Source: Vicugna vicugna
Lineage: Eukaryota
Assembly (NCBI GenBank): GCA_013265495.1
Contig: MU058213.1
Location: forward strand, 6,898,066 to 6,962,065
Direction of reading: 5' to 3'
DNA: 64,000 nt
Of this stretch, positions 1-64,000 are shown in pieces; the stretch's first letter is position 1; each line of letters opens with the position of its first letter. The position numbers were made by a program, and so were the translations under genes. The notes under the pieces are model-generated. The model was given only the letters and a program-made list of their open reading frames with translations. It had not been told where the DNA came from and ran no database searches.

Positions 1-1157
1 TTGTAGTTTAAGTCTACTCAAGACCTGCCACCCAGCTAGAAAGGGCAAAAATTTGTTGCAGGAGAGAGGAGAGGAAAAGAAGGTTCCTCACCGAGACTGT
101 CAAGAGAGGTGACCCTAAGTATCATCAGATAATAACCAATCAGTGGCTAGTGTCAAGGAGGTAATTGTGCCAGCTTTAACCCTGGAAGGTCACCTAGACA
201 GATAGGAAAGGGGTGAACACAGGAAAGACAATGAACCAACAATGAAAAGGAGTCCTCTTGTAATCTAGGAGAATAATGCCACCAAAGTCCACTGAATGGT
301 AATTAGCTATAGCTCACTGGGCTGCCAAAACAGACTTCTCCTCGACAAGACCAGGAATGGGAAACCAGCTTTCTTTTAAAAAAAAAATTGTTATTCCTTT
401 TTCCCTCTCTTTCTCACCTAGGAAAAAAGGTTAACTAGGATTTCAAAGCCTAACCTAGCAGCAGCTTCTCTGGACTTTGGCAGCTGGTGGGTTTTGGTGC
501 CTGGGTGCCAGTTACTTGCTCTGCCAGCAATGTGTTAGGATAATCACCCACTGAAGGATTTCAATACATTATCTTTCCCCAGAAGCCTTTGTCTAACAAG
601 GTAATTTATGACCTGTTCAGGAATCTGGTCTTTACAAAACAATAAATTCACACTTGCGCTGGACTTCAAAGCTGCCATTAGGAGGCTCGGTAGCAGAAGG
701 CGTCCCGCAGCTGAGAGCCACATCAACAGATAAGTGAGTTTTTAATGATCTCTTTCAGGCAGGCTGTGAAGGGGACAAAGCTGACAGTCACTGCAGCAGC
801 GTTTGGCTATTCTTGCAAAATTTGACCCTAAAATTGGGTCCTCTTGACAATGTTAAAACCATTTCACCCACTGTCTACAGAATGTGGGATCTGTGGGACT
901 GTGGGGAGGGTGGGGAGGAACTGGCATTCCCCATGTGGATGGCCAGCTGCTCCTGACCCTGGTAAGGATCTTGCTGGAATGCCAACGGAAGCCCAGTCTT
1001 CTAACCTGGCAGTTGGCTTAAGCCCCAGAAGTCTCTGGAAAGCACTGGGGGAGGAGGGAATTGGTGGTGGCAGGCTTTTCACCATCTTCAACTGTTTCAA
1101 CAGGTTCTTGAAGTTGAGGGCATCCTACCCACGCACAAACCCTGCAGAAAACGTAGG

Positions 1158-1345
1158 CCAGGTTTTTCAAAGTGTGGTCTGCGTCTTTCTTGCACAAGGA
1201 TCACTTGGGACGCCTGTTGTGAAAACACAAGCATCTAGGCCCCATTCTGAATCTGCTCTATCAACTGGCAGCAGGTGGGCCTAGGAACTGGAATCTTTAA
1301 CAAACAGCCCAGTGATCCTTACAGCAAATTTTGAGAAACACTGGG
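1158..1345. mobile_element. MER5-type hAT-Charlie MITE (decayed)
   Basis: Ends CCAGGTTTTTCAAAGTGTGG ... TTTGAGAAACACTGG resemble MER5 terminal inverted repeats; internal 'ggcctaggaac...tttaacaa...agtgat' core. Confidence 0.6.
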
Positions 1346-1394
1346 TAGGATAAGATGAAAAGAGAAAGACCAAACTAGGAGTTTAAGCCTGGGG

Positions 1395-1520
1395 GCCTTG
1401 GGATGAGCAAGATCTAGATTCAAATCTAGGAGGTACCATTTACTGGCTGTGTGACCTTGGATAAATGTCTTAACCTCTCTGAACTTTGGTTTACTCATAC
1501 ATGAAAAGGAAGGATTATCT
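1395..1520 (+). mobile_element. MIR SINE fragment
   Basis: MIR core 'tttactggctgtgtgaccttggataaatgtcttaacctctctgaactttggtttactcat'. Confidence 0.8.
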
Positions 1521-2169
1521 CCTAGTTCTGTAGCGAGGAGTAGCTTCTGGCTTTGAAAAGATGTGGCCTGGTTCCCCTTCAGACTTTGCATAGCTCTCTT
1601 TTGTGTGTCTAGACCTCCACTTACAGCTTCCCTGGAGTCGTCTGGCCAGACACAGTAAGCTGTCAGGTTCATCACTCCAAGCAGCTCCCTGTATTCCAGC
1701 TCCCATGAAAATATATGTCTTCTGTTTGAGACACAGAGTGTGTAATGCAGCTAGCTATATTGCTTTCCTTTCTTTTTCCATTTTTCAAGCAGTAGAACTT
1801 ATTTTTCAAATATCTTTCACAGAACTTTAATTTGTTAATCAGGTATTTTTTAAAAATAGAAGTTATAGTGTTACAGTGGGGAAGGCTTTACTGATTCACC
1901 CCCACCCCCCCCAGGAGCCTCAGATGGGAGGGGTGTCTGTCTGGGGGTGGGGAGCAGGGTGGGAAGTAGAGAGTGAGGAGTCACACTGGGTACACAGGAC
2001 AGGGAACACGTTTGCAGAGAGAAAGGAATGACCTCGCTTTCCGCTACAGTTAGTTTGAGGTACCTGGTAACCAGGTGAAGACACTTCGCTGGCAGTTGGA
2101 AATTCACACCCTGAATGACCGGCAGAGGTCCAGTCACAAACAGAGATGCTTTTCTGCCATCTCTCTAAG

Positions 2170-2346
2170 TCAGCGCTTCCTAAACATGGCTGCACTTTGG
2201 AATCATCTGGGAGCTTTAAAAAGTACTGATGCCTGGGTCCCAGTTCCAAAGATTCTGATATAATTGGCTGGGTCGTGGCTGGGCGGTGGGGAAGTTTAGT
2301 CTCCCCAGCTGACGCCACTGTTCAGCAAAGTTCGGAAACTTCTGCT
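2170..2346. mobile_element. MER5A/MER5B MITE
   Basis: 'ggctgcactttggaatcatctgggagctttaaaaagtactgatgcctgggtccc...gattctgatataattgg' matches the recalled MER5 consensus. Confidence 0.75.
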
Positions 2347-2479
2347 TTTAGTGTAAAATGTGTGTCCCTCATTGAGGCACAACTGTGCAGGTGTAGGAAG
2401 CTTTACTAAACATCCACATCCTTGTAATTACATCAAAAAGGCAGCAATCCAAATATATCAGTTTGTCCACAGATCCATT

Positions 2480-3040
2480 TGTATTAGGACCATGAGGATG
2501 CCAGAGCAAATGACCACAAACTTGGTGGCTTAAAACACAGAAATTCATTCTCTCACATTTCTGGAGGCCAGAAGTCAGAATCAGTATCGCTGGGTGGAAA
2601 TCAAGGTGATGGTGAGGTCGTACTCTCTTGAGAGGCTCTGGAGGAGAACTCACTCCTTGCACATTTCAGCTGCTGCTGCCAGCATTCTGGGCTTCCTGTG
2701 ATCACACTGTCTTCTCAGAAAGGGGGCCTATTTCCTTCTGCACCTCCCTCTTATCAAGATACACAGGCTTGCATTTAGGGACCATTTGGATAACTCAAGA
2801 TAATTAGCTGATCTCAAAAGCCTTAATTTAATTATACCTGCAATGGCCTTTTTAAAAAAAACCCAGATAAGGTTTTATTAACAGTTTCCAGGGATTAGGA
2901 CCTGGTATCTTCAAGGGACACTTATTCCATCATAGTCAGCCCTCAAGGATTCCCATTTGTCCCACGGGCAAATTAATTCACCCCCATCTTAATATCCTCG
3001 AAAGTCTCAACCCATTAGGGCACTGACTCATACCCCAAAC
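2480..3040 (-). mobile_element. MLT1 (MaLR) LTR, about 2480-2934, plus a short MLT1-internal stub
   Basis: 'ccacaaacttggtggcttaaaacacagaaattcattctctcacatttctggaggccagaagtc' is diagnostic of MLT1C/D/E in reverse; 2935-3040 resembles the adjoining internal sequence. Confidence 0.8.
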
Positions 3041-3044
3041 CACA

Positions 3045-3245
3045 CCTGGGTGTGAGTCTCAGCTCTGTCGTTTACTGGCTGGTGAACTTGAGCATCATAT
3101 TTAATTGAGCTTCAGTTTCCTCTTACATAGAATGAAGATAACACAGCATGAATTTCCTTGGGTTTTATAAAGTTTAAATAAGATAATATACGTAAAATGT
3201 TTCTTTAGCACCGGGCCCACAGTAAGTAGGCCGAAAACACTGGCA
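3045..3245 (+). mobile_element. MIR SINE
   Basis: 'gagcttcagtttcctcttacatagaatgaagataac...cacagtaagt' MIR core and 3' end. Confidence 0.7.
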
Positions 3246-3247
3246 AC

Positions 3248-3635
3248 TGTCTTAGTCTGCTCAGGCTGCTATAACAAAGGACCAAAGATTTGGTGGCGTC
3301 TAAAGAACAGGAACTTATTACTCACAGTTCTGCAGGGTGGGAATCCAAGATCAGGGTACCAGCCTGGATGGGTTCTGGTAAGAGCCCTCTTCTGGGCTGC
3401 AGGCTGCTGACTCCTCACTGTATCCTCACAGGGCAGAAAGACAGTGGAAGATCTCTCCGGAGTTCCTTTTATAGGGGCACTAATGCCATTCACAAGGGCT
3501 CCACTCTCATGACCTAAACATCTCCCAAAGGCTTCATCTCCTAAAACCATCACAGTGGCGGCAGCGGCGGTGGAGGGGGTGGGTTAGGATTTCAACATAT
3601 GAACTTTGGGGGCCACAAACATGCAGTCCACTACA
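3248..3635 (-). mobile_element. MLT1A-type solo LTR (MaLR)
   Basis: TG...CA termini, 'tgtcttagtctgctcaggctgctataacaaa' to 'caacatatgaactttgggggccacaaacat'; 5-bp TSD GCAAC/GCAGC (1 mismatch). Confidence 0.9.
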
Positions 3636-3769
3636 GCAGCAATGATCAATAATGGCAAACTTAATGAATGTGATCCAAATAACAGAGGCCCCTGCCAGGT
3701 CTCTCTGATGGGCCACCAGGTTTGTAAGGATATTAGCTAAGGATTACGTAGCTCTCACTTTACGTGAGG

Positions 3770-3980
3770 TACTATTCTACATGCTTTACAGATGCTTACT
3801 CCTTTGGTTTTCAAAAATAACCCTCTGAGGTAAGTACTATCATTATCCCAATTTTATAGATGGAAGAACTGAGGCACAGTGAGAAGTTAAGGACAAGGTG
3901 ACACAGCTAATCAGTGGGTGAGCCAGGAGTTGAATCAGGCAGACTAGCTCCATGTTCTTGCTTGCAGGCACCACACCATC
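3770..3980 (-). mobile_element. MIR SINE
   Basis: 'aggtaagtactatcattatcccaattttatagatggaagaactgaggcacag' is the reverse MIR core. Confidence 0.8.
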
Positions 3981-4219
3981 TCAGTTTCCACTATAAAAGG
4001 GGTAATTTGTGACACTGCATAGACCACAACTGCAACCCGTCTGGTCTTAAAGGTAACTGCCATGATTCTGGCCAGTCGATTTCTAAAACCCATCCCCACT
4101 CTGGCATTTTATGTAGACATCAAGGAGAAATTTCTGAATTCCCAATTTATCTCTGGGTGGGAGAAATTCAGGCACCAGTGGTCCCCACCGCCAACCTCCA
4201 TAGTCTCCAGGCAAAGGAA

Positions 4220-4700
4220 CACGCTTGAGAGTCCACGCGGTTGACACCGGCACTAACCGCCGGGTTGCCAGATTAGCGCAAGCTCATGAACAGAAATTGG
4301 GAGTCCGGGTTCCCACCCAGCCCATCTCTTTGAACAGGCTGCAGCTGCCTCTGAGGTTGTTCTGTGACCAGGACATGGTTGCAAAGTTCACACTTAAAAG
4401 TCCATTTAAGAGGATTTAAAAGAAACAACAACAGAAGCAGGTGGGGGGAGAAGTGACCTCATCACCTTTTGCCCCGAGCGCTGCTACAACAGCTGGGAAG
4501 AACAGGGCTAGCCAGCAAGGCCGGACCATAAAGCTCCAGGACCCCGGCCGGAGCTGCTTTGAACAGAGTGCCTGCCGGGGACTCGCTCACCCCGCAGCAC
4601 AGAGCTGCGGCCGGGACTCGGAGCAAACACACGGGGACAAGTGTCTTAATTTGAGGAACTGGAATTCACCAGCAAAGGTGATGTGACCATTCTGTTGCCA
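4220..4700. promoter_or_regulatory. Locally CpG-rich, non-repetitive segment; candidate enhancer or weak promoter
   Basis: About 20 CpGs in about 420 bp against a CpG-depleted background; identical CTTTGAACAG at 4328-4337 and 4557-4566. Confidence 0.4.
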
Positions 4701-5206
4701 AACAAGGAGGTCTCTTTGGTGCCCAGTTTAAGTTTGTTGCCGTAGGGGTCTCAGCGTTGAAGAGGTGGGGCGAGTTTTGCAGAGGATTAAAGACTAGCTG
4801 CCTACAACGTTGGTTTTCTCATTCCAGGAACAAAGCAGTGCAAGAAGCTGCCCATCTCGGTGGCTTTGTTCAGTTTACATCCTGGGTTGTACTTCATGGG
4901 AAAATGAGATCATAAAAACAACGGGGGTGGCACAGGAGGAAGAGCTGTAGGGGCAGATAATATAGTGATCCCCCGATTCAAAATCGGAAATATTTGGATC
5001 TGAAAAGGAAATATTAGTCATCTATTTTGATATAAACTGCGAAATTCCAATGACAAATACTTCAGTATTTAGTATTAGTAACTCTTCCCCTCACCCCAGC
5101 ACCAAAAAGCATTGCACATCACCCTATCCTTTCAAAAGAGATTTTTGGATAATATTTTAAATGTCGTCTAAGAGATGTGGACAACTTTATATCTAGGGGT
5201 ATAAAT

Positions 5207-5302
5207 AGGGTAAGTAATCAACCCTGTTTGCCTGGGACTGAGGAAAACTTCCAGGGCTGAGCCCGGCAAAGGCCCAGGCCAACCAGGCAGTAGGTCACCC
5301 TA
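5207..5302. mobile_element. MER81/MER94-like hAT-Blackjack MITE
   Basis: 'tagggg...ctgtttgcctgggactgagg...cccaggccaaccagg...ggtcacccta' with TAGGGTGACC-type terminus. Confidence 0.55.
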
Positions 5303-6631
5303 GTCACAGAGAAAGGAAACGACAGTCATATGTAAGAAGTGAGTTCATGTTGCCGTAATCTCATATGGTGACTTCTCAGTTCACTACCGAAGCTAGTCAG
5401 CTCCTTAGCATCACAAAGTCAAATTATACTGGCCATTTCTGATACCACTCCCAAAAGTGCCATAATAAAACTACAAGCTGCAGTTTTAGATAATCTTTCA
5501 CCAGCCTACACCTATTTGCCTAAGTCAGGACCCTATCAGTTCATGAAATGGCAATATTATGTTACTAAAAGATAGAGAAAATTAGGCCATTTATCCCATT
5601 TCAAACCAAGAATGTCTTTTCAAAGAAATTACAGCCTTAAATTTTTTTAATTTAATTATTTGAAAAACACTACCCATTTTTCTCAAAGTTATTGAATTTA
5701 ATCTGTTCATAAAAAGGACTCTTTTGCTATCCTGGCCTGATACACCATCTCATGCCCCCCACACATGTGTGCACCCCATACGTGCAGACTTCTGAAATCT
5801 TTTTTGAAGAGAATGTGTCTAAACAGATTTAACATGTGATATATTAGGAAGAGCACAAACTCTGGAATCAGACTAATTTGACAGAGGGAACACCAAATTC
5901 TGCCTGAAATTCCTCCTCTAAAGGAACAGAATTATCATTTTCACCACAACCCAAATCATTGGTGATCTGCACCAAAATGTTTGTTCCTATTAAAACTCCA
6001 GTAAAAATGCTAGGGTTCTCAGTATCAAATGTTTCTTAAAAAAAAAAAAATAGCATCTTTGAGCAACATCTACTGGTTAAGTTGACTCTTATGATAGGAA
6101 ATTAAGCTTTGAAAAAGTTCATAAACAGCCAGCCCCTTTCTAACTGTGGATTAAAACAGGAATTGGTGACTGAAGAGGAATAATTGGTAACAGTTCACAA
6201 CTTTATAAATTAAAAGGCTTGAGGTTTAAAAAAAGACATTCTTCTCTTCCTTTGGGAAAAGGGTGTCTTCTGCAAAGTGATGCATTCTTTTGATAAGGAT
6301 GACATTACTGATAATGTCACCAAACCAAACCAGCAGCAAAAGCGAATTAATACAGAACGCCCACTGATTCCAACTATGCAGAAGGCTTAGAAGTGGTGAG
6401 GCACTGTGACAAACTCTTTTCTTGGTAACTGAGAGGCAACTGAATTACACTTTCCATTTTAACTCTGCATACTGAATTTGAATTCTAACATGCATTTTTA
6501 TTTTAGTTTTCTAATTTGCCCCAAATGTTAATGAGTTGGCCTTGAATTCTATCTCTTACATGGTTTTCGGTCAACACATTATTATGGACAATCTTTGGTG
6601 AGTAGTGTAGTTATAGAAAGTAGAAATTTGG

Positions 6632-6983
6632 TACCACATGATATCACTTATACGTAGAATCGAAAGAAAAGACAAATGAATTTATTTACAAAACAGAAAC
6701 AGACTCACAGACAGAAAACAAACTTACCGTTACAAGTGGGGGAAAGGGGTGGGAAGGGATAAATTGGGAATTTGAGATTTGCACATAGTAACTAATATAC
6801 ATAAAATAGATAATCAGCTTTATATTGTATACCACAGGGAACTATATTGAATATCTCATAGTAACCTATAATGAAAAGGAATGTATGTATACATATGGAT
6901 GACTGAAACATTATGCTGTACACCAGAAATTGACACAACATTGTAAACTGACTATACTTCAAAACAAAACAAAAAAAAAACCC
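6632..6983 (+). mobile_element. 5'-truncated L1 (3' UTR and A-rich tail)
   Basis: L1 3' UTR 'ttatttacaaaacagaaacagactcacagac...attgtaaactgactatacttc', A-tail, perfect 11-bp TSD TAGAAATTTGG (6621-6631 / 6984-6994). Confidence 0.92.
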
Positions 6984-7489
6984 TAGAAATTTGGCTGATA
7001 GAAGGTGTGCACTGACTGCAGGTCAGCCTGTGGGAGTTTAAACTGTTCTTTAAAAAATTTTTTTAAATTATGTTGCAATTTAGAACTGTGAAGGAAAGAA
7101 GTCAACATGTGTAGAGTGACTGTGCTCCAAGCATGCTGGTGGGTATTCTACTGCAGGGTGTCTCATGCCTGCACATCCTGAGTGGTAACAAGTATCAGTT
7201 CTCTCCATTCTTTACTGAAAAATGTGCATCAGAGTTAGACGTTTGCCCCCCCCCCCACCGTCAGCTCTGATCCCAAAGTCTACACTCTTTCTAATATTCC
7301 ACAAGGCAGACCTGTGTCAACTAGTCTGTTCAAAACAGGTTCCAAAAGTCTATGAAGAGGGGGAAAAAGGCATGACTTCTCTAAGAGAAATCTTTTAAAC
7401 TAAGAGCTATAGAAGCTTATAACATTGTAGGACCTAGTTTCAGTTTTCAGACCTCTTACTCTGTATTCAAAATGTAACTACCACAAAGA

Positions 7490-8200
7490 TGTCTAAAACT
7501 TGAAGCTTGCATAACTAAACTCTGTTTCCCCCCACTGAATCTTCTCCCACTTGTATTTTTTGAGCCAGAGCCTGGTTATAGGGGGGTGAGAATAAATGGA
7601 CCAAAGTGTTCTCTCCGCTTGGTGCCTACCGTTTCAGACCATACCAATCCCAAGAGATACATATTAAAATTTTCATTTTACAGATGGGAAAACTAAGGCT
7701 ACGGTCACCTGACATTACATCCTTGCAGTCTGATGCCAAAGCCCATCTTTTGATCACAATGAATACCTCTTCCCCCACCATTCACGATACAACTGAGAAA
7801 CTTAGAAGCTAGCACAGACGACTTCCCTTCCTTCTTTCTCATATCTACTTGTTCACTTACTCTCACTAATTTTCACTCTCAAATATCTTGCTCCAATCCC
7901 ACTGCTATTGTCTTGGTTTATTAGGGCTTCATGATTCCCTCCCTGGTCTTAGGAAGATTCTCCTAACTGAACCCTTGGGTACCTGTTTCCCCGGTGACCC
8001 ACATACACATACATCCTATAATACACTATACTAGGACCTGAATGAACTTTCTAAAAAACTCTAGCCTGTTCATATCCCTTGTTTAAAATTTTCAATGGTT
8101 CAACAGTCTCTGCTCTCTAAGGTCCAAACTCCTTATGGCAAAAAAGGCTCTTTATTATCTTGTCTCTACAATCTTTTCACTTATCTCCAATCATTCGCTC
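7490..8200 (+). mobile_element. L2 fragments, interrupted by small MIR/L2 pieces
   Basis: Pyrimidine-rich L2 3' region, e.g. 'tcccactgctattgtcttggtt...ctcctaactg...ggtccaaactccttatggca'. Confidence 0.5.
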
Positions 8201-8229
8201 TACAACCCCGCAAGACCCTGACAGTTCTC

Positions 8230-8510
8230 AATTCAATTTAACAAAATGTTTCTTGAGCCCCTGTTCTGTGCCAGGCACTGCCTTCACTGTGGAGACACGG
8301 CAATGAACAAGACAGAGATACGCTTGCCTCATGGAGCGAAGAGTCTGAAACGGACCTTAAACAGGTAATTACCTGCAAGATGAATAGTACAGAAGAGCAA
8401 GCACAGGAGCACGTGGCAGCAAATTGCATCAGGGAGCATGTGACATTTAAAATGAGACAGAGAGAGTGGCTTGAGCTAGTCTAGCGAAGATGAGAAGGGA
8501 ACCCCAAGCA
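8230..8510 (-). mobile_element. L2 3' end
   Basis: 'attcaatttaacaaaatgtttcttgagcccctgttctgtgccaggcactg' is the reverse L2 terminus. Confidence 0.7.
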
Positions 8511-8769
8511 GATAAGCATTACTAACTCTGTGCGTGCATACTGCCTTAGACGTATCTCCATGCAATTTCCTACATTGCACTGGGCTGGTTATCTCCGTGG
8601 TCTGCCCACACTGAAGGCTTCTTGAGCACAGGGTCAATGTGCTAGTCACGGTTTGTAACCTGGTCAGCTACTAGGCATGGCACGCCTGAGTGTTCCAATG
8701 TCTGCTGGTGACAATGGTGATGCTATTAGGCACCTTCTGTCTGATATTACTGTGACATGTTGATAAATT

Positions 8770-8945
8770 ACTGATAAATTTTTACAATCCTCCACAGTAG
8801 GTAATATACTTATTTTTACAGATAGAGACACTAAGGACCAGAGAAATAAAACAAGTCTCCAAAATTAAAGAACTAGCCAATAAGATGAAGTCAGATCTAA
8901 GCCCAGGTCTATGTGACTTCACACATGTTCCATTCCACTACAACA
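8770..8945 (-). mobile_element. MIR SINE
   Basis: 'gtaggtaatatacttatttttacagatagagacactaagg...cccaggtctatgtgact'. Confidence 0.65.
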
Positions 8946-9796
8946 CGCTGCAGCTAATGCTTAAAGCACATTGGGACGATAATCCAGCTATGCTGGATGT
9001 TGAATACCAGGAAAGACAGACATTCTTGTTACCACTTCGTTAATAATTTAGTCCTCCATACCACTTGGGAGTGAGTGTCAGTCTACTCCCTAGGGTATTT
9101 TCATCTCTGGGTACATGGAAAAAGCCCAGTTTCTGTTATAAGGCTGAGGACCAGATCATCATAAGTAAACCACGTCTTTGCCAACTAGCAAGCAGCCTTT
9201 CCCTACCAAATCTGTACTTTTACTGTCAAGAGCTCCTTCTGTCAAACTTCACCTGGTGTTAGATGCTACAAAGAAGAGTTGAGACTGAGGCTTAAGGAAA
9301 GGCCATTACACTGGGTCCCTGGTGAAGTGGAAAGGAGCAGTCAGGAGAGCAGAGAGGGTGTGAGCCAGACTGCAAGGGGCCAAGGCGTGAGAAGACGGCG
9401 GGTGAGCAAACTGTAGCAGCAGGTAACACGTGCGGCACAATGGTGATATTGGCAGGAATAAGAGAGAAGGTATTTGCTAGAGCTGAAGGCACAGCAAAGT
9501 GCTGTAGACCAGAGGGAAAGAGACAGCAGAGAAGGAGAGATTCTAGATGCAGTTAAGGTGAGAGAAAGTCTCAGAAGATGTAAAGAGGTCCACTTTCAGC
9601 CGAGGGGGTGCGTGTGGGCTCAAGGGCATGGGGGGAGGGTTTAGCTCTGGCAGGGTGATGGATCCCTGTCATTAACAGATGAGACAAAGGGGGAAAGGGG
9701 AGACCCACCATGGAAAGGTTTTGGGATCAGACAGAACTGGAATCCCCAGTGTTAAAGGAAGATTCCAGTTTTCCTCAACTGCTCTCCCGAAGACTG

Positions 9797-9838
9797 CAGC
9801 AGAGATGTTAGTAACCACAGCAGAGATGTTAGTAACTG
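9797..9838. repeat. 21-bp tandem duplication
   Basis: CAGCAGAGATGTTAGTAAC occurs at 9797 and 9818. Confidence 0.9.
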
Positions 9839-11109
9839 CAAAATGTCAAATCCCGAGAACTGGGTTTGGGGGAATGTCTGAGTGTAACTTTGGACAGAGA
9901 GATACTGCAGTGAAGCAGTGAATTCTAAGCGCCTGCCAGTGGCCATGGCTAGAAGGCTAGAGCACACCATGTAATGTGGAAAAAGGAACAGAATCTGACA
10001 TCCTATGGACTGTGGGCATCTGAACAGAGAAAGAAGGAGGAAACTAGAGGGAAGATGAGTAGAAATACACAGTTTTGTTCTTATATTCATTGGGCCTAAG
10101 CTGCATAAATACAGAATTTGTTCTTCCTTTGTTGCTGAGAAGACCCCAAGAAAAGCAGGTTGGAAACTATAAAGCAACTTGGGTTGTTGTCTGGGTGGGT
10201 AGATGGATGGGTACATGGTGGATGGATAAAAGGAAGAATAGAGAGATGGGTGGAAAAGCAAATAGAGGACTGAGACAGGGAAGAACAAAGTATAGAAAGA
10301 TTATTACATTGAAATACTTCAGATATGTCTCTCGACTAGGAGAGCATCGTACTGCTCATTGGGCAGACGAGTAGACAGGAAATATTTTGACCTGTCCTCT
10401 GACTTTCTGATTTGGCCAATATGAGGAAAGAGAGTTAGGGAGGGGCAAGGAGACATCTTCTCTGAATGCGTTTATTTAGCGAGACCTAAGAGTAAGAGGT
10501 TCGTGCAAGAAATATTTTTTACAGAGCAAGTAGTGGGGAGAAGCACCAAAGACTCTTTTGGCTCCACAGGTGAATCAGGGAGCCTCAGCCATCAGACACC
10601 ACGTAAAGGAAAACTGGTATCAAACCCACAAGCAACACAGATGAGAGAAGATGAAGGGTCTTCTTGAAGCAAAATGGAAAACCAACACTAAGATGAGCAG
10701 GAACTGATATTAAGCTGAAATTACAGACATGGCACCAAATGAGCCCAAGGATTTAGAGTTTTAAATTTTTGTTCCATATGTGATGGACTTAAGTTTGTAA
10801 TGGACTTGTAGACAATTAATACTCCCATATTTGTCCTGCTATGCTTCACTTTTTCAACTTCTATTTTTATTTTGATGGAGAATTCATATATGTGTTTCTG
10901 GAAATTCATATTTTAGTGTGAACATCTGAACTATTTCTTATACATTAGCCACACTAGGAGAATTTCATTTTCAGACAAAGTCGTTCTTATTTGGGATAAT
11001 TAGAAAAAGAGGGAAGGTAGGAATTTGGGGGGAAAAAGTTCTGAGATAAAGTCAGGGATGGAGAAGGAAAAATATTTTTATAACAAAACTGTACAGAATA
11101 TCTATATGC

Positions 11110-12172
11110 TTATAATTCCCAAGTTTGGTGTTCTACCTGGCATCTCAGTTTAGATTCATATATCCAGTTACCTCATTCAGTTACCTCACACACTTATATA
11201 ACACATCCAAGACTGAGATTCTGGGCAGGGAGGGAATAGCTCAGTGGCAGAGTGCATGCTTAGCATGCACAAGGTCCTGGGTTCAATTCCCAGTTCCTCC
11301 ATTAAAATAAATATCCCTCCATTAAAATAAATAAATAAACCTAATTGTCTCCCCTCTCCAGAAAAAGACTGAGGTTCTGATCTGCTCTTCCAAACCTACT
11401 CTTCCTATAGCTGCCCCCATCCCTAATAATATCAACTTCATTCTTCTAATTGTTCAGGCCAAAAAATTGCAGAGCAATCTTTGGCTTCATATTTTGTTTC
11501 ACACTCCTCAACTGATCCATCAACAAATCCTGTCCTCTCTGTCTTGAAAACATGTATCTGGAATCAGACTCTATCCCAACAGCCTCCTCGCTGGTCTCCC
11601 TGTCTCCACCCTGGCCCTCCGTTGGCCTGCTCTAAACACAACAGCCAGAGGAATACTTTTAGAACATGTTGTACCATGTCACTTATCTGCTTATCACCTT
11701 CCGATAACATCCCATTTTCCTCAGACTGCAAGACTTATCATGGTCCACAAGGACCATCACCCAGCATTTGCACTTCTGCCCTCCCTCTGGAATGTTCTCC
11801 GCTCAGACTCTCCATATCCACATGTACTTCCCTCATTCCCCGTAAGTCTTTGTTTGTCACCTTCCCAGTGATGTCTTCCTGGTTACTCCATCTAAACTGC
11901 CAACTCCCCTCGGCCCTATTTTCTACCCCCTGGCACCCTCTGCCCTCTCCCTGATTTATTTTTCTCTATAACACGCACTCTCACCTGAAATTTATCTGGT
12001 ATTTACTTATCTGAGTATAGTCTGCCTATTTTCACTAGATTTGCAAGTGATATGAGAGCTGGACTTTTTCTCTGTTTTGCTCATTGCTGTATCCTCAGTC
12101 CCTTGAACAGTAAACAGTAGGCACTCAATAGGTATTTGTGGGAGGAAGGAACGAACAAATGAATGAATGAAC
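11110..12172 (+). mobile_element. L2 element, host of the SINE at 11224
   Basis: Ends 'gctcattgctgtatcctcagt...agtaggcactcaataggtatttgt...gaatgaatgaa', the L2 3' terminus. Confidence 0.8.
11224..11364 (+). mobile_element. tRNA-Ala-derived SINE (camelid vic-1 type)
   Basis: A-box 'tagctcagtggcagag', 'catgcttagcatg' anticodon-like stem, B-box 'ggttcaattcc', tail 'aataaacctaattgtctcccc'; TSD AAGACTGAG(A/G)TTCTG (11209-11223 / 11365-11379); internal duplication of cctccattaaaataaata. Confidence 0.9.
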
Positions 12173-13353
12173 TAACCAAGGGCTTATAAATACATTCCAA
12201 TAAGTGTCCGTGGAGCAGTAAATTTAGGAACAATTGTTGGAGGTGAACTCAGTAATTCCTGAACAATAAATTCAGAAAAGCATCACACCTTAAGAGAAGC
12301 ATAAGACCCAAGCAAAAAAGACTGCTTAGTAACATATCTATAAACACACGAGCACAGACAGGTGCACATATGCAAAATGGATTTACATGTTTCTACGGAA
12401 ACTGCCAAAAAATTTTTCTATAGAACAAGACACAGTCACTAGAAACCAATGATACAATTTCAGTATTACTAGTTATAGTATGTAAAAGGTCACTGAGCTT
12501 ACCTCTGTTGAAGGTGCTGTCTCTGTTGTTTTATTTAGCTTAGTAAATATAACACTGTTTGACAGTTCATAGATTTGCTTCCTCTCTTGGCTCCCCAATC
12601 ATATTTTCCCCCTTAGGTGCCAAGTTACTTAATTCCAAATTTTCTTACAATAGCAATTATCAGGATCCAAACCCCTACGCTGCAGAGAGACTTATGTATT
12701 CCTTTCTAAGCCTTATAACAAATGACATCTGAATTTATTCTCACTTGTTCTTAAAACAAATATCTGAATGAGTATCTCCAATGTTGGAGTTCATGATCCT
12801 TCCATTTGTACAGCTTCGAGTGAGAGTTCATGCTGGCAAGATTTCATCTCTCCTCAACCCCTTGAGATAGTAGACAATGTCACTATTATTTCCTTTTACC
12901 AAGTATAAATTAGATTAAATAATATCCATAAAAGCAAATGTAAGGGAATAGCAAAACAGATCAAAGAAAGCAATAGGAAGGAATTAATCAAGATGAGGAA
13001 CAATTTATGAACTAGAAAAGAAATATACAATAGAGAAGATCAATAAACAGGAGTTGGTCATTTGAATGGCCAATGTCAATAAAATTGACAAGTCACAAAT
13101 GTGACTGATCAAGAAAAAGAAAAGGTATAAATAGACCACATGAGGATAAAAAAAGGGGACATCAGATAATTAACAGAGAATGAGAATATTATGAGCTACT
13201 TTGGGCCTATATATTGGATAATTTATATTAGTGGACACATCCCCAGCTTATATGAAACTAATATAACTTTGATTCTAATATTTCATAAGGACCAAGAGAT
13301 AAGAAAGTTAAATCATGGCCAAACTCATTAAAAACGCTGATGCAAAAATTCTT

Positions 13354-14046
13354 TTTTTTCCAGTTTTATTAAGTAGAATTATTATAGTTTGACCACACAT
13401 ACCCATTATATTTCATGTAAATACATATAAAGAGTATACTGCACATTTTTTTAGCTTTCATATATGTATTAATTATTGTCTCTAAGAACAGATTAGATCT
13501 TTAGCTTTTTAAACTTACATAGTTATCAATGGAATAAAGCCAACTATGAAATAATAATCAGCAGAATGCAGTAATTCAATCATAAAGGACAGACAAATGT
13601 GCTTACACATATCCAAGAAATCAAAATAATAATTAGTTCATTTGTGTCCTTATTATTATTGTTATTATTTTTTAGATTCTTCATATAAATGATGTCATAT
13701 GGCATTTTTCCTTCTCTTTCCAGCCCACTTTACTTTGAATAACAGTCTTCAGGTCCATCCATATTGCTGAAAATGGCATTATTTTATTCTTTTTCACGGA
13801 TGAGTAGTGTTCCATTATACATATGTACCACATCTTCTCTATCCAGTCATCCGTTGATGGACATTTGGGTTGTTTCCATGTCTTGGCTATTGTAAATAGT
13901 GCTGCTATGAACACTGGGGTGCATGTGTCTTTTTGAATTTTATTTTTCTCTGGATATACACCCAGGAGTGGGTTTGCTGGATCATGTGGTAGGTCTATTT
14001 TCAGTTTTTTTTTTAAGGAACCTCCATACTGCCCTTCATAGTGGCA
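13354..14046 (-). mobile_element. L1 insertion with non-standard 3' segment and poly(A)
   Basis: ORF2 C-terminus '[24 protein letters not shown]' (13681-13914); poly(T) at 13352-13359; TSD CTGATGC(A/G)AAAATTCTT at 13337-13353 / 14047-14063. Confidence 0.85.
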
Positions 14047-15777
14047 CTGATGCGAAAATTCTTAGGAAATTATTTGTAAGAAAAAATCCAACAGTGTTTG
14101 AAGAGGATAATGATGCATTATAATCAAGTGAGGTTAATACCAGTTTGCAAACTTAACATTTGATAATCAAAGGAATTCTCAGCAAGCTAGAATTAGGAGG
14201 GAAATTCCTTCACCTGACAAGGGATGTCTATAAAAATCCTAGAACAAATGTCATATTTAATGGTAAAATGTTGAAATCTTTCCCTTTGAAATTGAGAAAC
14301 AGTTGAGGGTGATTGCTATGACCGCTTCCATTAAATCTTGTACTGGAGGCCCTAGATAATACAGCCAGAATGGAAGTTTTTAAAGGGATTAGAAAGGAAG
14401 AAATAAAGCTCACTGTTTGTAAATAATATGATTGTGTAAACAGAAAAATAATTTTAAATCTACAGAAATAAATTATTCTAATAAATTATTAGAATTAACA
14501 TAAATGTGGGAAGTTCTTACATAAAAATCAATATACAAAAAACAATTGAGAGAGATCAATAAAGATTTTAATATTTAAGGGGATATGCCATATTCATGGG
14601 TTGGAGGCCTCAATAATGTCAAATTAATTAATTCTGTCTAAATTTACTTACAGATTTAACTGTATCCCAGTTCAAATCTCAACAACTTACTCTGGAATAA
14701 GTCAAGAACATAAAATTCGTATGGAAATGCTAAAGGCTTCAAGAATCCAAGACACTTTTGAAAAAGAATTATTGGGATGTCTTGCTATGTCAGGCACTAA
14801 TACATTATAAAGCTATAATAATCAAGATATCGTGGAACTGGTGCAGAGATAAACAAACAGACCAATGGAAGAAACTAGAAAGCACCAAAACAGACCCTTA
14901 CATGTATGGACACGTGACACATGACAGAGGTAGCAAAGCAGAGCAGTAGAAAAAGAACATGTTTTTCAATTAATGATACTGAAACTGGATGTTCATATGT
15001 GAAAAATTGTATGGATTCCTATCTCATACAATATGCAAATAATAATTATGAATGGATTAAAAAACTAAATGTAGAAGACAAAGCTACAAAGATTTTATGA
15101 GGTAATACAGGAAAATGTATTGAGTATGTCAACATAGAAAAGGATTTCTTAATCAAGACACTTAACAAATACTAACCATAAAGGAAAACGTCATAAATTC
15201 TACCACATTGAAATATTTACCAAAGACAACATAAAAAAACCTGAAAAGATGGTTTTTGCCATAAAATGGGTAAAGATAACCACCAACATATAAAACCAAT
15301 GATGACCTCATATCCAGAAAATACAAAGAAATCCTATACACCACAGGAAAAAGACACTCCCAGAGAAAACTGGATAGGAACCTCACTGGCCTCACAGGAA
15401 ATCCAAATGGCCAGTAAAGACATGAGCATACGGATCATACCAGTTATTAAGCAAATGCAAATTTTACATCACAGTGAGAAATTACTATACTCCTTCCAGT
15501 TTGGCAGAAGGTAAAAATTCCACTCATACCAAGCACTGACAAAGATGTAGAGTACAGGAACTCCAACACACTGCTGATGAGAATGTCAACTGGTCAACCA
15601 TTATGGAAATACCTTGGCATTATCTCAGAAAGTTACAGATATGCATAGTCTTTGACCCAGGAGCTCCACTCCCAAGTATATACCCTGAAGAAATGCAGGC
15701 TATATACAGCAAGATATGCATTCAAGACTGTTCACAGCAGCATTGTGCATAATTGCCAAAAATGGAAACAATTCTAC

Positions 15778-16190
15778 ATTAGTTAAGGTGGCTGCTATGA
15801 CAATAACCAATGAAATCTCAGGGACGGCTTGATAATATAAAAGTTTATTCCTTCCTCTCATACTAGCTCAATGTGGGTGTTCCTGGTCAGGGGCTTTCTT
15901 GGACAGCTCTCATCCTAATGGTGACCTAGGAACCCCCAGCGTTTATCTACCTTGTGACTCTACCACCTTCCACACACAGCTCCCGTGGGCACCCACAGGT
16001 CAACTCTGGTCTAGATGGATAGGTAGGATCAGGGCAGATCATACGTGGGAGGTTCTTATGAACCAGGCCAGAACCCATATCCATATCTTACCAGAAGGGA
16101 GGCTGGGAATTGTAGTCCAGATGTTCCCAGGGAAGTAGAAGTACTCAGAAGAAAACAAGGGTGGCGCTTTGCTATGAATCTCTGCCACAA
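15778..16190 (-). mobile_element. Old MLT1 (MLT1J/K/L-like) LTR nested in L1
   Basis: 'ggctgctatgacaataacc...aaatctcag...aaagtttatt...gaggctgggaattgtagtc' MLT1 motifs. Confidence 0.6.
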
Positions 16191-19100
16191 ACTGAAATAT
16201 CCCTCAAAAACAGGATGGATAAATTGTGATATATTCATACAACGGGATGCAATCTGGCAATGGAAGTGAACAAACTACCCCTACACACAGCCACGTGAAT
16301 GAATCTAACAAAAATAATGTGGAACAAAGGAATCCAGACCCAAAAGATACTTAGAATGTGGTTTCATTTCTATCTCTATCTATATAAATATATACAGTTC
16401 AAAATAAACAAAAACTGAACTACATAATTTAGGGAGTACACATAGCTAATAAAAGTAGAAAGAAAAGCAAGAGAATTGTTATAAAAACAGTTGGGATAAT
16501 GCCTCTGGGGGAAGGAGGAATTCATGGTTGAGAAGGCAGACTGCAGTGGTTATATAGGGGTTTATGCTCTTTTCCTCACATGCATCACATTTTACATCCA
16601 CGATGTAAGTTCAAAACACCACATGTGTTTTCTACCTTAGCATAAGAGAAACATGCTATTTGGTACAGAGAAAAGCACTTTCCCTGAGGCTGGAACACTA
16701 TTGCCCTCTAGCAAGCCAAGCTCCACTGTCTCCACTCCTAGAAACTGAACACCATCCAGACCTCATTTTCTCTGATTTACCATTTCGAAGAGGAAGAAAA
16801 ATCTGTGCTACCATTTGACATAATTGCCAAACACCCAATTTTGTCCCTGTAGGTCACTACGTAAATGCTATTATCTGCTGTTGTCTCCTGTAATTACTAC
16901 CCCTTTCCTGAGTTGATGAACAGTGTTATCTGCAATCCTCTAGTTCTGCAGTTACCAAATGCCATTTTGTGACCAGCGTTACTACTCCTCTCATGATCTC
17001 TTTATCTCTGTTTCCTATGGTAACTTGTAAATTCCAGTGACTCATATCTCTCTTGTTCCAGACACTTAACTTTCAAATCTGTATTTTCCACTCTCCAGTG
17101 CACAATTGGTTTTATATTCTGTTGCGTCTCCCTTTCATCATCCTTGAGTTCTACAGCTGGGAAAAGCTTTCGTCCCGTTACCCAGCCCTGAACACCTTTG
17201 TTTTTCCATTTCACACACTCAGGGATCCATTCTCCGACACTGACTCAAACACTTGGCTTTTGAAGGTAGATAATTTGAAGTATTCCCATGTCTCTCGCCT
17301 TGCATAAAAGGCATTTGTCCCGGTGTCCTTCAGCAGAAACTTTTCTCTGCCTCCTACTGAGATATCCAAAGGGTTGGTTGGCTTCCAGCCCTGGGTTCCA
17401 GTGATGGTGGCATTTTAGTGGCAAGATTCCCACTACCTCTTGATCGTGAAATGGATTGGAATGAAAGGTTCAGTGCAATGGAAGTAAGGCAAGGATCCTG
17501 GAGTTGCTTCCCCATGGTTTCATCCCGAAAAAGCCCCAACTGCATCATTCTGCTAACTTGTCAGCCCCAAGGTTCAACCAGGTTCTACAAAAGTGGGGCC
17601 TGGAAGGTCTTTTTTTTCCTCTTTCTTATTTATAGTAGCAACTGCTTTTTCTCTTTTACTCACCCGCAGGAGGAATATCTATTTGTGACAGCAGCCTAAG
17701 AGGGAAACATTTTGGGGGGTATTTCTTTTCTGTTTTCCCTTCCTGAGTCAAATGAAGGAGGCCTGAAAGCTGGTTTTCAGGCTGTGCAGAGTTGAACTCT
17801 GACTGTGTTGGTGCAATTTATAGGTACGCTCTCAGAATTATCTCTTTCAAGGAAAAGAGCCAGTGGTAGAACTAACACTCATAAACCTAATAGTAAATAA
17901 ATGAGCAGGCCCAGAAGTTGTGAAACAATACAGAAATCATCAAATCAGATGTAATTTACTATTTGCTATTTTCCAATAGTTTGTCATATGACTGGGCTAC
18001 TGTTCATTTCAAGGGTTTCACCTTTAGATTCAAGGTTCCTAGTCAGGCAGATGTTGTTCAGGGCATTTTGGGAGAAGAATCACTTTGCAGTTAAGTGTGA
18101 TTTTATGCAGGGCTTCCCCACAGCTGGCCCCTCCCCCACCTCTTTCTATTGTAAATTACCTGAGACCAGCCTATGGTAAAGAATTGGGGGCTGTTTTGAC
18201 TTTAAAATAAGTCTTTTTTTTTTTAATGGCACTTACTGTTTTCAGAAACAAATTGCCAAAAATCAATTCAATCTAAAATGTTCCAGTTTAGTACTTTGGG
18301 CATTTCCAAAGATAATTTAAAATGTCAGAGCTGTTTGAAAAAAAAAAGCCAGATTCAAAACTGTGCCAATTTAAAAAAAAAAAAAGGAAGAACTGTGTTG
18401 CACCTACAGATTTCAAGCATTAAAATGACATGATTTTTAATCCTTCCCATGTTAGCATCTTTTGTTTATGCATGACTTAAATGAAAAAAAATTATTTTTA
18501 TATCCTATATAATGAAAATATTTTCCATGGAAAAATATGAACATTTCCCACTAACAGAATGTAGTGATTATATATTGTATAAAGATTTATCTAACTTATC
18601 AGATATTTGGCATTTTAACAGTGCTCTGAATCCTCAAAGATTGCTTGAAGGCAAAGTAATTTTAAAAGAATTGTTTAAGTAATAATTAGAATATCCTTGT
18701 GGAAAATTTTTAAAAAGAACTACCCCCTACTCAAACCATATAACTTTTTAAAGAAGTGTTTTCTTTATAAAGGAGGATAAATAGGATTATTTAAATGATG
18801 TTTCATACATCAGCTACAGTCAGGAAACGATAAATCAAGGCTACCACCCATCAGATTCTCAAATGAGGCACACACACATACACATATTTAACCGATATGC
18901 TGGCAATTCTCACTTTAAATTGTCTGGATTTTCCTGGCTCATCTTACATGTTGAATAATAATATAAAGTGTTTTGAGTGGCAATTGCTACTTTACATTAA
19001 TGGTTGATTCCTTGTACAAATAATGCTTTTTAGGAAGTCTTACTATTTAAAGGGGGAAAAGGGTTGAAGGAAGAACATTCACTTTTTTCCTTATGTTCTT

Positions 19101-19799
19101 CTAAAAGCGTGCTGTCTGATTTTTAAAAAAAGTTAAAGATGTCCTAAAATACAATAAATCGTAAAATAAAATTTAAATATCAGTAGGGTATTTGAGGGTT
19201 GGGGAAGGGAATACGTGGGTAGGGCTGAGGTGGGGGAGGGGAAAAGGCTTAGCGGCTGGTCTTCCTTCAGAGAAATAAGGCAGGTTGGTATATTTTTCAT
19301 GCTCCCCCAAAACCTCCAGCTTCTGCTCACCAGCAACCCCAGAATACAGAATTTCTCCTCTCTGATCCCCACATCCAGTGCTCTTGTTCCTCCCATCCTG
19401 CGTGTTGGTGCAACCAGCTCGGGGTTGTGCCCTAAATACTGGAAAGTCACAAATCACTGGTTCAAATGGACCCGCTTCTTCAAAGGACAGAGTGGGGAGT
19501 GGTGAGGGAAGAAGGAGGAGAGATGCTTAAAGTGATTTACGACCCCCCTAGGAGAGAGATTTTGGCACCTGGACCATTATGCTGGGACAAGGATCTGGCA
19601 AGTAACAAGGGACATTGAAATGTACGAGGGGCCCATGAGGATGGTTCAGTCTTCCCCGGATTAGTCAGGCATTTGATATAAACAAGTAAACAACAAAATC
19701 ACCTCCATCACAGCCCAAAACGTCTCTTTCCTCTTTCACTCTCTCTTTCCTTTTTTTTTTTTTTCCAAAGAGTGAAAGGGACTAGAGGTTAGAAAAAAG

Positions 19800-20170
19800 A
19801 GGTCTTGTGTATTCAAAGTGCTAATTCAGAACTTCTTTCTCTAATGCACTCATGAAACATTTTAATTGTCTGACTTTGCATTCAAAAGCCTTGTTTGCAA
19901 CTCCTAATTGCAGGCTGCTTTGAACAAATAATTGAAATGCATGACTTGTGGGGCCTGCTTAAACAATTATAATGTGCTTTGCTGCTAGGTGCCGGTCCCC
20001 CTCCCACCGCCGTCCCTTTTTGCATAATGACGAGCAGCCGGCTTGATATTTGCAGGCAAGTTAAAACCTTGCTAATTTGCCGCACTGCAATCTGGGGTGG
20101 TGGCAGTGGCCGTACCTGCATTAGTGCTTGCCACAGCAAAAATGGCTCTAATAGTTCAACCGAATGTTAA
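19800..20170. promoter_or_regulatory. Candidate conserved non-coding element (enhancer-like)
   Basis: Repeat-free, retains CpGs, dense TAAT/ATTA, TCF-type CTTTGAA (19812-19818 reverse, 19918-19924), POU-like TTTGCATAAT (about 20019-20028). Confidence 0.45.
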
Positions 20171-20584
20171 GAAGACCTTTTCATTTTCTGCTGAGAGAAA
20201 TCCCATGGGGTTTTGTTTTCAAAATACAAATCTTTCACGTGCCTGTTAGTTTTGTATCTACACACAATTTATGGAGCTATTTCCTTGAAAGTGTTCCCCC
20301 ACCTGATTTTAGCACTGTCTTCAACAAATAGGTTCCTTCTTTCCAGGGGGCTCAGGTTTAGAAAAGGAACAGAACTACCCAGATCCCAGGACCGCCCCAA
20401 GACAGGCTACAACCAGCGGCTGAGGACCACACACAGGGGCGCTGCTTCTGAAAAGGGACTGTGACTCTTGCGTTTAGGGTCTAGAACACGGCGCCAGATG
20501 TGCCCCCATCTAGCCTCCCTGTCAGGAGTCAGAGGCTTCAGGAAACTAAGATTGTGTCCCCTCGTGTTCTGAACATTGAAATTT

Positions 20585-20858
20585 TGTTTTTATTTATTGA
20601 AATTAAAGCAAAATATATATAACACAAAATTTACTATCTTCACTCTTTTTAAGTGTCCAGTTCAGTGGCGTTAAGTACATTCACATTGTTGTGTGACCAT
20701 CACCACCATCCATCCACAGATCTCTTTTCATCTTGCAAAACCGAAACTCTGTACTCGTTAAACTGTAACGTCCCATTCCTTCCCCCGCCCCCCACTCCCT
20801 CCAAGCCCCTGACAGTCACCTTTTTATTTTGTGGCTCTGTGAATCTGACTACTCTAGA
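20585..20858 (-). mobile_element. L1MB-type 3' end
   Basis: 'acaaaatttactatc...agttcagtggcgttaagtacattcacattgttgtg...tctgtgaatctgactactctag'. Confidence 0.85.
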
Positions 20859-21189
20859 TTGAGCATTTTTTTTAAAAATCTTACAAGTTTAAGACTAAAA
20901 AGATAAGCATTTTACTCTTTACGATTCCTTCTATTGGAATTATCTGGTTCAGTAATTCGCAATTCTCAAATTACCTTATTTATTTCTGTTTAAGATGTTG
21001 GGTGGGGGAATGCTTAGCAGATTGAAAAAGTAGATTGAAAAATTCACTATATTAAGACCTCAATTCTGCCTCCTAAGAAGAGCACTAAAGATGACTTCTT
21101 TGTTCCCAGGTACTTCTCAGATGCCCCAGTGGTCTTGGCAGGTGATTACAGTCAGAGGAGGGAGCCTCCAGGCACCGTGCTTTCTGTTT

Positions 21190-21350
21190 CACTAGTTCTA
21201 AGTGCTCACAGTGACCTGTGAGATCGGTATTGTCTCTCTTTCACAAATGGGGAGATGAAGCTCAGAAAAGCTGGGTGTGTTGCCCAAAGTCACACAGCGA
21301 CTCTGTAGGGAGACTGGGATTCAAGCCCAGTCACTGGGACTCAAAAGTTC
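21190..21350 (-). mobile_element. MIR SINE
   Basis: 'ttcacaaatggggagatgaagctcaga...tgcccaaagtcacacagc...gggattcaagcccag'. Confidence 0.7.
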
Positions 21351-22237
21351 TTTTCAAGTCACTGAGCAGCACAGCAGGAATGATCTACAGGAAGTGGTGC
21401 TTCAAAGACACTGGCTGTTTGGCCAGGGGAGCAGGGATTAACACCAGCTCGTCCCAGGACACAGGTGTAACACGTGTGCGGGACTGAGAGAGGGGAATTC
21501 CTCATCATTGTTATGAATACCCCACATCCTGCCTGCACTAGGCTGCACCCAGCAGGTGGTATTAGAACCCTCGTTGAGAATCTCTGGCCTAATGTTTCTT
21601 GGTCTTAATCTCCAGAGAAGAGACCAAAGATTCTCTTCATAACCCACTTTTGAGCTAGGAAAGCCATTCATCCCAGGAACAAAAGCTGGCCTTTACTGAG
21701 TGATTACCATGCACCACGCTTTGTGTGTGTTGCCTGCAAACGCAGGCAGCCGTGCTCTCAAGTTCACACACTTATCACTACCTAGACAAGTTCTCCTAAC
21801 ATAAAACACAAGTAAAGGTGCAGAGCGCCATGCAACCCTGAACCTTCTGTGCAGAGCCTGTGCATGTGACCACTGGGATATGCTACCCCAAATGAGAGAT
21901 GCTCTTTTATGTAATGGGTAGACTGAGCAGTCTGAAGTACATATTTGGGTCTTTCAAATTGTATAGCAATGAAAGAAACCATCAGCTTTGCTTTTCAAGT
22001 CTCTCCAGGCATCCACTAGAAAACAGAACTATAGGACCAAAAAAATTTTTTTAAATATGACCAGCCCCTACCTTGGTTGAGAACTTCTGTTTGAGTCATC
22101 TTGTTGGCTGAAGCACCACCTCCAATGTCCTTCTGCTCCCTAGAAGCCCAAATAAAAAAATTCAAATGTGTGCCCTGAAAAATCAGACGATGTAGACATT
22201 TATTACAGATTTCTCCAGAAAGGATTCATTCACAGTA

Positions 22238-22450
22238 CCATAGTGAAGAGCCCCGACTTTGAAGCCTGAAAACTCAGGTTCAAATCCTGTGTCTGTCATT
22301 TATTAGCCATGTGATTTGGGGCAAGTTACTTAACTTTTCTGGGCCTCAGTTTCCTCACTTGTAAAATCGGAATAACAACAGTACCTGCATCAAAGAGGGA
22401 GCTGAAAGGGTCACGTGAGTTAAGCACTGAACAAACAGTACCTACTGTTA
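22238..22450 (+). mobile_element. MIR SINE
   Basis: 'ggttcaaatcc...tgtgatttggggcaagttacttaacttttctgggcctcagtttcctcacttgtaaaatcgg'. Confidence 0.85.
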
Positions 22451-23289
22451 TAAGCTGACATGTAATAGGGCTTCACAATTTTCTTGTCAGAAACATTTCA
22501 CCAGATTTTAATCAAGCTTTTGCTTCTACTGGCAGGGCCTTAAACCCTACAAGAGGTAGAAGAATAAGATAAAAGATACAGGAGGAAAACATTCAGTTTC
22601 CGAATTGTGATACTGTCCACAGGACAAGAGGCCGGTATCTTCCTATTGGTTATTCTCCAACTATAATGAGTCTTCCAATCAGTCTAATGCATCCACATCT
22701 GCTACATGCCCACTGGTCATCACCGTAAGCCTGGGCACAGCAGGTCTCAGGCCCATTTCGTGGAGCGGGAACTGATGCTCTGCCCAGGGAAGAAAGCCAA
22801 CTGCCTCGCCCCAACCTCACAGCTGGTTAAGTACTGAGGGGAGAACACAGCATCCTTCCCCCGGCATCTGTTTTTCTCAACTCCCCTTCTTCACCTCTGC
22901 CCCACCCCACCCCAACTACTGTGCCTCAGACGCTGAGATCATTTTGATTTGGTTTTTGGAACTGCTGTTAGGAGAGCAGCTGAAACAAATCAAACACAGA
23001 AAAACTGAAACCCACCCCACATCTTGGGTCTGATCTACCTTTTTGTAGATTTGAGTCATTGGCTACCACCTGCTGAACTAGCTACCTGACGGCATCCTTG
23101 GGGGGCCAGGGCTGACTCAATTTGCCCTATCTGTCTGGTGAAGGAGGACACATTCAAAGGCAAACCTGCTCACTCAGCAGTTTGCTCTTGATTATTCACT
23201 CAGACTTTCAGGACTTACTTCATAAGTGTTACTGGAAGAATCCGATTCTGTGAATGTGGCCCTCTTGGCCCAGCACCTACTCCAATACC

Positions 23290-24845
23290 AGATGCAGCCA
23301 AGGTTTTAGACGTGTTTTTTTCATCATTTTTCATCTTCAAATATCGACCCAACCTGAAGGGATATCCATAGAGTTGGGAAATCTAAGTATCAAAGTGAAT
23401 AGCTGACTATAGTGGATGGAAGCACAGTGAATACCTAAAAATCCAGGAGTCTATAATAACACTCGAAAAAGAGAAAGCAGACAAACGAATCCCCATCTGT
23501 TACTTATGGAGTAGGCTATGACACCACCCGTTTCCTAAGAAAACTGTAAATAACTATTTTAGGGTAACCATTAAAACCTCGTTGACGAGGTATGGTCTTC
23601 TTTATGGATAATTATTGTTAGTAAATGGAGAAGACATGATAAAATTAGAAAAAAAGAATCAACATTTTAGAATCCATAAAGAAATAATAGATTCAACCAA
23701 GGATCATCTATGGACAATAGGGTCGATGGGGAACTGAATTCACACAAAGTACTACACCCCACAACACACATACAGACACACAGACACACACACACACACA
23801 CACACCAGATTCCCCACTAGTCATAAGCGGAAAACGTGTGGCATCAGGCTGTGACATAAAGTCACGATTCTTAGCACTACAAAAGCAGGATGGCCAGATG
23901 GTATGTACCTCTTGCAATATAAAGTACACAACACCACCTATGAAGTATTCTCATGAAAAATATTTCACCCACAGCTGGTCACTGCCTTTAGACACATGAA
24001 ATAAAGGAGGTAGAAAAACAAGATAAATGTCATCACAAGAGGAAAAAAATTCAGACAATTCAAGAATTATGATACATTCTACCGGTCTTGTATCGCCAAT
24101 AAATCAATGTCATGAAAATAGAGAAGAAACAAAGAGCTGGATCCTAGCATAGGTAAGAGTTAGAATTATGGAATTCTATCATTTTCTGGAAGCTGACTTT
24201 CTTTCTAGAACAGTGCCCATGGCAAGAAACATGCCATACTGGGCACTCAATACATATTTGTTAAATGAAAGAATGAAGAAGTAAGCGAATGAATTCTATA
24301 GATTCACTCAAAGAAGCTCAGAGGACTGAATGCAGTGCTCAAGGACAGGCAGCTGGTCAGAGGCAGAGCTGGGACGAAAACTGGATCAAAGCCTCTTTCC
24401 ATAATCCGTTATTTCTGTCTTCTCATGTAAAATTGAGTTCTAGATTTTTAGAAACCTTGAGAGACACAGCAACCAAATGTGGTTCCCAGTTGGATCCCGG
24501 TTTGAATAAACCAGTTCAAAAGCACATTTTGAAGACAACTGAGAAATTGAACAGGGACTGGTGGCTAGATGACATAGAGGCACTTCTGACGACTGTGTCA
24601 GATGAGATAACGGCGTTGTGGTTACACAGGAAGTGGTCTGTCCTTATCGTCTGGAGATGCATACCAACATTTTTCAGGGTAAAAGTCATGACACCGTACT
24701 TCTCTTTAAAATACTCCAGCACAAAGAAATTGGTGGAGTGTTAATGGTAATATGTTAATAACTGGAACTAATAAATCTAGAAAATGGGTACGTGGGTATT
24801 TATTAGGCAATTCTTTCATTTATTTGAAAACGTTCATAATAAGAC
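23290..24845 (+). mobile_element. Old L1 (L1MC/L1ME-like) 3' UTR fragments with a CA tract and small L2/MIR inserts
   Basis: 'accacctatgaagtattc', 'gagagacacagcaaccaaatgt...gactggtggctagatgacat' L1M 3' UTR motifs; CA-rich tract at about 23760-23805. Confidence 0.55.
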
Positions 24846-27800
24846 AGAAAGCTGACTGTCTGGTGGATAGACAGACAGATAGATGGAGAGATACTCAGCC
24901 AACAAAAGCCTGGAATTCTTTCATTTCTCAATGTTTCTCGATTTTACCTAATTAGGATATGACTGATACAAAGAATTTCTCAAACAGCTCTTTTTTAAAG
25001 AAACTTAAAATTAATACTATCTTAATTCTTAATAGTGGAAATAATTGTATCCTTGCACACCTTCAAATCACATGCATTTGCAGAGCACGATGTCTCAAAT
25101 AAATAGTTTCAAAACCACTGAAGTCTCCAGAAATATTTAAGATGTGTTTCTCAAACAGTGTGCTGGAAATATCATCCCTCATGATGTTTCATTATGAAAA
25201 ACCGAAGGGGGAAGATGCCAAGGACAAGTCAGTTTAGTAAACCCCGGACTATAGCAGACTCGAGTTTTCTGCTGATGATAAATCTGAGAAGCATGTGGCC
25301 CCCAGTTAAAGGATTTTGCATCACATTTGAACAGTAATTCTAAAAGGGTATCACAGAGAGGGCTAGCAACTGGCTTCTGCTTAACATTATGCTGACCCCA
25401 AAGAATTCCGCTATTTGACAATTCGGGACGGGGGTGGGATGGAGAGAGAGCTCCTCCTTCCTTCCTACCTATTCTATCCTGTGTACACCTCCAGGTTTAC
25501 CTGCAGAAGGGGAAACATCTGTCCGCGTGGCTGCAGCAATCACGCCCCACCTGCTTAGTGCCAGGACATCCCAAATTGTGAGACCACAAATGTGGACATG
25601 AGAGAGAGTCCACGAGACCTTTGGTTTATCGCTATGTGAGTGTCAGGAACTAAAATGAACACAAGAAAAACCAGCAAGATGATGACGGAATGAACACTAT
25701 GTTTGGAACTGGCAGACCTGGGTTTTAGTCTCAGTTCTGACTCCAGCTGACTACCTGGCCTCAACATAGGACTCAGCCCTTTCTCCTCTATTAGATACCT
25801 GTTAATCTGTCTACTTCCTCAGGCCACAGATGTTTTTTGAGTAGCTAGGATATGCCGAGTACTGCACTAGGAAAACATGTCTGCTTCCAGAAACTGACTG
25901 ACTTAAAAAGCCATGTAGATTACTCATCAATGATCCACTTCCCCTCTTCCCTCCGTTTGTACAAGTCATTGAGAACAACTGTAGGCACTTTTGAGAAGGC
26001 CAGATCTCAGCTAAACCCTAAGGAAACTGCTGGGTAAACAGAAACGACCAGCATAAAAATAATGCAGGAGTTCTCTCAAGATTTTAAAACTGATATTGTG
26101 TCCACACGAGGATGTACACCCTCCAGAGCAGAGGAAGGAAACCGGTGGCCCATGGCCAGTCCAGCTCTTGGTCATGCTCTGTGTAACTTGCACAGAGCAC
26201 CTGCTCAGATGCTTTTCCAGTGGGGAAATATTTCTCCATACCACTGTTTTCAGCAAAAGGAGGAGAACCAGAGACAGAATTAAGAGCAACAGATGTTTTC
26301 AGGAAAACGGTACTGAGCATACATTGGGACCTGCCCCGTTTTGGTTTTGGGGTTTGGGTTTGTTTTATTTTTTTAATATATACCTTATCTGACCTCTACA
26401 GCTATTGAGTTTATGATGCTTCTAGACCAAATACAAGTTTGTCTGTAGCCTGACTCCCCTAAGGGAAGTTGTTTCCTAATACATGGGGCTGGTAGGAAAA
26501 GGGTGAAACAAAGTATTCAGAGGTTGCCCTCTTTCTGTAACTTTCCAGACACTGCAGAGACAGACCCATCTCACACTCAGCACGGAGACACACTGGGGAT
26601 TATGTGGCTCAATCCTCTTCCCTGATATATGAAGAAATCAAGTCTCAAGGAAGTCAAGGACTTGACACAAGCCAGGCAGCTGAGCCGGAACAGGCTGAAC
26701 CCCAGTGTTTTTTCCTCCCCTTTAAGATGCCTCGCCCTCAAGTGAAAGCGAAACTGCAACTTCTATTAAATCATGTTTTTTATCATCTCCGAGCACCACA
26801 ATTTTAGACGTGTTGTTTCCACTCCAAATTGATGGTCTAAGTGAAATCTCTCTTCCGTCCTGTTAGGAGCCCAGAAAAATGAGCCCCCCAAGAGTAGGCC
26901 CATTAGCAGCGTGCTTTGCAAAGCTTCTAGAGTTTGCTAAGGGGCACTTCAGAGCGCCAGGTTCATCTCTCTCATGTCACCAGGGAGGCTCTGCTCTTGC
27001 AGGAATGTGACAAGTGCACAACAAGGGAACTGGGGTGAGCAGTAGAGTTCTGTGCTAAGAACATAGGCTTTGGAGTCAAACCAGACCTGGGGAACCTGTT
27101 CTTGGACTCAGCTTCCCCTTCTGAGACACCCAGCAAACTACAACACCCATTTCATACTGTCACTGTTGGAGTTAAATGAGATAATACATAAGATTATGCC
27201 CAGACACAGTAAGTACCAAAAAAGACACTCATTATCATCATGATAGCTAGGCAACCAAACACACTATGTGATTGGACGGGTTTTCATTGTTTTTTTGCTT
27301 TACAGAGATCAGACCATCATAATTTCCTTTCACAAGTTGTTTAGGTATTGAAATTCCAACAGAAATTTTGGGCAAAGATTATAATGAAAAGAGAAATTTT
27401 CCAACATAAATCATCTTCTCCTCCTTTTTTGTTTTGAATCATAATGGGACCTCAAACCAAGTTCAGCTCTCACCAGGCACCACAGCAGGGCTGGCAGTCT
27501 CTTCTCCCTGTAGTCTGTCATACTGGTCGTGCTTGCCAGTGCTGCATTCTTCTGCTTTAATCACAGTGGGCACGGTGAGAATAACGTAGCAACCACTGCT
27601 TTCCCCATTAGGTACACTAACTGCATCATTTCCGGAACAAACTCAGCCTTCACCAGCAGGAGTCCTTCAAATGTGCCCACAGTCCCTTCCCCAGCCAGCT
27701 CTCCCCTCTGATGGGTCCATGCCCGGAAGCTTAGAGCATAATAGTCCCAGAATGTTGGGGTGGTGGGGCACAGGCTGGTGGGTCAATAAATTGGGAAGCA

Positions 27801-29000
27801 TCTGGTGGTGGAACAGGAAAGCACAGTCCTCTAACTTGAGCACATTTACAGTGCGGGAGCCTTGCGCCCCACTTCAGATGCATGGAACAGGAGAAACAAG
27901 CCAGCTGCAGCTCACAGAGGTTAGCCCCAGGCGGTAACCCTGGCTTATAGTTACCATGTCAGTAAGAGTTCGAATTCATCTTTATTAATCTCCAAATTTT
28001 TTTTTCTTTTGAATGAATTTTTTTTTCTTACTTCCAAAATCCTGAGCTCCTACTACAGATGAAGTCACTTTTTGGCTCAAGTATATTGCTACTTCTGTGA
28101 TTTTGAAAAGTGAAAAAAGATGAGGGGAAAAGTGACATCTTTCTGTGCAAATGGGCAAAACTGCTTTCCAATCCCAGCAGTCGTCAAGTGCCACAAATAC
28201 CACCGCTACTTGTGTGGCATTAACAGTAGGACCCCTTGGTGAATCCCTAAGGTTAGCACACTCTCTTGAGGGGGGGTGTGAACTGTGCGTAACTGGGATG
28301 AGCAGTCTTCTCAAGTGATTTTTTTTTATAGGAGACTTGGCTTCATAGAAGGCATAAAGTTGATTCTAAAAGTAGCTCATTGGAAGTTTAAAAAAAGTAA
28401 ATAATTGTGAAAGATTCCTAACTAACAGGGTGATAGCAATATGATTTCAAGTTAATTTTATATTTATATATAAATATATATACATATATACATATTATAT
28501 AATTATACACACACACAGACACACACACACATATGGATATACTACAAAATGTTTATGGCTGTTAATATTTCCTGGGTAGTGCGATAATGGCTAATTTATA
28601 TTTCACTTTTACCCATCTGCATTTACTATTTTTTGTCTCCAATAAATGTATTCCTTACTCAAAAAAAAAAAGGAAAGATAAAATCAACCAAAGGAAAACA
28701 GACAAACTGAAGCATCCTGGAGACCATAAGCAGGGTGGGGAAGCAGGCTACAGTAAATACAAGAACTCTTGTGTCACTGCGGCACATCAATGGCCCCGTC
28801 TCTCAGCTGGCCTGTCAAGGAAAACTCCCTCACGATGTACGAGTTTGATGTCTCAGTTGTAATTTTTATACGTCACACTAAACATGTCTCCCATAGTATA
28901 GATTTCTCATTCTAATCTTTCCCATTTCCAAACTCTGAATCTGTGACTGCCACATTTGTTCTTTCCTTTGGAAAGGGAATTGCCACAAGGAGAAACACTA

Positions 29001-29179
29001 GTGAGGGGAGGGTACAGCTCAGTGGTAGAGTGTGTGCTTAGCATGCATCACGTCCTGGGTTCAATCCCCAGTCCCTCCATTAAGATAAATAAATAAACAT
29101 TATTCACCCCTCCCCCGCAAAAGTAATAGAAACAAAAAAAATTATTCTTGAGTTTTTTAAAGGATTTTTTTAAAAAAGT
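29001..29179 (+). mobile_element. vic-1-type tRNA-Ala SINE
   Basis: 'ggggagggtacagctcagtggtagagtgtgtgcttagcatgc...cctgggttcaatccccag'; TSD AGAAACACTA (28991-29000 / 29180-29189). Confidence 0.9.
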
Positions 29180-29306
29180 AGAAACACTAAATTTTTAACA
29201 GTTAATTCTAATTGGGACTGGAGACACAGTCTCATTAGTGCTTTGCTGTATGAAATTCTCTGGGTTCTATGGTCTTTTTTCCAGTGACATTTCCAGATTC
29301 TATGGT

Positions 29307-29452
29307 TTTGGGTTTTTGGGGGGGCTTGGGGGGGCGGGAGAGGTAATTATCTTTATTTAATATTTTTTTCAGTGGAGGTACTGGGGATTGAACCCAGGAG
29401 CTTATGCATGCTAAGCATATGCTCTACCTCTTGAGCTATACCCTCCCCCCCC
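29307..29452 (-). mobile_element. vic-1-type tRNA-Ala SINE
   Basis: Reverse copy 'ggaggtactggggattgaacccagg...tgctaagcat...gagctataccctcccc'; TSD CCAGATTCT(A/T)TGGT (29293-29306 / 29453-29466). Confidence 0.9.
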
Positions 29453-30979
29453 CCAGATTCTTTGGTAAGGCAGTGACACCCAGTGTGCTCCACGGACTGG
29501 CAAGGGAGTGAGAAGATACACCCACCAGAACGTCAGCTCTAGTTAGCTGGTAAGAAACAGTGTAAGCAATAAGGGGGGGTAACCCGATCTCACGGAAATT
29601 TGGAAATCTTAAAAAGATCTCTAACACAGGCACTTGACTGGCTATTAAAAAAAGAGCAAGTACCTAGACATGCTTCTTTGAGAAAAAGGAGCAACAAGGC
29701 CCTCACATCTGATTTTGGAAGTCAGCTCTAGTTTCTAAACTTGAATCTCCACCACTCCACGGAAAATTCATCCTTCGTTTGCAGTAAGCAATTCCCCCAG
29801 TTTACCATGGCTTCTTGAGAAAGATGGATGGATTGGCATCTGGTATTCTAATTAGATTAGAGAATAATGACCAGGAGATCGTGGGGAAGAGAGGATAATT
29901 TATTACTCACATTACTGCCATCCTATCTAAGTACTCAGAAGTAAACAAATTCTCCTAGAATTCACTTATCATACTCAGAAAACAAAACACAAGTAGGAAA
30001 CAAGAAGCCCCTTGAGGCTTTGGCCTTGTTACAATGGGGTCATAGTAAGAGCCCCTAGTTACTGCCAACCGTATCCATCACTTTCCCACCTGGAGAATAA
30101 GGCTGTCTGCAGGAAAAGGGGATGGTGGTCGTATCATCACATATTACAAGCTGACACGCGTTGGGCATATTTAATTCTCCAAATCAACTTTGTGGGGTAG
30201 ATGGAATTATTCCTATTATACAAAAGGAGCAAATAGAAAATCCAGAACATAGCTCGTCCAAAGTCACACAGTGGACACACGATGGAACCAGTGTTTGCGC
30301 TCAAGTCTGGCTCTAAATCCATGCTCTTCATTGCTCAGCTGCCTCCCAAATGACTGCTTCCTAATTAACTCACTTGACACCCAACCACTTCAGCTGGAGC
30401 ATTTCAGGACCCATCAGCAATTTGCTAGAGTTCCTTGGCATGTAAGAGCAGTGACAAGCAATAATAGTAACTTGCCTGTCACTTGATTCATTATGGAGCC
30501 AAAGCCCGAATTAACTGGTGGAAGGGCGGTGGTGCTCTATGGGCGTGGGGGGGTGGTAGGGAGCGGAAGGGGTGGGCACCTCCTCCCTCGCCCACCTTTG
30601 CTCATCTCCTCAGCACAGGATCTCAAGCTCCCACAGGCTGTGCTGTCCCTGGCGGGGAAGCGGGTGCCCTCTACCATGCTGAGAGTTAAATTGGTCAAGA
30701 GATCTATTTCCTTCCATTTCACCAACCTTTCTGCCATTTGGTATTGGGGGCAGAGGAAGAAGGAGCATTGGTGGGACAGAAAGAGAACTTGACTCAGGAC
30801 TGGACCACTCCTTAGAAAGGGAACTTGGGGAGAGTCGCTTTACAGCACAACCCACAGCGTCCTCGTCAGTAAAATCTGAGGTCTGATGCAGATTACCTAC
30901 CTTGTGGGTAAGACCAAATGTGAAAATGCGTGAGATGCACAAGACAGGATAGACTGGAACAGAGAAGAGAAGTAAGAGG

Positions 30980-31235
30980 TGAGTTAACATTTACGAGGCC
31001 CTTTGACATGCTGACCCTGCACAGACCACGTGTATATAAACACGCACGACACTTTGCTTCCCCGATTTCATTCCTCTCTCACAGCAGCTTGTTTGGGTAG
31101 GTACTGCCACCCCTTTTCAGATGAAGAAACAGAACAGGGTTAACTGCCCTAACCAAGGTCCACAGCTAGATTGTAACAGGTATGGATTGGAATTGAGGTG
31201 AGTTTGACTTGATTTCTGCACCCTGCACTGCCTCT
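30980..31235 (-). mobile_element. MIR SINE
   Basis: 'gtaggtactgcc...ttttcagatgaagaaacag...ccaaggtccacagctag'. Confidence 0.65.
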
Positions 31236-31374
31236 CAAGATCAAAATTGGACACACTGTTTGGTAAAGTAATGAGATTTCCCTCATTGGAAACAATCAGA
31301 GATACTGGGTGTAATGTTGGGACAGATTAGCTAGCAGTTGCCCTCAGACTCTAGAATTCATAATTCTACACGTC

Positions 31375-31880
31375 TAACTTTCATTCATTCATTGAGTCAT
31401 TCCTCCATTTATTTACCATGTATTTACTGAGTACCTACAATGTGTCAAAGCTTCTCTGGGTGACAAAGTGATAGAGAAAACAGTAAAAAAGAAAATAAAC
31501 AAAGAGCATTTCAGAAAGCAAAGCTCTGAAGTTAAGCAAACGGGGTCATGTGATGATGGGTCCCTGGGGGGCTGTGGGGAGTCGTGGGTAGAGGCTCCTT
31601 TAGACAGGGGTGTCAGGGAAGGCTCTGTGTGGATGGGGTGTCTGAATGAAGGCTTGAAGATGAGGGAGACCCAAGCAGAGAGAACAATACATGCAAAGAC
31701 TCTGAGGCAGGAACCAGGCTGCCAGTTAGAGGAACAGAAAGGGGGAGGCTAGAAGGGCCAGAGGAAGCTGAGCACAGGGAAGGCAGGGGCACACGAGGGG
31801 CTGGGAGAAGCAGGCGGTAGCTGGGCCACGTGGGGCCTGAAGGCCAGGTCAGAAGCCTGACTTTTATTCTAGTTGTCCTG
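31375..31880 (-). mobile_element. L2 3' portion
   Basis: 'tcattcattcatt...tatttactgagtacctacaatgtgtc' followed by the purine-rich reverse L2 body. Confidence 0.75.
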
Positions 31881-32344
31881 GGACTCTCTCCGAAGCTCCT
31901 GCCTCATCCCCACTCTGGATGAGTCATAGATAATCCCTGCATGTCAGTACTTGCATTTTTCCACAGACTTGAGGAGCGGCAGCACTGCGAATTACCTCAG
32001 TCTTCACAGATGGCCACCGTGTCTGACAGAGGTTAGTACATTTGCATGTGGGCAAAATGGGAATTCTATCTGGGCAGGCACTAACCAGTATCATCAAGAA
32101 ACCTCCAGGTGGTAGATGAGAAGTTCCCAGGTTTCTCACAGGCTCAGAAAGTATTTGTCTACAGTCAGGCCGCTGATCCTGGGTACGCCCTGCCCCTCCA
32201 GCAGAGGCTAGCACCCACAAGCACCCAACCCCATGACCATACCTTGGGGAATTTTTATTTGCACACAAGCGTATCATCACCTCCTCCAAACCTTTTTCCC
32301 CCAGCAGCTGGGAAGAATGAGCTTCAGAATCTCACAGTTGTGGT

Positions 32345-32560
32345 GTAAAAACTGGATTTGGACTCAGATAGACGGATAGTTTAGAATTCTACACTTTGCA
32401 TGAAGGGACTTAACGTCTTTGAGGTTAGCTGCCTTATCTATAGAATGGTGGTGGAAAAACAAGTCCCACAGGCTTGTGGTAGAAGAAAAATATCACAGTG
32501 ACATACATGAAAGTACCTTGCACAGGGCCTACTAGGTAGAATGTGCTCAAAAACATGTAT
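32345..32560 (+). mobile_element. MIR SINE
   Basis: 'ttatctatagaatgg...cccacaggcttgtgg...catgaaagtaccttgcacagggcct...gctcaa'. Confidence 0.6.
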
Positions 32561-34159
32561 TTTAAAACATTGGAACAGCTAAACCTTGTCACATGAATCT
32601 AGGATCAGATAAGAAACACACCTAGGAATTTCTGTAAGCAAACTGCATCCTCTGTCTGCGGGAACAAGAGAAGAGGACAAGAGCAAATCCAAATGTAAAA
32701 CATTACTTCAAAATACAAATATCTTCAGTATGGCAAAAAAAAGTAAAATTTAAATACTGGAATCAGCTAAACTTGGGAGAGAGGAAAATGAATAATAAAT
32801 GCAGGTAAGAATTCAGAGTTCTGTTTTATGCATACAAGGGGAATAATTAACTAATCTCAAAACATGTAAATGAGGGCTTAGAAGCATTTTCAAAACACCA
32901 CATCCAATTCCAGTTACACATGCAGAATTTGCTACATTATAATAATTAGGCTTTTTTTTACAAAAGATTTATTTATTTTGAATAGAAGTATTAAATATTA
33001 CACTAATTACTGGTTATTTTACTTTGTACCCAGGGAAAAGAAATGAATATTCATTAGCTCCTTAAGCTACTGATCCTCTACCGACTAGACAGATTCCAAC
33101 ATCACCAAGAAGCTGTGGGTGGGTGGGAAGTGCTCCCTGTAAAATCAGGCTTGTGCTACAAATCAGAGCCCAATCTGCTCAGCTAATGTGCACGTGCTAG
33201 GATCCCCAAGTGAATTCTGCTAACGCTGGACCCCAAGAGTCTTCAGCTGAGTAGCCAATAAGTGAGGATAACTGTTAAATTGGTCATAAGAAAACAGTAT
33301 TTTTCTGTCTACACAATCCAGTGAACTTGAACAAGACAGCCCTTAAAGTGGTCAACGTGGTTTCATACAATAAAACTTAACATCTCCTTCTGTCCGAAAC
33401 ATGCCTAGTTCACTCTGAAAGAATATTTTAACATACATATTTCCATCATTGTCCCTCTTGGTTTTTGATCCAACACTAAGGAAAATCACCCCAAAAGGAC
33501 CAGGCCTACGATTTTCATTTATGAGCCACTTTTACCAGAGCTCAACAGGCAAATACTATTTTTAATCTAAGTAAGCAATACATTTCTCAGGACACCAGCC
33601 CAGTTAATTTTTAATCCTTGCTCAGTTTAGGGCCCCTCTGTGTTGGGGTCCATGCTGCTTGATTTTTGTTTTTATTGTTTATTAAATTTTGTGAACCATT
33701 TTGCACTTGAGCAAGTCACGACCCCCGAGGAGGGAAGGGGCTGTGGCTCTGGGGGGATCTGGTCTGGCTAAAGGGTCCGGTAAGCTTCCTTCCTGGCTTT
33801 GCCTGTGACACAGACCTGCAGCCCCAGGCAGGCAGCAGGGGAGGGACTGCTTACTACGTGAGACTGGGCCGGGAACACGTGACGAGATCAGGGGCGCCCA
33901 GCAATGCCAGCTATATGGGAAACCAGCCCTGGGTCCTCCATCCACGTGGGCAGAATACTGGGACGTGGGTGGAAGTGTGTCAAACATAATAGCTTGATAA
34001 GAGTTAGCTTTCCAGAAAGCAAAAACTCCTCAGTCTTACACAGAGAACAAAGAGGAGGATGTGTCCTTTATAGGAGGATTCGTATTTCTGGGGGTTAGGA
34101 CAAAAGAGTACTCATTCAATAAGTATTTAAGTACCAAGCTTGTGCTATACACTCATGCT

Positions 34160-34298
34160 ACTTAGAGTATGTCTCCGGGACCCACCACAAGGGCATAACC
34201 TAGGAGCTTCTTAGAAATGCAAATTCAAGGGTTTACCCAGACTCACTGAATCAGCATCCTGAGGTGATTCCTACATTAAAGTGTGAGAAGCACTGCCA
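34160..34298. mobile_element. MER5A MITE (internally deleted)
   Basis: 'gcataacctaggagcttcttagaaatgcaaatt...cccagactcactgaatcag...aaagtgtgagaagcactg'. Confidence 0.7.
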
Positions 34299-34999
34299 GA
34301 CACCATGTTAGGTGTTCACCAGTGATCGCCACTTATCATGTCATTAAAATAGAAGTTCAGGTCACACATGTGCTATGTCACAACTGCCTAGGGACATGGC
34401 CCAGGAATTTACAGTGATATGAGGTAGTGAAGGACCTTTCATAAAGACCTCACGTGCCAAGCCAAGCACAGGCTCACTTCAAGGCAAACAAGGGTGCCTT
34501 GACTCACCTGATGCAGGTAAGCCAACAGGGCTCCCATTTCTAAATTCATGTTGGAAGAGTTTCCCATATAGAAACTCTAGACACTAATACCTAGGAAATA
34601 AAGGCTGGTCTCATCTGATTTCCAGCTGGCAATGAGAGAGGGCTAGAAGGGGAATTATCCAACTCATTTAGCCAGCTAATTTATTTAGGCCTTTCACTAG
34701 TCCATGGCCCCTGCATAGGAGAACACAAGGTAGATAAACATCGGGGAGGGGATGTCTTCACTGACTTCATTGGGCAGTTGTGTTGCATTTTATCTTCATT
34801 TTCTGCTCTAACAGATGCTGGTAATACTTCTTGACAGGTTGTGTAGAGCCACAGATTTTCCAAAGCCAAATGGAAGTGACTTTAAAGATATTGTAGAAAT
34901 TAATGACCCATGAGGGTTTTCTATGGACTTACATCCATTCTCCCTAGGGAGTCCTCCATGTCAATTTTTATCAACTGGTGTATTTCCTAACGTCTTATT

Positions 35000-36345
35000 T
35001 TTACATTTCTCTTTTACAAACGCATTGTATAAATTCATGTTTTAGAAAATATTCAAACAATACAAAATGTCTACAGTAAAAACGTGATCAATCTCCTTTA
35101 CTCTCTTATTCCAAGCTATTTGCTATTAACACTGGGGTGCATTTTTCCTGACTTATTCTCTGCATTTATATTGTATGTGCATATAGCCACGTGTAGCAGT
35201 TTTACATACCGGAACCATATTATATTATTAATCTGTGACTGTTTTTGGTTAATTTTTTTTTCATTTTATCTTGGAGATAGTTCTCTTCCTCACCATATAT
35301 TATATGTAAAATTTCTAAAGAACTGCATAATATTCCATAGACTAGATTTATCCTGATTACTTTAGTCATTCCCCACTGATGAAGATTTAGATTATTTCCA
35401 ATTAATTTTTAAGTAATGATAACAGTTTTTTCAGATGGCCAGATATAAAAGCAACATATAAAAAAAGATCAAGAGCTTTCCACATACCACCAATAACTAA
35501 TTACAAAACATATTTTTTTACAAGCCCACTCACAGTAATAGAAAAGAAAACTTGGCAAGAATAGTATTTTAAAAATCTGTAAAATGTGTTGATAGATTTA
35601 TAAGAAGACCAGAATAGTAGAGATATACACCTTTTTTTCCTCCCCTCTTCCTCCTTCCTTTTTCTTTCTCTCTCTCTCCCTCTCTCTCATTTTTTGGCGA
35701 ATTATTTTGAAGCGAATCTCAGTCATCATGTCATTTCAGTTCTACATGCTTGCATAAGCATCTCTAGAAAAGAAAGCATTCTCTTAAATAATCATAGTAC
35801 CATTTTTGCACACACAGGTAAATGTAAACATTTTCTTGAGATCAGCAAGACGTAGGCACATTTCTATAGTTGTTTCAAATGTTTTTGCATTTGGTTCCAT
35901 GGGATCCAAACAAAGTTCACACATTATATTTAGTATCTAAAGTCTCTCAGTCTAAAATTCTCTCTCCTCCCTTCCCTTTACTTTTCCCCTTTTTTCACAT
36001 AACTGACCTGTGAAGAAACCAAGAGTATTGTCCTATAGAAGATCCAGCATTTGGGGTTTGTCTGTTTACTTCCATGTAGTGTCAACTGATGCTTCATTCA
36101 TCCCTCTTATCTCCTCCAAATGGAAGCTGGCTTTAAAGGTTCAGGTTCATGTTCAACTGTCTGGCAAGAATACTTTATAGTCACTACTTCATAACTGCAT
36201 CACATCAGGAGGCACACACTGTCAGATGCTAAGATGTAGCAGTAGGTTTTGGGGATGACAGGCTGCTTCCTCCATTGTAAAGTTTCCAATTAAATTTCAT
36301 CTAATGGTTTCCTCCACTGATGATTATTGCCCAAATCTCTTGTCC
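35000..36345 (-). mobile_element. Old L1ME-like fragments, mostly reverse
   Basis: 'ttagtcattccccactgatgaagatttagattatttcca', 'ttattttgaagcgaatctcagtcatcatgtcatttca', 'tgcatcacatcaggaggcaca' L1ME 3' motifs. Confidence 0.6.
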
Positions 36346-36441
36346 ATTAGAGGTTTAAAATGTGCATTTTCAAAAAAGAAAACAAAATAGTAAGTTTATG
36401 GTATTTCCTATTCCAATATAATCTTACAAGATTCTTATGTA

Positions 36442-37289
36442 GGGCTGTCATCAAAAAAGCAAGAAAGAAGTCTTGGCAAGGATGTGGAGAAAAGAGAACC
36501 CTTGTGCATTGCTGGTGGGAATGTAAACTGGAGCAGCCACTACAGAAAACAATAGGGAGGTTCCTCAAAAAATTAAAACTAGATCTACCATAGGATCCAG
36601 CAATTTCACTCCTGGGTATGTATTTGAAGGAAATAAAATCACTGTCTTGGAGAGATACCTGTACTTCTATGTCCACTGCAGCATTGTTCACAATTCAAGA
36701 TATGAAAATAACCTTAGTATCCACTGACAGATGAATTGAAAAAGAAAATGCGGTGTGTATAAACAATGGAATATTATTCTGCCATAAAGAAGGAAACCCT
36801 GCCATTTTCCAACAATACAGATGGACCTTGAGGGCTTTATGCTAAGTGAAATAAGTCAGACAGAGACAGACAAATGCTACCTTGATGTGGAATCCAAGAA
36901 AAAAAAAAAAACCCAAAACAAACACAAACTCATAGAAAGAACAGATTGGTGATTGCCCAAGGTAGGGGGTGAGGGATGGGGGAAATAGGTGAAACAGATG
37001 AAAAGGTACAAACTTCCAGTTATAAGATAAATAAATTCTGAGGATGTAAAGTACAGCATGTAACTATAGTAAATAATACTGATTTGTAAATTTGAAAGTT
37101 GCTAAGAGAATAGATCTTAACATTTCTTATCACAAGAAAAAAAACTTTGTAACTGTGTGAGGTGATGGACACTAACTAAACTTATTGTGGTTCACATTCC
37201 ACTATATAAATATATATATAAAATCATATTGTGCACCTTAAACTAATGCAAAGTTTTACATCAACTATACCTCAGTAAAGCTGGGAAAA
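36442..37289 (+). mobile_element. L1MA9-like 3' end
   Basis: ORF2 C-terminus '[19 protein letters not shown]'; 3' UTR 'tttgaaagttgctaagagaatagatctt...aaagctgggaaaaa'; degenerate TSD AAGATTCTTATGTA / AAGAGTTTTATGTA. Confidence 0.85.
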
Positions 37290-37394
37290 AAGAGTTTTAT
37301 GTAATTTTTAATGTTTTATAATTATTTATTTTCTGTTATACTGAAAACTGGGTTCCTGACAAAATTAAAATTCGTAGGTGCATCACTCTATTAC

Positions 37395-39597
37395 TTCCAT
37401 GACGACATATGACGTGGACCACCTTTTCACACGCCTATTTGCCATCTGTATATCTTCTTTGGTGAAGTGTCTATTAAATAGATCTTTAACTCATTTTTAA
37501 TCAGGTGGTTTGTTTTCTTATGGTTGCCATTTTGAATAACAGTCCTTTATCAGCTGTGTCTTTTGCAAATATTTTCTCCCAGTCTGAAGCCTGCCTTTGA
37601 ATTCTCTTGACGTTGTCTTTCACAGAGCAGAAACTTTTAATTTTAGTGAAGTCTAGCTCATCAATCACCCCTGTCAAGGACAGTGTTCTTGGTGTTGTAT
37701 CTAAAAGTCACTGCCATACCCAAAGTCATCAAGGTTTTCTCTTACATTATCTTCTGGGAGTTTTACATTTTTGCATTTCACATTTAGGTTTATGATCCAT
37801 TCTGAGTTAATTTTTGAAAAGGGTGTAAGGTCTATGTCTAGATTCTCTTAAAAAAATTTTTTTTCATGTGGCTATCCAGTTGTTTCATCACCATTTGTTG
37901 AAGAGACTAACTCTGCTCGATTGTAATGCCTTTACTCCTTTGTCGAAGATCAATTGACCGTATTTACAGGGTCTATTCGAGGCTCTCTGCTCTGTTCCAT
38001 TGATCTACTTGTGTGTTCTTTCATCAGTATCACACTATCTTGATTGCTATAGTTTTATAATAAGTCTTAAATTTGGGCTTGGCAGTCCTCCAACTTTGCT
38101 ATTCTCCAACATTGTGTTTGCTGTTCTGGGTCTTCTGCCTTTCCATGTAAGCTTTAGAAGCAGTTTGTCAATATCTGCAAAATAAGTTGCTAATATTTTG
38201 ATTGGGATTTCATTGAACCTATTGATCAAGTTGGAAAAAACTGACAGCCTAACTATTCGATATTCCTATCCATGAACATGGAATATCTCTCCATTTATTT
38301 AGTTTGTCTTTGATGTCATTTATCAGAGTTTTATACATATTTTATTAATATATAGATCTTATATATATTTTGTTAAATTTTTACCTAAGTGTTTCTTTTG
38401 GTAGGGAGTGATAAAGTAAATGGTATTGGGTTTCTGATTTCAAATTCCACTTGTTTATTGCTGCTGTATAGCAAAGTGATTGACTTTTTTATGTTGATAT
38501 TGTGTCCTGCAAACCTGCCATAATCACTTATTAGTTCCAGGAGGTTTCCTGTCCATTCTTTTGGATTTTCTAGATAGATAAGCATGTCTTCTGAGAACAA
38601 AGACAGTTTTATTTCTTCCTTCCCAATCTGTATACCTTTTATTTCCTTTTCTTGTTTTACCACATTAGCTAGAACTTCCAGTATAATGTTGACAAAGAGT
38701 AGTGTGAGGGACACCACTGTCTTGTACCTAGATCATAGAGGGAAAGCTTTGAGTTTCTCACCATTAAATATAATGTCAGCTGTAGGGTTTTTGTATATAA
38801 TGTTTATCAAGTTGATGAAGTCCCCCTCTAATCCTAGTTTATTGAGAGTTTTTACCATGAGTGAGTGCTGGATTTTGTCAAATGCTTTTCCTGCATCTAC
38901 TGATATAATCATATAATTTTTCTTTTTTAGCCTGTTGGTATGTGATGGATTACATTAGTTGTTTTTCAACTACTGAACCAGTTTTGTTCACTTGGGATAA
39001 ATCTCATTAGACTGTGGTGAAAAATATTTTCATACATTTTTGGATTCAGTTTACTAATATTTTATTGAGGATTCCTACATCTATGTTCATAAGAGGTATT
39101 TGCTTGCAGTTTTCGTTTCTTATAATGTCTGTCTAGTGTTGGTATTAGGGTCTCACAGTGTGAGTGAGGAAGAATTTCCTCTGTTTCTATCTTCTGGAAG
39201 AGACTGCAGAAAATTGGTGTAATTTCTTCCTTACATGTTTGGTAGTATTCACTAGTGAACCCACCTGGGCCTGGTGCTCTCTGTTTCAGAAGGTTATTAA
39301 TTATTGATACAATTTCCTTCATAGACATGGGCATTTTAGGTTGTCTGTTTCTTCTTGTGTGAGACAAATGGCAAATCATGTCTTTCAAGGAATTGGATCA
39401 TTTCATCTAGGTTATCAAATTTGGGGGCATAGAGTTGTTCATAGCATTCTCTGATTTTCCTTTTATTGTCCATAGGATCTGTAATGATGTTCAGGTCTTT
39501 CATTTTTGACATTAGTAATTTGTGTCATCACTCTCTTTTTTCTTAGTTAGCCTGGCCAGAGGTTTATAGATTTTACTGATCTTTTTAAAGAACCATC
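37395..39597 (-). mobile_element. L1 ORF2 fragment including decayed reverse transcriptase region
   Basis: 'LLFVNIILEVLANVVKQEKEIKGIQIGKEEIKLSLFSEDMLIYLENP' (38385-38717), FADD motif mutated to FSED; multiple frameshifts. Confidence 0.92.
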
Positions 39598-40008
39598 TAA
39601 GGATACAAAGTTGAATAAAACATTTTTTCTGTCATCAAGAAGCTCTATCTAGTAAAATAGAAGGATATGAGAACCACTAACTATAATGAAATATGATAAT
39701 ACATAATGGAGATAAGTATATACATTATTCTGGGGAGAGAGATGAAGGAAGATTAAATGTGCCCTAGGAAGTAAGAAAATGCTTTCTTAAGCTACTCTTA
39801 CTCAAATGTAACCTCTGTTTCTTTCTTTCCTTGATGGTTTCAGGTAGAATTAATTTACTGTTATATCAGTGTTTCCATAACACCTTTTATAGTCACCAAC
39901 CATATTCATTATCACATTTTACTACAGTTTGTTTATAACTCTATCAGTAACATGAAAGTATAAGTTTCTTGAAAGGGTGGTACAGATCTTACTCATTTTC
40001 ATATTTCT

Positions 40009-41337
40009 TTCATTTTTTAAAACATTTTTTATTGAGTTATAGTCATTTTACAATGTTGTATCAAATTCCAGTGTAGAGCACAATTTTTCAATTATACATG
40101 AATATACATATATTGTCACATTTTTTTCACTGTGAACAACCATAAGATCTTGTATATATTTCCCTGTGCTATACAGTATAATCTTGTTTATCTATTCTAC
40201 ATATGCCTGTCAGTATCTACAAATTTTGAACTCCCAGTCTGTCCCTTCCCAACCCCCTCCCCATTGGCAACCACAAGTTTGTATTCTATGTCTATGGGTC
40301 TGTTTCTATTTTGTATTTATGTTTTTTTGGAGGGTTTTTGTTTGTTTGTTTGTTTTAGATTCCACAAATGAGTGATCTCATGTGGTATTTTTCTTTCTCT
40401 TTCTGGCTTACTTCACATAGAATGACATTCTCCAGGAACATCCATGTTGCTGCAAATGGCATTATGTTGTCGTCTTTTATGGCTGAACAGTATTCCACTG
40501 TATAAATATACCACCTCTTCTTTATCCAGTCATCTGTTAATGGGCATTTAGGCTGTTTCCAGGTCTTGGCTATTGTATATAGTGCTGCTATGAACACTGG
40601 GGTGCAGGTGTCTTTTTGAAGTAGGGTTCCTTCTGGATATATGCCCAGGAGCGGGATTCCTGGGTCATATGGTAAGTCTATTCCTAGTCTTTTGAGGAAT
40701 TTCCATACTGTTTTCCACAGTGGCGGCACCAAACTGCATTCCCACCAGCAGTGTAGGAGGGTTCCCTTTTCTCCACACCCTCTCCAGCATTTGTCATTTG
40801 TGTACTTTTGAATGACGGCCATTCTGACTGGTGTGAGGTGATACCTCATTGTAGTTTTGCCTTGCATTTCTCTGGTAATTAGTGATATTGAGCATTTTTC
40901 CATGTGTCTATTGATCATTTGTATGTCTTCCTTGGAAAATTGCTTTTTTAGGTCTTCTGCCCATTTTTGGATTGGGTTGTTTGTTTTTTTCTTATTAAGT
41001 CGTATGAGCTGCTTCTATATTCTGGAGATCAAGCCTTTGTCGGTTTCATTTGCAAAAATTTTCTCCCATTTCGTAGGTTGTCGTTTTGTTTTACTTATGG
41101 TTTCCTTTTTTGTGCAGAAGCTTGTAAGTTTAATTAGGTCCCATTTGTTTATTCTTGCTTTTATTTTTATTGCTTGGGTAGGCTGCCCTAGGAGAACATT
41201 TTTGAGATGTATGTCAGATAATGTTTTGCCTATATTTTCTTCTAGGAGGTTTAATGTATCTTGTCTTATGTTGAAGTCTTTAATCCATTTTGAGTTTATT
41301 TTTGTGTATGGTGTAAGGGAGTGTTCTAGCTTCATTG
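40009..41337 (-). mobile_element. Relatively young 5'-truncated L1
   Basis: Well-preserved ORF2 C-terminus (40355-40918, 41015-41335) and 3' UTR; perfect 18-bp TSD ACTCATTTTCATATTTCT (39991-40008 / 41338-41355). Confidence 0.95.
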
Positions 41338-42702
41338 ACTCATTTTCATATTTCTAGTACTCAAGAATGCCAACAATATAGTATGAGTTTAGTAAATTTT
41401 TTATATGTAAGTGTATACAAATATGGATGGATAAATGAGGTAATATATGACATTATCACAACTATTATATTAACAAAGCTATATTATTTATATTAACACA
41501 ATAATTTGTGCAGATATTAAAGCTATAACATAGTAAACTTGAAAAAAAGAGCCTTAATTGAACATATGTATAACTAGCAATAAGACATTAAAATTCATAT
41601 TATTTATCTTAAATAAATTGTAGACAGTCATTCCTCAGTATGCCTTACAGAAAATCTCCCCTATTCAATCAAACATTTCTCTGCTGTTGAGAATGATCTG
41701 TAAGGCTAAAATTAATATACAATTACTTTTGTTAACTGCATAAAGTTGGGTAATCACTTGGTTATCTGAGAGGCTAACACCACAAATCAAAGTGACCATT
41801 ACAATCCAAAGAAGATGAATTCAGATGCATTTAGAATGACTGCCTTGAGGAAAAACCTCAAAGTCATGCTTAACTATAAGGTGGAGGGAAAATTAGCAAA
41901 GGCTCAAAGGGTAAAACACTGAACTCTGACATTTTAATATTCTGCTGTGCAAAACATGTCTCTAAGAGTCATAACACACACCATTTCTATGTTTCTCCTT
42001 GGAAATGGAATTACCATTCTTGCACTAACTGGAAATGGTAACTTCTTAAATTGTTAATAGCTTCCCCAGGCTTCTGCTTCTTTGCTGTGCAATCATTTTG
42101 GCTTCAAATTATGAAAATATTGCAAAGTGTGCTTATCAGCCTGCAGTCCTAACGCTCTTTCTATACTGAAAATAACTTTTGCACTGGGGAATAAACTACA
42201 GCGGTCCACTTCTGGGCAGCAAGTATTTTAACCTATAAGTCCATTGCACATTTGTACCTAATTTCTTATACTGACAGATAACACATCTAGATTTTAGGCA
42301 TCACAAACTGATTTTGCTAAACACTATGTCACACTTAGCATATGGTAAATCTTGCCAATTGTCTTGAGTTCAATGCTTGATGGGAGTGGAGTCAGAAGGT
42401 GCCTACTGGTAATGAGTATGTAACTGGAGTAGTCATTGAATTGGGGAGGAAGAGGTGGAACTCAAAGTAATAAAAAAAAATGGATCCTGTCACAAGAATA
42501 TAAATGCAACACGCTTCAAGGAATTAAATGAAGAAATGTAGGTGAGGGAAAATAAGATAAGGAACTATTCAGATGAAGTGAGTAGACAAAATGAAAGAGG
42601 ATGACAAATTAGAATTCAGATTTAAAACAGTCCACTGTATGCAAATTGAGATGCACCATGTGACTTAGGAAACTTCTGAAAACCTTTAAAACAATATTAC
42701 AT

Positions 42703-43494
42703 TTAATTATATGGAAATACAAAAGACCCTGAACAGCCAAAACAATCTTGAGAAAGAACAGAGCTGGAGGAATCATGTTCTCTTCAGACTATAATACAAA
42801 TCTACAGTAATCAAAACAGTACAGTACTGGCACAAAAACAGATACATAGAACAAAAGCAAAAATAAACAGATGGGACCTAATAAAACTTAAAAGCTTTTG
42901 CATAGCAAAGGAAATCATTGACAAAACAAAAAGACAACCTACTGAATGGAAGAAGATATTTGTAAATGATATGACCAACAAGGGGTTAATATCCAACATA
43001 TGTAAACAGCTCATACAACTCAACATCAAAAAACCCAAAGAATCTGGTTAAAAATGGGCAGAAGAACTGAAAAGACATTTTTCCAAAGAGGAAATACAGA
43101 TGGCCAACAGGTATACGAAAAGATACCCAACATCGCTCATCATCAGGGAAATGCAAATCAAAACCACAAGATATCACTTCATCTGTCACAATTGCTATCA
43201 TCAAAAAGAACACAAATAACAGATGTTGGCAAGGACGTGGAGAAAACTCTCCTACACTGTTGGTGGTGTAAACTGGTGCAGCACTATGGAAAACACTATG
43301 GAGATTTCTCAAAAACTAAAAATAAAACTACCACATGACTTAGCAATTCCACTCCTAGGTATATATCTGAAAAAGACAAAACACTAATTTGAAAAGATAC
43401 ACACACCCCAATGTTCATGGCAGCATTTTTTACAACTGCCAAGGTATGGAAGCAACCTAAGTGTCCATCAACAGATGAATGGATAAAGAAGTTG

Positions 43495-43545
<51 letters not shown>

Positions 43546-43909
43546 AATACTACTCAGCCATAAAAAGAAAAATTTTGTCATTTGCAGAACAGGGATGGAG
43601 CTGGAGGACATTACGCTAAGTGAAAAGTAAGTCAGAGAAAGACAAATACTGTATGATATCACTTATATATGAAGTCTACAATACAACAAACTAGAGAATA
43701 AAAGAAAAAAGAAAAAAGGAGCAGACTCACAGATACAGAGAACAAGCTAGTTGTTACCAGTGGGGAGAGGGAAGGGGGAGGGGCAATACAGGGGTAGGAA
43801 ATTAAAAAAGGGTTATTATGAGATTATATGAAATTATGTGTGTGAAATGTTTGAAAACTGCAAAGAACTATAGAATTAAACATTAAAAATAAAAAAAATG
43901 TTTGAATGG
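42703..43909 (+). mobile_element. 5'-truncated L1 with an internal ORF2 deletion near 42850
   Basis: ORF2 3' part and 3' UTR; TSD TAAAACA(AT/GC)ATTACAT (42687-42702 / 43910-43925). Confidence 0.85.
43496..43543. repeat. (CA)24 microsatellite inside L1
   Basis: Perfect CA dinucleotide run of 48 nt. Confidence 0.95.
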
Positions 43910-44336
43910 TAAAACAGCATTACATATTGTTTGCAGACACTTGGATATGCACTAATAGCACACAAAATGTGGACAGGAAAGATACATATCAACTCTGGGA
44001 TAATGGTTACCTCTAAGGGGTGGGGAAGGGGAATGTGTTGGAGAGGAATGTTCAACAGTCATTATAACATTCTATTTCTTTTTCAAAAATGAGACAGATA
44101 CAGCAAAAACTAAACTTTTCATGACACTTTGGAGTCTATTACTTTCTGTATATTTGGAATATTTCAAAAATATGAAGAAAAATATTTGAAATTTACATGT
44201 GTAATGTAGTGAGCAAGGTATTTCAAAAACCTTAAAGTAAACAGAACAAGTACATCTTTCAGCCCTTTCTTTTTAACACTGCTTGATGAAAGCCAACAGT
44301 AAATGACTGAAAGAAATGCAATTCAGTGTAAACAAC

Positions 44337-44416
44337 TTGGTGAGGTCGGGAGGTGGTCAAAATGATGCCAACTGGATACCTTTGGTGGTCCCAAGGTGGT
44401 CTGGCTCTTGGTGGTC
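44337..44416 (-). promoter_or_regulatory. Homotypic cluster of GACCACC motifs (GLI-type core)
   Basis: GGTGGTC on + at 44352-44358, 44384-44390, 44395-44401 and 44410-44416; two read GACCACCAA on the minus strand. Confidence 0.5.
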
Positions 44417-44852
44417 TGGCCACCTGAGTAACACAGAGTACCATGTTGGATAAGCAACAGACAGCCCTGGATTCAAAGTTTTATTCAATGCCAAGAACTT
44501 ATTCCTTCTGTTAAGTTCAGCCAAGCTGGCACAGAACAGCTGTCCTCCTCAGAGGGTTGTGGAGCATGACAAAAACAAATGCCGAAATAAAAGGTCCCCC
44601 AAGGCAAACAGCGCTGAGGGTACCTGTGAGCAGAGACTGCCTAGGGGCAAGGCACCTAATTTCCATGCAGAGTCAGATCACTGCCATTTTAGAGTTACTT
44701 TCTTTTTCAAATAGACAATTTAATCAATGATGACTATTAATATGTTTTTGTATGAAGTTTAATAAACGCACAAAACAAAGAAGAAGTTTGGGCAACTACT
44801 TAAATATTACACAACAGAGCATAAGAGCACAAAGTCATTACTGTATTCTTTT

Positions 44853-44935
44853 TTTTAATGAAGGTACTAGGAGTTGAACCCAGGACCTCGTGCACGCTAA
44901 GCATGGGCTCTACCACTGAGCTATATCCTCACACC
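44853..44935 (-). mobile_element. vic-1-type SINE, short form (tRNA region plus A-tail only)
   Basis: 'ggagttgaacccaggacctcgtgcacgctaagcatg...ctaccactgagctata'; perfect 17-bp TSD CATTACTGTATTCTTTT (44836-44852 / 44936-44952). Confidence 0.9.
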
Positions 44936-45543
44936 CATTACTGTATTCTTTATTGCTATTTATTTTCATTGAAACATCAGCAAATGAATAAAAATGTTCA
45001 CCACCACCTGGGCATTTTTAAGTAGATGTAACCAAACTGCCACCTTGGTCATTAAAATAATAACATTGCTAAAATTCCAGAAAAGCAGCCATAGTTCTAG
45101 AGATCTGAATGCATACAATCTTCCTATAACCCTCCCTGGCTCCTGCTACGAAGGCAAAGGGATGATGTTCCTATTTTCCCTTCCATCTGCTCTTTTTTGC
45201 CCATTTCCAGACTTCCTGTGATAATCACTTTAACTGGCTGCACATATATAGTGATTGGAAGGGGAGCCATGTGATTTTCCTCGCTGTCCATCCCCGTTCA
45301 CTATCCCCGAGAATGACCATAACTATATGAACTAAATTCTCTAGGGGAGCCCTTTAGAAGCATTCAGACAAGTGGCTTCACCCTGGAATGTTGTGAATGC
45401 TAGAGAAGCCAGGAGGTATGAGCCTACTGGGAACCCCAGGTGCAGTCCCCTCTCCCATTTACCAAGATTCTTGCAAAGGCCAAAGAATGCTGAGATGTAC
45501 AGGGTGTCTAGACCTTCAAGATCTTGTGCCTCTAGTCTGGACC

Positions 45544-45742
45544 ACTGGTTCTCGGAGTGTCATCTCCAGACCATCAGCATCCGCATCACCTGGGAACGTG
45601 TTAAAAATGCAAATTCTCAGCCTTCACTCCAGACCAGATCATGAATCAGATAAATCAGAAACTGGTGATGGGTATCAGCAATCTGTGTTTTAACCAATCC
45701 TCCAGGTAATTCTGATGCTTGCCAAAGTTTGAGGACCACAGG
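45544..45742. mobile_element. MER5A MITE, near full length
   Basis: 'cagcatccgcatcacctgggaacgtgttaaaaatgcaaattctcag...tctgtgttttaaccaatcctccaggtaattctgatgc...aagtttgaggaccac'. Confidence 0.88.
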
Positions 45743-45764
45743 TTATTCTCAATTTTGGAGGTGG

Positions 45765-45950
45765 AACAGTGTAGAGTGTAGATTCTGGAGCCAGACTTTC
45801 TGACTTCAAATTCCAGGTCTTCCAGTAACCATATGCTATTGCACAAACTGATTCACCTTTTCTATGTCTCAATTTCCTTATCAGTAAAATGGGCTTAATA
45901 GTAGTATAGCTAGCCATTGGTTGGTTGTAAAGATTAAAAGAATTGTTTTA
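45765..45950 (+). mobile_element. MIR SINE
   Basis: 'ttctggagccagact...tctcaatttccttatcagtaaaatggg...ggttgtaaagattaaa'. Confidence 0.7.
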
Positions 45951-46620
45951 ATAACTGTTAACTACTCTTATGAAGTTAAACTACTTATTGAGGCATCTTC
46001 TCCTAAGGAAGGAAGACTTGGCTCAAGTTCTGTCTTGGGCAAACCCCTTTACTTTGCTGAGACACAAGGACTTCATCTGTAAATGGGACAATTACATCTG
46101 AACCACTTGCATCACTGGGCTGGTATAAGTTCTCTGCAAACTGAAAGAGCTATCTAACGCATGGTAGCAAACATATGTCACCTTCATGATTATGATTTTT
46201 TTCCCCCATCAGGTGCAGTGCAAATCCAATGAACTGTCTCTTTCAGTTTCCTTCCACCAGCTGATCATTCTACCTCCTTTTCAGTGAGCACTCAATTCAT
46301 ACTGAGAACAGCTGCCAGTCTACAAGCTATTTTTCTAGTGTTTTCTATAGTACTTGTTTCGAATCCAGACATTCTCTCTTCTCTTCACTGACATCATTCT
46401 CGCTAAATAAATATTTATTATTCCCCCAGTGGTTTCCATCTGAGTTGAAAATATGCCATAGTTAGCAGAATGACTTACCTGTTAATATCCTGCCAAACTT
46501 GTATAGAGTCATTATACTGAAGACCCATTACAATAGTAACCATTGATTGAGCAATCATTCAGAATACAGTACAGTGCACATACCCCATTTCATTCACTCC
46601 TCAAAACAACCCCATGAAGC

Positions 46621-47065
46621 TGAGACAAGAGGGAAGGGGACAGGGCACAACCATTAAAACAACAACTCAGCAATTGAGAATAGGACAGAAACTGGTTAAA
46701 ACCAAGACGGCAGAAGGTTTGACTTCCAGTAGACCTTGAGTCTCCTTCTAGGCTCATTGTAACATACTAGCGTGGTAAATGACACACCCACAGGCATGAT
46801 GACAGTTCCGGGGCCCAATTCTTGAAAATTTCCACCCCTCACCTCAAATAGTTGGAATAATCCTCCCACTTGCTGGCATATGAAATTACCCAGTCCATAA
46901 AAACTAACAACTCCATACCCTGGGGCCACCTCTCTTGCCTTCTGAGAGAGCCGGCACTCCGTCTATGGAGTGTGTGTCTCCCTGAATAAATCTACTTTCA
47001 CTTTACCATGGCTTGCTCTTGAATTCTTTCCTGTGAAAGACAAGAATTTACATTCTCCAGCAACA
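46621..47065 (+). mobile_element. Class I ERV solo LTR, MER41-like
   Basis: TG...CA termini, 4-bp TSD AAGC, AATAAA at 46985-46990, MER41-like motifs 'gacacacccacag..catgatgacagtt', 'ctatggagt', 'aataaatctactttcactttac...tgaattctttcctg'; splits a reverse MIR. Confidence 0.85.
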
Positions 47066-48059
47066 AAGCAAGCACTAAATAAGAAAAGCAAGGCTGCGAG
47101 AAGGTAAGTAACTTGGCCCAAGCTTCTCCAGCTAGGGAGCTCTCTTTGATTCTTATAGTTCTCTCAATGACCCACCTTGCATAATAGAATCATCTTGCAG
47201 TGGAACTCTTTTGGCACTTTGAAAACTAAACCTACTAACACAAGGACAAAGACAAATGAATCAGCTCATATCACACGCCTCTCAGTGAGAAAACCTGTAT
47301 TTGAGTAGAGTTTGAGTGATATTTTAGGAATGAACGGCCAAGAAGCATTTCATCCTTCTCCACTTACTACCTCTGTCACCAAGAAGATCAAGGCTGTGCT
47401 TAGATGGGTATCTAGCTTGAGCTAAATAAACCAAAATTAAATTACCACTCTCATCCCATTACACAACTATTGGGTTTTTTGTTTGTTTGTTTAAACTTAA
47501 CCACATTGATTTATCTGTTCCTCACCCTCATCCCTGGGGCACGTGTTTTTTAACCAACAATTGCAATGACATCACTTGTCTGTTCAAAAACTTCTGTTAT
47601 TGACTCTCTTCGATTTATTTATTTTCCATATGGCTTTCATCACTGAAAGGGGTCAGTATGCAGAGATTCACCTGGAAAAGTCTAAATATCTACAAAACCT
47701 TAAAGTTTATTTAGAAATGTGACCTACATAAGAAAATCCTATTTACTCAAAACATCTTCTTAGGATGCGAGTGAAAAATGTCCAATAATCACCAAAGGAG
47801 TGTTCATAAAAACCGACGACTGCAAGCCTTTAAATAGTGCCAAAAGATCTCTCAACCAACCTCTTTACTTGACAGATGCCATCTCTGAGGGCTTCCAGAG
47901 ACTCACCCATGATCCTTCAACTGGTGGAAGCCATACTTAAAACTCAGTTTTATTTAAATGGGTTTCAGGCTTTTTCTTTGTTACAGTGCCTTGAAAAACA
48001 AATCTATGTAGTTTCCCAAGCATACAGACCTGAGAACTGCCCTCCAGAAATATCTGAAT

Positions 48060-50340
48060 AAATTAATTTTCTAACTCAAATGCAAATGAAGTGTAACTCA
48101 GTAGATCTTTTCATCCCAAGCCTGAATTCTGTTGAGGTTCACAGTGCATTTGCTTCAACTTTTGAAGTAGATTTTGTGAAGATCCTCAGCTGTTACCCAC
48201 AGATGGTATGAATTTATGGAGTGCTAGTCTGGATAAAAACAGCATTATAACATAAAATGCATCATTAATACTTTAAAACCCAGCATGATTTATATTTATA
48301 TAAATAACATAAAAGAAGCCAATTAAACCAAAGTCACTGGAGTGTAAATAACATAAAAAACTTATTGTTCTGTAAGCTACTGAAAATAAACTAATAATGA
48401 AAGTATTTATCATACGTCTAAAAACCAAGCAGGTATGAGTGGGTTAAGCAGACTGTAGAGGGAACCGTTTTTATTTCTCTGACATTGTTTAATGCAGGCC
48501 CAACATTTTCATCCAGTTCAGATCCATTTAAAATGTGACATCATCTCTGAAAGCTGCCTTTTGCCCACTTGAGTAATTAATAATTTAAGTGTAACAAGGA
48601 CATCTTGATTCAAACACTTGGTAATCTGACTAGGAGAATATTTAAAATTCATTACAGTACATTAAACTTGCACTGAACAGTTAGCTTCATTGCAAAATAA
48701 ATAAACAGCCAATTTGCTTTGATCAGCAAAAATTCTGATAAAATCAGCAAAACACCAATTAAATGTGAAAAATGTCACCTACCGTAGTTATTCTAATGGA
48801 ACATGGACTTAAAGGAAGGAACTGATTCAATGTTTATTTTCAGACCAGCTGTGGCTTCCAAATGTACATCATTTCACTTTTTGCCAGTGTAGCTAGCTCC
48901 TACGAGGCCCCTGCATTGATCTGATGGCTGAACAATTTGTATTACATAATAAGGCCTCTCTATGGGGGTTACAGTTGAATTCCCTTAATTTCCTGGCAAA
49001 TCACTGTTTCCTTTAAGTATTTTAGGAGTCTTCCCATCTCCTGGAGTACTGTCAACTGATCGAGGTCACAAGCTGTGACCAAATGACCCCTGGTCCTTCC
49101 TGGCATGTGTGAACACTGTCCTGGGTGGAGGCAGTCTCTCTTGGAAGCATCATGACTCTTTGATCTTGCTTCTTGTCATATTAGTCATTTTTGTCGCTCA
49201 GCACAATGCTGCTATCCGTCCAGAATCATTCCGACTGCCGTCACAGCATGGCAAGTCCAAGCTTACGACGTGTTTGTTCATTTCTAGTACTTAACCTAGT
49301 GCTGAGTGCCAAGTGCCTTGCAGATGCTCAATGAATCGGTGCTAGAAGGACCAATAAGTCCCACCCGAGTGTCAGTCTCTTTCAGCTAATTCTATGGCAC
49401 TTGCTTGGACCTCCTGATCTCAGTATCCAGAAATCATGTCTTGGGATCCCAGTGCCCCTCAAATAAAGGGAATAATTATGGTGCAAGAGGAAAAACTGCT
49501 TAAAATTTTACTGCATGCCCTGTTTATGGAATTAACAACCAAAACAAAAAGAACAAAAAAATAGCGTTGCTTCAAATTGCAAGATGGGTTTTCTTTCCTC
49601 ATCTGCCTTTTCTTCCATGTAGGCAGTTTCTTTTTAACAGAAACCATGAATTCATTTCTAACGAGCATCGTGGAATCTCTGTCAGTTCTGGCCACTTCAG
49701 AAATCAGTAACAGGAAAGGAATGTGCAAAAATGAAAATAATTGTGCTGTGTCGTGGGCGCTGTTTTCTTCTTTTGAATTTTTTCAAAATGTTGTTTCATC
49801 ATCTTTTCAATAATTACACACAGCAGATATTTAAGAAGAAATGTTATGATGAGATCCTCAGCATGGAACCAGGCCCATTTGCAAATGAATTTGCTCATTA
49901 TCCAATTAGAAGATGGAGCCCCCGTTTAAGCAAACCCACAGTTCAAAAATACCCAAATTAAATTTAAACACCTCCTGGCAACTCATAATGAGTCTAAAAT
50001 TAAACGAAATAACAGCAATTTTACTGAGTTCAAAACAACTAATTGTTTGGGAGCTGCTCTCACTCATTTGAAATTTTGTCCAATTATTACTATTGCATTT
50101 CATACGCTGAATTTATATTTTTGCCCTACTTAAGAGATGCCTTTTAATAATAAGGGAATGGGCCAGTCCATTTGCCAATAAGATGAATTCTGCGTGTGTG
50201 CCTTAACTTATACACTGCAAAACTCAACCTTGAATACATCCTTATGAATTTAAGACAGTATTTGTATCCTTAAAGAAAAGTTAGCGAGACACATGATCTT
50301 ATCTGCAATCGGTCATTTATTTTCATTTAATTAGAATGCA
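48060..50340. promoter_or_regulatory. Largely repeat-free AT-rich block; candidate cluster of conserved enhancers
   Basis: Dense TAAT/ATTA; octamer ATGCAAAT at 48080-48087; palindrome CATTTGCAAATG at 49876-49887; only a small L2 piece near 49250-49340. Confidence 0.45.
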
Positions 50341-50585
50341 CAGTGTAGAGAAATCAGAAAGGTCTTCGTGCAGACCCCAGCCACCACCCTCCACCACTGC
50401 CTGTTTGCTGAGATCTTATGCAAGTACCTTAACCTCTCCAAGCTTAATTTTCCTGTATTTATAAAACGGAGTAACAATATACCTACTTGGCAAGATTGCT
50501 GTGAAGACTAGATGATCATAAACGTAAAACATGCAGGAGAACTCTTGGCACATAGTAATCACTCAATAAATTCCAGCCACTATAA
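50340..50585 (+). mobile_element. MIR SINE
   Basis: 'gcaagtaccttaacctctccaagcttaattttcc...ttggcacatagtaatcactcaataaat'. Confidence 0.8.
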
Positions 50586-50664
50586 TTTTAGTCACTACCA
50601 GGTATGCCATGTTTAAAAAACACCTTCAGGCAAGTTAATAAGATGCAGGGCCTTGGTCCTCAAA

Positions 50665-50795
50665 AGGGTTGCCAGATGTAGCAAATTAAAATACAGACTG
50701 CCACGTATCTGGGATATACTTGTACCAAAAAATTACTCAATGTTTATCTGAAATCCAAATTTAATAGGGCTTCCTGTATTTTATCTGGCAATTTA
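50665..50795 (+). mobile_element. MER53 palindromic MITE (internally deleted)
   Basis: 'agggttgccagatgtagcaaattaaaatacag...tgtttatctgaaatccaaatttaa...cctgtattttatctggcaa'. Confidence 0.85.
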
Positions 50796-52075
50796 GTGCT
50801 TAAGTTCTGGTACTTAAAGATCTTACAATTGTATATTATCCTTTAAGTACTTGGGAAACAAGCAAAGGGCAGGTTAGAAGTGAAATGTTTAGATTACTGC
50901 CTTCATCCTTCACTTTATTTTGGGCATAGGGCAGAAAGTTTCCACTGTCACTCTGGATGTCCTTGGGACACCATGACATGCAATCAACGTCACCTGTGTT
51001 GGCGGATAATTCAGCAGCTGTGATGCTCTTGTTTATAGTACCTTCAGTTCCACCGACATTTTTACTTGACTAATTCACTGTCTCATACCAGGCAGGGGTG
51101 GGGCGGAAATCATTCAAACGCAATGCGACTTCAAAGTTCAGTTACTTGGCTGGAAAACAGCAGATAAATTGATAATTGCAAATGGCCTGAAATCTGAATG
51201 ATTCTTTTTCCACTTCAACTAAATGTATTGAGCACACCCAAATAATTTAAAAGTGCTGAAAATCAGCAGTATTGGGGATTAATGAAAGCAGTATATTCAC
51301 TCTGCTGCATTTATTATTTTTAAATTATAGTTCTCCCACTTGAAGGAATGCAATGAGGTTGAAATGAAGCAATTTTGTTGTTAAATATTGTCATTTAGAA
51401 TGAAATGCATGTGACTCTGGAACTGAAAGAGCACAAGCTGTTGCTGTTTTCTGTTTATCATTAGTTATTTTCAAGTTTACCAAAAAAAAAAAAAAAGAAA
51501 AAAAGTAACAGGGAAGTCCTCTGTCTCAATGATCCCACAGGGGACTAACCAGATTTAGCACAAAAGTTGCTCAAGACCAAGGAGACAGAGATGGGCATTC
51601 AGATCCCGGGCAGCTCCCCTGGGGTCCAGGGCGGTTCTCTCCTGTGGATTGGATGTAACCTAGTCCCTCCAACAACTGAGTGGGGTCGGAGAGGGGAAAC
51701 AGTGGGAAAAGAGAGAGGACTGGACATCGTGATTTTTTTGGGCAAGGCCCTACCCTCACTGAGCTTACTTCCAAGTGGAGGAGACAAACGCAAAAGTGTT
51801 TTATGTCAGATGATAAGAAGCATTATAAAAGGAGAATTGGCTTTTTGGCTGTGTGGCTTTAGGCAAATTACTTATCTTCTCTGAGCTTCATTTCCCTTAT
51901 CTGAAGAATGGAAGATACTATCTGCCATGCAGGGTTCTTGTGAGGATGACAAATGATGTATGCATAGGGCACACAGTTCCTGGGGAAGAGAAGTAGTCAA
52001 TGTAACGGTTTTTACTATTCTTTTTATCATTGTTATTGTTTGCTATGTCTCATTAGAAATGGAAACCAACAAAGG

Positions 52076-52263
52076 CAGAGTTTTCAGATAAAGTATAGGA
52101 TGCCCAGTTAAATTTGCATTCCAGATAAAATACGTTTTTAGCATAGGCATGTCCCACACAATATACAGAACATGCTCATGCGCAAAAACAACCATTCACT
52201 GCTTGCCTGAAATTCAAATTTAATTAGGCATCCCGTGTTTTCCCGCCAAATATGGCAACTCTA
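52076..52263 (-). mobile_element. MER53 palindromic MITE, near full length
   Basis: 'aggatgcccagttaaatttgcattccagataaa...ctgaaattcaaatttaattaggcatcc...atatggcaactcta', self-complementary arms. Confidence 0.85.
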
Positions 52264-52629
52264 AGCAAAAGGTCTTTCCAAGAAGCCTGCTGAAAGTGAA
52301 ATCCTTCTAAGTCAAGTTCTCCTTTCCCATTAATTTTTTTGTCATGTTGATGCTTTCTTAATTTCATTTCATTTTTAAGTCCGTGTGTGACAGCAAATTC
52401 TTTATTAGGAAGATGACGTGGAGGGGGCTAATATCCTCAGGGCAGCCCTATATTTCTTACAGCAGAGTCGGTGTATGTGGGGTCACTAGGAGGGCATCCT
52501 TGTCTGTAAAATGGGGTGTAAAATTACAGTCACCCAGCTTATAGGGCACTGCAGATGGCCTGCATTAAAGTGCATGGGAAACTCAATGTGGAGAATGTGC
52601 ACCACAAAAAAGGGGAAGTTGTTGTTATC

Positions 52630-53030
52630 ATTCACTCATTCATTCAACAAACCTTCATGGAGTTCCTAATGCTATGGCAGGCACTGCTGGGGCACTGGGA
52701 ACACAGCAGTGAGCAGTTCCCAACCTGCTGGCAGGGTCCATATGGCACAGACCCTACCCTCAGAGAGCTCACTTTCTAACAGGGGAGACAAAGCAACAAA
52801 TTAAAATACATAATGTCAGATGATGATAAAATCCTCTGGAAGGCAAAAAAAAGTGCGACAGTGCACTGTTCTTCTCACGAGGGTGGCTGACAAGCGACAG
52901 GTGAGCAGAATCCTTCATGAAATTAGGGACCAAGCCCCACGGGACTCTGGGCAAAGAACATTCTAGCAGGAGGGAACAGCACGGGCAAATACCCGGATGC
53001 AGGCGAGTGCTGACGTGTCGGAGGAAAACC
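52630..53030 (-). mobile_element. L2 3' portion
   Basis: 'ttcactcattcattcaacaaa...ggcaggcactgctggggcactgggaacacagcagtgag'. Confidence 0.8.
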
Positions 53031-55811
53031 GTTATGGATGAGACTGATCAGGAAAACCTAGTTTGGTTTCCACAAGCCAGTTGGCCAGGAAATGCTGGCC
53101 ACACACAGACCTCCAGTTCTCAATTCCTGCCCAGCTGGACCCACTGCCTACAAAGTTCACTCTGATGACCCTGGGCATGTGTCTCAAGGTCTGAGAAAGT
53201 GCCACTTTGGGGCCCTATTCTTAAGAGGAGCAAACACTCTCCCAGCTACTACCACTGCCTTTATCCAGCCCCACTGACAACTGAAAGGTGATGCTCCCAC
53301 AGCCACCTGAATGCTGCACTAAACGTAGGATCTTACAACAGGAAGAGAACTTCCAGCTTTCCTCGTCGTCCAGCTCCACCTTTGCTTTCTACTTCAGCCG
53401 TTTTCCTTCTTAACTTCTCATATCTATCCTTTGTCATATTAAATGATTATCACAAAATTCTGTCCCTGCAAGCATCTAGTCCACAACCTGACCTCCGGTA
53501 TTTGTCCACTGTCTCCACTTCTTCGTCATCATGCGGTGCAGGTAACTTAGTAAGATGACTTTCAGGAGACGTCTAGGTTATTTCAAATCTTTTTTTATAG
53601 CTTGACTAGATTTTTAGTATCTGCAAATTTTTCTTCCCCTAGAGTTCTTGAAAGTGCTTTTACGAATAGAACAGAATTATTTAAAACAATCAAATTCATT
53701 TTTAACATGCCAGCACTGTATTAAAGTGGTTCTTGGCTTCAGTAAATTGTATCTCACACTTAAGTAGTGTAAACATTTCTTTCATTTACATTACTTTCTT
53801 CTATTTTCCTTCTATATAAAGTGTAAAGATCAACTCCAGTAAATTAACCTGTTAGAATGTATTCATTCAATGCTGTGTGGGGCTTCTTATTTTTAAAGTT
53901 CTTTTTATTCTTTTCAGTAAATATTTTATCACTGTGGCAATAAGTAGATTAGATACTAGGATCTTTTTCCTGGTGTTGCTCCCATCAGAATTAAGCCTGA
54001 TACTGTCACAATACTGGGGTAAAAACAGTTCCCTCTGATAGAGCTTCTAAAAGTTTAGCAGGAGCAGCTGAAGATCTGGGAACAATGGTTCCTCGAACTT
54101 TCTGCACAAGGACTTATTTATGCATTATTGATGGCTTTTATCAAGACTTCTGAGCAATTTCCAGTGTTACTGACAACACAAGAGCCCACTAAGGAGAAAA
54201 GACCCATTTAGACTAGAAGTACTCAACATTAATTCCTTTAACCATTTGAGGAGTATACCAAGGTGATGAGTGCACAGTTAAGTTATGGGATTCAGCTGAG
54301 ACATCCTTCAGGGAGGTGAAGCCTCCTCTGCCTTTTGCTATGATTTTTTCCCAAACTCCAATGCTTACCAAGGGTTTCCATTTCCATGAGAAATGGCCAC
54401 CATGTCACATTTCCTTGGCTTGAGATCCTTGGCTACAACTCTATGATTCTCAGATCTGGTTTTAGCACTCAAAATGTAAGTTGTAAAAAATTAGGAAAAA
54501 AAAACCTCACAAAAACCAACCAACCAAACACACACCGACTCTCAGCCTAATCATCTAGGCTCGTTGTATCTAGAAGACCTGGCTTACAGAAAGAGTGCCA
54601 TGTTGCATGTCCACCCTACAGAAGCACTAACTTACAGAAGCACAACTTCCCATGGTAATGATCTACCTTTAAAAAAAGTGTTACCTGAAAGTGGAAGTGC
54701 TCCTGAACAGTTCCTTTTGGAAGATGAATCCCAATTTCCCAGGAGTTCTTTCCATTTCACAACAAAAATAAGATACAGAGCATCCAAATGACATCCCCTC
54801 CCACCCCCCAAATATCCTGGAGAGTAGAACGGAAGCTCATGATAACGCAAACACCATGAAAACATCATGTATTGATTAGTAAGGAAAAATCAAGTTTCCT
54901 CTCCATGCTGTTCAGTTACCCTGCTCTTTTCTTAATAGTTCTACATTCATAAAAGGCCAAAGGACTCTGACCTTGACAAGCTAACTGAGCAGGAAAAGGC
55001 AATCATGTGTACAAGGCTGTCACCCACTCCACAAATTATGATAAAATATACCTCGGCATCAGAAAAAAGAGTTGCATATCTCCAGTGACATCCACAGTAG
55101 TACGTTTAAGGATTTGAATAGAACAGTAATTTATTTTGCACTAACATGTTTTATGGTTATTATCAAGCATTATGTCTTCAGAGACTGAAAGGTGATGTTT
55201 TTATGGACTCCGGCTCCTTCTGCATTATCGTCACAGCTCAGAAATGATCTGCCTCTCTTTTTCTGTAATTCCCCCCTTCTTACTCCCTACTTTTGCCCCA
55301 CATTTAACAAAGCAGCTGTTTTTGTAAAGGAAAAGAGGGGAAAGTAAAATGAATCCGCATTACACAAAGGGCACAAAATGAACAGATTTCCAACCCCGAA
55401 CAGTTTCAAAATGAATGATTATCTGGCTAATTAGTGAAATAAATAATAATAATTGCCTGTCCCTCCTCATTAGAGCCCTTTATAGTAAATGAAACTCCAG
55501 TGCAGAGTTCCAGCAGGCTGGTTTCAGAGCACACGACTCAGTTCTGAGTGCGGAAAAAAGAGAGATGACCCTTGCCAAGACGCCCGCACGCCAACCCCTA
55601 AAACAGAAGAATGAGAAAAATGGGGGCTACAGGATCTGCAAGGGAGATATCTGGGGGCAAAGAGGGAATATTTCTGGTTTCCTTCCATGCTTAGCGATTA
55701 TACAATGTTCCAGGCATCCAAAAATGAGAGCCAAGAGCTATGGACACAGACCACAGGGTCCAGAACATAGAAGAAAGGATTCTCACTTATTCAAGGATCA
55801 TCTATGCAGCA

Positions 55812-55990
55812 GTGACCACGTTCTTAAAGTCTGATCTATTCCATCCCCATCATTTACCCGAGGTGCTTGTTCAATCTGTAAGTTTTAGGCTCCTTCCCAG
55901 ACTCATTGACTCAGAAGCTTTGGGGTTGGGCCCAGGGTCTGCATGTTCAACAAGATTTCCAGGTGTTCAGTATGCACATGAAGCAGACCA
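55812..55990. mobile_element. MER5-type MITE
   Basis: 'tacccgaggtgcttgtt...cccagactcattgactcagaa...gggcccagggtctgcatgtt.aacaag..tccaggtg'. Confidence 0.65.
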
Positions 55991-57179
55991 CCTCTGCGAT
56001 AGTCAGTGGGTGGTGAGACTGGGCAATGCTGGGAAATAAAGTACGTTAACTGCCTTGTGGGGAAGATGCTGTAGCAGGCAATCTCACTGGGCCACCCTCT
56101 GGTAGAGATTTTTCCTGTGGTTCAGCCACAACATCCTCTCACCAGGGCTCCTCTCTATACCAGCCTTGCCACAACATCTGAAATTAGCAAAGAACCTCAT
56201 TGCTGTTCTGCGTCTGGAACCAGCCCAGCCAAACCTATTACTCAACCCTGAAAGCATTTGATTGGCTTCTAATGAGGCAGCAGATCAGCTTTTAGGGGTC
56301 TGTTCTCAGTGTGATGTATGAATGGAGCTCCCATTAATGTTAATCGGTGGGGAGTTCCCACTGCTCAGGCAACTGTATTGTAAAGCTCTTGCTACTTGAT
56401 GCTCAGATCATCTTTTTTCTGTGTTTTGAAGTCCATCGGTGTTCAGGCACTAGCAGGAAATGTGAATAAAAAGACTGTCATTTAACCTTCTCCCATTTTC
56501 TGAATAAACCTCCTTTCAAGACTCTCTGAGGCCCACATCCATGCTTCCCACCTCCACAGTGACACATCTGACCCCACTGCATTAAGTAATTAACTAATGT
56601 CGCTATAATGTGCTTAGACCTGTTCAGACAGAGTTGTTTCTTGATCTTGAAAACTTATAGTCTAGCCTAGGAGACAGATGGATAACTATCACACCGTGGT
56701 ACGCAAAGGACAGACTCAGAAGGAATCTTGGGTGGAGGTTCAAATGATGAAGAGGAGATGCTAAAGAGAAGAAATGATGGGCAAGAGAAGATGTTTCAAA
56801 GGACAGCATTCCAGCAAGGGAAGGAAAAGCTTACACCACAGCCAACTTAAGCCAACAGCTCCAACTTGTCGGAACCTCCTACAGGAGGCACAGTGCCCAG
56901 GACCCAATCTACTTTTAGGCGCCTGCACAAATGTTTTTGTTCCAATTTACTTTCAAAGCAAAAGCAAAAAAATGAATCCAATTTTAAGGAATATATAATC
57001 ATGAATCTAGCCTGGATTACACTCATCTTTATACTAATGATGTCATAAAATAGAATGCTTAATTTTTTTTAATTGAAGAGGAGGCCCATGAAGGCAAAAA
57101 CATCTAGGGTCCTCAGAAGTCATAATGCCTAAGTCATAAGCCTTGGCTGACACAAAGATACAGGTGAGCAATGAGGTCT

Positions 57180-57380
57180 GGAAGTGCAAGTGATGATGCC
57201 TAGAACACACTGAGCCCTTACCCTGCACAAGGCACTTTCCTAAGAGCCATGCAGGTATTAACTTCTTTACTCCTCATAATCCAATGATGTAGGTACAACT
57301 ACCACCACCCTCATCTTACAGATACAGAAACCAAGGCAGAAAGAGGATCAGTTCCCCAGAGTCACACAGATAATACACTA
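57180..57380 (-). mobile_element. MIR SINE
   Basis: 'gtaggtac...catcttacagatacagaaaccaaggcag...agtcacacag'. Confidence 0.7.
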
Positions 57381-58321
57381 TGCAGTCGTTCAGACAACCA
57401 GGATACCTGTCCAGACCCTGCTCCTGTCGAGTCTGCACACCTAAGCTGTGTGTGTGCGATAATTAATTACTTAATTATCTGTGCTGAAGAGTCCGTTTTC
57501 TTTCCTTCCAATCAGTCACAGGCCAATGCCTTTGTAAAAAAACAAAATGAATTGCTAGAAAAATGAGACACAAAACATAGAAAAGGCAAGCCCAACTTTT
57601 TAAAAATTAAATTCAAGAGGTATAAAACTGTACTTCAAGAGCTGCACTTTGATTTGCAGCCAGGTCAGCTTTATATAATAGTTTCTCAGGGCTCATGCTC
57701 CACTTACGCTTACCTTATCTCAAAGATCTGCAGACCACTGTAGGTCCATGGATCACACATGAAGAGCACGGCTGTGGGTGACCCTGCCAGTAGGAAGAGC
57801 TGCAGTCTGCTGTTTTTTGCAGTAGGGGAGTGGAAGGGAGGCACACAAAGGAGGCTGCCACCTCCCCAGAGTGACAGTGAGAGGCCTTGAGAAGCAGGAG
57901 GACTGGGAGCTCAGAGTGAAGCAGGTGTGTACCTTTAGCAACCATCTCGAGGGTACACTTGATACCAAGCACCCACGTATCACAGGCAGTGCTGAGGGCC
58001 TTGGTGCATGAGCCTCCTGCCCATTAAAGCCTCAAATCGTAGGCTTTTGGTTCACTGCCAACTGAAGTGATACATATATATCATCACCAAAGCATATTCA
58101 CAGGATCACAACAAGATGTTCAATTGTAAATTTTAAATCGGGCCCCATTAATGGTCTACACTCCCTAAGGTACGTTAAGAATTAGTATCTTTAAATTAAT
58201 TCCTCATTTGTCTTAAAGGTCATACAACTGTGTTGCATTATACAATTTTGCATCAAAACCTAATAATTAATACAAACACGATATACGCTACAATTTTTGT
58301 TTCCTTTCTGTATCTTGTTTT

Positions 58322-58388
58322 TTTTAATTTTATTTTTTATTGAAGTGTAGTTGATTTACAATGTTAGTTTCAGGTGTATAGCAAAGTG
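58322..58388 (-). mobile_element. Extremely 5'-truncated L1 (terminal about 50 nt plus poly(A))
   Basis: 'tttattgaagtgtagttgatttacaatgttagtttcaggtgtatagca' is the reverse of the L1 3' terminus seen at 6920-6960; 24-bp TSD with 1 mismatch (58298-58321 / 58389-58412). Confidence 0.85.
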
Positions 58389-58609
58389 TGTTTACTTTCT
58401 GTATCTTGTTTTATATCATAAGTATATTTTGGGAAAAGTAGGGTTTTGTTAGCACAATATTTTTAAATATCCTAGGGGACAACAGATTGACAAGCAGGCT
58501 GCTTATAGTAAATTCTGTTTCCTTATCTCTAAAATGAAAATGATCACTTAGATGTAAAAGACTTTGAAAACCTTCAAGTGTTGTTTTTTAAGCTCTTGGT
58601 TACTGGTAG

Positions 58610-59000
58610 TGTTTAAAAAATGAGACAACAGGCTTCAAAACGGAGTCACTTACGCTAAGTCCCATGTTACCAAACCAAGAATTAACTTAATTACAGTTTT
58701 GACTCTCCCAGAAATAGAATCTTAAACCAGTCAATCAGGAATTGACTAATCAGCACTTGTTAGTTCATCTACCTGACAGACCGCTGTCAACCCTGAAAGG
58801 AAAGTAACTGTGTGATAATCAACCTGCTCTTCATCTCCTATAACTTCCTTGTTCCCGTTCTCATCCACCTATTTAAAGTCTTTCATTTTATCCAGCTCCA
58901 ACGAGCTCCTATCTCCAAGATGGACCGCTGCCTGATGCTAATCAATTTTGTTCAAATAAACTCTTAAAATGTTTATTATGCCTCAGTCTATTTTTTAACA
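58610..59000 (+). repeat. ERV 5' LTR
   Basis: TG...CA, 391 bp, alignable to 63124-63506, AATAAA near 58955. Confidence 0.9.
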
Positions 59001-59004
59001 GTTC

Positions 59005-59022
59005 TGGTGTCAGAAGAGAGAA
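59005..59022 (+). other. Primer binding site, tRNA-Leu(CAA)-like
   Basis: TGGTGTCAGAAG matches the complement of the recalled tRNA-Leu(CAA) 3' end (TGGTGTCAGAAGTGGGAT), 4 nt after the LTR. Confidence 0.75.
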
Positions 59023-59379
59023 CTGAAGAGGACCCCCGACATTCCCTGGGAGCAACGAGCAATAGGGCATGAGCACCTGGGATCCCCTTGAGCTCGCTGC
59101 CTCTGGAGGTGTGGGTAAGCCCCTCTTGGATCCTAGGTCCCAACGTTTTGCATTATGAGCTTGCAGACATTATTTTAGCATTTCTTTTTCCAGACTGGGT
59201 CCAGAAATTGGCTGGACTCAGACCGATTCTGACTTAAACCAGTTTCTGAGGTTGGACTGGTCTGACTTAGAAACCAGACTGGGTCCAGGGTCAGACTGAG
59301 TCTGACTTTTAAGCTGGACTAGGTCCAGTGTGAGGCCTCGGGTGAATAAAATTTTGTTTTAAGGCTGAACAAGTAAGTT

Positions 59380-59475
59380 AACCTTACCAAAGATAATCTT
59401 GAATTACAATGGTCACAGTGGAGAACTTTAAACTTAGGTAAGCTTATCCATTTATGAGGTGCCCAAGAGAAAAAG
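59380..59475 (+). pseudogene. gag: gag matrix remnant
   Basis: Translates NLTKDNLELQWSQWRTLNLGKLIHL*GA, resembling class I ERV matrix (TKD..LxWPxWG..KL..L). Confidence 0.6.
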
Positions 59476-61368
59476 GAGTCTCAGCCAAGCACTTCCCATG
59501 AAGAGCACAGAGAAAATTACTCTTCCTCCTCTATAGTTTCTGGTGACTAGGATGAGACCTGCTGGGACGCCCACTCTCCCCAGACTTGCAGATGGGATCC
59601 TGGGAAAACGAGCAGAAGCCAGCAAAGGGTAAGAACTCACACCAAAGTCAGTCCTCCCAGATCTATCTACAGGGCCTGAGAGAGGATGATAAAATTTCGT
59701 GTTGTTCCTTTCTTTCGAAATCAGATTGGCAGGCAAAAAATATAAAAATTAGATTTTTAAATTATGACTCATAAGTGTGCTTTTGGGTACCCATTGGTTG
59801 TTGATCCGTTCTCTCCTAGGGACAGTGTTGGCCCTTGTTTGACTTCTTTTATGTCCTGAGAACTTGGCTTGACAGCCGTCACTCTGGGGCCCCTAAAAAT
59901 ATGGCTGAACAGAAATGTGGGTTGTACTCTATTCGTGGTAGTGTCCTACAGACTGCTGGCAACTCTCAGAGGAATTATCTAAATCTTCCTTTCTTTTAGT
60001 TATCTTGGGAATTGCTCTGGATCTTGAGAATGTATTATCTTTTGCACCCGATTTGAGGACTCCTCTTATGTTCATGAAATTGTTCAGTACTGCCAGGAAT
60101 ACTTCTACTTGTCCTGGCTGAAACCTGACAAGATATTCAAAAGGATTTTTTTTTTTAAGTAACTCTATGGTCAGAAGTTGGCCAAACAGGAAGCTGATAT
60201 TTAGAACCTAAAAGGAATTTTTGTTTAAGCCTTCTCCTCTAACCTAAAATGAAGCTGCGTACCCAAGTGAAAACATTCTGAAGCCTTTTGTGGGAGGATT
60301 TACTTAAACATTCCAAAGACACATAGCTTGAAATCTAGAACACAGGAATCTTATGACTGCCATCTTAGTTGAAGATAAAATGCTGAAACATCAATTAATG
60401 AACATAGGTTTATATACATTTGGTTTCCTTTTACAGAGGAATTAAAGATATTTGGGTCTGTTAGTAAATGTGTTTTGGGCCAAAATGGAAAATTTACTAA
60501 TAGGAAGAATATGCTTCCAGAAATTATGAAATGTATTTATAAATTTGTCATTCCATGGAATGCTAGTTTAATAGACAGTCCACAACTGTTTATTTCTTAG
60601 TTTTCACTAGGAATAAAGAATCCTAAGGATTCAAAATTTTAATCAATACACGTAATTAAAATTTTGAGTCTGATCAAAATTATCATGTGTCACATCATCT
60701 TTATCAGGTCTTTGAGTGCTCAAGAAAACCGTCTTCTTAGTATTAAAAGAGATAACTTTTGTTCAGAACTATATAACCCTCTGTATTTGCCTTTAAAATT
60801 TAAAAACCAAAATGTAATTTGGTTAAACAGATAATTCAGTATTATTTCAGAATAATCCATGATCGTAGTTGGTCAAATATTCAAACTTTTTGGCTTTTTG
60901 ACAAATTCGCAAAGCCAAATTCTAAAAAGAATCTTTTTGACCTCAAAGTAACTTTGCGATTTCCCAAAGAATCCCTAGAAAATCTCAAAAGAATTGTCTC
61001 TCACCTTGTAAAAGAAAGATGTTAAACCAATTAGGTGTATTCAGTATGTTAAATTACATGGGAAGCACTGTCAAATACGTGACAATAAACCCTTTTAAGT
61101 TTTATTTATCTGGATGCATGTTATTAAAAACAGAGTTCTAGAAATTGTAGAAAATTCCTAAAAATCTGGTATGTCCTGGAATGTTATCAGTCATAATTCC
61201 AGTTATTATTTTAAAATGTTGTATGTGAGAGAAGCCACCAAATTTCCTTATCAATTCCATTATAATGAACTCTGATCAGAACTTTAATCATGGGCATGTT
61301 TAAATCTTCTGTCATTTACAGACAGTTAATATCTTACTCTGATGCTTTCACAAAAGTGAGATTCACAG

Positions 61369-61506
61369 AAAGGACCCTATCATGTACTCTTGACCACTGA
61401 CACCACTGCCAAATTTCAAGATGCTGAAACTGAGTTGTATTTTTCAAAAACTGAAGAAAGCTCCACCTGATATCTGTTCCTATGCAAACACTGGAGAACT
61501 CAAAGA
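61369..61506 (+). pseudogene. pol: Integrase C-terminal (GPY/F module) remnant
   Basis: KGPYHVLLTTDTTAKF... then LKKAPPD...TGELK, as at the end of gamma-type integrase; no RT or RNase H recognised upstream. Confidence 0.75.
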
Positions 61507-61516
61507 CAAATTAACT

Positions 61517-61808
61517 TACTTACAAAACAGACCACAGACTCATGTACACAGAAAACAAACTTAATGGTTATCAGTGGGGGAAGAGGGTAAAAGGGGATAA
61601 ATCAGAAGTTTGAGACTTGCAGATACTAACTACAACATATAACATAGATAAACAACAAGCACAGGGAACTACATTCAGTATCTTGTAGTAATGTATAATG
61701 AAAAAGAATTATCAAAACAAATATATATATATATGACTGAAACATGATGCTGTACACCAGAAACTGACACAATATTGTAAACTGACTATACTTCAATTAA
61801 AAAAAAAT
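61517..61808 (+). mobile_element. 5'-truncated L1 nested in the ERV at the pol/env junction
   Basis: Same 3' UTR family as 6632-6983; A-tail; TSD CAAATTAACT (61507-61516 / 61809-61818). Confidence 0.9.
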
Positions 61809-61939
61809 CAAATTAACTAGGAAGAGAAGTAGTTGACATCAAGGTAAACTGCTTCCTCCCAAGACATTAAATCAGGAACATTTCTTTCCATTCCTCTTTC
61901 CCTCTCTGATCATCCTCTTCCTAATTTTTAAGCACGAAG

Positions 61940-62900
61940 GTCCTCATGATTCTTCTTTTGTCTTGCTCTGGCCTGGAAAGAGAATGCCATTGTTTACATA
62001 TCCTAGGCCACTGCAAGGAGGAGTAATCCACCTGCAATAACTGTTGGATTTGCCACACTGCTGGTCACCATGCAGGTCAGCCCATCACAAACTTCTCCCT
62101 GATTTCCAGTGCCTCACTTTCTCTGGAACAACCTCAGCTCCCTCTATGGTGTCGGACTCCCTAACCCTGTGGCTCCATTTCCTGCCTCTGATGAACAACC
62201 ACAAACCCAAGGAAACTTGCATCCAGGCTCTGTACCAGAAAAGGGCACAGGCAAGGGCGACTACAATAAAACCACTTGTGCAGTCTACAGACACTTACTT
62301 TTTACTGGCCTCCATGGCTGTCACCTTTCCAGTCCTGAGCAACAGACTCAAACGGGATTACCAGGAGGCATTCATGATTCAAAATTAGCTTCCTGTGGCC
62401 GATCCCTACTGCCCCGGCTAAGAGTAAGTGCAAACAAGGCTATGATCAGGAATCTCTCCTTAACTCTTGAAGATACTGTAGAATCTGCTGCTAAAACAAT
62501 AGCTACCCAAGAAACGACCCCTAGATTCTCTGGCCAAAGTGGTTCCTGATAAGAGGCTAACCCTAGATTGTCTTTTAGGTGAGCAAGGAGGTGCTTATGC
62601 TGCGGCCAACACCACCACTTGCTGTACTTGGATGGACACTTCCAGGGAAGTTGAGATTCAGCTATGTTAGATCACTGAACAAGCCATTCGGCTTAAAAAA
62701 GTAACTCCTTTAATGGAGGTCTGTCTTTGACTTCTTTGATTCTGATTGGTTTGGGTCCTGGGGACCATGGCTCCAAAGTATACTCCAGACACTGGGAATT
62801 ATCCTGCTTGTAATAATCAACGTAGTTTCCCTGGTGTGCTGCACTCTCTCAGAAGCTTTAAATGCATATTCACAGCTGCTAACCAAGCAAATGCCTAGAC
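61940..62900 (+). pseudogene. env: Gamma-type env remnant (shortened SU, near-complete TM)
   Basis: CWIC at 62042-62053, RLKR furin site at 62344-62355, heptad IRNLSLTL, ISD-like LDSLAKVVPDKRLTLDCLLGEQGGAYAAANTTTCCTW from 62521, TM anchor WLQSILQTLGIILLVIINVVSLVCC; stops and frameshifts present. Confidence 0.9.
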
Positions 62901-62949
62901 TATCAGAAAAGAGAACGACTGACGTAAAGAATGTTAACCCATCATTGTG

Positions 62950-63040
62950 ACCTGTGAATACCACAGACAGGTTCAGTAAGAAGACTCCACAACCTGTGAA
63001 TACCACACAGAGGATCAGCAGGAACTGTGAAAACCACAGA
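62950..63040 (+). repeat. Short direct repeats in the ERV 3' untranslated region
   Basis: ACCTGTGAATACCACA at 62950 and 62992; degenerate third copy near 63024. Confidence 0.8.
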
Positions 63041-63110
63041 GCAGCAGCTGGCAGTAGTGCTAATGCTTAAATTTTGATCACATCTCTTAGTTACACTGAG
63101 AGTCGAGATC

Positions 63111-63122
63111 AAAAAGGGGGAA
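63111..63122 (+). other. Polypurine tract
   Basis: AAAAAGGGGGAA immediately before the 3' LTR. Confidence 0.9.
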
Positions 63123-63123
63123 T

Positions 63124-63506
63124 TATTCAAAACAAGGTAACAGGCCCCAAATGGAGTCATTTATGCCAAGCCCTACGTCACCAAACTGAGACTTAATTTC
63201 AGGTTTGGCTCTCCCAGAAATAGGCTCTTAAACCAGTCAGTCAGGAATCACCTGGTTAGCACTTATTAGGTAACCTGCCTGACAGACCCCTGCCATCTCA
63301 TAAACAAAAGTGACCGTGCAATAACCAACCCACTTTTTTGCCTAATGTAATTTCCTTGTTCTCATCCCTTCTGGCTATAACAGTCTTTCATTGTATACAG
63401 CTCCCTGGAGCCATTTCTATGTGCTAGATTGAAAGGTGCCTGATTCAAACTGATTTTGGTGCAAATACACTCTGAATCCCAGGATGCCCCAGTTTTTCTT
63501 TTGACA
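63124..63506 (+). repeat. ERV 3' LTR
   Basis: Starts TA (TG mutated), ends CA, alignable to the 5' LTR, followed by the GTAG TSD. Confidence 0.9.
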
Positions 63507-64000
63507 GTAGTATTCGCTTTTGTGAATCCAGGCTTTCATACCAAGGTTTGTATAAAACAAGATGCACCTTTATTTCTTGGTATAGAATTATAGTAACTGT
63601 CTTCGATCACTTGTTGCCTCCCATACTAATCTCACCAGGATGTTGGGTGGTAGTGATTATCCTTCTTTTGAAAGGAATTATTTCAGGTGCTAAAGAAAGG
63701 ATTTTTACGTGTTATTTCATTCCATCCCCTGCCTGAATAGTCTTCACATTTGATCTTAATTCTACCATGTTTTCATTCACCTACTTCCCTTCCATCAGAA
63801 ATTTCACCCAGATAGGATGCTTCCATTTGGTGAAGTGCCGGGGGAGCAAATCTTGCTCTTTTTCCACAGAAGGAGACATGGCTGCCTGGGATTGGGGGAT
63901 TTAGAATTTCTTATTAATGGCAAAATCTGGAATGTTGTTGTAACTCAGGCAGCTAGTCCACAATGGTCAGTGTCCTAAAGAAAACAGGGCAGTCTGGGGT

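Follow-up and report, generated by a model that had tools for sequence, protein, structure and literature searches.

The window examined here (the whole 64-kb stretch of DNA) carries, on its minus strand, four copies of the heptamer GACCACC within 65 bp, and this array, together with two GTAAACA words at 44237 and 44328 that we take to be FOX-type motifs, may represent a non-coding, low-affinity GLI/FOX distal enhancer module, a reading that we favour tentatively and with somewhat less than even confidence. On our own judgement of the odds, this module ranks ahead of a neutral relic, a ZBTB7-type cluster, the remains of a transposon and a small exon, in that order. Because the array appears to be largely shared with other mammals, it is a likely candidate for an ordinary weak-affinity enhancer module. 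The preliminary description of this DNA had proposed a Hedgehog-responsive GLI cluster; what endures of that proposal is that the sites are weak but GLI-like and that the array occurs in two other lineages, whereas constraint on the cores is not significant, C is lacking at position 8 and ZBTB7B shares the 7-mer.

The array comprises GLI-like site 1 (44350..44358, GACCACCTC, MSS 0.785), site 2 (44382..44390, GACCACCAA, MSS 0.897), site 3 (44393..44401, GACCACCTT, MSS 0.785) and site 4 (44408..44416, GACCACCAA, MSS 0.897), all on the minus strand and all with the 9-mers given by the preliminary description, whose four GGTGGTC copies we confirmed as minus-strand GACCACC at 44352, 44384, 44395 and 44410. 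The near-copy that it placed at 44337-44347 is also there; its 9-mer (44339..44347, minus strand) has an MSS of 0.71, below the list threshold of 0.75, lies outside the Ci/GLI list and is confined to the window. Back to back with site 4 stands an inverted weak GLI-like 9-mer (44418..44426, plus strand), which scores 0.70 in the window against 0.80 in both other lineages and overlaps an E-box present in the window only. The description of the locus as unique sequence holds at the scale of the window, in which 44200-44844 has no second copy. That the flanks are mostly different is borne out by the 4-base flanks of all six site pairs, in which 11 of 48 positions match and a full flank is common to one pair, but between the copies at 44395 and 44410 the identity runs to 11 bp and not 7.

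Since GACCACC is not enriched window-wide (7 copies seen, 5.25 expected, 26 of 100 shuffles reaching 7), only its clustering is unusual. It is the sole 7-mer of the whole window with four non-overlapping copies per 65 bp, and widening the span to 69 bp adds only CA microsatellites as four-copy 7-mers. Of 300 Markov simulations (orders 2 and 5), none placed even three GACCACC copies within 65 bp, and four copies of any 7-mer arose in 2 of 150 and 0 of 150 runs. A scan of the window with the published Ci/GLI matrix yielded 91 sites with an MSS of at least 0.75, and among these the array ranks first as a cluster in spans of 70, 100 and 250 bp, equalled in none of 200 GC/AT-flip nulls and in 144 of 20,000 uniform placements; over 500 and 1000 bp it is surpassed by a looser group near 55986. 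The clustering is beyond chance and non-random. Helical phasing of the core gaps was not significant (P=0.06). Looser groups of weak GLI-like sites at 55986-56990 (six in 1 kb) and 15874-16120 (four in 250 bp) are probably background.

The surrounding DNA is non-coding, about 40% GC, and contains four tRNA-like SINE heads (presumably of camelid type), L1 pieces and a retroviral relic. No gene was found in the 64 kb: Pfam searches returned one reverse-transcriptase relic above cut-off in six frames of 36001-50400 and two sub-cut-off matches among all 184 open frames of at least 62 aa elsewhere, a length below which exons could escape, and a rough exon scan of the window gave nothing recognisable. 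Nor could a Hedgehog target gene be tied to the window, which counts against the GLI/FOX module. As separate observations, a tRNA-derived SINE on the minus strand (44836-44954, target-site duplication matching at 18 of 19 bases) lies 430 bp from the cluster, and a decayed endogenous retrovirus occupies 58627-63476, with LTR-like copies (58627-58967 and 63139-63476) that are 72.7% identical over 348 bases and a broken internal sequence between them. A long AT-rich stretch at 47600-51500, with few evident repeats and, by eye, an abundance of homeobox-like words, is a possible location of conserved non-coding elements; CpG observed/expected exceeds 0.5 in one 500-bp tile only (4501-5000), and the CpG-rich stretch ahead of this tile (4200-4700) could be a weak promoter or enhancer.

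Orthologous DNA was read through gene calls at the protein level. One open frame, searched against 1.84 billion proteins, gave three matches; P0002 (an algal SFI1 repeat protein) and P0003 (an unrelated repeat protein) were dropped as chance matches. The orthologous block, 44065..44638, is covered on other mammalian contigs by P0001 with P0004, P0001 being a gene call made with TGA=W on a contig of 2 kb and aligning, across one frameshift, with 44065-44638 at 75-77%, and by P0005 with P0006, which represent a second, related lineage. Because the frames shift between lineages, these calls are not real proteins, and since wobble positions are unreadable in them, some changes could be hidden. When P0001 was used to scan for related loci, no viral locus emerged and the single bacterial match was due to chance, and word-indexed protein searches with two further frames gave no match. 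From these protein-level read-outs we infer that two other mammalian lineages carry the array; the calls, which cover the orthologous block, show the array to be old, and we regard it as firm, at the level of such read-outs, that it is not a recent camelid duplication. Absence of the motifs from other mammals, which the preliminary description had named as grounds against its proposal, is therefore not what we find for the array, and is what we find for the near-copy, which has three fixed differences and appears in neither lineage. The estimated divergence from the window, 0.11 for P0001 (0.08-0.145) and 0.145 for P0005 (0.11-0.18), would fit either a close, neutrally diverged relative or a distant one in which the whole block is constrained.

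Where two calls run in different frames over the same DNA, 159 of 173 bases are fixed without conflict, 20 of them differing from the window. Site 4 falls in this reading, with all nine bases fixed and equal to the window, and site 3 has no visible change in either lineage. Sites 1 and 2 have none in P0001; in P0005 changes are seen at the critical C4 in site 1 and at position 9 in site 2 (whose positions 4 and 7 are unreadable wobble), losses that count against the GLI/FOX module, and the block boundaries of the alignment place a 1-bp indel between sites 3 and 4. In P0001 the spacers, near-copy, E-box and a candidate splice acceptor are changed and the core bases show no visible change; a two-rate model of its cores against spacer and near-copy residues gives 2dLL=5.0 (simulated P=0.07), in favour of the module. 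Over both lineages the cores have changed visibly once, where 2.8-3.4 changes would be expected (P=0.15-0.23), which counts against it, and the 9-mers twice, where 3.6-4.3 would be (P=0.19-0.31); cores and FOX motifs taken together have 1 against 4.2-5.1 (P=0.037-0.075), which counts for it. Divergence in the cluster segment (d 0.125 and 0.168) is not lower than in its flanks (0.08-0.145), again a point against the module; these flanks include 44065-44195, perhaps an old L1 end. Motif-level constraint is thus, as far as the gene calls can be read, only suggestive. Among 111 codons in a shared frame (window 44065-44407), 9 are changed in P0005 only, 3 of these on or beside the cluster, and 1 in P0001 only, with no conflict between P0001 and P0005 over 44408-44580; this strong asymmetry of rate may reflect a faster lineage or relaxed constraint.

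Turning to the sites themselves, all four 9-mers belong to the 211-member Ci/GLI list of PMC4692483, and C4 and C6, described as essential in GLI sites in the available part of PMC2830928, are intact in 4/4 window sites, both of which speak for the module. The in-vivo comparison set was the mouse GLI binding motif library of 548 12-mers (PMC4765071 Table S1). The 12-mers of sites 2 and 3 match low-confidence entries exactly (for two of four given the core, P=0.022, in favour), that of site 4 is one base off a medium-confidence entry and site 1 has no entry; none of the four is a high- or medium-confidence entry and two lie outside the library, which weighs against. By eye, the whole window holds five library matches (9609, 15874, 20424, 44380 and 44391). 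The outer flanks follow GLI preferences in 12 of 16 rule matches (P=0.004), which supports the module, and in 9 of 12 when position 14 is left out (P=0.045). Of the three matches at C14, two are not independent, because the next copy at 11-bp pitch supplies them, a point on the other side. As the preliminary description had rightly said, none of the four is the perfect consensus: all lack C at position 8, a base that is invariant among high-confidence in-vivo GLI motifs in the part of PMC4765071 available, so that the array has no high-confidence motif, a further point against. The best GLI motif of the window lies elsewhere, in a second GLI-like pair at 20389-20435, where the 12-mer at 20424 is a high-confidence library entry and the site at 20389 is weaker; this pair is about 250 bp from 19840-20170, a motif-rich stretch that resembles a conserved element by eye.

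Published experience with GLI clusters bears on both sides, in each case within the portion of the source available. Against the module count the single site found in 86-91% of motif-bearing mouse GLI peaks (PMC4765071), the greater number and higher quality of motifs in Hedgehog-responsive mouse limb enhancers (PMC6986877), the GLI motif present in 14% of non-responsive fragments (a preprint) and the activity of 4 of 17 top and 0 of 18 low-score fly clusters; of top fly clusters tied to known or suspected targets, 80% were active. For the module counts the requirement for weak sites in fly ptc enhancers (PMC4887206), in some tissues of which optimisation of those sites lowered activity.

The first GTAAACA (44328..44334, plus strand) lies 16 bp from site 1, and the second (44237..44243, plus strand) lies near an indel; neither shows a visible change in either other lineage, and both were picked out before any orthologue comparison. 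Two such words within the 120-bp flank of the array have a P of about 6e-4, given 13 in the window and with GTAAACA being one of 14 motifs tried, which speaks for the module. We prefer them as co-factor sites, on the 5' side, to the stretch 44460-44800 suggested by the preliminary description. SOX-type heptamers do occur in that stretch, at 44472, 44484, 44723 and 44774 (4 against 1.1 expected); two could be checked in the other lineages, where the one at 44484 is changed and the one at 44472..44478 (minus strand), presumably TCF/SOX-like, is compatible with conservation, itself weak evidence. In the available parts of the literature, a neural classifier of GLI gives high weight to Fox and Sox k-mers, FOXC1 is listed with Gli2 in a review table, and a SOX9-GLI-FOXA network is described in cartilage. 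We suggest that a FOX factor might open the site at the two GTAAACA motifs, that several GLI proteins would then bind the four sites weakly and additively, and that the output would follow Hedgehog level in FOX-expressing tissue.

The most serious competitor, which we hold to be possible but less probable than the GLI/FOX module, is that the array is an ancient, functionless TGG/CCA-rich patch left by slippage and short duplications and now drifting, its match to GLI being a coincidence. In keeping with this, the patch has the highest TGG/CCA density of the window, sites 3 and 4 have 11 bp in common at a 15-bp pitch, positions 8-9 of the sites are background-like, and conservation has no local peak, with a critical base broken in one lineage; near-perfect short tandem duplications of 16-21 bp occur at 9797-9836, 11296-11333 and 54617-54648, and units of a similar kind make up an unrelated simple repeat (L099). 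However, the cores and FOX motifs have changed less than expected, Tandem Repeats Finder (score 30) reports no array at the cluster, and flanks as dissimilar as those observed, which are at random level, are rare in duplication simulations, albeit under a simplified model. In that neutral model (2-4 tandem duplications and 10-45% decay in 12 settings, with the most favourable word taken per simulation), the median number of flank matches in simulated clusters with four exact 7-mers was 24-28, and 11 or fewer were seen in 0.09-1.1% of such clusters, which favours the GLI/FOX module. The simulations make a neutral origin of the array less probable. A pattern scan of 12 of the 64 parts of a metagenome collection yielded 119 loci, none of which aligned to the window outside the motif itself; the best of them was a simple repeat.

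We consider it unlikely that the four copies form a functional homotypic cluster for ZBTB7B/C, that is, a repressive or accessibility element and not a Hedgehog sensor, even though the GACCACC core is found in 4/4 sites and the evidence from clustering and conservation applies equally to such a cluster. The ZBTB7B consensus GCGACCACCGAA, as given in the available part of PMC5449588, contains the exact 7-mer of all four copies, and so would account for sites that are perfect over positions 1-7 yet in no case have C at position 8; in the part of a preprint to hand, moreover, Gli1/2 and Zbtb7b/c motifs are grouped in one motif cluster. The 5' GC of that consensus is, however, present in 0/4 sites, the in-vivo core of ZBTB7A is G(a/c)CCC as far as the available part of PMC9932118 reports it, and the outer flanks of the sites follow GLI rules. 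It is formally possible, if quite improbable, that both factors are involved in a detuned Hedgehog sensor, in which positions 1-7 would be kept and C8 dropped, the next copy at 11-bp pitch (two pairs) would provide the distal C14, a GLI activator and a ZBTB7 repressor would compete behind a FOX pioneer pair, and the weak flanking sites would have turned over, one lineage losing the module. The GLIS/ZIC-type motif is GACCCCC, which was not found in 44195-44845. A reading of the 11-bp pitch as a DR5 retinoid element was dropped by eye, every half-site being mismatched to the consensus.

Very improbable, in our view, is an origin in the internal or subterminal repeats of an old transposable element. 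DNA-transposon ends typically carry short, irregularly spaced direct repeats, to which the array bears a likeness, and the window is rich in repeats, but the array has no second copy in the window and no flanking terminal inverted repeats, and six frames over 44330-44430 give no Pfam match. Least credible of all is that the minus strand holds a small exon or a structured RNA. The cluster is spanned by open frames of 27-73 aa, and by rough matrices an AG at 44425-44424 ranks among the best 4% of the AGs in the window and a GT at 44379 among the best 10%, but such splice sites are weak, the candidate acceptor AG is GG in both other lineages, frameshifts separate the lineages and leave no conserved frame, 0 of 6 frames (44330-44430) match Pfam, Rfam gives no match and folding is unremarkable (z -0.8 to -1.3), for all of which reasons we think it unlikely.

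If the GLI/FOX module is real, it would be an uncharacterised distal Hedgehog-responsive element of unusually clean design, with four sites failing at the same position, and would offer a compact natural test of low-affinity GLI clusters against consensus sites in the activator reading, as well as of how GLI and ZBTB7 compete for a single word. The class is well known, and as no target gene is tied to the array, the gain for biology is modest. A literature search by sequence stretch and subject, supplements not included, found no published description of the element.

Finally, we compare the array with known systems, drawing in each case on the available parts of the sources. The ZBTB7B/C motif GCGACCACCGAA (PMC5449588 Table 1) has the same 7-mer, but at the array the 5' GC is missing from 4/4 sites and the 3' flank varies. 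The BCL2 promoter site GACCACCAA, called functional in a review (PMC2930663), is identical to the 9-mer of sites 2 and 4, albeit as a promoter site; this precedent is not clean, because Table 1 of PMC2830928 gives a 2G variant as the functional BCL2 site instead of GACCACCAA. With the mouse in-vivo GLI library (PMC4765071) the array shares two exact low-confidence entries and a third site one base off a medium-confidence entry; most bound regions there have a single motif, and the array has no high-confidence site. The closest comparison is with Hedgehog/GLI enhancers that have clustered non-consensus sites, namely fly ptc (PMC4887206), promoters of the TGM3 and IL1R2 type (PMC2830928) and predicted clusters (PMC4692483). 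Unlike these, the array is much tighter (four sites in 67 bp) and all on one strand, its mismatches all fall in positions 8-9, and it has no site at or near the consensus. Like these, it is non-coding and consists of several sub-optimal sites with C4 and C6 intact, scoring 0.785-0.897 on the same matrix, and by this analogy it may work as the known clustered weak-site Hedgehog enhancers do, as a candidate member of their class.
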